A stretch of 62,924 nucleotides of DNA, counting the filler, from Hausera hauseri (lineage: Eukaryota): the NCBI GenBank assembly GCA_046269625.1. It is 11 parts of 11 records of this genome, joined end to end, with 100 filler letters (N's around TTAATTAATTAA, not from the genome) between each part and the next. Parts side by side here need not be neighbours in the genome. Positions count along the whole stretch, not along the records: positions 49,187 to 58,862 come from JBJURY010312165.1; 10 more parts are not named here. One strand, given 5' to 3'. A program made the position numbers and the translations under genes. Under the pieces are notes generated by a model, which saw nothing but the letters and a program-made list of their open reading frames with translations, ran no database searches and was not told where the DNA came from. Positions 1-62,924 of this stretch are shown here, piece by piece. Every line of letters starts with the position of its first letter. Positions within the stretch are counted from its first letter, which is position 1.

Positions 1-235
1 TACTCTGACAGAGTGAAAATAAGAAAAATGGATTTTCTAAAGCATTTTCCTAATCTAATAATGCGATTTGGAGTGTTTTTTTTTTTTTTTTACTTTTTTT
101 TTTTTTTTGCATGATTAATCGCCCATTAAGAATTAAAATTTAATAAGACATTATAAGTTACAATATAATTTTATAAGTGATTTAAAAGTTCATATTAAAA
201 AAAAAAAAAACTTTTAAATTCTACATATCGCCCAA

Positions 236-1018
236 AGCTTTTATTTTTAGTTACGCACAGAATGTGGTGGTAGCTAGAAATACAAGTTTAAAAAAAAAAA
301 AAAAAAAAAATTACTTTTAAGTACACTTCATGAAATAAAGGCTTTTTAACTAAAATGACTTTTTTATATATATTATTTTATACGTTTCAGTTTTCGAAAT
401 CTCATAATCGAATATTTACTCAGATTGAAACTTTGATAGATAATCCATCACTGTAGAATATAGACTATTCTTGCAAACTTTAAAGTAATGGTATTAATAG
501 TAACATTACATAGCCTTACAACATTGGGAAGTGAAATAAAGCCATACATTTTCCCTATGCAAAATTAATTAATATTTCACTACTTAGTCATATTGTCACC
601 AGAAATGAAACTATGCACAAATTTTCATAGCTGTATAACGCTGGGAAGTGAATTAAACCCATACATTTTCCCTATGAAGAATTAATTAAAATTTCACTAA
701 TTCGCGAATTAATTAATATTGGTAATGGTGGATTATCATATTGTCGCCAGAAATGAAACTATGTGCGAAATTTCAGAACTTTAGGTCACTGGGAATCGAA
801 TGAAATCGATACGTTACCCTATACAAAATTAATTAATCACTAGTCACTAAATTAAACTTTGTAATGATGGATTATTGTATTGTCACCAGAAATGAACCTA
901 TGTACAGTATTCCAGAGCTCTCCGACATTAGGAAGTGGGATAAATTTCGATTGAAAGGTTTAACTCTGACAAAGACACAGATGCACACACAAATGAAATT
1001 TATTAAAAGCTTTTAAAT
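236..1018. repeat. Non-autonomous interspersed repeat (DINE-1/HINE-like) with three ~145-bp internal subrepeats
   Basis: CATATTGTCACCAGAAATGAAACTATG-like motif recurs at ~589, ~737 and ~878. Short inverted AAGCTTTTA/TAAAAGCTT lies near the ends, with a GACA/CACA-rich 3' part. The family assignment is inference. Confidence 0.35.
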
Positions 1019-3819
1019 AGGAGATAGTTGCAACAAAATATTTTATTATTTAAGCTTGAATTTAGTTAATAACGCATTATGTATTTATGAATTTCTTCAA
1101 CACAAATATGTGATATTCAAAAAAGTAAATAAAAGACTTGGAATAAACATTATTATTTTTTTCAGGAAGAAAAGAGGGTATACTCAGTTAATTTAATGCA
1201 TATTATGAAAAAAGCAAAATTATTAAACGTTAAGTACACACTGGACACATTAATAAATAATTATGTTCCTTTAATATGTAAAACTTAAATTAGTATTTCT
1301 ATACATAATCAAAACGATTGAAATATTCAAAATACATAGAATGAGTACAAAAGCAGATAATTTAAATAGTTATACTCTTTTAATGTAGATGTATAGGAAA
1401 CAAACTCGCATGTCGACAAAACGATGAAATAACGCCCGTGCTCAGGCCCCTTTATTATGGGGCAGGTCTCAGATTGGTGGTCCGTGGGTGTTTCTACTAT
1501 CTTGTGAGATTAAAATAAAAAATTCAAACTCTGAATAATTGACATCATCTTTAAACAAAGAGGCTTATGACTATAATATTTATTGGTAAAATTTCAAATA
1601 TTTTAATTTTCTTACGGTATGAATAAAATGTAACGGCAATTACGTTTTTTTAAATTCGTTACATTTTTAAAATTTAAAAATAAAAATGATTTTAAATTTA
1701 AAATTTAAATGGTGGTGTAACTATTTTCATTTGCCGTAATCTCCCGACAACTGCAACCCGCTATTAAAACCATTAAGTCTTCGTGATCTGTACAGAAGAC
1801 AACAAGAATGAAAAAAAGAAAGTAAAAAATAAAACTGAATTTATATATTACTGCACAACTAATATCGATCAACTAAATATTAAAATTTTGGGGGACTCAC
1901 AATTTGGGAGCCGCTAGGTTAGAGGCTCATTTTTTTTTTTTAGTTTGTCTTAACTCACAGATTAATATTGAATACGGCCCACATCGAATGGGCATCTAGT
2001 TGACTGGCCCGAGTTTGAGACACCTGCTTTAGGATATAGTGATTGAGCTTACTCTCTGTTATAAAAGAAAAAAAAAGTTCATTAGCGTTGCCAAATTGTG
2101 TGCTCAATGATTTTGGTCCAACGGAAAAAAGTGAAAAATAACTTTTTGAATACCCAGTTACAAATAACAACAAAAAAAAAAGACAGATTTCAAACTGCAA
2201 AATCTTCTGCTAGCTTTTTTTAACATATGATCAACTGTTTTGCCATATTTGTCATAAATCAGAAATCATCTATATAATCCAAGCAATAATAATAACGATA
2301 ATAATAATTTCAAGTCAAAAGAATATTCCGTTTGTTACATTTTAATGTTAACTGTTTTTCGCTTTACTTTATTTTTATCGCAATTTTATTTTCTAATTAA
2401 AGAGTATTGCAAAAAAAAAAAAAAAAATCCTTATTTTTGAAGAAAATAAGAATATTCCTTATTCCAGGAACCGATCAAATGACCGGATTGACAAATTTCT
2501 TTTATAGGATCTAAAAAGAACTCTCCTACATTGTATGGAGATTAGATTTTTACAGATTGCAAATTGTCCTATTTCCTTAGTTATCTTTTATTCGATCACT
2601 TTTCCTTGCGTTATTCATTTAAAAAATATTCCTTCCAATAACTTCAGTCAGAACCGTCTTAGCGCCATTGAGGATACCTATGCAAAATAATGCATTCGAA
2701 CCCCTACCCTGTAAGTTCGTTAGTTCCTCAAACGCTTGGAACCTATGAGCAGTGCCCAGATGGGCCCCTGAATTAAAGTGCACTGTCTTCGGTAGTTTTA
2801 GTATTATTTCATTAAAAGCATTAATGTACTAAACAACACAAAGGAAAAATGATTTTATATTTTTATAATATATCCTGATCTTTTTTTAAAAAAAATACTT
2901 GAATAAATGCTTGAATATTAAATCATATTACCTTACCACAAAACTCAAAACTTGTGTCGGGAGAAAAAAAAAAGCAATTCTTCTTTGATCCAGGAAGGAA
3001 CCTGCTTTACTAAGTAGAGGAAAAAGAATGACGAATTCTTCACCAACCATATGTGTACGTTACTGTAGTATTTACCAGGGTAAAAATACGCACTAATTGA
3101 ACCTCCTAGTCATTTCTCTCCAGAGAAGGGGGTCATAAATTGAGATGTCCAGACAAAAGTGTGAGTGACTTGCAGCGGATCACCAGATGGCTTTTGATGC
3201 AATAAAATTCTCATGTTGATTTTGAGATAAAGATTCAGACTTTCTCCTTGCGCCATAGGGGGTGGTAACCTTTCTTCTTCATGGGAAAAGCCCAATTATA
3301 CAACTGTAACACCAATGGCTCCAATATCACAAATGCTGATTAACGTAGAGTGCGGGGGCCCCCAGGCACTTGACCAAGTCTGTGAAGTCCAGCATCCGGT
3401 GCGAGGGAAAAAAAAAAGAAACATTTGTTAGAGAATACTCGCCGGTCGCCATTACTCCCGTACTGATAAATTGTCATAGTGGGGCAAACACTGTTAACGA
3501 ATTTTATGTCCACGACCCCCTACAGGTCTTTCCCTTACCCGAAAGGAAAATGTTGTGTACATCGCTCCCACATCTGCTATTAACGACAGCAGGACATTCG
3601 AAAGGAGAAAGGACCGTAGAAAGATTTTCTTGCTGGATAAGAAATGCCATGCCACCTACGATTTTCTTTCAGAGATAAAAGACCCATGAAAGACTAAGAA
3701 AAGCTTAAAAAAGTATTTCCAATACATTACATATTCAACTACACAAATTATCAATTTTCCATTTTTTCCTGATTATCGGGATTTTTCGGACTAAACACGC
3801 TCTATTATACATAAATGTC

Positions 3820-3896
3820 CATGGGTTAGATGGGCCCCCATGCACTTGGGGCCCCTGGGCAGTGCCCAGGTGGGCCCATGCGTTAAGACGGCCCTG
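3820..3896. mobile_element. End of a hAT-like MITE (TIR reads CAGGGCCGTCTTAAC on the minus strand) abutting the LINE
   Basis: GC-rich GGGCCCCTGGGCAGTGCCCAGGTGGGCCC...TTAAGACGGCCCTG. A related short copy lies at ~2650-2785 (CAGAACCGTCTTA...GCAGTGCCCAGATGGGCCC). Confidence 0.45.
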
Positions 3897-5151
3897 CCCT
3901 TGCATTCCTATCTCTCTTAATACTTGTTTACAAGCAGTTGCCATCCGTATTCATATTAAAAGCCTAATTACAGTTTGCAGTATATACTTACCTCCAAACA
4001 ATCCCATTTCTCAACAGTTACTGGAAAATTTATTACAACAACTACCTTCCCCTTTTATTATTATTGGTGATTTTAATGCTCATAGCTCTCTTTGGGGTAG
4101 TCGTGACACTAACTCTAGAGGGCAACAAATTGAAACTCTCATCTCGAATAATTGTTTATGTCTTTTAAACAACGGAGATAACACTTATTTCCACGAGCCT
4201 TCACGTACATTCCATGCAATTGATCTGGCTCTGTGCTCATCTTCACTTTACCCCCTTCTGACTTTCTTCTGTGGAAAATATCTTTATAATAGTGATCATT
4301 TCCCTATCTTCCTGTCACTCACAAGTCAGTCACCTCATTCAGTTACTCGACCCACACATTACATTTATGATGCTGCCAACTGGGCGAAATTTAGTGCTCT
4401 GGCTACCATTACACATGAAATGGTAGAGGGTAATATAGATAACGCCATCAATGAAATCACTTCTTGCATAATCAAAGCAGCAGATGCAGCAATACCAAAA
4501 ACAAATCCTTCATCAACGCATCAGAGAAAAGCCTGGTGGAACGACCATTGTCGAAAGGCGAAGAAAACTCAGCAGAGAGCTTGGGATCTTTTCCGGAGAT
4601 ACCCAACTTCCACAAATTACATTGCGTTTAAATTTGCAAAGGCACAAGCTAGAAGAGTGCGGCGTCAAGCTCAAAGGGAATCTTGGATTAAGTACGTCTC
4701 CAGCATAACTTCTAATACTCCCAGTAAGCATCTATGGAGCAGAGCAAAGAAGGCTATGGGTCTTTACCCTGACCATCATATTTCTTGTATAGAACAAAAT
4801 GGCCACATTTACTCTTCAGTCATAGACATCGCAAATGCAATAGGAAGTACCCTTGCAACTAATTCCAGCTATGAATCCTATTCTGAACCTTTCTATTCTT
4901 ATAAAAGAAAAATTGAAAGCCAGGATATAAATTTCAATAGTGACTCCTTTTTTTCATATAACAAACCTTTTACTGATCACGAACTCGCCCGTAGTCTTCA
5001 TCGTACCAACTTATCTGCTCCTGGACATGATCAGATCACATATGTTATGCTAAAACATCTATCTCCCGCCTCTCGCTCGAACTTACTGCATATTTACAAT
5101 AGAGTCTGGGAGGAACGTACTTTTCCCAGAGCTTGGTACAGGCCATTGTAA
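3897..5151 (+). CDS. LINE ORF2 N-terminal part (apurinic-type endonuclease), 5' truncated
   Basis: ORF 3862..5151. LINE similarity starts at PCIPISLNTCLQAVAIRI; the first ~12 codons come from the MITE. Confidence 0.9.
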
Positions 5152-6861
5152 TTCCGTTCTTGAAACCAGGGAAGGATCCTGCAGATCCAAACAGCTATCG
5201 ACCTATTGCATTCACTAGCTGTGTCTGCAAACTATTTGAAAAAATGATAAATACTCGCCTAATGTATGTTTTGGAGAAAAGGAATTACCTCTCTTCATTT
5301 CAAAGTGGTTTTAGACATGGCAGATCAACTGTCGACAATATTTTGGATTTGGAGACTCGAATTAAGAACTCCTTCTTACGACGCAACCATTTGGTTTCAG
5401 TTTTTATTGACATGGAGAAGGCCTATGATCGAACCTGGCGCCGAGGCATACTCCAAGATCTTTTTACTCATGGTTTTCGAGGGAATCTCCCAATCTTTAT
5501 ACAAAATTTTTTAACTTTTAGGCAGTTTCAAGTCCGCATTGGCAACATTTTATCTGACTTTTATACTCAAGAAGAAGGTGTCCCCCAGGGTAGTGTCCTG
5601 AGCGTAACACTCTTCGCCGTTAAGATAAACAGCGTGCTTGAAAACTTGCCACCAGCAGTGCATGGAAATCTTTATGTCGATGACTTGCACATTATGTGCC
5701 AAGGCTCGGACATGTGCTCCATTGAACACCAACTACAGACAGCTATCAACCGTATTATCACCTGGACGAATAAAAATGGTTTTAAAATCTCGACTGACAA
5801 AACAGCCTGTGTGCACTTTTGCCGGAAACGCGGTCCGCATCGAGACCCAGAACTTTATATTGGGCAATCTCAGATTGCTATTAATGACACTGCCCGTTTC
5901 TTGGGCGTCCATTTTGACAGTAAACTAAGCTTTCTTCCACATGTTTTACAACTGCGTACTAAATGTGAAAAAACTTTAAACTTGCTGAGGGTTCTTTCTA
6001 ATACTTCTTGGGGTGCCGATCGGACATCAATGCTAACCATTTATCGATCTATTATTCGTTCGAAACTTGACTATGCCTGTGCGGTGTATGGATCTGCAAG
6101 ACGTTCTGTTTTGAGAAAATTGGACACAGTACACCATGCTGCATTGAGAATATGTTGCGGGGCTTTTCGCACATCGCCTGTGTTCAGTCTCTATGTAGAA
6201 GTTTCGGAGCCCTCCCTATACATGACCAGAGATCGCTTATCTCTCGATTTATATTTTAGGATACTGGCTCATCCGAATCATCCTCTTCATCGTCATTTAC
6301 AGAGCAGTAACAACGATCGTCTTTACGAGAATCGCCCGTCATGCATACCGAGTTTTCGACTAAGGATGCGAAATCTTCTTTTCAATTCCCCGCTTGCCAC
6401 TACTTCTGTTATGATTTCTTCCACTTTAGCTATCGCACCATGGCAGCTTCCTAATCTTAAAATTTTGCGGCCTTTCCATGGATTCGATAAAAGCAGTACA
6501 AATAACATAATTTTTCGGCAAATCTTCCATTCACATCGAGAATGTTACCGCGATTATATTGATGTTTATACTGACGGTTCCAATACTGTTGATCTTGTTG
6601 GATGCGCTGTTGTTTGCCGCAATAGTATTTTAAGCTACTGTCTCCCGGTAACCTGTTCTATTTTCACAGCAGAAATTTTTGCAATTAAAAAAGCCCTTCT
6701 GTATATTTCCCACCATCACCTTAAACATTGTATCATTTACACAGATTCCCACAGTGCATTGGACGCTTTACAGTCCGATTCCTTTAAGCATCCTGTTACA
6801 AACGAAATACTCCTTCTGCATATGCAACTCCAGGAACAGAATTTTCAAAATAATGTTTTGC
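5133..6861 (+). CDS. LINE ORF2 C-terminal part (reverse transcriptase + RNase H), partial
   Basis: YVDD catalytic motif, PQGS and TDGS; continues the upstream ORF after a 1-nt frameshift. Confidence 0.93.
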
Positions 6862-6961
6862 NNNNNNNNNNNNNNNNNNNNNNNNNNNNNNNNNNNNNNN
6901 NNNNNTTAATTAATTAANNNNNNNNNNNNNNNNNNNNNNNNNNNNNNNNNNNNNNNNNNNN
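6862..6961. other. Artificial contig linker (N-run with TTAATTAATTAA); same linker at 12221-12320, 17641-17740, 22350-22449, 26467-26566, 33079-33178, 38063-38162, 44631-44730, 49087-49186, 58863-58962
   Basis: Identical 100-nt N/TTAATTAATTAA/N spacer occurs 10 times and gives stops in all frames. Confidence 0.99.
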
Positions 6962-7830
6962 GTAGTGGAAAAATGGTGGTTCGGTCCCACTCCCCCGAGG
7001 GGTGTGCGAATCGATATTACACATGTGCCAATCGATAGTTCACACGGAGCACTGTCGATCGGTAGAGTGCTAGGCAAGGGTGCCCCTAGGCACCGTTGCT
7101 AGGTGCACTTTTGCACATTTCACAAATCGATCGCTGCACAGTGCAGTATTGATCGAATCGATTACGACAAAGTGCAAATCGATACTGCACATCGAGATGC
7201 ATCGATTGGGGCACAGTGCAGGTGTGCATCATATGTGCAAATGTGCAAAATCAATAATATCGGATTTCCGATAAATCTAATATTGATGATCAGCACTTAG
7301 CACCGGGTTAAATCGGTAGCACACATGATGGGCTATGTGAATGTGCAGTTCGAATTTAAATCGACTGATTGGTTTTCGAATAATTCGCAAGTGGGACCGA
7401 ACCGCCACAGGTCTTTCCGCTATAAATTTTAAATGAATAATATCAATATGGCACATATACTGGCAGGTGCAGTACTTGATGTACTTTCGATCAGTGCAAT
7501 ACTCGAGTAATGTGTACTCTTGAATACGGTTGCCTGGGCACTTTTTCACTTTGCACACTTTTGCAGTTGTGCAGCGTAGGATTGATGGAATTGATCGGGG
7601 TCAATTATGTGGTGTGTAGTGCAAAAACATGTGTGCACGTGTGCAAAAATCAATAATATCGAATTTCCTATATCTCCAATATTGATGATTATGACATGTG
7701 ACCGTGTGAATTCAAACAGAAACATGGCGTATTATATGAATGTGAAGTTAGAATTTAAATTTATCGATCAATTATCGATTAATATCGATCGAAATTGCAA
7801 ATGGGACAGATTTCCCATAGGCTTTTTATG
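6962..7830. repeat. Probable Polinton terminal region with two imperfect ~400-bp direct repeats
   Basis: Contig begins GTAGT. GTGCAAAA(A)TCAATAATATCG(G/A)ATTTCC occurs at ~7243 and ~7641, with many ATCGAT motifs. The region lies upstream of a pPolB gene. Confidence 0.45.
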
Positions 7831-8630
7831 ATCTATGGAAGCAAAATTCGATATAACATTAAGCGGGGACAGATAGGAAATCGACTATGGCGAACTTGAA
7901 TCTGGAGTCAAAATTTCAAAATTCGAATATTTTCGCTCTCGAATATCGAAGTTTGAACTAATCAAAAAATCTAACAGCAGGAATCGATTCCTCGTGTATG
8001 GAAACCCCTTTGTGGACAAAAATTATTCTATGAAAATGTACTATATAGGCATAAAATAAATATTTGGAATTAAACAAAATGTGCATTTGAAGCGTAGGTA
8101 AGCGGAAATCAGTGAAGCTAATAGCGGAGATGGATAGGAAAGCATATATGCCGAATTGGAATGTGATATTAGATGATCGAAAACATTATTCAAACTTGAA
8201 GAATTTTCGATTCGAACTCGAATATTCGGTGAAGCGTGCATTAGTTGAAGAATCTGATGGTTTTAATCGATTTCGCATATATGAAAACCTATTAGAATAT
8301 GAAGCCGCCACCTATTTAAATCATTTGATGCATTAAAACAAACGCATGATGTTGACAAGCAATACGATGGCATAATTACGTGGAAAGTTCATTATTTAAT
8401 GCATTAAAGCAAATGCATGATGTGGACAATACAACATATTGGCAAAAGTATGCAGTTCCCAATTTACCCCAATATTAAAATTATTTCCTTACACGTGTTT
8501 TGTTTTACTGCATCAATTATTAAAATTAGACAGTGCACGTTGACACAGCTATATTTTTCGGTATTTCCAAAATTACTTCCGCGAATGGTAACATTTTTAT
8601 TTGTGTTAATCAAATAATTGCTTTGTTTAG

Positions 8631-11600
8631 ATGAGAAAACTTTACAGAGAGTGCTTGGCTCCAATCCATGAGCCGGAAATTTATCATAGTATTATGGTGA
8701 AATACTTTGGGTATATGTTCAACAGGTTTCAGTATTATATATGCCCTACATGTGAGGTAGTGTGCAGGGTAGGGTACGAGGAATTTTACAATGTCTATAA
8801 ACAGCACTTGATTTCTTTCGCCAAGTAGAAAAAATAAATATTCAGTATTAATATGCCAATAACGTCTTTTGTGTCAAAGGAAAACAAAAGTTCCACTTCA
8901 TATGTGTATTGCACATGTACAATACATAACCCTGAGAATTGCCACAATACCATGGATAGCTATTATGGCCACAAATTCAATAGGATCCTCTAGTATATTT
9001 GACCAGGATGTGAGATTGTATGTGATGGAGAATACATACAGTTCTATGAAGATCACAAATATCATTTAACTGACTTCGATTCAAAGTCCAAGAAGATTAT
9101 ATTTAATGAACATAGGCCAGTTGCATAGTCCGCAGTACAACCAGATGCAGCATTACAGCCTGCAGTACATCGAGATTTAGGATTAAAACGCCCATCAGGT
9201 CCATCAGAAGCCTCAGGCTTAACAGACGTAGTGGCTTCGCCAAAAAGCCAAACACAGAGGCAGGTTAATGCTGCTGCATTAAAGAAAAAAGTCCGCAAAT
9301 ATGTCATTGATGCAACTGGACAAAGAATCATCAAGGAGTTCCTGGAATATACAAAGGAAGAAACACAGGGGATCCTCCAGGAGAGTATGACTGAGCTCAA
9401 GACCCTTAAGGGTAATGTGTAACTTGAGGCATATACGTCAATGTCGAAGTTGAAGAAACAAATATGGCCTTCAAGACCAAAAATAGACCCATATTAGAAA
9501 ACACAAATATAGCGGAATGGATGCATGAACAACATACGAAGCTGATCCGTAAAGCCGATGAGAGCCAAGATAATAAGAGTGAATGGGCTCTGAGAACCAT
9601 CAAGAGACTGCTTATATATGTACACAGATACTTCCCCATGCGAGGCAGTTTATATATACAGTTTCCGGAATGGATTCAGCAGAAAAATACTTCCAATAAT
9701 GTCCATAATAATGACGACAAGAGCTTCATGTATGCCATTTTATGTAAATTCGTACGGAATCAAAAACATGCAGCAGATCGAGTTTGGCTATACAATGATC
9801 TCCAGCACAACTGCGACTTTCAGTGTATCACATTCCTCCCATCCATAGATGAAATCAAGAAGTTTAGCCGCATCAACAACATGTCCATCAATATCTTTGA
9901 ATTGGATGAGATGGACAAATTCTACCCCTTGCAAATATGTGATGCTTAATTGGAAGGTCATAAAGATCTGTTCCTACTAGACGATGGCTATAACAAACAT
10001 TATGTTTGGAACAAGAACTTGGAGCGTCTAGTCAGATCCCAAATAACAAAGCATGAGCACGGAATTGAAATATGCAAAAGATGTTTATCACATTTCAGCA
10101 ATAAGTTAGCTGTGGAGAAGCTGAAGGAGCACAAGATGTTCTGCAACAACAAATATTGTGTAAGGCTAGAATTTCCCGAAGAGGACTATATTGAAATTAA
10201 GGAATTCGAGAAGAAGATCAAGGTCACAATTGTCGTCTATTGTGACTTTAAGGCCATTCTCAGGCCAGTTCACACATGCAGTCCCAGTCCTCAATATAGC
10301 ACTACAACGGCATACCAGTATCATGAAATCTCATCGTATTGTATGTATGCAAAAGGACTGGACAGTGAACCATATCTATTCAGTGGTCCAGGTGCAGCAG
10401 TATATTTCATAAAGAGACTTTAAGACATGGCTCATAAGCTTGAAAACTTGCAGCAACAACATAAAGACGACATGAGCATGTCTTGGATGCAAAAAGAAGA
10501 ATGCACAAGGCAACGTTATGCTACTTGTGCGACAAGTCATTCACCAAGGAAAATTGGATAGTAAAGGATCACTGCCATGTTACAGGTGCGTATCGGGGCG
10601 CAGCATGTAACAACTGCAATCGTCACTGCCGGTAATGTTCCACAATCTCAGCGGTTACGATTCCCATTTCATAGTCCGAGAATTATGCAACATTGATGAC
10701 AATATAGAAGAGATTCCCAACAGTGAGGAGAAATATATCACTTTTACTAAGCATGCTGGTAAAATCCGACTTCGCTTCATCGATAGTTTCCAATTCATGT
10801 CGTCTTCACTGGGCAGTTTAGTGAAGAACCTGCCTGCCGAAGAACTCAAGAAAACGAAGCGATTCTTTCCCGATATCTTTAACCTAGTTAAAGGAAAGTA
10901 GTGTTTCCCTGTGACTATATAACATTATGGGAAACACTGGATGAGTCCTCATTACCGCCAAATGATGGTTTTTACAGCCAGTTGTCGGATAGTGATATCA
11001 CTGATGAGGACTACCAACATTCTCAGAACGTCTGGCAGGCATTCCAATGCAGAACATTAGGGTAATATAGTGATATATATCTCCAAACCTATGTGCTGCT
11101 GCTGACAGATGTATTTAAAAGTTTCAGGGATGTAACAATGAAGAACCATACTTTAGATCTAGCTCATTTCGTCATGACTCTAGGAAAAAGCTGGGCAGCA
11201 ATACTGCGCTATACCTGTATCAGGCTGCAAATCATTAAGGACTATGACATGATGCTTATGATCGAAAGAGGCATTAGAGGGAAAATATACCAAACCATTC
11301 ACCAGTATAGCGAGACAAACAACAAGTATATGGCTGAATACGACTCAACAAAGGAGTCATCATATAAATCCTACCTAGATGCCAACAACTTGTATGGATG
11401 GGCAATCAGCGTCCCATTGCAATATGATAATGTCAAGTGGGTTGAGCATCCTGATGACATCCATATCCTGGACCTGGACCCCGCTAAGAGATACGGGCTA
11501 CATACTGGAAGTGGGTATGGAATATCCGACTTCCATCCGCACAAGGCATGAACAGCTGCCTTTCCTCCCTGAATGCAGACCGCCGCCTTATGGAAAGCAG

Positions 11601-12220
11601 TGAAAGCTGCTATGTCATTTGGGTGATAGGGAGAGGTATGTAGTCCACTACATCAATTGCCAGCAGTCAGTTAAACATGGACTTCGCATTATTAAGGTCT
11701 ATAGAGCCCTCCAATTCAGCCAGTCCATGTGGTTGCAGTCGTACATTGATCTGAATACGAAGCTGCGGACAAATGCCAAGAACGATTTCGAGAAAGATCA
11801 GTTTAAACTCTATAATAACAGCGTTTTTGGCAAGACGATGGCGAATATCCGCAACAGGCTAAACATCGAGTTAGTATGTGACTGGAAGCGGGCAAAGAAG
11901 CTTATTGCCAAGCCTAACTTGCACAGCAGCATCATATATGCTGATATCTTGGTAGGCATCCATATGCTGAAAACAGCATTAGTATTCAACAAGCCCGTAT
12001 ATGTGGGTATGGCAATATTGGACCTATCAAAACCCTAATTTACAACTACCATTACGATGTAATGGTACCAACATTCAAGTCCACACAGCTGATATATATG
12101 GATACTGATAGTTTAATTTATCAGATTCATACGAAGGACATGTATGAAGATTTTGCCCAAGTGGCTCAGTACATGGATACCTCGTATTATGCGAAGGATC
12201 ATTCAAATTATTCAACCACC
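8631..12220 (+). pseudogene. polB: Polinton/Maverick (adintovirus-like) protein-primed family B DNA polymerase, fragmented; includes vOTU-like and HNH/endonuclease-VII-like domains
   Basis: YCDFKAIL, FHNLSGYDSHF, RFIDSFQFM, YLDANNLYGWA, KLYNNSVFGKT, YMDTDSLIY. VKDHCHVTGAYRGAACNNCN at 10561-10620. NNDDKSF...HYVW protease-like motifs. Many stops and frameshifts. Confidence 0.92.
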
Positions 12221-12320
12221 NNNNNNNNNNNNNNNNNNNNNNNNNNNNNNNNNNNNNNNNNNNNTTAATTAATTAANNNNNNNNNNNNNNNNNNNNNNNN
12301 NNNNNNNNNNNNNNNNNNNN

Positions 12321-12395
12321 TTATTTGGGTCCAACTCGGCTCTATTCACCGGATTCCCCAATTAACGATCCGGTCCCAACATTTCCTCCCTCCTT
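12321..12395 (-). repeat. Polypurine tract (12395-12382) and beginning of 3' LTR (TGTTG at 12381)
   Basis: Minus strand reads AAGGAGGGAGGAAA|TGTTGGGACCGG at the end of the pol ORF. Confidence 0.8.
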
Positions 12396-15300
12396 GGGGC
12401 AATCCGGTCTGTTAAAACTTTCTTCCATTTCGATCCAATCCATTTTTTCTCCGATTTTACAGATTCTATTCACCGGTCTCTTATAGATTTCCTCATTGAG
12501 CTTTATTTCCACTACTCTTACAACGCCATCTGTCCCAGGGAATATTTTTGTGATTTCAGCGACAGGCCAATGGTTCAATTTTTCATTTCTTTCCAGCAAC
12601 CATACTTTGTCCCCAGGTCTTAGATCCTCCTTACTTCCCTTCATCTTCTCATAGTTTCTTTGTTCTATTAGGAATTCATTTTTCCACCTGTTCCAGTATT
12701 CCTCGGTTAATTTTTGAATATATCTCCATCTGCTGGCTAAACTACTATGATTAGTTCCAGTTAATTCTGAAGATACTTCACCATTATGTCCTGCTACTAT
12801 GAAGTGGTTTGGGGACAAGATTATATCATTTTTGCAGTCATCAATAACTCTTACTAACGGTCTATTATTGACTATTCCTTCCACTTCTACCAATAAAGTG
12901 CCTAGCTCTTCATCAGTTACACACGCTTCCGGGAGCAATTTATTTAAGGCATTCTTCACCGATTTTATCATAGCTTCATAGACCCCTCCAAAATGTGGAG
13001 CAGCGGGGGGATTGAATATCCACCTTATTTCCGTATCCTTGAGTTCTTTTCTTAACGTGTACGTATCTATCCGGAATTCACAAATCTCTTTGTTTACTCC
13101 TACGAATGCTCCTCCATTATCGGAGATTACCAATGATGGTCTACCCCTTCTGCTGATAAATCGCTTAAAGGCCTTTAAGAACGAATCCGTGTCTAGTCCA
13201 TTTAATACCTCAACGTGTACACCCCTACACAGCAGACATGTGATTAGGCAAATGTACCTTTTTTCTTGAGCTAGTCCCCGCTTTTGTCGTGTCTTTATCG
13301 GTCCAGCAAAATCCACTCCAACTTTATCGAAAGCTTTGAGGGGTAACCCAGTCCTAAATGATGGCAGTGGGGCTCCCATTGTATGTGTTCCCTTAGCATT
13401 CTCTCTTTTACATATTAAACAATAATTTTGATACGATTTTACTAGTTTTTTCATCTTTGGGAACCAATAATTTTTACCCAACTCTGCCACTTGATGATTT
13501 ACTCCGGCTGCGTGTCGTAAGTTTAGATGAGTATCTTCGACTATTAATTTCGTTACGACACTCTTTGCAGATAGGATTATGGGATATTTTTGTTCCCAGT
13601 TCAACCACGAGGTCGTAATGAGTCGACTACTGGATCTCAACACCCCTTCTTCGTCTAGAATAGGGTTGAATTTCGCTATGGAACTTTTGAAATTAATCTC
13701 CTTCTTTGTTAATATATTTTTTATCTCTTGGGCAAATTCCTTCCGTTGATCTTCCTTAATTATCTCTACCTTAGCTCTTTTCCTTAATTCGACTTCCTCT
13801 AAGTTGTCATTGCTTTCCGTTTGCAACATCTCCGCTATCTTCTGTTTGATCATTTTTTCCCAACGAGATTCAACAAGTTGTCCCGCTTCTCCGACATTCA
13901 TATTGTTTTGGTTTTCTTCTCTCCCTGGTATAGCGTTCGATGACATAAATGTGAATGTATCTTTTCTTCTTTCTTCATCTTTAGGTTTTGGTAACCCTTT
14001 CGGTTGAACTGGCCATTGATCTTTTGTCTCCTTAAGGAAGGCAGGTCCGTTCCACCATTCTCCTTTATTTCTTAGTTCCTCTATACCCAATCCTCTTGAT
14101 AGGTAGTCTGCTGGGTTTTGTTCAGACTTTATATAATTCCATTGTCTTCCAACAGACTCCTCGTGGATGTATCCAATTCTGTTTGCGACAAATGTCTTGT
14201 AACATTTGCTACACCCCTTAATCCAGTACAGTACGTTCATACTGTCTGTCCAATACTGCATCTTATTTCCACGTTCGTCTAAGATTCTCCCTACCTTCTT
14301 TCCCAACTTAATCCCTACACAAGCTGCCAGCAATTCCAGTCTGGGTATAGCAATCGACTTTACCGGGGTTACCTTGCTCTTCGAACCTATAATCTTTACG
14401 TGGATTTCTTCCTTTATCCTTGACCTTAAATAAGCAACTGCTCCGTATCCCCACCTCGAAGCGTCGCAGAATATATGGATTTCACTATTCCCGTCCTCCT
14501 GAAACTGTAAGTTCCTTGGTATTTTTATTATATTTAATTTTTCCATTTCTTTTATCCAATTTTTTATTTTTTCGTTTAGTTCTCCTGGAACTTTTTCGTC
14601 CCAATCCAGACCCATTATCCATAGTTGCTGTAGATATATTTTACCCAACAACGTGTAGCAGCTCAAGAACCCCAGGGGATCGAAAACCTTTGCCAAGGTG
14701 CTTAACAATGTCCTTTTTGTTATGTCCACTCCTTGTTTTTCTCTACTCTCGAACTCGAAATTATCCTCATCCACTTTCCACTTCATACCTAATGTTTTGG
14801 TAATTACTTCCGTTTTTTCAACTATATTAAATTCTCTTGCCCGACTTAAGTTGGGGATGAGATTCATTAACTCGTCTGAATTCGACACCCATTTATGGGG
14901 TTTCATCCCCGCTGTCTTCCATATCTCATCGAGTTCATTATATAACGATATCGCTTCCTCTTCAGTCCTGACCGAGTCGATGCAATCATCCATGTAAGTA
15001 GAGTACTCGATGGTTTCGACCGCTCTCGGATACTTTTCCTTGAATTTTTCTGCATTATGTCTCGAAATTAATTGAGCCAAAAACGGAGACGCATTTAACC
15101 CGAAAACCAACCGGTCAAACTCGTAAGTCTTCAGTTTCCCATCTTTGTACCAAAGAAATCTTAAATACTTCCTATCTTCTGGTTTGACCTTGATTTGTAA
15201 AAACATCTCTTGGATGTCGCATATCACTACCCATTTATGCTTTCTCATTCTTAATAAGACATCTACGATGTCCAGTTGTAATTTAGGACCAGGTTCCAGA

Positions 15301-16355
15301 AAATCATTTAAACATTTTCCTCGGTATTTAGAGGCTGCGTCAAACACTATTCGACACTTGGTTGTTTCTCTATCGATTTTCAAGACAGGAAAGTGTGGTA
15401 AAAGCCAGGCTGAGTCTTGTTCCTCGTGTTCTTTTACCTCTCTTATATATCTTTCCTCGATGTGAGTTGTTATGACCTTTTCGTAGGCTTCCTTGGCTTT
15501 TTCATCTTTTTCTAACTTTTTTATTAACATGTTTAACCGTTTTTGTGCCAACCACTCATTTTTCTCTATTTCCGGTTGTTTTCCTTCTTTCCAAGGTAAC
15601 GGTACACAATACCTATCTTTCTCATAAGTCGTCTTTTCCAATACCCATGTTGTGACTTCCTCATCTTGTACGCTTCCTTTTGTTACCTTCGAATCCATGT
15701 TGAACTCTATCTCCCACAACCGGTTCAAATCACTTTGCAGTTCTTCAGTTTTCGTCCAAAAGGTCCTTACAAAACTACTGCTCGCTTTCTTCTTTCCCTT
15801 TTTTATCGTTCCCACACATGTCCACCCTAATGGAGTCAATCGCGCTACGGGCTCACCTGTTTTTCCGTATACCTCTTCAATAGAACGGTGTAATTCCAAG
15901 TAATTTGCTCCAATGATTCCGTTTACTTGTGATTGGTCAGGTATCACGTTGAATTTCAAATTCTTTAAATGAGGCCACCTTCGCTTTTCTGCAAACCAAC
16001 TTACCGCTTTCATCTTTCCAGTTGGATTTTTCATTGCTAGTGCTTCAAATTTAATACTCAACGATTGATCCAGACTCATTAACTCCAATTTAACTCTATT
16101 GATAGTCATCTTTGTTTGCTTTCCTCCCACAACCGTTACTGTAAGCTCTTCCGTTTGTTTTTCAACACCTAATTCTTCGCACACCTTTAGATCGACGAAG
16201 CTTTCAGTGCTGGCATCATCTAATAACATCACCACCTTTCGTTCCTTCATTCCATTTTTCAGCCACACTTCTATTGTTCTTAAGGCCACTGTTTCTTCTT
16301 CACTATCTAGTTTCTGAGAACCTTGCGTCACATAGGTCCTGACGTCCTTTTGTCG
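12342..16355 (-). CDS. pol: BEL/Pao Pol (PR-RT-RNaseH-IN), uninterrupted
   Basis: 1329-aa ORF. The frame stays open up to the N gap (RQKDVRTYVTQGSQK), so it is probably continuous with Gag. Confidence 0.96.
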   Translation of the reverse strand, partial: RQKDVRTYVTQGSQKLDSEEETVALRTIEVWLKNGMKERKVVMLLDDASTESFVDLKVCEELGVEKQTEELTVTVVGGKQTKMTINRVKLELMSLDQSLSIKFEALAMKNPTGKMKAVSWFAEKRRWPHLKNLKFNVIPDQSQVNGIIGANYLELHRSIEEVYGKTGEPVARLTPLGWTCVGTIKKGKKKASSSFVRTFWTKTEELQSDLNRLWEIEFNMDSKVTKGSVQDEEVTTWVLEKTTYEKDRYCVPLPWKEGKQPEIEKNEWLAQKRLNMLIKKLEKDEKAKEAYEKVITTHIEERYIREVKEHEEQDSAWLLPHFPVLKIDRETTKCRIVFDAASKYRGKCLNDFLEPGPKLQLDIVDVLLRMRKHKWVVICDIQEMFLQIKVKPEDRKYLRFLWYKDGKLKTYEFDRLVFGLNASPFLAQLISRHNAEKFKEKYPRAVETIEYSTYMDDCIDSVRTEEEAISLYNELDEIWKTAGMKPHKWVSNSDELMNLIPNLSRAREFNIVEKTEVITKTLGMKWKVDEDNFEFESREKQGVDITKRTLLSTLAKVFDPLGFLSCYTLLGKIYLQQLWIMGLDWDEKVPGELNEKIKNWIKEMEKLNIIKIPRNLQFQEDGNSEIHIFCDASRWGYGAVAYLRSRIKEEIHVKIIGSKSKVTPVKSIAIPRLELLAACVGIKLGKKVGRILDERGNKMQYWTDSMNVLYWIKGCSKCYKTFVANRIGYIHEESVGRQWNYIKSEQNPADYLSRGLGIEELRNKGEWWNGPAFLKETKDQWPVQPKGLPKPKDEERRKDTFTFMSSNAIPGREENQNNMNVGEAGQLVESRWEKMIKQKIAEMLQTESNDNLEEVELRKRAKVEIIKEDQRKEFAQEIKNILTKKEINFKSSIAKFNPILDEEGVLRSSSRLITTSWLNWEQKYPIILSAKSVVTKLIVEDTHLNLRHAAGVNHQVAELGKNYWFPKMKKLVKSYQNYCLICKRENAKGTHTMGAPLPSFRTGLPLKAFDKVGVDFAGPIKTRQKRGLAQEKRYICLITCLLCRGVHVEVLNGLDTDSFLKAFKRFISRRGRPSLVISDNGGAFVGVNKEICEFRIDTYTLRKELKDTEIRWIFNPPAAPHFGGVYEAMIKSVKNALNKLLPEACVTDEELGTLLVEVEGIVNNRPLVRVIDDCKNDIILSPNHFIVAGHNGEVSSELTGTNHSSLASRWRYIQKLTEEYWNRWKNEFLIEQRNYEKMKGSKEDLRPGDKVWLLERNEKLNHWPVAEITKIFPGTDGVVRVVEIKLNEEIYKRPVNRICKIGEKMDWIEMEESFNRPDCPKEGGNVGTGSLIGESGE

Positions 16356-16455
16356 NNNNNNNNNNNNNNNNNNNNNNNNNNNNNNNNNNNNNNNNNNNNN
16401 NNNNNNNNNNNNNNNNNNNNNNNNNNNNNNNNNNNNNNNNNNNNNNNNNNNNNNN

Positions 16456-17640
16456 TCTTTATTGATTTTTCATAAGAATTCCTATCTCCTTGTTCCCGTT
16501 TATTCCCTTCTCCATCATCAGTAACTTCTTTCTCTTTATCGATTCTTCGATGCAGGAACTTACAATCTTCTCCATATTTACATACTCCTCTTGTGAAGTA
16601 TTTGCAGACTCTTTTCTGGTTATTCTCATCAGGTTCGTGCGAATATTTACACTGTCTACCGAACTTGCATTGACCGGTTTTGTCAAAACTCCAGCATCTC
16701 TGTGACGATGTTTCTTGTCTTACGTTGTGATGGTTATTTTGTATCCACCTTTTACCTCCCCGATCCTTATTTTCAAATTCCTTAGTGGTCGTTTGTGATT
16801 TCCTTGTAAAGAATGATCGTTCATCTCTCGTTGACGCATATCGAGAATCACAGCTCGTGTTAAAAATCTCTATTCCCTTCACTCTTTCGATAGCACTTCT
16901 TCTAACCATTGCTTCCTTTTCTACCCAACCTTTTAACTCTTCAACGGTTCTATTCAGCTTTTTATCGACAACACTCCTTTCCCACAGTAATACAACCGAC
17001 TCGGGGAGTTTTTCCATGAGACTTTGGTACAACAATCCTCCGGCAAGCTCTTCGGTTCTTCCTAAGCTCCTTAATCTTACTATTATCCCCTCCATTAGTG
17101 ACACAAACTCGTCCAATCCCTTTATATCATCTTCTTGCACTCTCGGGAATCTCATTACTTCAGTCATGAACGCCGCATAGGAACGTTGTTCTCCTCCATA
17201 ATAAGAATCTAATTTTTCTAGTGATGCCCTATACCCTTCATCTGACAATTCGAAATTTTCCGTCAACCTCTTCGGCTCACCATATAAGCATTGTTCTAGC
17301 TGCAACTGTTTGCATACGGTAGACATCATTGTTCTTTCCACACATGTATCGAAAGTCCTTCTCCAGCGATCGTATTCAACAACAGCACCACCAAACTTCG
17401 GCAATTCTAACCTTCGCAATTTCGGCAAGATCATCTTTCCTTTCGTCTCGTCTGCTCCTACGCTTTCCGTTACTTTGACAACCAATTTATTATCCCGTAA
17501 ACTCCGTTCATGGATGATTGTATTAATTTTTTCGTTTTGTTCATCCAGTTTTTCGATCTCATTTTCCAGCAACGTCACATTTTCCTTTTTCTTCAACCGT
17601 CTGGCGACAGATGTTAACATACATAGCTCTTCTTGGATGT
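16456..17640 (-). CDS. gag: BEL/Pao Gag (partial) with two CCCH zinc fingers
   Basis: LRRLELPKFGG...W...F, LEQCLYGEPK; CWSFDKTGQCKFGRQCKYSH and CKYFTRGVCKYGEDCKFLH. Confidence 0.9.
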
Positions 17641-18354
17641 NNNNNNNNNNNNNNNNNNNNNNNNNNNNNNNNNNNNNNNNNNNNTTAATTAATTAANNNN
17701 NNNNNNNNNNNNNNNNNNNNNNNNNNNNNNNNNNNNNNNNAACGGTCGCTTCCCTAGAGTGTCCTCCGATCATCAGCCTTCGCGGCACGTTTCCTTAGTA
17801 TAGTGACATAAGCCATGTTTCCATCAAAGAGGTGTTCCAGAGGAGTTTTACACGTCAGAGATGGTTGTCTTTCTTAGGTTAAAGAACCGGGTTAAGACAG
17901 AGAAGTATCCGCCATGTTTCCCAAAGTATTATTCCATTGTTGACAGGGGCATTGAGGAAAAGAAGGAGAGGTCGTCCATGTTTCCCGTCAGCAGGGGTAT
18001 GAGGAAAAGGACGTCCATGTTGTTGTTAGAGGAGGTACCAGAAGTGGAGGTTTTTCCATAGTATTGTGCCATGAGCCTTCTGTTAGGTTGTTGTTAGAAG
18101 TGGCAGTGCTTCTTAGTTGTCCTTAGCTGATCTTGTAGGTGTAGCTCATAGGATAGGACGAGATGTATACACATTTATAACAAATTTAATTAGAAGAAGT
18201 AACAAAACTCGCTGCTATTTTCATAATATTTATTTTTTTCAATATCAGACAACGTTTATGCAATACTCATAGGTCATTTGTACATACATACATACTTACA
18301 TCTGTACATCCTTGACGCTAAGGGGTTACACCAAGGAAATGCTAAGGGGTTACT

Positions 18355-21300
18355 AAATTCTAACGGAACGATGGTAACATTATCGCTTTGTACTTGTCTC
18401 TTTATGTAAAAGTAGGATAGCGAATTTCTGTGTTTAGTATATGTGTAAACGGTCGATTTGATTTGTGTATTTTAAAACCGACATTTGCACCCCCTAGTTT
18501 CTAGACTTCTAGAAAGGTTTCCTTGTCTAGAAGACTTCTAGAAAGGTTTCCTTGTTTAGTGTGTTGTGTTGTTTGGTGAGGCCTTTAGTGCTGGTTTTAT
18601 CGTAGTCTCCAAAACAATAGTACGTTTTACTGCAAAGGGATATCATACCTTTGCCACACTGAATTCTAGCTTAAAGAGACCGGGAGACCATTTATCGTAT
18701 AACTTCTTGTCCCTATACGCCTGACAGTCTACCCCCGCCTTACCAGCTCTAGCTACAAATAGGGACCTATGGACTGAGAAAACTTCAGCGGGAAACCAAC
18801 AGTCGTAAACTCGGTAAAACCGTTGTCTAAGGCACGGTCTGACTGCTTCGGCTAAGTCGTCCATGCTGAAGGCCATATACAAACTGTCCGTGTCCATTTC
18901 GCACAATCGGAAATCGGACCTGTCTACAAACTTGTTGATAAAGTCGTAGTAAAACTCTAACATATGTAACTTTGCGTACTGGTACACAAAGAAGCCTATC
19001 TGTCGGGGCAGGTCCCAGACTATCTTTTTCTTAAGGGTCTCTATCTCGAAAAGGTCATCGGATATTTGCGTCATTTTTTTTTAAAGTGGGGATTATTGAC
19101 GCACTCGGTAGTGTCTTTACCCCGACAATAAGAGACCACCGTGTGCTTGGCTTTGTTAGTCAAAGTTTTTCCATAGGCAGAGTTGCTGAGCAACTTCATC
19201 GTATCACTAACAACAGAGTCGGCCTCGTTCTTGTCCCTCTGGCACCAAGCATCGGAGACGCTATCCCCAAATTTTTTAAACCAAGCCACGGTGTGATATT
19301 CAACCACCCGATATATCTTGGTCACATGTAACCCTTTTTTCAAATACCAGTTTAACAATGAAGTCGCCAGTAGTATCTTGTCGCCTTTATAACTCCCAAC
19401 TAGAGTGCGACGTGGACTCGTCAAAAGTTTGTTTTTGACGGCGTACTCCCGCATAAAATCGCCAATGTCGTCCCTCGAGACATCAACGTTTTTAAAGATT
19501 GGCGTCATTTCGCTAAAGTAATTTTTTTAACTCGTCTGGTACGTGGATATCGCATTCAACGAGACCAAAACACTTGTTTATCCACACGGCCTTGAGAATC
19601 TCTTCTTCTGTCGGCGGATATCTGAACGTGGTCGCGCCCTGAAGGGCATAGTGTTGAGAAATCTATCGATCGATGTGTCAGCTTTTTTCATCGATTTCCA
19701 CTGACATTCCCATACCTCGATCCAGGCCAGCCATTCCCGACTTTGTTTGGTATAGGAATTAATGGTATGTTTCTTAACCCGTCTTCACAAGTTCTTACAT
19801 TACAGCACATAGGTAAAGAGCATTGGCGTCATAACCCTTAATACTCGTAACTAATTTATCACCCCTAATGCGCGTCTTGTCGGCCGTATGCTTACGGTGA
19901 AACACGATACTAGCCCCCCGACTATATTGTCCCTAAGGTCCTGTTGGAGATCTTGCTGGTGTTTGGAAAACAAGGAAAAACTAACGTCGGAGGGCAGTGT
20001 TTTAAAACGATAGTTTAATGTCACACCGGGGACGCTAATCTCTTGCTTAAAAATATCTACCCCCAACTCGGCGTAAAACGTGACTTGCCTATCTAACGCC
20101 GTTATAAAGGGGACAACGTCTTTGTTATTATACCAGACGAGGAAATCTTTAAGGGTATGCATCACCTCCACTTTCCATACTCATTGATAGTATTCGTAGT
20201 CCTTTTCGAAGATGTTGCTATTTTTAAGGGTCGCATGGAAGGCAGAGTGGGGTGGGAGACTAGTTTCATCCAACTTGGCTAAACTATCTATATACTCGTA
20301 ACAGAAGAAACCTTTGGTTTCTTCCACCTTATACTTGCTGTACGTAAAGCCAGGAGCAAGGTAATTACATATATCGAGGAATTTTAACTTTTGTGTACCT
20401 AGACACATGAAGTTACTATTTCTCTTGACTACATAACTAAAGGGATCGGTCGAGGAAGCTTCCTTCTCGGCTTTATCCCTGACTAGGTCGGAAAGGGTAT
20501 TAACCAAATAGGGTTTAATAACGTTGATATCGTATTTTCCGCTATTAAACCCGATTACAGGCAACGCACGCAAGTAGCTTTCAACTCACGCAAGTAGATT
20601 TCCAACTTGTCGGCGAGGTCTGTGGCTTTCATCTCGGCTAGCTTGGAAAAGACATCCGCAAATTCTTTGCATAAGATGGTGTAAGCAGCATCAGCAATTG
20701 TCACGAGATGTTCTACCATTGACTAGTTTTTGGGGACACCCCTCGCTGACAAAAGTCTGTGGCTTCTCAAATCCTGGAATATTTGAGGCTATGGCCACCG
20801 ATAAAGGACTGCGAAGAGAGACATATTTCGTTGAAGTCGTCTCCCTTGGCAAGTCACTTGTCATAAAAAATGTCTCGAAATCATATGTAGCGTGGAACCT
20901 GTATACATAGTATCAACGATGATTCCGCGTTGAGCAATTTTCTCCAGGATCGTCTCGGGCGGGTTATAAATGCCACCTTTGCAAACATCTTTCGAGGCAA
21001 CACCCACGCAGGTCTTTTCATGTTTTACCATAGGCCAGTAACGATTCCACAGCTTGCCGCACTTGCAACGACCAAAAGAATGAGAAGAGTTATTAATGTC
21101 CGATATGAACAAGAAATGATAATTGAATAACAATAACCTCATCGTCTTGGGAAAGTGGGAGCTGCTTCTAATCTTGGGGGAAAGAACCTGATCTACGTAC
21201 TGGAATACGTCTACGTTTAGATTAAAACAAAGTTTGAGCCTAGGCAAGTCTACCAAAGCTACACTGGCGAATGGTTCGGCCAGGGTCGACCCTTGAAAAA

Positions 21301-22230
21301 CGTACCATTGTTTGAATAATTTTTGCATAGCTTTCCTATTGTCTCTAACGGAGCATTTGGTAAAGAGGTAAATTGTCAGTGTATGGCTTGGAATGTGAGT
21401 CGTGTTGCAATGTATGTATAGCTCGGTTATCTGAGATGTATCTAGGAAGATCTTGTAGGCACCCGACCGGAAAGTCAATCAAGTTATAAACATATATGGA
21501 TGTCGAGGGCACGGCTTCCACATAATATGAAGTATTGGGTCTATTTTTTAGTGCAATATTTAATGGGTTTGACTGATCCACTTCCCTTATAAAGCCTAAA
21601 AAATCTTGCCTTTTTGATGAACTATGGTAGAGTTTCAGCTGTCTACTATCTCATTTTCTAAGGATAAGATGATGCGAGAGGTTCACCTTGAAGCGAGTGT
21701 TTGGGCACTGAATACATCCAAGAGAAACGACCAGGAATGCTTATGGTCTGAAGTAGGAGGATGGAAGAACGTATAAGTTGATAGGTATTTGTTGATATTG
21801 CCATGGGTTTTAAGGACAGACCAATTATCTACATACACTGATCTCAGATCGCGCTTTCACTATCACCATTATCACTAGTGCTTTCACTAAAACGCGCATC
21901 TTCGATTAAACTAACACTAGTGCCTTCAGACACCCGCTCATTCACGTTTGCGCCCACACGAGCAACATCGATTACACCAAAATCGTCCACACTAGCACCA
22001 ACACCACCCGTACTGGCAACATCGGATTCCTGCCTCGTCTTTTTGGCCAAGGGTTCATGCAGTTCAACATCCGAGGGTCGCTTGGTATGTTTGTTATCAA
22101 GTCGCCCATAAGTGCGCCCACACAGCTCACAGCTAAAGTTCTGTTGCACATGCGCAGTTTCCAGATGTCGCCTATAACAATCTATTCTTCTAAAGACACG
22201 TTTACACTCGTCACAACAGTGTTTCTGTGA
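18355..22230 (-). pseudogene. polB: Second Polinton/adintovirus-like pPolB (different lineage), fragmented, with N-terminal C2H2 fingers and a Vsr-like nuclease remnant
   Basis: IGFNSGKYD, KFLDICNY, KGFFCYEY, YNNKDVVPF, GYDANALY (~19830), EVWECQW (~19710), KLLSNSAYGKT, EMDTDSLY, PGLFKLEF. CDECKRVF...H and CELCGRTY at 22100-22225. Confidence 0.88.
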
Positions 22231-22450
22231 AATAAAGAAAAAACATCCTTACTGTAGAAATATTTTAACTAATACACACTACTAGTAAGTTCCTAACCTT
22301 GCCTATACATAACTAATGCATGTATCTAACACACCCTGTTTAACTAACTNNNNNNNNNNNNNNNNNNNNNNNNNNNNNNNNNNNNNNNNNNNNTTAATTA
22401 ATTAANNNNNNNNNNNNNNNNNNNNNNNNNNNNNNNNNNNNNNNNNNNNC

Positions 22451-23114
22451 GCCGTTGCAAATCTCAAACCCATACTGAAAATAACCGAGGCACGATTATA
22501 CGTACGTCGAGTAAAAGTAGAACCATATGTGCTCATGGGACATCGATTGGGCTTGGAAAGGCAAAATGCCTGTTGCCCGATACAACGCACAGAACTCGTC
22601 TTTTACACCATACCGAAAGGTTCAACTATGTTTTACAAAGATGCACTGTTTGGCGACATGCGATTGCCGAAATTTCTGCTTGTTACATTTCATACGACGC
22701 TTATCCATAGCAATTTGAATTACATCAGTTTGGGTAAGAATGCGGATTTTGTTGAGACATACAAGTAGGATTTCCAGACCGACGATTATGTTTGCACTTG
22801 TATGCAATCTATCGTGCGCAACATGGGTTTGCTGAACAACAATGTCAACACTGGCATATCGATGGATTTGTTCAAGTCAACCTATCCATCCCCCACGTTT
22901 GTCCTGGCTCCAGATTATGATGTTGAACAAACTGAGCTACCTCAGCAGGAGGTTCACGTTTGTCTTGGCTCCAGATTATGACGTTGAACAAACTCAACTA
23001 TCTCAGCAGGAGGTTCACTTTTCTAAAGCGTTGGAGCAATCTACCGTGATGTACATCTACGGTGTATTTGATGCCGAGATTGAAATAACTAAAAACGGAA
23101 CCATCATTGTATAA
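22451..23114 (+). pseudogene. Polinton/adintovirus major capsid protein (double jelly-roll, hexon-like), C-terminal part, decayed; 61-bp tandem duplication 22894-23015
   Basis: ITEARLYVRRVKVEPYVLMGHRLGLERQNACCPIQRTELVFYTIPKGSTMFYKDALFGDMRLPK and terminal VHFSKALEQSTVMYIYGVFDAEIEITKNG match my recollection of the Polinton MCP consensus. Confidence 0.8.
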
Positions 23115-23199
23115 ATAAAATCCGCTGTGTCTCACGCTTCTTTCTTCTTTGTCGTACAATGAAGTAATTTATTTTGATAACTTGTACTATTATGCTTAA

Positions 23200-23570
23200 A
23201 TCACATTTTACATTTAGCCCCACTGAGCTCAGTCACCACGGAAAACTGGTCGTGGGCGCGAAATTTCGTGGCGTGTTTCCACTGGACTGTGTGCCGCGTG
23301 ATTTGCGACAAACTGGCGGCTTCATCGCCAATACACGCACTTCATCGTTGTCTGTGATAATATTGGATTGCTATGTACGTCCATCCGGCCGTCGTCAGAG
23401 CATTCAATCCTCTAGGATTTTACTATCCGTCATCGTTAGTTTCTCAAATTGAAAGACAATCATTATCATCATACCGTATTGGATATAATAGACTTCATTA
23501 TCAGCATTCAATGACTATACTGTGTGAACATTACTGCTTATTGTGGCTTACATTACAATCACTTTTGTAA
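23200..23570 (+). pseudogene. Polinton adenain-type (C5) cysteine protease, decayed
   Basis: FRGVFPLD...FIANT...(H)WIAMY...FNPLG...YN...Q...CEHYCL, directly downstream of the MCP. Confidence 0.75.
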
Positions 23571-26129
23571 AAAACTTTTTGTGAAATACATTTTATTTTG
23601 TTGCAAAAAACATAAAACTTGACGTTTACAATAATGATGATGATGCTGATTTTCAACGACGATTTTCACCGACTTACAATAGTCTGATCGTGAGGCGGCT
23701 ATAATATGAAATGATCAACTATCGATGGACTACGTAATCAATCCATTTTCACCACCATTTGACTTGTACAAGGGGAAATTTTGCCCACTTGAAATTTTCC
23801 CATCGATTTCTCCCCATGTTCCGTGGTCCAACAACGTTGCAACGGTATTTATTGCNNNNNNNNNNGTCAATGTTGATTTACCTTTTGTACATATTTTCTG
23901 AGTGCTAGTAACACGTTTCCCGTTATGCGTGACACATTTCCTGTTTTGCTTCTTCCTCTACTAGTGCCTCTGCCTTACATTTTAGGTATACCCCACCTAT
24001 ATTAACGTTTCCTCACTTCGTCACGTGCTTTCAATATTACTTGGTCCAACGTCCATTGTTCGACCTCCTTTTCGGTCAGGAGGGAGGGGATCGTGAGAAA
24101 ATTTTATTGAAATGCGCAGAATAGCCAATCAGGTGGGGAAAAGTGATTTTCCCACCAATCAGCGAAGTGCGATGGAGAGGACACTTCAACCTACTTACCA
24201 TCATGCAAAGTAATTTCTTTACAACGTTGATAAAATGGCTTGAGGTCGTCACAAGTACATTGAAGGTCCTAACTCTGTTGAATCATTCTTATTATTTGAC
24301 TGAAAATGACATCCTTTGTTGTAGTATTTTCAGTATCTCTGGCAAGAATTTGTATTTGCTGAATTTTTTCATTTTGAGTTTTATGAACTTCGTTATCAAC
24401 ATCTAGGTTAACAGAATCTAATGGTGGACAGAATAACCCATCAGATCATACAACTTGTTTTGAGGATTGATAAATAAACGCCATATTTGTAATCTAAAAC
24501 TTGCTGTTGGTGACGCCGTATTGTGTGGACCAAATAATTTTAACAGTGGTATATGATTATGTATTAACTGAAACTTGAGTCGCAATAAGAAGTGATCAAA
24601 AGGCTTAAATCGAAGAAAAGTGGCAAACGTGGATCAAAATGTACCAGTAATTTGACTGAGGCAAGAGATCTCTTAGGTTGATCAAATGCATTCTTACGGA
24701 TCTCGTTCCAAACAAAATAAACTTCGAAACGGTGTAATTCATTTAAAGGTCCGGAAATTGTGACTAAATTTGGAATGTGACTAGCATTTTATGTTAATAT
24801 GCCAAAAAATGATTTCAATGTTTTCAAATTTGTTGGGATTGGTGCGAATTTTTATACTACGTTTATATTCCAAAGTTATGTATAGTATAAAGGTACAAAT
24901 GAAAGATAACATCTAGATAATAACTAAAATTTTATCATAAAGTATAATTACATTTTTTAAGAGGCTGTATAACCCTATTACTTTTCCAATTAGTTTATTA
25001 TATTTAAATACCTCTATAAGTTGAACCTATAACTTTTACAATATTATTTGATTTAATTGGTTCCCCAATAATATTTAAACGTTCACAGACACACATAATT
25101 TCATTAGTTGTCAACTTTATATTTTCATTTTACTCAAAAGATACTCCAATGAAGTCACGATGTTTATTATCGCTGATTATTTTGAAATTTTCTAAGTTTG
25201 AATTACCAGATTCGTTAAATTTTGTTTCTTTTTTCCTTAAATTAAAATGATTACAAGAAAAAAACATCGACTTTAATATTGCAAACAAATCTGGCCACTG
25301 ATAACGAGGTGCTCCTCCGCGGGGGCATATATCCATCATCAATTTTTGTCTCAAGTCAATTATACTTAATTTAACAAACACAACACAACTCAAGTCGACA
25401 GCCGAAAAAACAACCAAACGAAAATAATGTGAAGAATTATAATCGGCAATACCTTCAATTATATACATATGTACCGATCCAACACAATTCAAATAGTTAG
25501 TCGAACAAACGTTTCCATAAATCGAATTCTTTCTCAGATAATTTTTCTTTAACGAATATATTTTCAATTTCTTTTTCGATCAACTTCGCACTAATCTTTT
25601 CTTCAATCTTCTTGGGATAAATTTATTGCTAATCCTTTTTTCGATATAAATGAAGAATTTTCTCGCCTTGTCATTATTTGTCCATGTTGGTCGTACATTA
25701 TGAATAACACCGTTATACTTATCTAAATCTTTAATATAAAAGTTGTCATCAATTTTAAGATACTTATCTTGTAATAAACGTTTTATAGTCAGTTTTGCGA
25801 ATTATTTCCGATATCTATCATAAAATAATTTCGTGTTTCTTTACTAACAAACATAAAACAATACTTGCCAAACGTAAAAATACATAATTGAAATTCTAAT
25901 CCCGTCATTTGGGACAATATCTCATCTTTTATTTCCTCAGGCCATTTCTGATGTGAATTTTCAATATTTTTTGGTGAGAAGATATACATTCAGGCTTTGG
26001 ATCTTACCAATCTAATATATATCTGACTTTTCCTGGTCACTTTCTTAAATTTATAACATTTTGCATTTGTTAATTTTGTCTAATACGGAATTTAGAATTG
26101 GAATTTAAATGTTGAATGATTTTTGCTGC

Positions 26130-26466
26130 AGTAAGTAGGGGGAGTGGAGGACACGGCACCAAGATTATTTCCCTATCTCGAGACCCCCCAGGATCGATAA
26201 TCAATAATTTTATATGAGGAAAATAGGAAATTAATATTATTGATTGGTGCGGTCGGGGTTTCACTATTCCCACCCCCAATATTTTTATGTTATCGATTGG
26301 TCTCATCGTGGTTTCACTATTCCCATTTCCAAATTTGTTTAAATTTTTGCAAAGTTGATATACCTGTGTCATTTATGGAAAAATTTATCAAAGTGTACAC
26401 TATGACAAAACATAAGACAAAACGTAAGACAAAGAAGTCTATACAAATATTTATTAATATAACATA
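26130..26466 (+). repeat. Terminal segment of a repeat family shared with 44284-44630 (possible Polinton TIR)
   Basis: AGTAAGTAGGGGG start, GTCGGGGTTTCACTATTCC subrepeats, and AATTTGTTTAA..TTTTGCAAAGTTG...TGTGTCA.TTATG shared with c8. Confidence 0.7.
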
Positions 26467-28471
26467 NNNNNNNNNNNNNNNNNNNNNNNNNNNNNNNNNN
26501 NNNNNNNNNNTTAATTAATTAANNNNNNNNNNNNNNNNNNNNNNNNNNNNNNNNNNNNNNNNNNNNAAGTTTTATTAACTATTCAATGTGTAGTAATATT
26601 ATACCTCGATTACGTTATTATTATTATATTAATAGGAACCACTATTGCACTAAGCAGTTTTTACAAGGTTGTTAATGTATTTATGGTACATGTCCAGTTG
26701 TCTTGCTAATAATGAAGTTTGCAAATATTTAGCATACATGGATTAAATGGTAATATAGTTTCATAGATTTAGTAACAGTCATATTTATTGTATTGTATCG
26801 TTTTACTTAAATAATATGGAATATGAACTATTTAAATCTATGAATATTGATGATAATACTTTTAGGCTACTAGAGAATTTATAAACTAATATTGCAAATG
26901 GTTTGATAATCGCGTATGAAATATTATGTAATTCGCATTTCAAATGGTCGGAATCTATTATTGTTTAATAAATAAAGGGTACCTTTTCTTCCGCCTCCCA
27001 TACCGGAGGACCAACTAAAGACGGTCTCTTTTGGTACTTAGCCAAAGAATGGGAAGGTAACGCACAGTCATGGGATACATTCCTTACCGTAATACATGTC
27101 AGAATATTCTAAAAAATAATGTTACTACAATATTATAAGGAATTAAGTAAAATATGCTAAACAGACCATAACTGCGCCTTCTTAATTCTTGCAACTTCTC
27201 CTTGACATTACGTACTGGCGTCTCTCGTACGCAAGGGTCACTCGGATTTTGGTGTGCATGGAACCTTGTCTAGAAGCTATATTTGTGCATAGAATATCCA
27301 TGATTCAAGATACTCTTGAACACTGACTTGTTTGCTGCAGGCAGGAATTTGACGGTAAACTTCCGCCTGCATCTCCTCAGCTCTGACGGTACAGTGAGTG
27401 ACACATCCCGTTTCACGTCCAGAGCTTCTCCACGTTGGGACAATCTACGATTCCATCAGCTGGCAATTTGGAACATCAAGCCNNNNNNNNNNNNNNNNNN
27501 NNNNNNNNNNNNNNNNNNNNNNNNNNNNNNNNNNNNNNNNNNNNNNNNNNNNNNNNNNNNNNNNNNNNNNNNNNNNNNNNNNNNNNNNNNNNNNNNNNNN
27601 NNNNNNNNNNNNNNNNNNNNNNNNNNNNNNNNNNNNNNNNNNNNNNNNNNNNNNNNNNNNNNNNNNNNNNNNNNNNNNNNNNNNNNNNNNNNNNNNNNNN
27701 NNNNNNNNNNNNNNNNNNNNNNNNNNNNNNNNNNNNNNNTCTCTCTATCTCTGGCGCGGGTTTACGGTTGAGGTGATGTTGTTACTCTTCCGTTTCGAAA
27801 TTATATTAAAAATAGAGAAAACTGCGTAGACGCTGCGTTTATGTTATCCATTTCCCTAGTCATTTCGATAATTTTAGAATGTCGCTCAACTTTTTACTAA
27901 TAGCAGACTTCGCACCACTTGATAAGTCGAGTTATATAATCATTTATGTACTATTGACAAACTGTTTTCCATATTTCTTTGTAACTTATTTAATGGTTTA
28001 ATTAATGAGTCTTCATGGATGAATACAATAAGAAAGATCCAACGATTCAAATAGCCAAAGAGTGACAACAATGAAGAAACATTGCTCTCAGTTGACACAT
28101 AAAATTTACAGGAAAATGAAGAAGATGACAATGAAAGACATGGTCCAATGGGAAAAAGAAGAAATCAAAAAATTTGAAGGTACAGAAAGAAACAATTGCG
28201 AAATAGGGGTCACGAGTATGCAACCTCATTAGGAAAAATTGTATCTGAAGGTAAATTGAAGGATATCGAGGAACATGGGTGTACGTTTAAGTACATAAAC
28301 AATATTCCGCGTAATGCACACTGTGGAGCTCACTTTGACCCACAGAAAAAAACAGTGGTGCATATGTGAATAATATTAGTTGTGTTTTTCTTTTAATATT
28401 AAAATTTTGTCACCTTACTTCAATTTATCTTTCTTTTTAAAGGATCTTGCACAATTTCAGGCTTAACTTGT

Positions 28472-29840
28472 TTGTTACAGGGTTTGCAAGAATTTTATTA
28501 TGTAGATAAATCAGAAGTGTTAATTTTACTTCGATACGTTAAAAAGACGCAAAAGGATCATTTGTTCAAGTATGATCAATATAATTCCCATGATAATTGT
28601 TCTGATGACTACATAGCGGATTTTGAATTATATGATTTCCGAAGGAATGATACGACTGAAAATGAATTGCGCAGCCAGTTAGTGAAATCTAGTGTCTGCG
28701 GTGAATCATTAGATAAATTCGATTTCACAACAACCCCAATCAACAGCGAAGAAATCAATTCAGAATACTTTTGTCGGACTTGTTGCGAAATTTGTGCAGA
28801 CGAGGACGGAAATGTAAATTCAACCATCCATTGGTTTTAAACGGCAAAGTTCGGCAAAATATGAAGTCGTTGATCAATCGGGTAATTTTGAGGTGAACTT
28901 TTGCAATGATTTGCAGAGCAATACCTGCTCCCGGCTACAGTGCCGATTCATTCATTGTAGCAGGTAGAAACAGGAATTTTACTACGCCACAGACATTCTC
29001 TTGCCGACTGTTCCTTGTTCTAATATTCAGATTTCGTATTGTAAGGACTTTGCGAACAATATTTGTTCAAGAATCAAATGCAAGTACCTCTATTTGACAA
29101 ACGAAAAATCAACTGGTGAATTTGTCGCAATGGAAAAGTTCTGTTTCGATTACCACAGTTATAGCAATCCAGCATCGATTGAACAAAGTGTTCTGCAAAA
29201 TGTTTCCGGAATCACTAGTAGTTATTTTTCGAGTTTCCCAACATCACAACAAGTGAGCGTAATGCCTTCTCAGCCTATTTCCCTAGGGAATAATTTAGCA
29301 TTGACTAATGCCCAATTTGCCGTATCTTTACCATTAGGTTCTGTCTCATATTCGACATCTCAGCAACATTTAATAACTCAACCGAATTTGACTAATGTTC
29401 AATACATTTATGATCCAAATTTGAACTCTGTCACTCATGAAGTTAGTCCAATCAACTCGGACGTTATAAATCATCATAACATGGTCAGTCAAATTCACCA
29501 TTCGCAACAAGACGTGTACAGCGATATTATTCACAATCCAGGTGCAATTATTACTCAGCACCATGCAATTCTACCACAGTTTACAATAATATCGTCAGAT
29601 AATCAAACTCATTCTCAACTATTGACTGTTTCTTTGGTAGCTGTTGGAAAGATTAATGCCTCTGGGCATATAATTAATCCTGTTGAGGTGGCTCATTCTA
29701 ACCCCCCAACAATAATCAAAAACCAACAGTGCACCATCAGTCAGCCGCATCAGGGTATGTCTCTCTTTTTTGTTGCTACACCGTGTTCTTTGCTTTCGGC
29801 TCCATCCGCTCTTTCTGAAGTGGTTCACACCATTCAATAA
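28472..29840 (+). CDS. Fragmentary gene with degenerate CCCH finger (muscleblind/ZC3H10-like) and S/Q/H/N-rich low-complexity region
   Basis: YCKDFANNICSRIKCKYLY (last His replaced); 279-aa ORF 29001..29840. Exon structure not resolved. Confidence 0.3.
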
Positions 29841-29949
29841 CAATAAATGAGGTTATTTGATCAGAACAATACAATCTGTGTCGTCCAGAAAAGCATACAA
29901 ATGAATTTAACACACATTAACAAATAGTTCATAAATTTTGGAGCATTGG

Positions 29950-30560
29950 AAATTTCAGTTTGAAAAATTTATGCTTGAAGAGTGATCAGTCAGAACAATG
30001 TAGAGAGGAGACGGTCATGAATAAAGTATTCCCAGGGAAAATGAAAATGAAAAATGTTATTGGAAAATATTTTTGCCAATCCTTGGAATCAAAATAAACG
30101 TGTTCAAAAATTTTTTTCTAAAAGCGCTTGAAATAAGCAATAGCCATATGTCGCAGCTAATGCAAAAAAACAGCTGCCCACTGATCGAAGAGGAAATATA
30201 TCAACAAGAAACCATTACAAGAAATTTCCCATGACATAAAGGACCATATTCGCAAATGTCCAGCTTATGTCAGCCATTACACCAGAGATATAAGTTCTAA
30301 ACAGAATTTATTGGTGGAACTGAGCATCAAAAATGTTTGATATGTACTAAAATGAATTCGTGGTAGCGTTCGTTAATTTATCATTACTTTGTCCACATGC
30401 AGACACGTGCAAGAAATGTGATATTTTCAAGGTTCAATTTGATGCCGAAACATATCCAAAACCGTAAAAATGAGATCCACCAGGAACACGAACTGCATCT
30501 AAGAAAAGCTGAAAGTACGACAATTATTTGGTTCTAAAAAGGACAGACGAGACGAAAAAC
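29950..30560 (+). pseudogene. DNA transposon transposase remnant (Sola-like)
   Basis: HIRKCPAYVSHYTR...LSIK and NLS..CPHADTCKKCD motifs across frameshifts. Superfamily uncertain. Confidence 0.45.
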
Positions 30561-30565
30561 ACATC

Positions 30566-31698
30566 TCATTTACTTTTGATTGACAAGATCTGCCTTCTTT
30601 TGTTTTTTTTTTCTGTGGAGACTTGCTCTGCAATAGTTATAGGTAATTTATTTGTATCACTAATTGTTTGATCAATTAATTTTTCTATTTCGTCATCTGT
30701 AATATTCATTTTATTTATTATTACAGGGTTGTAAGCATCTTCTTGCATGCCGTAAGCTAATAGCAGGTCGTCATTTATCATTTCTCTCCTGCTGTGGCTG
30801 TTGGTCCTGCTGTGGCTGTTGGTTCTGCTGTGGCTGTTGGTCCTGCTGTGGCTGTTGGTCCTGCTGTGGCTGTTGGTTCTGCTGTGGCTGTTGGTCCTGC
30901 TGTGGCTGTTGGTTCTGCTGTGGCTGTTGGTTCTGCTTCAGTGACCGTTTTTGTTGTTGTTGCTGTGGCTGTTGGTTCTGCTGCGGCTGTTGTTGCTTGT
31001 GTGCCTTCTTCGGTTGGCACAGGTATCTGTTATCTAAATTTTTGTGCAGGCTCCGGTCACTGGTTGGTTGCAGCTCCTGTGACTGAAGTATTTCTCCTGG
31101 CTGCAACTTCTTTTCCAGTCTTTTGTGTCGCCTCCTCCGGCTTTCCTTCTGCCATTTTTCCAAAAGATTTTGTTTGATGTCATCACGCTCCTGCGTGTTG
31201 TTTCCAAATGACAGAGCGGTTGATAATTTTTCTTGCCGCTGTTTTGTCATAATTAATTGGCGGCTTGTTGGCGGCACAAACTTCTTCTTCTTAATAACCG
31301 GCTCAGGTTCGAAGTCTGAGTCGGAATCTGTCAGTTGAATGTCTCGGCGCAGTTGACTGTAGTTCGTAGTCGAACTGCGAGCCGACTGTTGCTGTTTCTG
31401 TTGTTTCTGTTGTTGAGCTGGCTGTTGTTGAGCTGGCTGTTGTATCGGTTGGTGTTGGTCAGCATCCATGTCCACTGTATTGGTTTCTGTAATCATATGT
31501 AAATTTGTCGTAACAATAAAATAAAACCTTACCAAGTTGTTTGCATATGTTGACCAAGTCCTGTGTGTTACATGGACTGTAACACGGTGCATTTTTGGGT
31601 ATCTGAGGCTCGTATTCTGTTCCAAGTTGTCGCTCTAATTCGTGAGCGACAACAATCATTTGCTGTTTTTGTTCGTCACTTAAGACAATTTTTGACAT
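30566..31698 (-). CDS. Unknown Q-rich protein; exon 1 31698-31533, 46-nt intron 31532-31487, exon 2 to 30771 (probably continuing to 30566 via frameshift)
   Basis: GTAAGG...TTACAG intron joins MSKIVLS...CKQL in frame to ETNTVDMDADQ. Confidence 0.5.
30788..30940 (-). repeat. 18-bp coding tandem repeat (QQ[D/N]QQP)
   Basis: About 8 units of CAGCAG(G/A)ACCAACAGCCA. Confidence 0.95.
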
Positions 31699-33178
31699 GT
31701 TGAAATAATGACAAAATAATGACAAACACTGCATTATATACTTTGTCGTACTGCTTGTTTTTGAAGGAAGGTGTGCGCACACATGATTTTAATTAGACTA
31801 TATAGCAAAAAATAAAAACACACACATGATTTTTCCTGATACACACATTCACACACATGATTTTTTTGATACACACATTATTTTACTATAAAGCGGCTTC
31901 TTATTTGTTACATATGTTACTAGGTAACAGTGTTGAAAAATAAGCACTTTTTACGTTGCGGTATGTTAAATATTTTGTTGGATAAAATATCATGTTTTGA
32001 CAACAGTAATTGTATAATGTCAAAATTATACTATATTTACATGTAAAGTTAAGATTTACACAAATTTCAAACTATATAACAGTTACATGTAGTAATTCAT
32101 AGGTATAAAAATAAGCAAGTATTATAATAAAAAGTCACACAAGTGTAAAATGAGGAAAATGCGAAGCTCCGCGTCTAAAAGCGTTATTTAGCGCACACAC
32201 ACACACATACTACACACACATACTGCACACACACACACACTTGTCTCATCAAATAACATTGACACTTTAGCAAATTAAGATTTATTAAAATAAGTGGCTA
32301 ATCCAAGTAATTAATTTCCATTTATTTTCATACTAATTACTTATAACTCTATAACACATGTGTATTATTACTTGTAAAAGTACTCCACATCTGTGTGGTA
32401 GAACAACACTAGTCTACTTTTCATTGCATTTGCGCATGCGAGTATCATACTAGCATTAGGTTTGGAAGTAACTTGGTTTTCATTAGGAACGAGTTGATTG
32501 CAAGTCTAGGAGATACCAGTACCTTTTATGACACTTGTGGAGCCATGTAATTGAAAACTGCATAAGTTTGATACAGTGGGCTTCCCAGATTCATTTGGAC
32601 AGTAGTGTAAAGTAAACTTGTCAAGTGATTGACACTGAATCATTCCTAATACCTGTAAATGGTGGGCACTGTAACTAGACCTTTCAAACTTATCATTCTA
32701 TGCAGTCGAAGATTAAAATTTTGCATCTGAAAGTGTTTTAAATACATGGGTTTAGCTTTAGACATTTAGTTAAGAAAATTCACTACATCATTTGGGCATT
32801 CCCTTATTTGTTCCACTCACCATCCCAGCATGTAAAGACTAGTTTTTTTTTTTAACTGTCTAGATATGATGGGCTAACTTAATGCAAAATTGTATTGATT
32901 GCTGTTTTATAACGTTCCGATATGCGTCAGCGATATGAAGTTATGATGAGTGTGTGATAACATCTTTCACTGAATACTTGGGAAGGAGTCGTTAATAAAG
33001 TTAGAAGATGGGCTGAACATTATTATTAGGGATTTCACAGTAGGAGATAATTATTACGCCCTGCGTGACATTTTTTTTNNNNNNNNNNNNNNNNNNNNNN
33101 NNNNNNNNNNNNNNNNNNNNNNTTAATTAATTAANNNNNNNNNNNNNNNNNNNNNNNNNNNNNNNNNNNNNNNNNNNN

Positions 33179-33590
33179 GAATGAAAGTCTGAATATATTG
33201 AATGAAAGTCTGAATATATTGAATGAAAGTCTGAATATATTGAATGAAAGTCTGAGTGGTCTCAAAAACTTCTGGGTAATGTAATTTCAAAACATATGGC
33301 CTACAACATATACCGCAATGCTTTGTGCCACCAGCATTAGTAAAACAAGAAAGTAAGGGCAGAAATTTTGTCTTTTTCCACCATTATGTGTTTGTCACAA
33401 AAATAGTTTCAAGATGTTTGAGGCAAGAAATTAGATTTCAACATTTCATCTGACCAGTAAGTTCATCATCACTGAGTCTACTTTGAAATATGCTCTGAAG
33501 TTTTCAGAGTGGTAGAGATCCTTCTACAAATAACCCTGGATTCTAAGCTAAGCTAAGCTAACTGGGTGTTTAGAGTAGGATTTCCCTGGT
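33179..33590 (+). repeat. Repeat element arm with 21-bp tandem array (GAATGAAAGTCTGAATATATT)
   Basis: Tandem array at 33179-33255, followed by ~330 bp homologous in inverted orientation to 37495-37790. Confidence 0.85.
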
Positions 33591-34546
33591 AGTTATTTGT
33601 TTCTGGTAGCTGAAAGTGAGATATATTGCATTTTGTAGGCAGTGTGGAGGCAGTGGTACTGTGATGAATAATTACAAGTACCAGAAATATATAACAGAAT
33701 ATATAACAGAACCACCAAATAAACATAAATATATGACTTTTGTCCTAAAATGATTGTTTATGTTGTTAATCTGTCACAATACATTTAATATTAGTTATTT
33801 TACCAACATTTTTGCACTAATTCAGAATAAGAATTTTTTTCTTATCAATCACAAATAATGAGTAAAGATTTTGACTTTGCATTAAAAAAATAAATAAATT
33901 AGCAATAGAATATAATTTGAAAATGTTAGGATTATATTCAAAGTGTTAAATTAAAATATTTTATTAAAGTACACTTCAAATATGTTGTTTTAAAATACTA
34001 TATTTTTGTGCAATTTATTTTTAATACACTTTTTATGTATTTGTAAAAGTGTACATTTCTAATGTAAATTTTAAAAGACACATAGCAAAATATCCAACAC
34101 TTTTCTAAAGTTGCACTATTTTCAAATGGATTTCATAAATATTTTTTAACTTTATTTTTAAAGTCATTTTCAAAATAATGTTTCAAAGTTTCAGTGTTTT
34201 GCGTAATAGTGAGTAATTATATTTGAATAAAACACTTTCAGAGGTATTATTTCATTCTAACAAAGTATGTTTCAGACTGACAGACAAACAGATAGGTCAA
34301 ACCAAACCCTTAACCATGAAAATAGGATTGTAAAACAGAATCTGAAGTTGTGGAAATAGTTGTTTTTTCTTTTATAAAAATCACCAAAACAAACTTAAAT
34401 AAATAATTAAACTCTGTAAAATTCAATTACTCTTTTCTTTCCTTTTTAAATAAAAAATTGCAGCTGTTCACTTTTTCTGTTATTCTGATAAAAGGACGAA
34501 AGTTTAATGCATCTTTGGTTGAGGTGTTGGATTGACTCGCTCCATT

Positions 34547-34609
34547 CCACTAGGGGGCGCTAGAGGTTCCTTGCTTTTGTTCTGATGAACATGGTGTAAA
34601 ACCGGAAGT
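34547..34609 (+). promoter_or_regulatory. CTCF-like motif (CCACTAGGGGGCGC) and ETS motif (ACCGGAAGT)
   Basis: Consensus matches in an otherwise AT-rich contig; no functional evidence. Confidence 0.35.
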
Positions 34610-35879
34610 CTCTTTAAAAGAAGCAAACGTCTTCAATCACTTAAGATATCTTCTTTATTTAGATGGTCAACAAGATAAGTTCTTTTGTTTTAGCCATATT
34701 AAGCGTTTTTGGAACGGTATAGTTTATTATTTGTGTTGCAAACTACTAAGAAAATGTTTTTTCTCTGCACGAGTGTTCTGAAGACATTAGCATTATGCTA
34801 TCGGTTTACTTGTGTTAGGTAGCTAACTAGCACCTAATTTACCACAATCCTAATGCATGTCTTTTGCACAATATGGATTAATATTTGATATGTTATCACT
34901 TTCAGAGTTTTAAACAGCAAGTTTAATGTGGTTTACATTTTATTATTTGCTAATGTACATTCAGCAAAGGTTTAGTTGTTATTTGTTACTGAGGTCAAGG
35001 TATTTTTTTGTAAATTTGTGTCTATATGTTTATCATAAAGACTAAATGTAATTTTATCTTGTTTGCAGTTTCACGGTCAGCAGCTGCCCTGTGGATTTCA
35101 CTGCGTAAATGCCTTGTCACTCTAGACAACTTCTGCCAACTTCTGAACATTTTAAAGACGTCTACATTGAAGCTGGAATTGAAAAAAAATAACTGTAAGC
35201 CTCTTTCTGCATGTACACAATGTAATTCTAACAAATTGATGAAATATATAATTTTATTAGCAACTTAGACTTAAAAATGTATCACAAGTTGGCATAAGTT
35301 ATCTAATGTGACTGGGGCTTCATAAACAACTACTATCCTTATGCTACATTCTATAACATGGGGAGTAGCCTGAGATTGGCTTTGCTTGGAAGTAAGTTGC
35401 CTTAAAATAAATTTCAAACAGTTCTGGCAAACATATTTCACTAAATATTTTTTACTATGTACAGTAGGGTTATTGGAATGCCAGTCTGATAAAATTTGTT
35501 ACTGGTAATAGATCACAAGACATGATTGGTTAAAGAATGTTCCAGTTTAGTCAACATTAAAGAAAAGGTTAACATTTCTCTCTTTTCTGTTCTGCAGATG
35601 CTGTTCTTCAGGAAGGAGAATGTCACTTTGTCTAAGAAATATTGGAATGCTGTGACGCTGAATTAAAATAATGTTACCAGAAAGTGTATATTTTTTCCAT
35701 AAATGTGTTGTTTCAATAGGATAATTTTTCTAAGCATATTGTAAATATTTTTTTATTTACAGTTCACACATTTAATGGTTTCACGTTATGTACTTTTGAA
35801 AAATGTGTATATATTTATACACAAAGTACTTTTTTCACCTGTAAATTTACAGGTGAAAATAAAGATGTTAAGCATCAAA

Positions 35880-36680
35880 TAAGTACTAAATCTTTGCATA
35901 ACTGAAGCCAGACTAATCATCAGTATACTGAAATCATGCTATTTTGGAACAGCTAACTTTGTACTAAATACTTTTAATTTGTAATTAAATTGTAGAAAAT
36001 CACAATTTTATATGCATTAGGTGTTCTATTATGTGCTAAAGTGGAACAACTTTAACTATACTTTGTACGTTTTATGCGGTGTTGTGTGTACTAATAAACA
36101 TTTTACTTTATGCTACTTTGTAGCATTGAGTAAAGATCATTTATTTCACACTAAGGTACTGCAAACCTATTATGCTACCAGTATACTGAAAGCTGAAATC
36201 AATAAACTGATTAATAGCCCCTTATTTAATTCAGCATTTAGTATACTGGTAGCCAAATACTTTTGGAGTACATTAGTGTGAACTAAAACATATAATGTTT
36301 AAAGTAACAGAGTATAAATTTTAAGTAGCTAAAAATAGTACTTACTAATTATATTAAACCAAAAGCATACTAAAAATATGATAATAGTATATCAAAAGTA
36401 TAGTTATGAATTTGAGAGGCATTAAAAAACAAATTAAATTCAATTATTTTACAAAAGTATTGCATTTCATTTTTACAAAGCATGCTTTTAAAACAAAGTG
36501 TGTTTGAAGTTGTTCCACTTTAGCATGTAAAGGTACACTTCATACAAAATAATGATTTTGTACAATTTATTTAAACTAAAATAGTTGTTCCAAAATAGTA
36601 TTCTTCAAGTATATTGATGATTAGTGTGGCTTCAAATATGCTGAAGTATACTAAGATTTAGTATACTTAGTCATTTTTTT
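35880..36680. mobile_element. Foldback/MITE-like element with long imperfect inverted arms
   Basis: TGAAGCCAGACTAATCATCAGTATAC (~35903) pairs with GTATATTGATGATTAGTGTGGCTTCA (~36609); CTAAAGTGGAACAACTT (~36036) pairs with AAGTTGTTCCACTTTAG (~36507). Confidence 0.6.
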
Positions 36681-37494
36681 ACATACAAAATTAGAAGCTA
36701 ATGATGGAATTGGGGAAAAACAAATCAAGTGGAAGGTTCTTTTGTACGTATGCAAATTATTACATTTAACTACATTAAATTTTATATATAGCCAATATGA
36801 GCAAAATTGTTATGATTTAAGAATTGTACCCTAAAGAAATAAAAAACGTGCTTCCTTCAAAGGAATATTTTTTTTTATAATTGAATTTTGTTTCAATTAA
36901 GGTGTTGTAATTGGTGGTGAGCAGCTTTAGTTATACAGTTGATTAATTTCTACACTTACTCTGAGGGTTGACTGGAACCATAGGTTTAAATCATTTTACA
37001 ATTAGTTTTACCAGCTTGCATCTTGCCGAAGTTCTTGCTTAGCAACTGCATATTTCACTTACCATATCTACTAAATACTTATCAGGTAAAATCATTATAG
37101 ATATCTATAGCACAAAAATAAAACAATGTTTTAGTAAAAAAATTATTTATCAGAATAAATAAAACAGACAGGAAACAGAGAATGATACCTCGGCTGTCTA
37201 ATCAACAATTATTTATATAATATAAAAAGATGAAGAAATGGAGTAGACACCGTCAGGACACGAGGATGAAGAGGATCACTGGGAGCTGGAAAATTGGTCT
37301 CTCCTGCTGAGATTTCTGCATTAAACCATGAAAAATGGAAAATAAAAATAGATCACTCTCTAAAATCGTAGAACTTTAAGATAAAAAATTTTATGTTCTG
37401 GCAATTGCAGTTTTTTACCACATGCCTATAAAATATATGTATCTCACTTTCAGTTCCCACAAACAAATAATAAGCAATGGGAAAACACAGAGGG

Positions 37495-38062
37495 GAAATC
37501 CCACTGTAGCCACTCGGTCAAGTTAGCGTAGGTTAGCTTAGCATCGGACTTCTAGCTCTGCTGCCTCAAACTCCAGATCGTATTTCAAAGTAGGCTCAGT
37601 CATGTAGAACTTACTGGTCAGAAAAAATGTTGAGGTCTTCTTCCTTGCTCAAAACATCTTGATTATTTCTGTGACAAACATTGAAATGGTAAATTTCTGT
37701 CCTTGTTTTACCACTGCTGGTGCCGCAGAGCACTGTGGGATATATTGTAGGCCATGTGTTTTGAAACTACATTACCCATAATTCCTTCAACTTTCATTCC
37801 ATATATTCAGACATTCATTCAATATATTCTGAGTTCATTCAAAATAATCAGACTTTCAATCCATATATTCTGAGTTCATTCAATATATTCAAACTTTCAA
37901 TCCATATATTCTGAGTTCATTCAAAATAATCAGACTTTCAATCCATATATTCTGAGTTCATTCAATATATTCAAACTTTCAATCCATATATTCTGAGTTC
38001 ATTCAAAATAATCAGACTTTCAATCCATATATTCTGAGTTCATTCAATATATTCAAACTTTC
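37495..38062 (-). repeat. Inverted second copy of the c7 repeat arm with 21/42-bp tandem array
   Basis: Reverse complement of the 33179-33590 motifs; tandem ACTTTCAATCCATATATTCTGAGTTCATTC units at 37790-38062. Confidence 0.85.
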
Positions 38063-38243
38063 NNNNNNNNNNNNNNNNNNNNNNNNNNNNNNNNNNNNNN
38101 NNNNNNTTAATTAATTAANNNNNNNNNNNNNNNNNNNNNNNNNNNNNNNNNNNNNNNNNNNNTGCTGGTTACTCCAGCACTTGTACTGCTGATTTTTGTT
38201 GTGATATTAGATTTTTGAGATTTAGATTTTTGGGGTTTAAATT

Positions 38244-40790
38244 TTATTGGCATAGGATTAATTTTCTGAAAGTTTTTTTGAGAATTTTATTTGTCACAAT
38301 TAGAATTTGAATTTTATAATTTATTAACTTTAGTATTTTTGTAAGGTGGAACCTTACAATGTGTATGGTGTTACAAGATACTTTATATCCTTGTTTATAA
38401 AGATCTTCATTCCAGATGGGGTCTGAGATGCCTTCTATTTTCAAAATTTCGTTTGGCTCTTCATTATCGCTATCTGATAATCCACTCAAAATAAATAATG
38501 AGAATATCCATAGTAGTATTGAAGTCCATGATGGGCTAGGGTGTTGAGAAGTAGTCTCGGCTGCCTCAGCTGTGAATAGAAAACATATTCCCAGAAGGAG
38601 TAACGTACCAAAAGAAAATGTGGAATAGCCTTTTATTCCCGAGGATTTCCGTTTTTTATCTTTTTCCTGCAGGTCATGAATATGCATTGCTCTTGTCTCG
38701 TTCGCAATTTCGTCCAAATATTTGATACTGTTTCCTGCAAATTGTAGTTGGTCAATCTTCAACCATTGTTCCCGTGGGAGGTTACTGTCTAGAGGTTGAC
38801 CCATTCTTCTATTCCAAGCTCGTTTTACTTCTTCCACTCCGTTGATAAGTTCTGTTCCCCCTATATTTAGATTACGATGTTTATAGATTTTCGATGTTCG
38901 ACTAGCGGCCACATAGTCATGGTGTTGAGATTTCCCTGGACAAACTAAATCAGGGATTGTATAATATACTTCTTCACAACTTATCTTGATTAGAAGTTTA
39001 TCTAATGAAGTTAGCGTATTGAAGTCCAATTTTAAGTCTTCACATATTATTTTTATTATAGGTCTATATTGTTCGTCTGTTATTCCGCACTTCTCGTGGT
39101 ATTTACTAAGAAAATCTCTTAGCTGCACTACACTATTTATGGGTCCTTTGACTAATTGTTGGGCATGGTTAATACGTTCCGAGGTGGCTAATAAGAAATT
39201 CTCCAATCGATGTCGATTTTCAGCTTCTCTGGTTAAAGGAAGTGGTGGCAGATTTTTTCCTTCTCGTTGGGGCAGTTCTGCATAATTCGGCTCGATTGGT
39301 TTGACTTATTTATGTCGTACCTGCTCGGTAAAATCTATTCTTGTTGACCTGTTTTTATTACTTATTGGTAACTCCTTGCTTTCTTCCGGCTGATATTTTT
39401 TAATTTCCTCCCTTAGGAGTTTAATATTCTCTTCTGCTTCTTCGAACTTCTTGCTTATAACTGTGTAGCTTGTCGGTGTTTGAAACTCACTTGTAGCTTG
39501 CATTCTCATTAAGTCGGGATAAATAAAGGTTGTTGACATAGGTCTTAATAAATCTTGTAAAGAATTTCGTGGTGGTTTTTGTGGAATACTTGCCATACTA
39601 GATACCAAAATAGTATCCATATTGGTTATTGAGGGTAAGGGCACTTGCCTTCTTACATAGTCATTCGAAAAGAAATTGTCTGCTTCCTCATCGTAACCTG
39701 CCATACGGCTAGGAAACATATAATACACGGATATCAACAACAGTACGACTGTGCTATTCCAAGTGTTGGTCGTAGAAGTTGTTTCAGTTTATTGGGCGTC
39801 CGCGCATCCAAATATTATGAGTAACATTAAGGTTATCAAGGTTATGGTAGATAACCTGAAAGGATTTCCGAAAATTGTTGAAGGGGTATTAGTTGAAAGC
39901 ATTTCCATTATTCGTGTTTGTGTTATTTTTCGGGTTAGTGTAGATTCTGTATTGTGTTCGATTGATCGCTTTAACGTAATATAATTTAATGAAGGTGTCA
40001 AAGTCTCTTCTCCTGGCGCGAACCACCACTGATCATTAGCCTGAGGTTTTGCGTCTTGATAACCCTCGCAGTTGAATGCAATTGATCTTCCAATAACTTT
40101 GAGTTCTGCTCCTGTCAGTTTGTATAGTACATCTAAACCAATAATAAGATCAGAATACGATTCTTGTGGGTTGGCGTAACAAGTAACGTCGATATATCCT
40201 ATTGTTAAATCTAATTTTCCACACGCTTCAGGTATATAATGAGTAATCCTTCTATGCAGTCGTAAATTTATACAAGTCAACGCAGTAGTGATGTCAAGTT
40301 CCGCATTAACGTACTTACCGTATACTTTGACTAATATTGGTATCAATAAGGGATAATCGTTCTAACTCTGACGATAATGCATATTATATAATAATTCTAA
40401 CCCTTTCATTTCGTCTCCCAACTCGTTTACGCTTTTTTGATATTTCTCCAAATCCTTCGTCTTTTCTAGCGAATTCGTAGCTACATCTATTACTATATCC
40501 TAATCTATTAGCGTATCTCTACCTATGATACAAGGGATTGTGGCATTTTCTAGTATATGATACAAGATCCTCTATCGTTTATTTTTTAATTTGGTTAAGG
40601 CTGTAACCAAGCCTAATGATTTTAACTGATTTACATTTATTAGTTTGTGGTTGATTTCACTGCTTTCAGTCAATTTCAGTTTTAAAATTTTTATTGTGTT
40701 CTTACTTAAATAGTATTTTGCTGCTCCTGTGTCTACTATTGCTTATATTTTGACTTTATTTATAGTTACAGTTGTGGTTACTGTGTTGTC
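38244..40790 (-). pseudogene. In-frame extension after integrase: two additional aspartic-protease-like domains plus repeated signal/TM segments
   Basis: KI*AIVDTGAAK...PCIIGRDTL; VKVYGKYVNAELDITT...DLIIGLDVL; hydrophobic ITLITLMLLIIFGCADA and FGTLLLLGICFLFTAEA. All pieces share the integrase frame. Confidence 0.75.
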
Positions 40791-43700
40791 TGATCCATCC
40801 TCTATAAATGCTATTGTCGTATCTTTATCTTCCAACTGCATTCTACTCCTTAATGGGTATCTGCAGGGTGGTGCTTGTTCTAATTTGCATTCCTTAGCTA
40901 CCGGTTTACATCGTTGCACCCTCATCCAAGAGGTTTTATTAGGGTTGGACAAATTCTGTAGTTCTACACTTGATTCACTTATTTGTAGTATCTTATACGG
41001 TCCTTTATACGACAATTTTAGTTTCAGGCTTTCGCCTGGCTTACAGGTCTCATCTAGTATGTTGATTAAATCTCCAATTCGATATACATGAGGTTTTGCT
41101 TTCTTATCATACTGATCCTTGTAATTTTCTTGATGATATTTAATTTTCAATCCGGCTCTAATCCATGCTTTTTGTATTCTTTCTTGTAGAATTGCTGCAT
41201 AATCAGGCTCTTCCATCAATTGTGATTGTGGTGGTCTATATTCCAAGTCAATTGGCACAATATCTCTTCTACAATATAGTAAAAAGAATGGTGATTCTCC
41301 GGTTGTCGTGTGGGGACTTTGTCGGTAGGCATATACACACGGTTTTATATATAAATCCCAATCAGCTTGATGATTATATGCGTAACTAGATATCATGATC
41401 GAAAATTGTTTACTAAAGGCTTCTACTACACCATTGGCTTGAGGATGATAAGGTGAGATAAAATTGTGATTGACTCCTAGTATCGCTAACACCTTTTCCA
41501 TAAGTTTGCTGCAAAAGTTACTTCCTCTATCAGATATCATTGTCATTGGTACTCCATATTCAAATATTACGTCATCCACGAATCTTCTGGCCATGACATC
41601 TGTGGTTCGGTTTATCATTGGCATCGCTATTGGAAATTTTGAGTGGTAATCTATTGCCGTAAGTACGCATGTGTCTCCTCTATCAGTGGTGGGTAGTGGT
41701 CCCACTACGTCAACGCCTATACAAACAAATGGTGATGCTAAAACTGGTACCGGTTTTAATAGTGTTTTTCTCGCTTGAAAATTTCCTCTTTTTTTGAACA
41801 AATTTGGCAATTTGTACACCAATCTTTCACATCATCTGCTATCTTCGGCCAGCAATATTTCTGCTTGAGTCTGCCTAATGTAGCTTTATAACCCCGATGT
41901 CCACCGAGTTGTCCGTCATGGTAGTGTAGTAAAAGTTTTTCGCGCATGTGTTTTGGTACAATCATGAGTAGATCTTCACTCTCCTGATATTGGATATTTC
42001 CCCTATCCATTTTATATTTATTTTTGCTCCGTTCTTTGTTTAGATTATTACGAATTTTTCGAATTTCTTCATCCTTTGCTTGTTCTTTAGCTATAGTTTC
42101 GTTTGTAATCGGTATGGATAAGAATATATGCATCTCTTCGTTGACTTCTGCATTGTCTACTTCATCTATCATGGTCTGAATTAAGTCGATCATTTTGTAA
42201 TACTCGTATAAGATATCCTCTACTAACGGATCCTTGTAGTCACTATTTTTCACTTCGTTGATTATCGTTATTCAATGTTTGAATAATCATATTTATTAGT
42301 TGATCGGTATCCTTTGTACGTTTCTTTCTTGTTGCTTTGGGTATACTTGGATGAACTTTCTGCGAATAGTATTCCTTTAGGTCCTGCATTATCGGAATTA
42401 GAGTTGATGTGCTCGTTATAGTCTTCATCGATATCACTTTCCTGAAGTCTTGATAGAAAGTCTGCATTAGCATTTGCTTTTCTTTGTTGGCATTTTATTG
42501 AAATTTCCAAATCTTGAATTTCTTCAGCCCATTTCATTAATTTTCGGCTATTATTCCGCTGTTTCATTAACCATTGTAACGGTTTCCGATCAGTGTATAG
42601 AATTATTTCTCGACCGGTTATATAGTATCTAAAATATCGCAAAGCATATACTATCGCGTAACATTCTCGCTCGATTGTTGACCATCTACGTTGTGTTTCA
42701 CTTAATGTTTTACTGAGACATGCTATTATTCCTTCGCGTGGTTTGTCAGGAACAGATTGTCCTAAGACTGCTCCTATAGCGTAACCGCTAGCGTGGGTCA
42801 TTTTTATGTATGGATATTTGGGATCGGGAAATTGTAATATTGAAAGTGAAGTAAGGATTTGTTATAAAACTTTGAATGCTCTCTGATGTGTTTCTTCCCA
42901 ATTCCATGTTGTTCCTTTTTTGATTAGCTCTACTAATGGTTTAACTATATTTGCAAAATTATACACAAACTTTCTATAGTAATTTGCCATTCCTAACAAT
43001 CTTCACAATTTTTTAGGCCATTTGGGCGGTTTTAATTTCTTGAATTTTTCTACATTTCTAGGATCGGGTTGAATTCCTTTACTTGACACTATGTATCCAA
43101 GAAAGGTGACGGTGTTCTTAGCAAATTCGCATCTTTTCAACTTAATTTTCAAATGAGCTTGCTTCAGCCTGTCAAATACTTGAGAAATGTCTTTTAAATG
43201 TTGTTCGAAGTTTTCCGAAAATATTATTACGTCATCTATATACACCATACAACACGTTAGTCCTTGTAATACAAAATTCACATACCTTTGAAATGTAGCA
43301 GGTCCTCCTGTCAAACCAAAATGCATAACATTAAATTCCCATAATCCAGTTCCAGTAGAAAAGGCTGTTTTTGGTTTATCTTCTTCGGCTACTTCCAATT
43401 ACCAAAATCCACATTGTAAATCTAGGGTGGTGAATAGTGCGGCATTTCTTAGAGCTGTAAGCATCTCATCTGTCTTTGGTAATGGATAATTATCCTTCTT
43501 TGTGACATTATTTACGTCTCTAAAATCTACGCAGAATCGTTTTGCTCCATTTTTCTTCTGCACTAATACTACTGGAGATGTCCATTGTGAGAAGCTCGAT
43601 CTGATAATACCGTGTTCCACCATTTGTGCTATTTGTTTATCGCATTCTTCTTTCTTGACCTCAGCCATTCTATACGGATTTTGTTTCATAGGATAGGTGT

Positions 43701-44283
43701 TATCTGTGATTATATCATGTTGAATGACGTTAGTTCTACCAATGTCATTATGGTTTATGGCTATAATATCTCAATATTTGTGAAATAACTGCAGTAATTT
43801 TTTAAATTGATAAGGGGTTAAATCGCCGTCTTTAAATTTAATATTTTCATCTTCTACTAAAAACGTTGTTGCGCATACGTTAACTGGTTGTAACTGTCCT
43901 AAGTTGAGGTTTTGCCGTAATTTGATTGCCCTTTTATTGATACTTTCTATTAGCAGTTCTAAACATTGTACTCCTTTTGGTACAAATAAGGCATATTGTA
44001 GAATTTTGTATTTTTCATTGTTATATAAGTTCGGTTCAAACATACAAGGTTGCTTGTGGTATTGCGATGGTATTGTTAGCATTACTACTACCTGCTGTTG
44101 TGGTCTGATAATAACGTCATGAGTCAAAGTCATGTTGATATCCTCAGTTGGCAAGTTAGTCATCGTGTATTTAAGGGTTTTGGTTGAAAGGTCCATTGAG
44201 AGTCCTGAAATTTGAGATAATACATCCATTCCTATTACTAAGGGTACTGGCAATATTTTGTCGTCCACCACAAACAGTGTGAT
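40743..44283 (-). pseudogene. pol: Gypsy Pol (PR C-terminal half - RT - RNase H - integrase) with stops and frameshifts
   Basis: ORF pieces 44307-43771, 43689-43399, 43398-43003, 42801-42268, 42253-41756, 41822-40743. Confidence 0.93.
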
Positions 44284-44630
44284 GGTAGTAGAGGGATGTG
44301 AGCGCATGGCGCCAACCCCCCCAGTATTGAAAACCAGTATTCAATAATTAATGTTTTTATATGGGAAAATTTTGGAAATCAATATTTTATATGGTATCGA
44401 TTGCCGCAGTCGGGGTTTCACTATTTCCATCCCCTCCATAAAAATGAATATTTTATATGGGAAAATTTGGAGCAGTCGTGGTTTCACTCTTCCCACCCCA
44501 AAAAATCAATTGGCGCAGTCGGGGTTTCACTATTCCAACCCCCAAAAAATCATTTTCCGCAGTCGGGGTTTCACTATTCTAACCTCCAATTTGTTTAAGT
44601 TTTGCAAAGTTGTTATTTGTGTCACTTATG
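44284..44630 (+). repeat. Repeat terminus (same family as 26130-26466) truncating the Gypsy protease
   Basis: GGTAGTAGAGGG start; four CAGTCG(G/T)GGTTTCACT subrepeats at ~44407, 44473, 44516 and 44560. Confidence 0.7.
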
Positions 44631-44996
44631 NNNNNNNNNNNNNNNNNNNNNNNNNNNNNNNNNNNNNNNNNNNNTTAATTAATTAANNNNNNNNNNNNNN
44701 NNNNNNNNNNNNNNNNNNNNNNNNNNNNNNAGGGATTTTGAAACATTTTCAAATGTCAAATAAATTGTAATGTTAAATTAATCGAAATACTTATTGTCTG
44801 ACCTTTACTCTAATTAGATTAAACAAAATACCCAAGGTCAAAATCCAACATTTTTGTCCATAAATGATAATCCATGAAGGTTATTACGCCCATGACAAAA
44901 AGCCAAACCCATAAAAGACAAAGACAAAGGTATATATATTTCTAAAAGGAAGGTATTATTGCTACATCAGACGCAAGCCATATCATTGCATCACAG

Positions 44997-45911
44997 TCAG
45001 GAACTCACACAGCCACTATCATAAGAAAGAGGAGTCACCAAATCCACAATCTCATTGTATTTATCTGAGAACAACGACTCAATTTCCTGATCGAAATTGT
45101 CAACACCTTTCTTCAACACTTCCTTGCATCGAATATGCAAGTCTGATGTTCGATCGACTGAAGAATTGTTTCTTTGCATCATCATCTGTCTATGTCCGTG
45201 GGACGAAGTCCCATTGAGTATGGCATCGATTTCTGACGTCGACAAACTCAATATATCCGCTGCTTTGTGACGAGCAAATTCGTATCCCTTGGGAACATCC
45301 GAATTACTGTTACTATTGTCTAGTTTTGTAGACATCTTTACAAGACCCTGACTGATTTCTATAAGTCGGCGAATTTCTCGTACTTTGTCCGTCAACAATC
45401 TGGCGATCGTGACGATGAGTGCATCGTACCTATTGCACTTTGTCTTCAATTTCTGGACTTGCTGTACAGCCTTGTCCATGGCCGTTGAACTTTTCGATAC
45501 GATCGTTGCCACACGGCACTCATTTTCCTGATCTACCTTACCCAGCTGCATCTCCAACAACTGTTTTGCATGTTTTGTGTCCGCTAATTTCTTTTCCACC
45601 AAATCAATTCGAGACAAATAATTCGTGCAGTCAATCTCAAATCGTTTTCGTTCATCGAGAATTACGTTTAACCGAATTTGTAAAGAATCAGTTTGTGTTT
45701 TTAATCGATAGTTCAGATCTTCGAGATCTTTTATTCGACGATCTTTTAAATCCGAGCATGTCTTATCCCTCTCCTTCAAACCATCCAAATAAGCCAGTTT
45801 ACTACGCAGATCCTCGATAATTTTCTTCTTACAACTAATTTCCCGGTCCAATTTGGACACTTCATCACGCATTTGGACCACTTCCACATCCCTCTGCGAT
45901 TGTTCCTTCAT
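44997..45911 (-). pseudogene. CNTLN: Centlein C-terminal part (retrocopy segment)
   Basis: KTQTDSLQIRLNVILDERKRFE and ARHKAADILSLSTSEIDAIL resemble the centlein C-terminal motifs as I recall them (SIDSLKQRLNVAVKEKSQYE; AASILNISRSDLEEIL). Intronless. Confidence 0.7.
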
Positions 45912-45949
45912 TTAAATTCATACAAAATCACAGCGCTCTCTTTTCATTT

Positions 45950-48079
45950 CTACTTCTTGTGTCGACGACCAGCACAATATTCTTTGTGAATTTGTAGATC
46001 GGATTTTTGAGAATATTGCCGGCCACAAGTCTCACAAACACAAGGTTTACTGGAATTCGTATTCTTCACTGGAGATGTTGACCATTGAATAATGGATGTT
46101 TTAGTATTTTCTCTGCTATGATCTCTCGACGGAACTCTAGGTCGAGCAGACCCTTTTCTATTACCAGAATTAAGCCGTGATGAAATGACTGATGGAGGTC
46201 GAGTGATATCCATATTTGGGAGTTTGAACGAATCGTTCGTCTTTGATTCATGGTGAATGGCATGCTCAGTACCAGATTCCGATTTGGTTTTGCTGACTTT
46301 CCTTTCCAATAACTTTTGAAGGGCATTTTCCAGATCTTGATTTTGTTGCGATAATAATTGTATTCGTGATGCATTGGCTTTTATTTGGTTATGGATATCA
46401 TCTTCAATATTTCCGGTATCGATCTTTTCCAAAGGACCATTAAGGTCTGGATAATGTACCAAAAGACTTTTATCATTTTCTATCTCCATCATTTGTGATT
46501 TCATATCGGGAATTTGCTTTTCAAACTCATCAATTTTCTGAGAATATTCATTTTTTGACTCGGTGAGCATCTTAATCAATGATTCTTGATCGGATAGTTT
46601 CAACATGAGTGACTCAGCACTGATCTTCATCGACGTAACACAGGCTAAAGAATCTCTCAATTCCTCTTGTAAATTATCAACTTGTTCCTCCAGTTTTTGC
46701 TTTTGATCCGTTAGGTTTTGCAGTCGTTTCAACAATTTATCTTCCTTATCTCGATAAACCTGCTCGGAATCCTTTAATGTTTCTGATACGGCTTTTTCAG
46801 ATTTTATAGATGATTTCAAATCATTTATCTCATTTTTGTATTTGATTAAATTTTCTTTTAATAAACACAGAGATATCAGAGGATCGTTTGAATTACTGTC
46901 AATACTGAATATACCCTTTTTGATGTCTTCCAACTGATCAAGAAATTGCTGCTTGCTTGAAATTTGACCAGTCAGATTAGTTATTTCTTTTTGTAGCAAT
47001 TCATGCTTTTCGTTAAATTGCAAGGTCATTGAATTGATTTCAACTTTTGTATCCTGAAGCTGACTTTTATAAGTATTTATTTGCTGCAACAAATCGAGTT
47101 TTTCCTTGTTTAATTTGTCTAATTCAGCAGCAAAAGAGTCCTTTTGCTTCTCGGAAGCCCGTTTTAATTCTTCCGTCATTTTACGATTCGCAGCTAATTC
47201 TATATTCGTAGCTGCTTCTTTTTCTTTCAAAGTTTTAAAAATCTTACAAATTTTTTCAAAGTCCTTGTAAAATGCACTTTTGATCTGCAGAAGGATTTTA
47301 TCACTCATCCAATCAATACTGACTATTTCTTGTTGGACCTTTTTTAATGCTGAACTCTCCGATTCTTCTTGAAGAAAACGCATCAAAATAGAACTTGATT
47401 CATTCAAGCATGACTGAGAAATATGACAAGATTCACAGGGTTTAAATGCTGTATCCAATGTCTGACAGGATTTACATCCAAAATCTTTCGATATCGTACC
47501 CACGACAGATTTCCGGCTTTGAATTTTCGCCTTTGTTTCGCTCTCCAATTCTTCCAGTCAACTCGGTGCTTGATTATAAATTCCATTCTTGCTTGTATCA
47601 TGTATATCATCGGAATTCCTATCCTTAGATTCCCCTTTTGCTCTGATCTCGTTAACGAGATCTTTATTGATTTCCCTCTGATTTGAAATTTCTTTATTTA
47701 GATTTTCCAAAAATATTGACATGTGGCAGAGTTTGTTCCAGTGCTTTTTGGACGTTAATTCTAAACATGGTGAAACGACTTTCGTTCGTTGGCTCTTTTC
47801 ATTTTTAACGCTCGACATCGTTTCCACAGTCAACTTGTCCATATACCCACAGTTCAATTGGAGAAAGAGACAGATCCTATCGATAATTAATTCCAAAAGA
47901 ATAATATGCGATATCTGATTATTCTCCGGATCATCGCCGTCATATTTATATAATTTCAATAATTCATCGATATTTACTTCACATGCTGATTTATCCGGAA
48001 ATTTCCATGAAATACAATTTATTCGGCCAATTTTACCAATGATATCTTTAATTGACGATTGTAAATCACTGACATCGTT
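45950..48079 (-). pseudogene. CCDC157: CCDC157 homolog, intronless, lacking the first ~14 codons, single in-frame TGA at 47558-47560
   Basis: NDVSDLQSSIKDIIGKIGRINCISWKFPDKSACEVNIDELL...SHIILLELIIDR and LLVHYPDL...QIKANASRIQLLSQQN match recalled CCDC157 conserved blocks. C-terminal C2HC/C2H2-like finger. Confidence 0.85.
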
Positions 48080-48963
48080 CGTTGTTGGACAGTTGGTTTT
48101 CTTGGTGGCATTGATCTTGATCTGCGCGTTGATCTGCAGCTGCCTCCACGACGAGATCTACAACTACCACCAATACTAACACAATCCTCCAATTGTTCCA
48201 TATGCACTGCCAATCGATCCATTTTGTATTTCAAATCCTCAATAGGACTCACCACACCATTATCATTGTCATTAATTCCATTATAAAATTTATCCACAGC
48301 TACACTCTCCTCCAATCTCTCACGCAACATTCTAATTGTATCCTGCTGAGTCATCATATGATCATTGGCCTCATCCAACTGTCTCTTCAATTCTTCAACA
48401 CAATCTCCATTCACCATCAAAACTCGCAATTTCTCATCCAATTCCACATTCCTTAACATCAATTCCGATTTGTCTTCTCTCACTGTCGTCAATTGTTTCT
48501 GCAACGACGACACCGTCTCCAACAATTCTGTACGTTCATTCTCGTATGCATCAATAATCCGTCGTTGGTCTTGTTGTTCATCCTTACTCATCGTCGTCAT
48601 CAATTGCACCGTCAATTTTGTCGCCTTATCCGTCACATCTGCACACTGTCTCTCCACCATTTCCATCCTCATCGATAAATCTTCATTGCATTTCCGTAAC
48701 TTTTCACAATCCTCATCGCGCAATAAAACAACTCGATTCAAGTTCCGAATCTCCTCGTTCTTCTTCTCCAATTCTGATAACATTTCGAACAATTTTATTG
48801 CCCAATTCTCCTTCTCCCTCTGAACTATTAATCCCATGGCATTTGTCAAATCTGGTGACGACATTTGCAGACGTTTCCACAACGACCAAACAAAATCCTT
48901 TTCCTCCTTCAATTTTGTTATTTCCTTATTCAATCTATCAATATCCAATTTGTAATCGACCAT
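48080..48963 (-). pseudogene. CNTLN: Centlein N-terminal part (retrocopy segment)
   Basis: EEKDFVWSLWKRLQMSSPDLTNAMGLIVQREKE matches the centlein hallmark KEFVWSLWKRLQ..PDLT.....V.REK. Intronless. Confidence 0.85.
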
Positions 48964-49011
48964 TTACGAAATGTCACACAAAATGTTGTCCAATATTAAT
49001 CAATACGGTAT

Positions 49012-49055
49012 CATGCAATTATAGCAGAAAAATTTGTATAAGACCGTCTAACGGC
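49012..49055 (-). other. Flatworm (planarian-type) spliced-leader exon sequence, 44 nt, fused to centlein 5' UTR
   Basis: GCCGTTAGACGGTCTTATACAAATTTTTCTGCTATAATTGCATG. The first 16 nt match the planarian SL start as I recall it; it ends in ATG and is not followed by a GT donor. Confidence 0.9.
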
Positions 49056-49217
49056 CTCCAGCTATCGGTGAATTATGCTCATTACCNNNNNNNNNNNNNN
49101 NNNNNNNNNNNNNNNNNNNNNNNNNNNNNNTTAATTAATTAANNNNNNNNNNNNNNNNNNNNNNNNNNNNNNNNNNNNNNNNNNNNTTTGATGGTGGAAT
49201 AACCCGATCTGTAGTTG

Positions 49218-50640
49218 TCAGGTTATTCCATCATTAATTCCGTCCTGTGGTACCATCACCATTAGTTCTCTTTCGGGGATTTTATGACGCTTAATACAAC
49301 AGTTTTTGGGAATCAATCGACAAAACGCAATTAAGATTAGGAGAGCGAATATTGACGTTCCAATAACTGTTATTAATAACAACGTTGTCCATTTGGTTAA
49401 ATTTCCTATTTTGACGGTAGCCGTAGTCTCATCATCTATTCTGTCATTAGTTAATGGTTTCGTTATAACAATCTCGTTCAAGATTCATATTGTAAACACT
49501 CTACCTTGTTTGTTTTCTGAACATATTTGTATTATATAATCTGTTCTGGTTTTAACCCAATACATTGAATTCGGTAACTGCCTTTTGGCAGTGTTATTTT
49601 CTTATTATCGTGTAACGTTCGGCAGCTTATTTCTACGTCGTATCTCAGTGTTTCTTCCGCAATGAACGTTATTTCGCGTTGTGTGCCTGATATTTTACAG
49701 GGATTATTTCTGAATCTTTGTGAGATGATTTATTCCTTGGAGTGGTTTTGATGAGTGCAGGAGTAGTAGACTTTATCTTTGTATTCGTTGTCGTATCAAC
49801 TGAATTCAACTTGATTGGATTTTTGAGTCGGTAGCTTCCTAAATAGATACTTGACTGGTTTGGTCTGACTTCATATAAGTCTAACTGAATTCTATATTTT
49901 TATTTTGGCGAAACTTGCAACATTTCTTCTGTTGATCGACATCGATTTTGCAGTACTGCTGGTTGTAAGCTTGTATGTTTTCTTTCAAGAACCGAACTGA
50001 GATTACTTGACCCTTAATTAATTGTCGTTTTGTGTTTATTTGAATACAACTGTCCTTTTGATTTTCTGTTATACTGGCGATATTTTCTTCCAACATTAGT
50101 TTTACTGGGTTGATGGACTGGATCATTTTGTTGGGTTTTATCCAATGATGCTTGTTCCAAGCAGGAATAACTAATTGAAATTTTGGTTTTATTTCGTAGA
50201 TTTTAGATCATTTCGATGAATACAGTCGATAGGTAAGGTTATAAGTATGTCCGAAATCCGTACTGCAACATTGTGTATGCTCTACTGGTCTGAAGTCACT
50301 ATTCCTCGTTTCTTTTGTCATTATATCATCTAGAGCAATTTGAAATCTTCCAAAATCGTGGTGTATTTTCTGTATCGTAAATCCAATGCATGTGGAGTTC
50401 GGCGAATAATATTGAATTGTGACTGATTGTAATGACGTAATATCTTTTTGTCTTTGAATTTCTTCTAATGTTGGTTTCTTTTCTGTTTTATTAACCCCAT
50501 TATTCCGCGTTTCATATACATTTTTTAAGGTAGATTCGTCAATCCACCCTCTAGCTTGTGTTTTTAGAATATAAGATGCGATTAGCGATAATGCTAGAAT
50601 TATCTGAACGTATGATATCGGTCTAGTGATAATTGACGAG
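49218..50640 (-). pseudogene. Post-integrase type-I membrane protein (env-position), decayed
   Basis: Signal-like YVQIILALSLIASYILKTQA, Cys-containing ectodomain, C-terminal TM TLLLITVIGTSIFALLILIAF. Confidence 0.55.
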
Positions 50641-50649
50641 GTCTTGTTT

Positions 50650-53600
50650 TCTCGTGGTCTTAGATTGTAATGTTTGGTTGGCCTTATATCCGTTTTAACT
50701 ACTCTTTGAATCGATACGACTTCTTCTTTACCAATCTTGTTAATATAAACCATAGTTGGTGTTGTATGGACTATTTTGTATGGTCCTCTTCCGGTATGTG
50801 TTAATTTCAAGGATGTACCTTTCTTCGCGACTCAGTAGTGTATATAAACCCAATTTCCCTATTTTAGATCATGAGGTTTAATCTTTTTATTGTATTGGTT
50901 TTTAAATTGTTCCTGGTATTCATGTGATAATGTTTTCGCAACTTCCCAACATTTCTGCAATCTTGTCTGTAAGACTTCCGCAAAGTTTTGTTCTGAATCC
51001 TCGAGGTTCTTTTCATACGGTGTCATACCTAGATCTGTAGGTAAGATTGCCTCTCATCCATACATCATAAAGAACGGTGTAAACCCTGTTGCTGGATGTG
51101 GAGTCGTATTAATCGCGAATTGTGTTCCTTCTAGGAATTCATCCCAATTCTTTTGATCTTTGGTTACTACTGTTGATAGTATCCGAATAACTGTTGCGTT
51201 CATCCGTTCAACCATTCCATTACATTGTGAGTGATATTCAGTAGTAGTTAAGCGTTCAATTTCAAATATTTTGGTAATCTTTTCGAATAATTCACTTGTG
51301 AAGTTCCTTTCTCTATCCGTTAAAATCTGTTCTGGTGGTCCATATCTGCAAATGATTTTTCTTACTACTGCGTCGGCTAAAGTTTCTGCCTTTTGATCTA
51401 ATAGTGCCACTAGTTCTACGAAGTGAGTTAGTCGGTCCACACATGTTAGAATGTATCTGTTGTTTTTGAGCGTTTTAGGTAGAGGTCCTACTATATCCAT
51501 AGACATAGCTTGCATGGGTCTATCTTGTACCTTTATAGGTTTTAATTCTGCTACGTAGCCTTTTGTTTTCTTTTGCTTTGTTGCGCAAACTTTGCATGCT
51601 CCTCCCCAATACTTTACATCAATGTAAATATTTGGCCAGTAGTATTTATTTAATATCCTTTCTAATATCTTCTTCTAAGATATGTGTCCGGCTAGGTATG
51701 AATCGTGTTCAGCCATGAGTACTTCGATACGCAATCCTTTTGGAATAACTATTAGTCTTCTCCCTTTTCGCTCGTAATACAAAATATTGTCTCGATCCGA
51801 TGCATGGTATTTATGTCCATGTTTCTGTAGATGCTTTTTCAGTTGTCGTCCTTTTGGTATTTCGGCGTTTCGTACAAACTCGATAATTTGCTGAATAACC
51901 GTATCTTTAGCTTGCTCAGCTGTAATTCTAATTGTCTTATCCAATATCAGGATTCTTTGTCGTTCAATCAGCTGTTCAAGTTGTGGTCTCTTTAATGTGG
52001 TGATTGCACTCGTTTTTGTTTTTAGTCTCGAGAGTGCGTCGGCGTCGACATGTTTGTTACCAAATTTGTATTGAAATTTAATGTTATATCGCGAAATTTC
52101 ATCAATCTAGCGGTTTAGTCTACATGTTGGGTTATTAGCTCGTCCGTTTAATGTTGTAACTGCTTTGTGATTAGTCACTATGATAATCCTTTGTCCATAG
52201 ATATATACATTAAAGTGTCGTAGTGCTTTCTTAACTGCCAATGTTTCCAATTCGGTAGCCGAATAATTTTTTTCCGCTTTCTTCAATGAACGTCCACCAC
52301 AAGCTATTGGATGTTCTAATTCTTCGTCTTCGCGTTTTTCAGCTAATTCGTATCCAATTCCTTCTTTGCTCGCATCCGTTTTAATGATGAATGGTAGGTT
52401 AAAATCTGGGTATCTTAAAACTGGTTTACTTGTCAAGATTTTCTTCATTTCGTCGAATGCTTTTTGTTCCACTTCTGTCCATGTCCATTTAGTTCCTTTT
52501 TTGAGTAGGCGATATAGTGGTGCATTAATTTTTGAATTATCTGGTACGTAAGTGGAGTAATATCCACATAGGCCTAACCAACGTCTTGACTCTTTTTGAT
52601 TCAGTGGTTCAATACAATCGGATATTTTATTTAGCAGAGATTTGTCAGGTTTTGATCCTCCTTCTCCCACTATGTGTCCAAGGTACGATACGGCGTTCTG
52701 TGCCCATTTACATTTCTTTGGGTTTAACTTCAATCCTGCTTGTTCCAGTCTTATGAGTGTATCTTCAATATCCTTTAAGTGTTCCTCTTCTGTTTTTGAT
52801 GCTATCGTCACGTCGTCTAAGTACGCGAATGCATGATCAAGTCCCATGAGCATCTTATTCATCATTCTAGTACAAATAGCTGGTCCTGTGGTGATGCCAA
52901 AGGTCATAACATTAAATTCGTATACGCCATCATGTGTTTTGAACGCTGCCTTATATCGATCTTTTTCTTCGATTTCTACTTGCCAGTATCCCGATTGTAA
53001 GTCGAGGGTGGTAAACCATCTTGCTCCTGACAGTCTATCTAATGCCTGCTTTATTAATGGTAGTGGAAACGAGTCTTTCATCATCAGCGTATTTAACGCG
53101 CGATAATCTATACAAAACCGATGTTTTGTGGTTCCTTTCTTTTTAACCATCAGTATGGGTGAGTACCATGATCGATAACTTGGTCAAATTATGTCGGCCT
53201 TCAACATCCGCTCTACTTCTTCAGTTATTTCTGGTCCCAATGAGTGGGGAGGCGGATACCATTTGGGCATTTTCTGTTCTTCTAGATCGATTTCGTCATT
53301 TGAGTCAGGTTTCTCCCTCAATGGAATGGTTAATCTTAGAGCCTTTGCTCTACCTATGTCTTCTTTGTTTTGCGCTATTATAGAGCGGAATTTACACAAT
53401 AATTCGTAGAATTTGCAATACGCTTCGGGAGAAAATTGGGTTTCAACATGAGGTGGAAATTCGGCACACTTGTATGGTTTCTCCTCTATTGCCACTGCCG
53501 ATACTCTGCAAGTGTGACCCAAAGTAGTATTAGCGTGCAATCTTACTGGAATCGGTTCACTGTTTACTAATCTGATAGGTATTCGTCCCGTCATTAATCT

Positions 53601-54150
53601 ACATAAAATGTTACTAAACATAAGGTTTGGATCGATATTCTCTTGGGGCTCAAAATATACTGGCAAATCTTCATCTTGTCGAATTTGTGTGAAAATTGTC
53701 ATTTCCGTCCTAGGTGGAATGTCTTCATCTACTGGAACCCATACTTCGCCCGATTTCCTTTTTTTTATTACTTTTGTCCCTTTTATTGGTTTGAGTTCAA
53801 TTAATTTTTTATTGTGCACATCGATTGCCATACTTGGTAGCTGTTTCAATATGTCGCAACCTAGTACTACATCGTCTGTTAACTGGTCCATTATCGCATA
53901 TTCGTGTTGGAGTGCTTGACCCATCATATAAACGGCAGAAGTCCATTTAAATTTCGGCTTCGATACTTGTCCAAATGCTCCTACGCTACCTGGGTCCGAT
54001 GATGCGTGCGGTCATAGCTGGTCTCGCAATGTGGTTGGTATAAATTCATGTTTTATAAATGATTTTTCTGATCCAGTGTCGATTAATGCATACACTTCCC
54101 AATCTTCAATGTGTATTTTAGCAAAGTGTCTCCCTTCTGCTACTGTTCCG
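50650..54150 (-). pseudogene. pol: Gypsy Pol (PR-RT-RNaseH-IN) with in-frame stops
   Basis: All ORF pieces from 54395 to 50208 lie in one frame, separated by stop codons. Confidence 0.93.
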
Positions 54151-54785
54151 TAGCAATTTGACGCTATCTTTGACTGTTTTATAGTAGAGACTCTATGTCC
54201 ATTTATCGTTATTTCTGGCGATGAAATTATATCTTGCCTTAATTGTCTTAATTCTCCACTCGGATATAAATTATTATTCGTCATCTCATTGACTCGACTG
54301 TCAATGAGCGGTTCCTGAGGTAGTAAACACATTTTCGGGTTCTCCCAGATTGTTGATTTCGATTCTATGTGTCGTGGTATCCTTTTTGAGTACAATATTC
54401 CGTGGTCGTTTTAGGTTGGTCCTTGGTTGATAACATTCATTTTCCGTAGTACACCATATTGTTTTGTTTTTTCATAAGGATCTTCGTAATTAATGGGTTT
54501 TTGATAGATTTCGGACCGACATGATACGATTGATTTGCGGTCGCAGTCTTCATATATTGGTGTTGTTGGCGGCATAATGGGCAATGGCGCGTTAATCACT
54601 GAGTACATCTTGTGCATCTTCATTCTGGAACTTACTTCTCCTCCCTTAGGCTCGTCATCATCTGAATCATCCTTTCGTGTTACTGTTGTCTTATTTTTAC
54701 GTCTATACAAAATCGAGTGCCTCCCTCGTCGTTTGCGATTATAGTACCCGACGTGGCGTTCTACGTCATTTTTCCAGCGATTTTC

Positions 54786-56609
54786 TTAGTAAGCCTTAAG
54801 CATCTTTCCAAAGGGTGTGATAATTGCGGTCAAAATTTTGCAAGCGAATCCTGTCAATGTGAATATTTCATATCCTTTTATAATAGCTTGGATCACTGCT
54901 TTAATTAACTGGACTAAGAAGTAGATGGCTAAGAATCCAGATGCGGCTTGTCCGAAAATTAAAAACCTTTCCAAAATCTTATGCAATATCTCTGCAGTTA
55001 CTCTTTGATAGTGATTAGCGCCGAGTAACGACTCCCATTTCGCTTGAAAGCGGGTGTCATCCATGACTATTGACGTGGCCCGATTCAGTTCATAAGTTCG
55101 CTGTCGCGAAAATGCTAAAAATAGCCTAAAAGCTTCTATGTCTTTTGGCCTATAAATTCCTTTGTTAGCTGTATCTTCGAATTTATCTTCCGATGATCCT
55201 TTGATTAGATTTGTCCCCGTTAGTTTACTAGGGGCTGTGGCTGTACCTCCATTTGGTAGACTTATCCAGTCGGTTCCACTGCGTCTAAACATTGGTTCCC
55301 CAATACTTGTCTTGCATTCCTTCAGTATTGTTGGTTCAGTCGAATTTGCCAGTAATACTCTGGTGAGTGGCATCGCTAGCCTTGGCATATTCTCGTAAAT
55401 GACCGGTAATTCTTGCATACATCTCTTTTCCTCTACGTTGGTCGGCACGTTTTTTTCACATTCGTATGTTAATAGGACTTCTCCGGTAACCCGTCCAAAA
55501 ACACCTTCCTTTATTGGCATAATCGGTAATGCCAACTGTGGGTTGGCGTAAATTAAAGCCAGTTTGGTTCTCATGACTTTAGTATTTAATCAGCAGTCAT
55601 ATGTTATCATTTTGTAATATAGTTCCACTATTCCGGTCTGCCCTTTGTAATAGAAATAGTCGCCTCGGTTTTTGAGGTAATCCTCGATCCGCACATCTTG
55701 TGTTTTTAAATCATACGTTTTCATATAGATTTCTGTTTCTGCTACAAAAAGTGCTTAGTAGTTAGTGGCATACATAACTACATCGCAGCGTGATAACATA
55801 TCCTTTCTAATAAATTTTAACCCGTGCACATCTGATATTAATATCGTCGGTGTGGATTGTTCTATTACATCTTCCCTTGATCTGGTATTTCATGCAATTT
55901 GCTCGAATAACGCTTTCCAGTAGTTTCATTAAATTTTTTTTCTGATTTTGATGAAAGTGCAGTCCTTCTTGGATGGTGGATTCCATACGATAACCGAACT
56001 TTGGAACGTTCAAGCACCATCATGAATGTGACATTTCTGATTTTCGGTGAATAGTTTGGTAACGGTATGAAACATCGCTTTTAAGGATCTTAACTCGGTT
56101 TCATAAAAATCTACGACTAGTATTCCTCCTTTTATTCCCTTCCCTGTGTCATATTCTCCTCCGACACAATAACCGGTGTGCATGTTCAATTTTTCCACTG
56201 CCATTTTGTAGGCTCTAATTATTTTTCCTTCTTTGGCTTCCAATTCTATGCCGTCCCAAACCATTTTACCGGTTGAACGGGCTCCTAAGCAATGTTTTCT
56301 GTCCACGTTTATTGGTATCGATGGTGTGGTATGTTTGATTATTGAAGAATGGCCGTGTATATTACCACAATGAAATATGCTGGGGGACCTACGTATCATG
56401 CATTCTGTTGCATACATTGCAATTAACTCACGTTGTTGATATAGTGTATATTTCTTCTCTCTTGTCTGGAGCTTGTGGGGCCTCGCATCCTCATATGTTT
56501 TTAAATCCATCAAGGAATATTTCTGGCCCACCTTAAATTTGTTACAGTAGTATATGGTGACTGCTCCCATTTGCTTCACTAACATTATTATTGTTAGTAA
56601 ATTGATTGA
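54786..56609 (-). pseudogene. Chuvirus-like / herpes gB-type class III fusion glycoprotein
   Basis: Internal signal LLTIIMLVKQMGA; IYYC...YSLMD...LYQ...ECMIRRS.SIFHCGNIHGHSS; LALIYANP...GVFGRVTGEVLLTYEC...CMQELPVIY...AMPLTRVL; KGIY; TM FLIFGQAASGFLAIYFLVQLI. Confidence 0.8.
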
Positions 56610-57317
56610 CTAATTCGATTCATTTCCTTTACTCGAAGAGATGTTTCGTACTATGTCCTCTAAGTTATTGGTTCTTTTCGTATTGTCCACTTTTCTGAAT
56701 AGTTTGGCCCATTTTATTTCTTTAGGTACCCTTCTCGCCGCTTTTCTAGCTAACCCGATTATCTTGTCGAACTCATTTTCTGGGAGAGGATTAGTTTTTA
56801 CGGCTAAATATATCAAAATTTTTCTTAATTCTTCCATCGTATTATCCATCATGATTCTATCAATTACTGTTTCATCAGGAAGAGTACTTTTAGATAATTT
56901 GAATCGCAACGTTTTCATTGTCCCTGCTATATTATATATATTAGTCTTTCTTTTTCGGATAATATGTCACCTTGTAGTGCGGTATAACTAACTATTCTTA
57001 TTAAATATTTCATTAGCTTAACTAATTCTTCATTATCTGAGCTCGGAGTGGGTATTGATAATTGTCTTAGTTTTCTAATCAGATCTGCATTATATTCCAC
57101 TTCTTTTATTTTCCTCGGTCGTCCAACCGGTCGTTTCGGTTTCGTTTGTTGTAAGGTTTCACTTATAGGTACTAAATTTTTATGGTATTGAGGTTTGCCG
57201 TCATTCGTTTTAGGTATTCGAAGTACATTGCGGCGTCTTGAATCACCATAATATTTTTAACGCAATGTTCTGTACGCGCCTTCCTTATGTCTTCGTTTTT
57301 GGTTTGCTCACTAGAAA

Positions 57318-57534
57318 TTATTGCTATTATTCGATTTTCTTCGTGGGGTATGATTCCTACGTCTATTAAGCATTCTAACTCATCTAATATCCTGCCCCTG
57401 AAATACAGTCGGTAATTAACTTCTTCTTTACCATCCCTGTCCATTATTCGTTGTCATATATCCGCAACGGTGGTATAAGTAGTGCATTCAAATTCCTCAT
57501 CATCCATCCAATCGGATGATACTTTCACTTTAAT
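57318..57534 (-). pseudogene. Ubiquitin-like domain within the retroelement polyprotein
   Basis: TVADI*QRIMDRDGKEEVNYRLYFRGRILDELECLIDVGI aligns without gaps to ubiquitin [40 protein letters not shown]. Confidence 0.75.
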
Positions 57535-59071
57535 CCCCACTTCTGGTTTATTTATCAATCGTTTAGCGTATTCTCTTATTAGGAGCTTGGGAACTGCACT
57601 GTATGCGGTGTTTTCACTGGCTAGCTTAGTAAAAGTTGGAATTAATTTCTTTAATTTGTCTTCACTCATGTCTATTTTCAGTACACTGTCCAATTCTTTT
57701 TCTGCTAACGTAGGATCCAGTAACATTTTTACGTCAAATTTCTTTTTCAGGGTATTAATAGGTGACTCATAGATTTGTATAGGAGTTCTTTGACTCTGTT
57801 CGTTTAAACCTGGGCGGTATTTATCCCACTCGGTATAATTATCTGCGTCAGGTAGCTCGTAGTTCATTAATGCCGCGTGTCCTACTTGGACTTGTTTGTG
57901 TAGTTCTTTTATTTGCGGTTACAATATTTTCATTACGGATACTCTAAATCCGTCTCCATTTTCGCAGGCTTGTTGTATCAATGTTATTATTCAGCACATT
58001 TCTTGTGGTTGTATCCAGGCTTTCTCTTAATAGCCGGTTATTTCTGCGATTCTGTCTTTTTACCATCTCTGTACGAATTCCGTTTTGTCGTTCATTTCCG
58101 ATTCCGTAAGGAAATACTTGTTCTTGTCAACTTCTGTTTCTCTCAGTAATTCGTTTAGCTCGCGTTGTCTTTTCTCTGAGCGTAATTGGGTTCCTTTTAC
58201 CAGACGTATTCGATTTGTTAGTCGTTTGGCTACTACTTCGTAAATTTCTGCCATTTCTGTTAATAATAGGATTAATTTGTGCATTTGATTTAATACTTCA
58301 GCATCCGGATCTATTGCATCCATTAGCCTGCCTATGAACTGGGCTTCGTCGGCAGTCAACTGAAGATCCTTCCTAATTTTCGTTAGTTCGGCGTGGCAAT
58401 GTAAGTCGAAGCATGGTGTCCATTCTGCTGGATTCTGTAAGTATTGTAGTGTTTGTACCAGGGCAATCCGGTGATCTTTACATACTTGCAATGTTTCTAT
58501 TTCCTTTGCTGAGATTTTCTTTAATGGTTTCTGCATTAGGTTCTGTATCCCTCCCCTGCGGATGTTGGCTAAACTTTGCTGAAGATTACTTAGTTTGTTT
58601 CTTTTTCTGTAGAACTCCTTTTCTTCTATCATACTATATATCGCTGTTAATGTTGTTTGCTTTTGATCCCTGTTCATAAATTCAAGTTCTCAGAATGATT
58701 CGAATTTAATTCGCAATTTTGCTTCATCTTCCATCGTACCGATATCTAGTAGCATTTCATCCAATTGTTGTTTTATTATAGGCTCAACCACGGCGAATTC
58801 TCTCAGTCTTTCGCTTATTATCCCTGCTATGGAAGGTAACAAGTCTATCCACGTCTTTAGTTNNNNNNNNNNNNNNNNNNNNNNNNNNNNNNNNNNNNNN
58901 NNNNNNTTAATTAATTAANNNNNNNNNNNNNNNNNNNNNNNNNNNNNNNNNNNNNNNNNNNNGTTGTATAGAATGTATAAAATGTTGGTTGGATGTGTGT
59001 GAAAAATAATGATTGAATGATCCCTGGCAGGGTTCGGAAGACTGGGAAAACGGGAATAATTATGGCTGAAA

Positions 59072-59115
59072 GCCGTTAGACGGTCTTTACAAAACTATTG
59101 TTTTATAATTGCATG
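59072..59115 (+). other. Flatworm (planarian-type) spliced-leader exon sequence, 44 nt, fused to PMCA 5' UTR
   Basis: GCCGTTAGACGGTCTTTACAAAACTATTGTTTTATAATTGCATG; shares its first 16 and last 12 nt with the copy at 49055-49012. Confidence 0.9.
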
Positions 59116-59185
59116 AAATCGCATTTTGAATAAACATTTCCATTAGATTTTTCCGAATTGAAAAACTAAAAACAACTAAATCGAA

Positions 59186-60930
59186 ATGGGCCAAGAAAAT
59201 TTTGATGTAACGACAAAGGAATTGACGGAACTGATGATGCTGCGGCAGCACGAAGCCATAGCAGAAATCAAAGACAAATATGGATATGTTAACGAAATCT
59301 GTCGTAGGCTTAAAACATCAGCAAAATCAGGGTTAATTGATAATGATGAAATAATCAACCATCGACGAGATATTTTCGGCTCGAATATTATTCCACCGAA
59401 ACCGCCAAAGTCATTTTTTATGCTCATGTGGGAAGCTTTACAGGATCTAACATTGATTGTTTTAATGGTTGCGGCTGTTGTTTCATTGGGATTGGCACTC
59501 TATTCTAAGTACAGCGGCTCAAGTCATGGCGACGAAACTGAAGGAGATGCGAGCTGGATAGAGGGTGTTGCTATTCTCGGTGCTGTAATTGTTGTCGTCT
59601 TAGTGACAGCATTTAATGTTTGGCAGAAAGAACGTCAGTTCAGAGGCTTACAGGATCAGATTGAGGGTAATCACAAAATATCAGTGATACGGGACGGCAA
59701 GTCAAAAGAAATCGTGGTTGGAGATATTGTTGTTGGTGACATTTGTCAAGTGAAATATGGTGACCTATTGCCTGCGGACGGAATTATTATTCAAAGTAAT
59801 GATATCAAAGGCGACGAAAGCTCTTTAACCGGTGAAGCAGATCATGTTAAAAAGGGTGTCGACATTGATCCGATGCTTTGTCGGGTGCTCATGTAATGGA
59901 AGGTTCTGCCAAAATGGTTGTAACTGCTGTTGGTCTTAACTCACAAGCTGGGATTACTTTTTCATTACTCGGGGCAGCAGATGAGAAACAAGATAGGTCT
60001 TCGCCTGAGAAAACTAACCCTCAGGAAAATACCCAAAATTCAAAAACAGGAAAAACTGGAGATGACCTTGAATTGATTAAGTTAACGGAAGACGTTGAAC
60101 AATGTTCAAATCACAAATCTAATAATTATTCTGGTGGTGACGTGGACAAAGGAGATGCCGAACAGGCTAAGGCTTAACAGACGAAGAAAAAAAAACGTGT
60201 TGGCAAGAAAAAGGGTTCTGTATTGCAATCAAAGCTTAATAAGTTAGCGGGAACTATCGGCCAAGTTGGAACAATTGTTGCTGCACTTACAGTTTGTATT
60301 TTGGTAGTGAAATTTTGTTTACAAACATACCACCTGGATAATAAGCCTTGGAGTATGGATCATTTGAAGACAATGATTAGTTTTCTCATTATTGGAATCG
60401 TGGTGCTTGTTGTGGCTGTTCCAGAAGGTTTTCCATTAGCAGTTACAATTTCATTAGCATATTCAGTTAAAAAGATGATGAAAGATAATAACCTTGTGCG
60501 TCATTTAGATGCTTGTGAAACTATGGGTAATGCGACTGCTATTTGTTCCGATAAAATTGGTACTCTAACTACTAATCGCATGACTGCTGTTCAAGTTTTT
60601 TTTTTCAACGGCATTCATTACCGCGAGAATTTGCCATGTTTTGAGGAATTGTCAGTGAACACTTCGGACATTCTGATAAAGAATATTTCCATTAACAGCA
60701 GTTACACATCACGCTTGATGGCATCACATAAGCCTCAAGATTTGCCCACTCAAATTGCTAATAAAACAGAATGTGCACTTCTCGGTTTAATTAATGGTAC
60801 ATTAAGCGCAGTTATGAAGAGATCAGATCAAAATGGACAGAAGATAAGCTGCTTAAAGTTTATACGTTCAACTCCTCCAGAAAATCAATGAGTACAATTA
60901 TCGAGGATGAAGGGAAACTAATTCTTTTAA
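59186..60930 (+). pseudogene. ATP2B: Processed pseudogene of plasma-membrane Ca2+-ATPase (PMCA, P2B), 3' truncated
   Basis: [79 protein letters not shown] (DKTGT mutated). Intronless, with frameshifts at ~59880, ~60610 and ~60800 and a stop at 60175. Confidence 0.95.
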
Positions 60931-61323
60931 CGAATGATAATTTATGAATTAATTGGAGAAATCAGAGGAATCTATATCATTCCTAAGAAGAAACGGTTTA
61001 AAAATCAAATTCTTGTTTGTCATCATTGCTGACGGAGATCATTAATGAGCAAACATGATAATAACTAATCAAACAAAATGGCTGCTAAGCAAGATTCCAG
61101 TTCGTCAAGAAGTCATGTGGTTTTTTCAATTGTCTTTAGCAATGTAAAAAATTCCTTTGTTGGATTTGAATTTAATGGTTTTTTATTCATAATGAATTTG
61201 AATTATTAATTCACGTGAAAAGACCAAAATAGTCAAAACTAGTCAAAATTTAAATTTGTAAATTGGATATAGAATTGAAAATTGAATTGATATTTCAAAA
61301 ATCAAAAATTCAAAAGTTGTATT

Positions 61324-62924
61324 ATGTTTGTCCCAGAAGTCCTGATACGGACAAGTTGGACAACTTTAAATTTTGAAATAACTGATGGAAAATTTCGCAA
61401 AAATTGTATTCAAATTGGTGCAGAGAGCGTAAGAGACTACGCATATAAAATCTCTCTTGGAAAATTGCTGGAAAACAAGAGAAAAAGACCTCAGAAACAA
61501 AGACAGTCAAAAATGTCCAAAACGTCAGATTTACATCAACAAAAATTACATTATCTTTATCCAGCTGATACCATTCAGAAGAGTAATGAATTATTACTTG
61601 TTCCTAGCATTCTGCTATTTGTTAAATTGAAAGACGAATTTATCCAACTTATCCGCGTTATATTTGGTCAGCAAATTGTTGTAGTATCAGTATGGAATAA
61701 TTGTCATCATTTACATCGGCTTGATATTGGTGAAAGGATTTCCGAGAGGGTTCGAGAATATTTCGGAAAGGTATGGTTAATTCCAGAAAGTTTGGAATTA
61801 GAGTGCGCTGATATCGGAAACCTACAAAAGGACGTTGGATGGAGCCGCACAAGTAAATGGAATGTTTTTGATTTAATTATCAAATGGACTAAACTTAATT
61901 TGTCTATTAGACGATCTTCCATTTTCAAAATAATACTCCACTTTCGACTTAATTCATTATTGGAGGAAGACGTCGAGCTACAATTGTGTTGGTCAACAGA
62001 AAAGTTCGAGAAGATGATTAGCGGAGACGAACCTCCATTCTCAGGGAGGGAACGCTCATACAATGAAAAATATTTGAACGATTCACGAACGTTGGAGAAA
62101 TTTAAGTGTTGGGTAAATAGTACCATTGTTAGTTGTTCTCTTCTTTTTGGTTTGATGGACTCTGTCAGGGGTCGTATAGAATGCATGAGTGATTGTATGA
62201 TTGGTAAAATATGTGAGACTGTTATGAGATACAGATTTAAAGGTGGAGAAAGTCCCCCGGAGATGAGCACTCCGTTAAAAAGGGCTAAGAATGAATGTGA
62301 AATTAATGTAAATGTATTTTTATATCGTTATATATTGTCTAAGGGGGGTTTGGGATATAAAGGGGGTTATAAATTTGAACCTAGAGAATTTGAATCAAAG
62401 TGTCAGTTGAGGATTATGGAACTCAATAGTAAAAAATTGAGCATAGAAAACGCTGGATTGTGCAAGAAGGAGGGGGTGGATGACCCGCGATATAGTGGAA
62501 AGAGTAGGAATACTTGCTGGGGAATTGGGTGTAACTGGAAAGATAAAACATTATTAGGGTTAGGAGATCGGAAACAGGTCAAAGAGGGAACGAGACATAG
62601 GAAATCTACGTTGAGGTCGAGAGCATTATGGACACGACGAAAGAAAGGATTAATAAATTTTTATAAGATAATAAATGAAAGCAGAGGGGTACATAGGTTG
62701 CGTCCCAGGGAGATTGGGTCCAGTAGAAAACGACAGAAAAAGGGAAGTGAAGTGAAAACCAGAGTGCCCAGTAATTTACCACTTAAAAGTTGTATAAATT
62801 CAACAAATGGTAGCAGAGCGTGGTTGCTGCTCTGCACCCTGATCTGCAGGCAGCGGCCGCGGCTCTTTGTCTTGTCGAGGATTCCTTCCGTCCTCCTTGT
62901 GTTCGGCTCTTCCTCTGTAAATGG
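61324..62924 (+). CDS. Open-ended ORF (>530 codons, absent from ORF track) with divergent BTB-end/BACK region and a short Gag-like motif
   Basis: Manual translation shows no stop from 61291 to the window end. VFDLIIKWTKLNLSIRRSSIFKIILHFRLNSL resembles the BACK consensus; QIGAESVRDYA resembles the Gag QxxxESVxDY motif. Confidence 0.5.
   Translation, partial: MFVPEVLIRTSWTTLNFEITDGKFRKNCIQIGAESVRDYAYKISLGKLLENKRKRPQKQRQSKMSKTSDLHQQKLHYLYPADTIQKSNELLLVPSILLFVKLKDEFIQLIRVIFGQQIVVVSVWNNCHHLHRLDIGERISERVREYFGKVWLIPESLELECADIGNLQKDVGWSRTSKWNVFDLIIKWTKLNLSIRRSSIFKIILHFRLNSLLEEDVELQLCWSTEKFEKMISGDEPPFSGRERSYNEKYLNDSRTLEKFKCWVNSTIVSCSLLFGLMDSVRGRIECMSDCMIGKICETVMRYRFKGGESPPEMSTPLKRAKNECEINVNVFLYRYILSKGGLGYKGGYKFEPREFESKCQLRIMELNSKKLSIENAGLCKKEGVDDPRYSGKSRNTCWGIGCNWKDKTLLGLGDRKQVKEGTRHRKSTLRSRALWTRRKKGLINFYKIINESRGVHRLRPREIGSSRKRQKKGSEVKTRVPSNLPLKSCINSTNGSRAWLLLCTLICRQRPRLFVLSRIPSVLLVFGSSSVN

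Follow-up and report, generated by a model that had tools for sequence, protein, structure and literature searches.

Retroposition mediated by LTR elements is described as yielding internal replacements, multi-gene chimeras and secondary copies, with a median microsimilarity of 6 bp (Tan et al. 2016, PMC5131818), and the capture mechanism proposed in the first-pass annotation, with reverse transcriptase switching between co-packaged RNAs, is already described in other animals (PMC5131818). Retrocopies can also be recognized by a spliced leader (SL), as in the DinoSL-tagged retrocopies of dinoflagellates, for which the type of mediating element is given as unknown (PMC6050394). In parasitic flatworms, 597 loci that bear an SL without being SL genes lie near mobile elements (PMC12582326), and another study reports 32 such loci, of which 11 are merged to genes and 6 to transposons (PMC5832876). 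Caution is needed with SL matches in assemblies of flatworms, since some of them are not SL genes. The SL sequence itself is the target of SLACS/CRE elements. The planarian LIN relatives treated in PMC4640811 target 28S rRNA and tRNA genes. Retrocopies that combine several genes are known, as are retrocopies tagged by an SL. No literature was found on SL-tagged retrocopies in planarian genomes or on a constant flank before them; term searches of PMC11410931 and PMC10899757 returned no description of SL-headed planarian retrocopies or such a flank, and relevant data on SL loci and their flanks may be contained in the supplements of PMC12582326, PMC5832876 and PMC10899757.

This work describes an SL-headed chimera of centlein and CCDC157, most likely a genuine genomic retropseudogene and one of a family of cDNA inserts that begin with an SL. 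It lies in a window of 62,924 nucleotides (the whole stretch of DNA analysed), in which 11 records are strung together by artificial N44-PacI-N44 spacers. The record of the chimera (Table 1) ends 31 nt ahead of the SL and 266 nt past the last stop, and no sequence outside these limits belongs to it. The other records carry a LINE, a BEL/Pao element, two gypsy elements and fragments of protein-primed DNA polymerases, several of them broken by stops. Three scaffold gaps (10, 100 and 257 N) are present and, as the broken transposons and these gaps indicate, the source of the window is a fragmented genomic assembly. No Rfam family matched the window at gathering score. A gypsy element of the window carries a mononegavirus-like fusion glycoprotein upstream of pol, a Burro-type layout, and the same position of the glycoprotein is described for planarian Burro elements (PMC6431247).

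All 16 named matches to the PMCA piece described below at ≥ 66% identity (among 120 listed) are cestodes or trematodes. The window SL has the CGGTCT start region and the ATTGCATG end in common with the SL of Macrostomum (PMC8629364). By these two lines the host is a flatworm. The start of the SL, which is like that of the Schmidtea SL, and the gypsy layout make it probably a triclad.

Contigs of run X1, the only listed run containing window sequence (it has 87% of the words sampled, and its record gives no library type), were aligned to the chimera record at 80% likeness. This gave 122 records, with 8 pieces and 6 loose ends listed (117 and 29 more). X1 may be the source sample of the window. 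Its contigs average 78 nt, which fits a repetitive genome, and the best of them differ from the window at several sites (alleles, copies or another individual). Listed X1 cover is absent over ~46099-46390 (bin 46191-46336, depth 0), a hole that proves nothing. No RNA run with window sequence was listed, which has no bearing on expression. For the centlein comparison, a profile of 1257 positions was built from 27 hand-picked full-length centleins out of ~126 fetched.

Table 1. Features of the two SL-headed copies, in window coordinates
Feature	Position	Strand	Basis or remark
Chimera record, whole contig	44731-49086	features on minus	bounded by artificial N44-PacI-N44 spacers
Upstream flank of chimera, 31 nt, cut by contig end	49056-49086	minus	homology to the PMCA copy's flank
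SL exon variant 1, 44 nt, ends in ATG, no splice donor behind	49012-49055 (49055 to 49012)	minus	alignment to L002 SL RNA gene
5' UTR, 48 nt	48964-49011	minus	sequence
Centlein N piece, 294 codons from ATG 48963	48081-48963	minus	protein homology, profile
Junction 1, centlein to CCDC157, out of frame	48081/48080	minus	CCDC157 homology start, X1 contig end
CCDC157, codon 16 to stop	45950-48080	minus	homology from 48079/48076 to 45974
CCDC157 nonsense codon TGA	47558-47560	minus	translation
Spacer, 38 nt, probably CCDC157 3' UTR	45912-45949	minus	between CCDC157 stop and centlein ATG 45911
Junction 2, CCDC157 to centlein	about 45912	minus	in-frame stop directly before 45911; X1 bridging
Centlein C piece, 304 codons from ATG 45911	44997-45911	minus	tblastn, profile
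Tail, 266 nt, probably centlein 3' UTR, cut by contig end	44731-44996	minus	no poly(A)
Stretch skipped in one X1 contig (deletion variant, CCDC157 joined to centlein C piece)	45650-46698	minus	X1
Upstream flank of PMCA copy, 109 nt; last 80 nt 41% GC	58963-59071	plus	separate contig 58963-62924
SL exon variant 2, no splice donor	59072-59115	plus	SL alignment
Intronless decayed PMCA calcium-pump copy, codons 1 to ~600	59186-60930	plus	colinear with flatworm proteins

The anatomy proposed by the first-pass annotation is borne out almost throughout. On the minus strand, 31 nt of non-SL sequence precede a 44-nt SL, which is followed by a short UTR (48 nt) and by the N-terminal codons of centlein (294 found, ~295 claimed). 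The abrupt out-of-frame switch into CCDC157, given as ~48080, falls at 48081/48080. CCDC157 is nearly full-length and carries one nonsense codon as claimed; position 48079 aligns to residue 16, so that the first 15 codons are gone rather than ~14. Behind its stop (45952-45950) come 38 nt, against ~35 proposed, and then the C-terminal codons of centlein (304, against ~300). The three coding blocks take up 3929 of 4059 nt and the SL, UTR and spacer the other 130 nt, which leaves no room for an intron, as had been noted for these 4 kb.

The centlein N piece is matched by all 26 proteins of the centlein search (22 named centlein) and the C piece by 12 of the 26 (tblastn), with homology extending to residue 1-2 of the C piece; the CCDC157 part is matched by 3 of 3 proteins (2 named CCDC157-like). 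Against the profile, the N piece covers positions 16-232 and the C piece positions 968-1247 of 1257 (E 8.5e-32). Towards its end, the N piece carries an RSRSMPP motif similar to motifs that four homologues have around residues 410-460, and the conserved centlein block that follows this motif has no match in the chimera. The middle of centlein is replaced, not interrupted, and roughly 500 profile positions are gone. GC3 is 0.44 in both centlein pieces and 0.33 in CCDC157. The best centlein relatives are ~25-35% identical over long stretches, and no parental gene was found among the fetched proteins. Read from the first ATG, the chimera yields 314 residues before a stop, the frame of the N piece continuing 20 codons into CCDC157 sequence up to the stop at 48021-48019. 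The chimera is not an in-frame fusion and, from its reading frame, could encode only a 314-residue truncated centlein; a working fusion gene is unlikely, and the locus is almost certainly non-functional. Two other arrangements were considered. An in-frame, ATG-to-ATG rejoining of the centlein halves was dropped on account of the X1 contig end at junction 1 and the absent middle block, and for a short native centlein no parallel was found, as among the fetched relatives of ≥ 400 aa none below 870 aa matches both pieces; a shortened planarian gene may still exist.

An exact gapped SL-pattern scan of metagenome contigs returned a single locus, L002, which is a true SL RNA gene. Its exon is followed by a GT donor, an Sm-like site and three hairpins (fold z -4.0; 0 of 200 shuffles as good). 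Its first 17 and last 9 nt are identical to those of the chimera SL exon and, as an SL RNA gene has the same exon ends, the latter is not a chance match. The single locus with the pattern in viral contigs (L001) was rejected as a chance match within a phage tail gene. GT donor, Sm-like site and hairpins are missing after both SL exons of the window, and the predicted folds of these exons and their flanks are not more stable than those of shuffled sequence (z -0.7 to -0.9). With a profile built from the three SL exons, exactly 2 significant copies are detected across the window. In both, the SL exon runs straight onto mRNA sequence without a donor, as in SL-tagged retrocopies, and the X1 contigs part ways behind 49012/49011, i.e. 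3' of the SL exon.

The second SL copy heads, after a UTR of 70 nt, a PMCA copy that is free of introns like the chimera, being colinear over ~600 codons. It is damaged by frameshifts near 59878 and 60797 and a stop at 60175-60177, and its 3' half is absent. With two frameshifts and a stop, it cannot be an mRNA, and SL-headed processed copies thus exist in the genome. Its SL variant is also a loose end in 5 X1 contigs among those listed. The stretch after it was taken by eye for a decayed LINE; this was dropped, since it gave no Pfam match and no significant match to the LINE proteins of the window. An E-value Rfam scan of 58963-59300 gave 4 matches, all below cut-off. This second retrocopy and the flank that it shares with the chimera, which are the strongest clues, had been missed in the first-pass annotation. 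From the upstream flank, the disablements and the decayed transposon contigs with scaffold gaps, we infer that the SL copies lie in genomic DNA.

Spanning reads had been proposed as a check on the two junctions, and contigs of X1 extend over both, though to different lengths. One contig (45864-46098) bridges the junction at ~45912 with 0 differences. Another (47567-48110, 544 nt) runs 30 letters past the junction at 48080, the bridging rule being 31 letters. If the word size is 31, a de Bruijn contig ends at a branch with a 30-letter overlap, so that this overrun places junction 1 at 48081/48080, which fits the protein homology. The junction-crossing paths have depths of 10 and 3.9. Contig depth over the three pieces, 5' to 3', is ~34, 10 and 4.6, and ~5000 on the SL, values that are not copy numbers. 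A 5'-biased RNA source would give a similar fall in depth.

X1 also contains variants of the chimera. One contig (depth 3.8, short side 30 letters, 80% likeness) joins 46699 to 45649, with a 7-nt microhomology given the X1 letter at 46698, and this joint is not bounded by GT-AG. Another listed contig has a sense codon at the TGA site (47560-47558). Both variants suggest that more than one copy or allele is present. X1 further holds CCDC157-like and centlein-like pieces that have diverged by ~18-22% in the visible stretches and carry indels. In two of them, CpG transitions make up 7 of the 17 private substitutions (CpG at 12 of 87 sites; p 0.005), an excess as in decaying genomic copies. As for the signs of secondary copies in X1 (variant joint, sense codon, depth steps), alleles or parents could explain part of them.

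Directly before the first SL base, the two copies share related sequence. The 31-nt flank of the chimera aligns, anchored, to 59027-59071, with 105 of 20000 shuffles scoring as high in a test picked after viewing the alignment. At 49077, a loose end in X1, 5 listed contigs that fit the chimera up to there continue otherwise, and the consensus of their continuation is 26/29 identical to the flank of the PMCA copy, which ties the two flanks together. The flank pattern has 0 matches in viral contigs and one across the window, the PMCA flank itself, and the flank matches none of the retroelements in the window. Shared flank and second SL copy hint at a recurring route of mRNA capture into the genome. 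The flank is the new part of the finding, and it may point to capture driven by SL homology.

Whatever the origin of the chimera, the flank could be the upstream DNA of the SL RNA genes of this species, or a common target repeat, to which SL-headed cDNAs were joined through the 44 nt of SL homology. This is a tentative reading with the odds against it. It would account for a flank that abuts the first SL base in both copies and diverges about as the two SL variants do, SL genes are tandemly arrayed in a related organism (L002, in a 2.68-kb unit with U4 and U5), and SL-targeting non-LTR elements exist in nematodes (PMC4640811). On the other hand, the upstream 80 nt of the L002 SL, U4 and U5 genes have 20-21% GC against 41% for the flank, and the flank has no profile match to the upstream DNA of the L002 gene, which belongs to another species. 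Neither cargo has an SL intron or Sm site after it, and ten other X1 contigs (among those listed) carry mixed sequence right before the SL (agreement 0.5).

Our preferred reading, to which we assign a probability of roughly 0.55, is that the chimera is a dead chimeric processed pseudogene in a family of SL-headed inserts behind a common upstream sequence, and that a retroelement-borne SL-centlein cDNA later caught CCDC157 by a double template switch. An SL-centlein mRNA would first have been copied into cDNA as far as its cap and linked to the flank, most simply as the cargo of a non-autonomous retroelement. During a later round, the enzyme would have jumped from the RNA that carries centlein to a co-packaged CCDC157 mRNA, close to the 3' end of the latter. 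After copying nearly all of this mRNA, it would have switched back to centlein at a position further 5', so that ~500 profile positions were replaced. Later copies or alleles may then have gained the nonsense codon and the microhomology-bounded deletion. Such a double switch would require one passenger mRNA only.

The first-pass annotation had read the locus as a DNA copy of mature mRNAs in which two template switches of reverse transcriptase replaced the middle of centlein, the pattern expected from RNAs co-packaged in LTR-retroelement particles. The copy and the replacement stand, whereas the two switches are the likeliest origin and the particle route is a conjecture. The contig, which reaches 31 nt upstream of the SL and 266 nt beyond the stop, shows no LTR, primer-binding site, polypurine tract, poly(A) or target duplication; apart from chance-like pairs, a search for repeats turned up neither terminal repeats nor duplications. 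Partial mRNAs of two parents with internal sequence replaced are seen as in LTR-mediated retrocopies. Since neither flanking LTR sequence nor the parental genes were found, the locus is likened to such a retrocopy and not classed as one, and the LTR-specific version of the double switch is plausible at somewhat less than even odds. The 5'-truncation bias of L1-type copies was not found: both SL copies, which were selected through their SL, are 5'-complete, and the PMCA copy lacks its 3' half.

The cargo might also be exchangeable. A retroelement family may carry an SL exon behind its leader, the SL serving as a universal 44-nt landing pad: reverse transcriptase would copy any trans-spliced mRNA to the cap and return through SL homology, so that cargo (centlein/CCDC157, PMCA) is swapped behind a constant flank. 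We regard this as unlikely; if true, SL trans-splicing would itself make gene capture more frequent and might supply the Burro elements, which are rich in host domains.

A patchwork made at the DNA level, in which an SL-centlein retrocopy came first and a CCDC157 cDNA or retrocopy was then inserted at a break or recombined in, with the middle of centlein deleted, is likewise improbable. The diverged pieces in X1 mean that older copies were available, the variant joint shows that microhomology deletions do happen in this sequence, and CCDC157 is truncated 5' and ends near its own 3' end like an L1-type copy. Against this stand the absence of poly(A) and of any duplication beyond a possible 3 nt at the CCDC157 ends, together with the same orientation and near-complete coding span of the insert, which are easier to obtain from RNA templates.

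No switch between two RNA templates would be required if CCDC157 were nested in, or operonic with, centlein and an aberrantly spliced read-through RNA had been retroposed as one. All exons for ~500 profile positions would have to be skipped, however, and a cryptic donor would be needed 38 nt into the CCDC157 3' UTR; with the variant joint also lacking GT-AG bounds, we consider this origin very doubtful. An assembly misjoin or cDNA-library chimera is the least probable of all, for although the records come from a broken-up assembly, X1 and the window may derive from one sample, the best X1 contigs depart from the window at several positions and depth drops towards the 3' piece, a second contig set (Logan's) has the same junction-crossing paths and the decayed PMCA copy with its related flank cannot stem from an mRNA.

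The SL is a built-in tag of retroposition. As in dinoflagellates, the rates, ages and junctions of retroposition would become countable without recourse to lost introns in a planarian-type genome with many SL-headed inserts. Should the flank turn out to be the leader of an element or an SL-gene locus, the agent of retroposition, left open in the review PMC6050394, would be identified, and a concrete route would be given for the capture of host genes in the giant gypsy elements of planarians.

Each of the described systems shares part of this pattern. Insertion of an NeSL non-LTR retrotransposon (PMC4640811) would likewise place foreign sequence right after an SL exon whose upstream flank is constant; in contrast to NeSL, the window copies have no element ORF and no SL intron downstream, and their cargo consists of host genes only. 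The SL loci of parasitic flatworms likewise have an SL exon without SL-RNA features and are attributed to retroposition (PMC12582326, PMC5832876). These loci were filtered out and are mostly partial leaders on transposons, whereas a host-gene chimera or a shared flank does not feature in the analyses described there. In the DinoSL-tagged retrocopies of dinoflagellates (PMC6050394), a post-transcriptionally added SL in DNA marks the retrocopy, as it does here; an animal host, a chimera of two genes and a common upstream flank set the present case apart. With the LTR-mediated retrocopies (PMC5131818), such as CG4799_CG11924_r, the mouse four-gene retrocopy and maize Bs1, the chimera shares the fusion of intronless partial mRNAs of two genes and internal sequence that is replaced instead of interrupted; secondary copies, of which X1 gives signs, may be a further parallel. 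It differs from them in having no visible flanking LTR element, in an A-B-A order that returns to the first gene, and in a 5' junction at an intact SL, behind a flank common to different cargo genes.

Directly 3' of the SL (spliced leader), the centlein/CCDC157/centlein chimera and the second SL-headed retrocopy, that of PMCA, share seven of 10 nt (49002-49011 (-) and 59116-59125 (+), respectively) despite their different cargo genes, a likeness that reflects either chance or a common short extension. On the 5' side, 10 contigs of X1, a sequencing run that may derive from the source sample, diverge from the window at position 49055 and carry differing sequence immediately before the SL; their consensus, of low agreement, includes a T run as well as a hairpin of the UUCG type. 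A true SL RNA gene is present in L002, a metagenome contig from another species, in one 2.68-kb tandem unit together with U4 and U5 snRNA genes, and no SL family in Rfam covers this SL RNA gene.

The broken zinc-finger gene, which we take to be ZC3H10-like, is possibly another processed copy; no SL was found upstream of it. The long frame behind the PMCA copy gave no match in a Pfam search.

Features of the window and of the SL RNA locus L002
Feature	Position	Strand	Remarks
Gypsy element	49187-58862	-	interrupted by many stops
Second gypsy element, decayed	38163-44630	-	integrase present
BEL/Pao element	12321-17640	-	pol frame open over 1337 codons
LINE	3709-6861	+	two overlapping frames encode endonuclease, RT and an RNase H-like end
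Polinton-like fragments, decayed protein-primed DNA polymerase B	6962-12220; 17741-22349		matches marginal or below cut-off
Three-CCCH zinc-finger gene	28700-29840	+	broken across frames
Stop-free frame, 544 codons	61291-62922	+	behind PMCA copy; continues past window end
L002: SL RNA, U4, U5 genes	1434-1540, 2115-2257, 2422-2543

CpG observed/expected is 0.28 in one record of the window (33179-38062), and changes in the diverged X1 copies (pieces over 47127-47177 and 48719-48754) are biased to CpG. Together, these sequence signals may point to DNA methylation in the organism.

Among the transposable elements, the gag of the BEL/Pao element bears CCCH zinc fingers, and the decayed gypsy element has hydrophobic segments within long frames downstream of its integrase. 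In the other gypsy element, protease-RT-integrase is preceded by a fusion glycoprotein of Monjiviricetes type (54786-56609), and one more membrane-protein-like piece follows the integrase. This layout, including the fusion glycoprotein upstream of pol, is the same as that published for the planarian Burro elements (PMC6431247).

Follow-up and report, generated by a model that had tools for sequence, protein, structure and literature searches.

A 62,924-nucleotide stretch of Hausera hauseri DNA (the window) carries a decayed, multi-copy element of the Ty3/gypsy type with its env ahead of pol, in which positions 57313-57534 on the minus strand very probably encode a ubiquitin-like domain (Ubl). 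This domain lies in an accessory region upstream of env and is under purifying selection in other copies of the element, consistent with the original prediction that it belongs to a retroelement. The element occupies the fragment at 49187-58862, whose minus strand is coding-like almost throughout, the visible coding-like part amounting to about 3,200 codons, interrupted by stops and frame switches. Its order is accessory region, gB/chuvirus-type env, protease, reverse transcriptase (RT)/RNase H and integrase, with the following features:

57535-58860, minus strand: likely helical coding region in the Ubl frame, with 5 stops and no Pfam family
57313-57534, minus strand: Ubl (beta-grasp) of about 74 codons without a C-terminal Gly-Gly (Pfam, phmmer, local profile)
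57454-57456, minus strand: in-frame TGA stop within the Ubl helix (translation; other copies)
56930-57256, minus strand: coding segment in another frame, with an AT-hook-like motif (codon usage, translation)
56613-56966, minus strand: segment immediately ahead of env, in the env-pol frame (translation, codon usage)
54414-56609, minus strand: gB/chuvirus-type envelope fusion glycoprotein, broken by stops (Pfam, hydropathy, motifs)
53838-54122, minus strand: aspartic protease with LIDTG at 54086, interrupted by a stop (Pfam RVP)
53490-53760, minus strand: protease-RT spacer, no Pfam match
52110-53183, minus strand: reverse transcriptase and RNase H of the Ty3/gypsy type (Pfam)
50778-51674, minus strand: integrase (zinc-binding part, core and GPY motif; Pfam)
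49221-50640, minus strand: likely second membrane protein, frameshifted in this copy (hydropathy, translation)

Pfam searches recovered the pol order PR-RT-RH-IN, with matches to RVP (E 5.5e-5 with the stop read as X, exceeding the Pfam cut-off), RVT_1 (E 4.8e-37), RT_RNaseH_2 (E 7.3e-34), Integrase_H2C2 (E 5.5e-6) and rve (E 4.5e-13). Upstream of pol and sharing its reading frame, env matched Monjiviricetes_fusion (PF24664) at 56609-54789 on the minus strand (E 8e-12 and 3.6e-29) and showed a hydrophobic anchor near 54959 by hydropathy. The spacer at 53490-53760 possibly has a degenerate dUTPase-like fold, an assumption we make by eye. The upstream frame (562 codons) contains 6 stops, and another 16 interrupt the 2,122 codons between 56966 and 50600. 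No LTR-size repeat was found within the fragment, and coding sequence passes the fragment end at 58862, which places gag and the 5' LTR outside the view. RT homologs were 41-48% identical (120 among the matches listed), and neither PF00240 nor PF24664 occurred among the precomputed domains of these 120. Likewise, 29 RT-related metagenome loci showed no env, no upstream region and no Ubl (best 4.7 bits).

The regions next to the Ubl gave few leads. For the helical region, Atlas leads were weak, and its only relative found was the 150-aa protein P0002 from one short contig, which matches 58284-57823 on the minus strand with E 2.6e-10. The segment at 56930-57256 had no Pfam match and in the PDB retrieved only three chains of helical repeat or designed type, while the segment at 56613-56966 returned nothing significant in Pfam, PDB or Atlas. 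Neither did the two ORFs neighbouring the Ubl yield a usable lead from Atlas. About 60 codons past the Ubl, RPVGRPR is encoded at 57133-57113 on the minus strand, which we take to be an AT-hook-like motif.

It had been predicted that reading through the TGA at 57454 joins two ORFs into a single Ubl that aligns without gaps to ubiquitin residues 22-61 or so and cannot be conjugated. Translation of the minus strand from 57534 down to 57349 confirmed the quoted sequence with TGA at 57454-57456 in frame, and in phmmer the domain paired gaplessly with residues about 19-62 of ubiquitin. Its end lies a few codons past the one noted earlier, the last strand being at 57333-57316; beyond this strand there is no Gly-Gly and the frame continues for about 45 codons, in agreement with a non-conjugatable Ubl. 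When an 87-residue stretch was searched with the stop as X, the Pfam ubiquitin family PF00240 matched model positions 3-59 of 72 with E 4.5e-5. This match therefore holds by E-value but, at 23.6 bits in a decayed copy with one codon as X, falls short of the curated cut-off of 25.4. Each half of the TGA-split domain alone gave no Pfam match at E<=1, PF13881 was weak for the Ubl (E 0.08), PF11976 had no match at E<=0.1, and a chance-looking LSR match of similar size (E 6e-4) arose among the same 24 proteins searched in Pfam. In the PDB, the best 60 of 174 matches at E<=10 were all named ubiquitin, ISG15 or engineered ubiquitin variants; the best single-domain chain reached E 0.0045, and the very low E-values are sums across polyubiquitin repeats at 7 bits each.

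A local Ubl profile scored the domain at 18.4 bits, compared to 1.3 for its reversed sequence, a maximum of 8.7 among 5,000 shuffles, of which 4,554 scored, and a top score of 9.4 among those of 6,270 six-frame windows that did not overlap the domain; this profile favours the query, as its five sequences derive from two proteins retrieved by the query itself. Identity to ubiquitin is low (14/76, about 18-21%), and the domain retains the equivalents of ubiquitin R42, L43, F45, G47, L50, L56, D58 and I61. Tyr occupies position 44, Arg position 48 and Asp position 8 (in a loop of uncertain alignment), and the domain is acidic with 17 D/E versus 9 K/R. Judged from these residues, the altered Ile44 patch makes classical proteasome-receptor binding doubtful.

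The resemblance could in principle be fortuitous, with a conserved segment of the element that is unrelated to ubiquitin, as might be argued from a score below the Pfam cut-off, from an unguided fold prediction unlike ubiquitin (see below) and from the lack of an intact Ubl-carrying relative among 1.84 billion representatives. We consider this highly improbable: neither the 5,000 shuffles nor anything else in the window approached the Ubl score, conservation falls on the core positions of a Ubl, the five secondary-structure elements all line up with those of a Ubl (in a guided, partly circular model), and a Ubl upstream of env is described for a related element type in the extracts of PMC6431247.

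Structure prediction gave divergent results for the predicted beta-grasp fold. Without an alignment, AlphaFold2 returned an unusable model with a pLDDT of 42.5 and a topology unlike ubiquitin. Guided by two ubiquitin-family rows, which renders the result partly circular, it produced the beta-grasp order at a mean pLDDT of 83.5; the five guided models ranged from 83.5 to 48.6, and only 3/5 exceeded 70. This guided, partly circular model superposed on ubiquitin with TM 0.84, and a structural comparison gave Z 12.2 with an rmsd of 1.7 over 74-76 residues. The last strand was formed in it despite its misplacement in the alignment, a point less dependent on the guide rows.

Copies of the element are present in one public run, X1 (0.28 of sampled words), from which every piece of copy evidence derives. 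On the fragment, 28,871 contigs were placed, covering 30/30 bins and mostly 80-95% alike; they thus represent diverged copies of the element, which may come from a related animal. Across 57295-57546, 490 contigs were placed, two of them spanning the whole stretch, with no gap or joint listed. At the stop codon 57454-57456, no stop is formed in 1114.6 of 1118.9 depth units (54 contigs), which carry a difference within the codon. Because nearly all the depth from other copies lacks a stop at this codon, the stop represents damage to this copy, and programmed read-through of the TGA was ruled out by the same observation. One X1 contig joins across 56089-57944, an internal deletion that removes the Ubl together with the first part of env.

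The differences within the Ubl were predominantly silent. Among the 40 of 44 rows shown, two in the stop codon were left out and 38 were scored; 25 of these 38 were silent against an expected share of 0.21-0.28, corresponding to a pN/pS of 0.13-0.20 (binomial p 2e-9 to 1e-6, with rows that are not independent events and with two rows from a codon changed more than once counted as non-silent). Rows that change an amino acid fell in 10 codons, none of them at the kept ubiquitin core positions (40 of 44 rows). The Ubl is thus under purifying selection in other copies, and since the copies are gapless, free of the stop and differ mostly silently, the stop reflects decay of a domain that is otherwise conserved. 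Hence, both the presence of the predicted domain across copies and its constraint were borne out. Such selection shows that the protein mattered; it does not reveal the bound partner. It also marks the Ubl in this related kind of element as a working part rather than a passenger. Across the element, 29 of the 32 scored places at which nearly all copies differ from the window lie at first or second codon positions (40 rows of 2,128, eight left out with uncertain frame), as expected if this copy drifted where the others stay fixed.

That the Ubl shares one polyprotein with the retroelement proteins, as claimed earlier, cannot be read directly from this copy. Codon usage, trained on env-pol, favoured the Ubl frame between 58860 and about 57240, then another frame as far as about 56970, and from there the env-pol frame, with coding-like usage frame after frame from 58860 to 56520 and no non-coding gap. 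In this copy, two frame switches, at about 57240 and at 56970-56930, part the Ubl from the env-pol frame. The second coincides with a short length difference carried by 27 X1 contigs (2627 of 4769 depth units); for the first, no length difference is listed, and depth there falls to 12.7. Because there is no non-coding gap and the second switch shows a length difference, accessory region, env and pol likely form a single polyprotein. The two switches, the first of them lacking a listed length difference, would also fit a separate accessory gene, or a gag expressed via programmed frameshifting, with no env-pol polyprotein including the Ubl, and Burro-like accessory domains can occupy separate ORFs according to the extracts of PMC6431247. 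This arrangement is nevertheless very unlikely, given the continuous coding usage and the nearest listed slippery heptamer at 57179 rather than at the switch near 57240; poor cover at the first switch may moreover hide an indel.

The concept of such a domain is already in print: the planarian Burro element carries a ubiquitin/SUMO-like domain upstream of env, and in the literature as far as covered PMC6431247, in its extracts, was the only report found of a Ubl in an LTR element. In these extracts, Burro is described as one 4,873-aa ORF with Gag, MATH, Ubi2/SUMO-like (PF11976) and BCL2-like domains, the Ubi2/SUMO-like domain sitting between MATH and the BCL2-like domain. Its env lies in frame between BCL2 and protease and matches mononegavirus fusion glycoproteins, and a dUTPase-like domain is placed between protease and RT (PMC6431247, extracts). 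Arkhipova and Yushenova there propose that Burro meddles with host apoptosis and ubiquitination. From partial texts, BURRO1 is highly abundant and active in Schmidtea (PMC8532177), and Burro is cited as an example of gypsy elements with extra domains (PMC9289625).

Like Burro/GYPSM1, as portrayed in the extracts of PMC6431247, the present element places a ubiquitin/SUMO-like domain in an accessory part ahead of env, which shares the frame of pol and resembles mononegavirus fusion glycoproteins; many copies and decayed fragments are further common features. The element would work like a Burro, a likeness drawn from published description rather than from a sequence alignment. The two differ in that the Burro domain was assigned to PF11976 by HHpred (PMC6431247, extracts), whereas PF00240 is the best match here. 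MATH, BCL2-like, BIR, ankyrin and dUTPase-like domains were not found in Pfam, PDB and Atlas searches of this decayed, 5'-truncated copy, nor did these searches detect a BCL2-like domain between Ubl and env; the published Burro calls are partly HHpred-based (PMC6431247, extracts), while ours come from Pfam, PDB and Atlas. Support for the Burro domain in the literature searched amounts to one sentence of profile annotation in the extracts of PMC6431247. The domain offers a 74-residue handle on how envelope-carrying retrotransposons meet host degradation and stress pathways. The gain is modest, as the concept was published and this copy is dead.

Chary and Hayashi described GAG-ENV-POL elements of nematodes, bryozoans and flatworms whose env is of gB type (PMC13524379, in part), and ubiquitin is not mentioned in the main text or the 7 supplementary files of that paper. 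Like these errantiviruses, as presented in the pages consulted, our element has an env of gB/chuvirus type before PR-RT-RH-IN. Its N-terminal env half matched six Schmidtea 'C1a' rows of that source motif by motif, compared by eye, the common motifs being Y-x-x-Y-Q, EC-x-x-x-R, F-x-CG-x-x-H-x-H-S, G-x-C-x-GG-x-Y, ELR and YATNY. In contrast, nematode env rows on the same page lacked that motif series (by eye; the comparison covered the Schmidtea and nematode rows). From this likeness, a flatworm host is at most conjectured.

Host origin, as proposed in the original prediction, is what a Ubl would ordinarily suggest. A HMMER search of 1.84 billion representatives gave three hits, two of them multi-ubiquitin proteins and the third the 150-aa fragment noted above for the helical region, and among these representatives no donor nearer than ubiquitin was found for the Ubl. 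Ubiquitin identity of only 18-21% and a GC3 of 0.32, close to the 0.30-0.39 elsewhere in the element, led us to reject a recent capture of host ubiquitin, and we infer that any capture must be old. No homologs of the Ubl-bearing region or of env were found among longer proteins (782 and 2,145 candidates, respectively), and DNA scans for relatives gave 16 viral and 155 metagenome pattern matches, of which none was confirmed.

What the domain does can be framed by integral, non-conjugated Ubls. Rad60 SLD2, Rad23/Dsk2, midnolin, parkin and coronavirus nsp3 Ubl1 are, like the Ubl here, embedded beta-grasp domains without Gly-Gly, and they serve binding. All but nsp3 match the guided, partly circular model at Z 10.5-11.5, with no orthology to our domain (9-23% identity among the rows listed). 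The structural neighbours of this model include non-conjugated Ubls that bind E2 enzymes or the proteasome, such as Rad60 SLD2-Ubc9, Rad23 and midnolin. We propose, with confidence evenly balanced, that the Ubl serves as a built-in docking surface for host ubiquitin/SUMO machinery in the accessory region upstream of env. In intact copies, the accessory region, env and pol would be made as a single polyprotein, the arrangement described for Burro; signal peptidase and the element protease might then free an accessory protein on the cytoplasmic side, comprising helical region, Ubl and AT-hook-like motif. There, the Ubl would bind proteins that read ubiquitin or SUMO, such as an E2, a UBA/SIM protein or a receptor of the proteasome, and could tune degradation or stress signalling in favour of the element, without itself being conjugated to other proteins or cleaved away by host hydrolases. 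The decoy role named in the original prediction is likewise hypothetical.

The main rival to host docking is a role within the element, in which the Ubl would bind the element's own Gag/nucleocapsid or nucleic acid, or help the polyprotein to fold. The altered Ile44 patch and acidic surface, the adjoining AT-hook-like motif and the binding of nucleocapsid protein by coronavirus nsp3 Ubl1 (PMC9938351 and PMC8769549, each in part) all speak for it, while survival of the ubiquitin R-L-x-F-x-G signature over long divergence and the MATH, BIR and BCL2-like domains of Burro, which point at host ubiquitin and apoptosis pathways (PMC6431247, extracts), speak against it. On balance, we regard the internal role as possible though somewhat doubtful.

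Cleavage by ubiquitin C-terminal hydrolases needs a Gly-Gly end. The viral precedent originally invoked, ubiquitin inserts in pestivirus polyproteins, fits poorly. Similar to the Ubl here, inserts of cytopathic pestiviruses are ubiquitin-family sequence inside a viral polyprotein, but they are cellular ubiquitin, whereas our domain is about 20% identical to it and has no cleavage end (PMC8310069, in part). Since these inserts serve as processing signals at which host ubiquitin C-terminal hydrolases cut (PMC8310069, in part) and the Ubl lacks Gly-Gly, the inserts are a poor model, and coronavirus nsp3 Ubl1 would be the better viral analogy. A processing signal of this type, with a host hydrolase cutting behind the Ubl to free the next protein, would suit the position of the domain inside a likely polyprotein with further domains downstream, and pestiviruses offer the precedent (PMC8310069, in part). 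We nonetheless judge it extremely improbable, considering that no Gly-Gly comes after the last strand and that other copies have no difference listed there (40 of 44 rows), that the element encodes its own protease and that only 14/76 residues are identical to ubiquitin.

Downstream of pol, the integrase frame continues with a signal-like stretch, followed by an ectodomain that contains cysteines and by a transmembrane segment, and 49221-50640 had no credible Pfam family. In one X1 contig, both flanks are kept and 1,184 unlike letters replace 49420-50587, which suggests that the replaced stretch is a fast-diverging ectodomain. The likely second membrane protein after integrase distinguishes this element from the errantiviruses in the consulted pages of PMC13524379, and in the partly covered literature on such elements this putative protein is the part least described. 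In a bolder and unlikely scenario, the element would be a lineage separate from Burro that captured its Ubl independently as a true mimic disarming a ubiquitin- or SUMO-based host defence against retroelements, and a single reading frame would encode both of its membrane proteins, the gB-type fusogen ahead of pol and a rapidly evolving attachment protein behind integrase.

Elsewhere, fragments of the window are joined by N44-TTAATTAATTAA-N44 linkers, so that neighbours across a linker are not genomic neighbours. A second gypsy-type fragment at 38163-44630 (minus strand) has three ORFs (190, 160 and 353 aa) past integrase with no credible Pfam match, and has in common with the studied element only a weak protease-RT spacer match. 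A BEL/Pao-type pol ORF is open for more than 1,300 codons at 12345-16355 (minus strand). At 59180-60888 on the plus strand, a P-type calcium-ATPase-like coding sequence runs in consecutive frameshifted pieces with no obvious intron and is possibly a retrocopy.

Follow-up and report, generated by a model that had tools for sequence, protein, structure and literature searches.

How did a complete leader-like 44-mer come to lie in the DNA of Hausera hauseri directly in front of a broken reading of the PMCA, a P2B-type Ca2+-ATPase? The window, by which we mean the whole stretch of 62,924 nucleotides that was analysed, joins 11 parts of this genome, and the piece examined here covers its positions 58963-62924 (3962 nt, no N, + strand). 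Four public runs (X1-X4) contain parts of this piece, and we compared their contigs with the window. We consider it likely that the locus is a genomic processed pseudogene, the retrocopy of a trans-spliced PMCA mRNA. The piece is laid out as follows:

58963-59071, + strand: 5' flank of 109 nt, a high-copy repeat (contig depth in run X1)
59072-59115, + strand: putative spliced leader (SL) of 44 nt (sequence, fold, copy number)
59116-59185, + strand: 5' UTR of 70 nt, A/T-rich, presumed to stem from the copied mRNA (sequence)
59186-59876, + strand: PMCA frame 1, residues 1 to ~230, with the ATG at 59186 (Pfam, tblastn)
59878-60177, + strand: PMCA frame 2, closed by an in-frame TAA at 60175-60177 in the variable loop (tblastn, sequence)
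60178-60809, + strand: PMCA continued, with M4 and the phosphorylation site (match to PMCA2 9gsd, tblastn)
60810-60927, + strand: final PMCA-homologous stretch in frame 3; homology stops near residue 590 of 1200 (tblastn, translation)
60928-61305, + strand: spacer of 378 nt, single-copy, AT-rich, 26% GC (X1 depth, sequence)
61306-62924, + strand: dispersed repeat with a 544-codon open frame, which bounds the presumed retrocopy and is not part of it (depth)

GC content in the piece lies between 26 and 39%.

The leader-like 44-mer

The 44-mer (GCCGTTAGACGGTC...TTGCATG, 59072-59115) ends in ATG, as do all spliced leaders reported from parasitic flatworms (PMC12582326). Its predicted fold contains a GCCGU/ACGGU hairpin at the 5' end; the whole 44-mer folds no better than shuffled sequences (z -0.86). 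The first 14-16 nt seem to resemble the leaders of the planarian Schmidtea. Judged by its form, its copy number and this apparent likeness to planarian leaders, the 44-mer is a putative trans-spliced leader. A literature search for its sequence returned nothing relevant, and a metagenome scan with a 24-mer of the leader gave 0 matches.

The depth of the 44-mer is thousands of times the single-copy level, and dozens of contigs part at its edges, before 59067/59072 on one side and behind 59115/59116 on the other. Of the X1 contigs, 30 leave the window's sequence behind 59116 and 7 behind 59119, and they agree poorly with one another (0.42); about 30-40 contigs of this run part right after the leader, into several dozen distinct following sequences that include leader-gene variants, a picture compatible with several junctions between the SL and other sequences. 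Run X4 contains one unitig that corresponds exactly to 59072-59115, with 0 differences, and an exact 44-nt unitig in a graph built with k=31 means that the sequence branches at both edges. Unrelated sequence stands immediately before 59072 in two contigs of run X2, and X4 also has an unrelated upstream context. The 44-mer is a discrete module of very high copy number with variable neighbours.

At the PMCA locus, AAATCG follows directly 3' of the 44-mer. As for the features of an SL RNA gene, no GT stands after 59115, and Rfam, applied to the whole piece and a second time to its 3' end, found none, returning only a chance match to mir-135 (E 4.9). The DNA encodes the full leader, which runs directly into the UTR and not into an SL-RNA intron with a GT donor and an Sm site.

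A decayed PMCA reading in genomic DNA

Pfam recognised Cation_ATPase_N (3e-16) and E1-E2_ATPase in successive open stretches of the PMCA reading, and 60178-60888 matched the solved PMCA2 (9gsd) at 3e-68. For tblastn over the piece we used as query a PMCA of 1216 aa, the best representative in a library of 1.84 billion proteins, with 61% identity. Its residues 11-236 fell on 59201-59878, residues 228-548 on 59851-60798 and residues 552-586 on 60810-60914, the three blocks occupying three different frames. Further PMCA remnants past 60927 had been suspected by eye; tblastn detected no PMCA match downstream of the third block.

By the same search, the copy runs collinear with the N-terminal ~590 residues of a PMCA of ~1200, inserted blocks being absent. 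In other animals, ORF fragments of this PMCA region end at residues ~48 and ~108, as they would at exon borders, and the reading in the window runs uninterrupted across both positions. Collinearity and this uninterrupted passage across putative exon borders point, if indirectly, to an intronless copy. The parent PMCA gene was not found by word searches with 237 and 105 aa, which returned only flatworm relatives at 56-64% identity or conserved exons of other animals; the closest named PMCAs were those of cestodes, a monogenean and trematodes. The host would accordingly be a flatworm without a close relative among the sequenced parasites, and together with the GC content this suits a free-living one.

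The copy carries several lesions. Frameshift 1 lies in a T run (59874-59876), the in-frame stop TAA (60175-60177) in the variable loop, and frameshift 2 (60805-60810) outside any homopolymer. The phosphorylation motif DKTGT has become DKIGT (60550-60564, ACT to ATT), PEGLP has become PEGFP (60421-60435) and VGNKTEC has become IANKTEC (60754-60774). In an alignment with 17 full-length PMCAs, 3 of the ~52 reliably aligned invariant columns are altered in the copy, the phosphorylation motif among them, a count that excludes the misaligned low-complexity tail of the copy's second piece; four real flatworm PMCA fragments showed 0, 0, 0 and 2 deviations at the same columns. With two frameshifts, the TAA, DKIGT, PEGFP and a span of residues 1 to ~590 only, a functional PMCA is ruled out.

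Run X1 contains 0.86 of the sampled words and comprises 1.2 Gb of contigs, with records of up to 78 kb; from this contig total and record length, it is apparently genomic DNA rather than RNA. The whole locus is found there in one contig of 2057 nt (59091-61145) at a depth of 14.3, which is single-copy. This contig takes in the point where the last 25 nt of the SL meet the UTR, the entire PMCA reading, the break at 60927 and 218 nt of the spacer, and it is overlapped by the next X1 contig (61116-61335, depth 10.9). With X1 taken as DNA on these grounds, the PMCA copy is part of the genomic DNA, where it has single-copy depth and adjoins non-coding DNA and repeats.

The X1 contig differs from the window at five points, 3 substitutions and 2 one-base insertions. 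Among the substitutions, T>C at 59548 is synonymous, G>A at 59887 restores the conserved SGTHVMEG and C>T at 59957 turns GITF into the conserved GIIF. The insertions are an extra T behind 59876, which abolishes frameshift 1, and an extra T at 59957, a new frameshift private to X1. The TAA, frameshift 2, DKIGT, PEGFP and the 3' break are absent from the list of differences. Two versions that have old lesions in common and a private frameshift each indicate a neutrally drifting pseudogene, unlike read errors in a cDNA contig, and what we see looks like two haplotypes or strains of the locus that decay neutrally. X1 may come from the same specimen as the window, which makes it independent of the assembler and perhaps not of the animal.

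Much of the first-pass annotation of this DNA is thereby upheld. It had placed a 44-nt SL variant 70 nt upstream of a PMCA CDS, which agrees with the leader at 59072-59115 and the ATG at 59186. The frameshifts, the stop and the DKIGT motif that it listed are all present in the window; in X1, frameshift 1 is missing and the frameshift at 59957 occurs instead. Its overall reading of the locus as an SL-tagged processed pseudogene of the PMCA is borne out by the X1 contig, in which the stop, frameshift 2, the 3' break and non-coding DNA are all found at single-copy depth.

Origin of the copy and of its two ends

We suggest that a flatworm PMCA pre-mRNA would have been trans-spliced to the 44-nt SL, 70 nt upstream of its ATG, and also cis-spliced. 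Reverse transcription of the mRNA would then have continued as far as its capped 5' end. Once fixed in the genome, the cDNA would have left behind the leader, the 70-nt UTR and ~590 initial codons, all free of introns; the retrocopy may afterwards have decayed neutrally in two haplotypes or strains. We favour the retrocopy reading because of the geometry of leader, UTR and ATG, the collinearity with the PMCA without inserts and the lack of a GT donor after the leader; the RNA intermediate, and the way in which the two ends were formed, are inferred. In flatworm genomes, loci that share the SL through reverse transcription and integration of trans-spliced transcripts are an acknowledged class (PMC12582326).

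The 3' end of the copy is abrupt. PMCA homology ends at ~60927, slightly before the break at ~60930 given in the first-pass annotation, which was right that poly(A) is lacking: the piece has no A run of at least 10, and outside the CDS none longer than 6. Neither AATAAA nor ATTAAA occurs in 60800-61400, and in the search for a target-site duplication no word of at least 8 nt was shared between 59030-59075 and 60850-61400. Like mammalian LINE-type processed pseudogenes, the locus is an intronless, decayed copy of a spliced mRNA. Those pseudogenes, however, are 3'-complete and often 5'-truncated, with poly(A) and target-site duplications, whereas the PMCA copy is 5'-complete and 3'-truncated and has neither mark. 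The annotation had likewise called it the opposite of the LINE type, and that description stands; the LINE-type poly(A) and target-site duplications that it had weighed against its own view were both missing at the PMCA locus. The 3' half could have been lost during cDNA synthesis or joining, through an internal jump of the reverse transcriptase, or by later rearrangement beside the neighbouring repeat.

The 5' side poses a different problem. In X1, the summed depth of the 109-nt flank is ~88,000, against ~14 for single-copy sequence, and the flank also occurs in runs X2-X4. From 59067 onward 38 X1 contigs agree; their upstream consensus, …AATAATCATGGTTCACCGAGAGT, is similar to the window's …AATAATTATGGC except for an 11-nt indel, and 38-46 contigs have alternative letters at 59060, 59061 and 59066. 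The window's flank is a minority variant, at roughly 80-240 times single-copy depth. The first-pass annotation had noted 109 nt of other sequence before the SL. The length is correct, but this sequence is the usual upstream neighbour of the leader, present in several thousand copies, and is most simply seen as the 5' flank of the leader-RNA gene unit. It should not be expected in a plain retrocopy and counts against the simple retrocopy reading. Because an mRNA cannot carry sequence from upstream of its leader, the flank was either attached by the assembler, which would have threaded the 44-nt repeat, or acquired when the cDNA recombined with a leader-gene unit. At this locus the unitig of X1 begins only at 59091, short of the flank, so that X1 does not decide whether the flank is attached to the locus.

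The 5' junction may accordingly have been made by homology, a leader-RNA gene unit having been the recombination partner or the landing site of the cDNA, which replaced the leader intron. This would account both for 5' completeness and for the missing target-site duplication with no need of LTR elements; the leader is indeed complete to its first base, the 109-nt flank is a common neighbour of leaders in a specific minority variant, and the depth ratios indicate thousands of target copies. There are also precedents for its parts. In yeast, Ty1 cDNA can be joined to the genome by homology, in cDNA-mediated recombination, and SLACS, CZAR, CRE and NeSL-1 are SL-gene-specific retrotransposons for which leader-RNA genes are the integration targets. 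Either homology joining of the Ty1 kind or targeting of SL genes would explain the leader-gene flank at 58963-59071; unlike the situation with those four elements, the PMCA locus yielded no such element, and its leader is intact, with no insertion dividing it. Against a homology-made junction, nothing at the start of the X1 unitig (59091) ties the flank to the locus, an assembler can misthread a 44-nt repeat, and 60928-61305 is single-copy, unlike a leader-gene unit. We regard this origin of the junction as unlikely, though it merits real weight. It would be a doubtful step further to see leader-gene arrays in general as landing pads or graveyards for 5'-complete, poly(A)-less retrocopies captured by homologous recombination, a route apart from those of LINE and LTR elements.

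The first-pass annotation had preferred an LTR-type mechanism, in which a reverse transcriptase in a virus-like particle would leave the element RNA for the PMCA mRNA and later return to it, producing a partial, poly(A)-less copy within the element. Tan et al. (2016, PMC5131818) count partial copies that lack poly(A) and target-site duplications among the marks of LTR-mediated retrocopies, and the PMCA copy, 3'-truncated and with neither mark, resembles such chimeric retrocopies in this respect; repeats also stand at both ends of the contig. The route is characterised, however, by LTR-retrotransposon sequence on the flanks and by microsimilarity where the template was switched (PMC5131818), and LTR-retrotransposon sequence was recognised on neither side of the PMCA copy. 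By eye, no shared LTR or primer-binding sequence was recognised in the flanks, and neither a TG...CA end nor a primer-binding site or polypurine tract could be made out at 59071 or 62802; an internal-repeat search of the piece found nothing that connects the 5' and 3' flanks.

The downstream repeat gives this mechanism no help either. Contigs of X2 and X4 begin to match at 61306, and its depth is 180-2000. Where the other two + frames contain 35 and 53 stops, the open frame (61291-62922, 544 codons, first ATG at 61324) contains 0, and it runs off the contig end. It has no Pfam match to reverse transcriptase, integrase, protease or gag and no Atlas relative, and a 470-aa part of it found no relatives in a word search. 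The AlphaFold2 model of the 533-aa frame from the first ATG was uninformative (mean pLDDT 32). A BACK domain was considered for this frame and set aside, the leads (Pfam E 0.05, Atlas 0.77) being weak and both below trust. A vector origin of the end that contains PstI and NotI sites (62687-62924) found no plasmid match, and a metagenome scan with a 28-mer of the 3' repeat gave 0 matches. Moreover, 378 nt of single-copy spacer lie between the copy and the repeat, and it would take a coincidence for a template switch to fall precisely on the first, cap-proximal base of the leader. With no LTR, primer-binding site, or reverse transcriptase or integrase domain seen at the locus, the template switch finds no support here, and we hold it to be quite improbable.

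It has also to be considered whether the 44-mer and its flank together form the 3' end of a mobile repeat, inserted by chance 70 nt upstream of a pre-existing PMCA pseudogene. The X1 contigs lend this some colour, as they are conserved ahead of the leader (agreement 0.71) and diverse after it, which is the pattern at the 3' end of a dispersed element. Yet X2 and X4 show the 44-mer behind unrelated sequence, and the isolated 44-nt unitig marks it as a module of its own; its terminal ATG and 5' hairpin are features of flatworm leaders, trans-splicing yields just such a short UTR from leader to ATG, and an intronless decayed CDS requires an RNA intermediate in any case. We judge such an insertion to be very improbable.

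Finally, a cDNA or transcript contig, or a chimeric assembly, with frameshifts that are read errors, can hardly be credited: the contig is short, with both ends in high-copy repeats, and frameshift 1 does lie in a T run where X1 has one more T, but the TAA, the non-homopolymer frameshift 2, DKIGT, PEGFP and the 60927 break recur in an X1 version that has its own frameshift at 59957 and continues for 218 nt into non-coding DNA at single-copy depth, overlapping the next contig, which contradicts the sequencing-error explanation that the annotation had allowed for.

Relation to known leader-bearing retrocopies

The PMCA locus probably belongs to the known class of SL-tagged retrocopies, and is neither a LINE-type nor a demonstrated LTR-type pseudogene. 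Relict-spliced-leader retrogenes of dinoflagellates were reportedly the subject of work by Slamovits and Keeling in 2008. As in those retrogenes, the leader here lies in the DNA directly 5' of the gene copy, which implies a mature trans-spliced mRNA and a 5'-complete cDNA. The dinoflagellate copies, however, are mostly functional, expressed and re-spliced, often bear several stacked leader relics and are very numerous, whereas we have here a single dead, 3'-truncated animal copy with the full 44-nt leader. In dinoflagellates, DNA-encoded leader relics are the standard mark of retrogenes (PMC6050394, PMC5585692).

Among flatworms, Calvelo et al. (2025) reported 597 loci with partial leaders beside LTR or LINE elements in 24 parasitic species (PMC12582326). 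Our locus resembles these in that it comes from a flatworm, shares the leader, lacks the donor site and Sm motif, and is read, as they are, as an integrated reverse transcript. Since those loci adjoin LTR or LINE elements, the transcripts concerned are those of retrotransposons; at the PMCA locus, in contrast, the leader is complete and stands before a housekeeping gene of the host, in a species outside the 24 analysed, as the best PMCA identity of 56-64% indicates. SL-tagged relics are well known in dinoflagellates, and host-gene cases in flatworms have hardly been described.

A leader encoded in the DNA is an unambiguous tag of a gene copy's passage through mature mRNA, and it shows that cDNA synthesis went all the way to the cap. 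Research on retrogene turnover in dinoflagellates started from this tag; in flatworms, SL-bearing loci have so far been handled as noise and filtered from sets of SL-RNA genes. If the locus is a retrocopy of a trans-spliced PMCA mRNA, as we think likely, it offers a clean host-gene example, and the leader tag could be used to census and date flatworm retrocopies, the two apparent haplotypes seen here decaying independently. Should the leader-gene flank prove genuine, the locus would further point to a homology-driven fixation of cDNA that dispenses with both LINE endonuclease and LTR integrase.

Open frame and deletion derivative in the downstream repeat

Beyond the decayed PMCA copy and the AT-rich spacer that follows it, a dispersed repeat with a 544-codon frame starts at 61306. 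Across this repeat, depth in X1, the run read as genomic DNA, is a mosaic ranging from ~12 up to ~2000, whereas the single-copy level is 14. Two features lie in this region:

61291-62922, + strand: stop-free frame of 544 codons, first ATG at 61324, extending past the contig end
62802-62924: GC-rich stretch of very high copy, summed X1 depth ~36,000

Over 61291-62922, the remaining two plus-strand frames contain 35 and 53 stops, compared with none in the 544-codon frame. A word search of 5.8 billion proteins returned no relative of this frame; BACK-domain leads were faint only, and the AlphaFold2 model had a pLDDT of 32. The frame may belong to an unclassified mobile element or to a gene of an expanded family. 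In one X1 contig (depth 252), 62257 is fused straight to 62801, leaving out 543 nt. This contig is a deletion derivative of the downstream repeat, and it ties the ORF-bearing part of the repeat to its very high-copy end.

The very high-copy GC-rich end

The GC-rich stretch at 62802-62924 is preceded, 13 nt upstream, by TATAAAT and contains PstI and NotI sites. A vector origin was considered and rejected, the plasmid comparison being without match. The stretch had no match in Rfam and was absent from the metagenome contigs scanned; identical sequence occurs in X3 and X4, runs of two other organisms. Because its abundance is roughly equal to that of the leader flank (58963-59071), the two might be parts of one high-copy unit.

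The PMCA copy and spacer across runs

From the piece 58963-62924, X3 and X4 contain high-copy parts only, and both samples seem to include a second organism. Both runs also hold a GC-rich PMCA from another animal, which matches the window only at 60858-60892, a conserved 35-nt PMCA stretch (VYTFNS.RKSMS).

Within the spacer, a mir-135-like hairpin match at 61160-61242, a sequence of 23% GC, scored 17.7 bits (E 4.9), far under the gathering score of 59.2, and was taken as chance.

The X1 version of the PMCA copy keeps a conserved residue lost in the window at two of the five differing sites, 59887 and 59957 (C>T); it preserves the conserved motifs SGTHVMEG and GIIF, and carries its own frameshift at 59957. 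Given a known parent gene, the differences between the two versions at 59876, 59887 and 59957 could help both to polarise and to date the decay of the copy.
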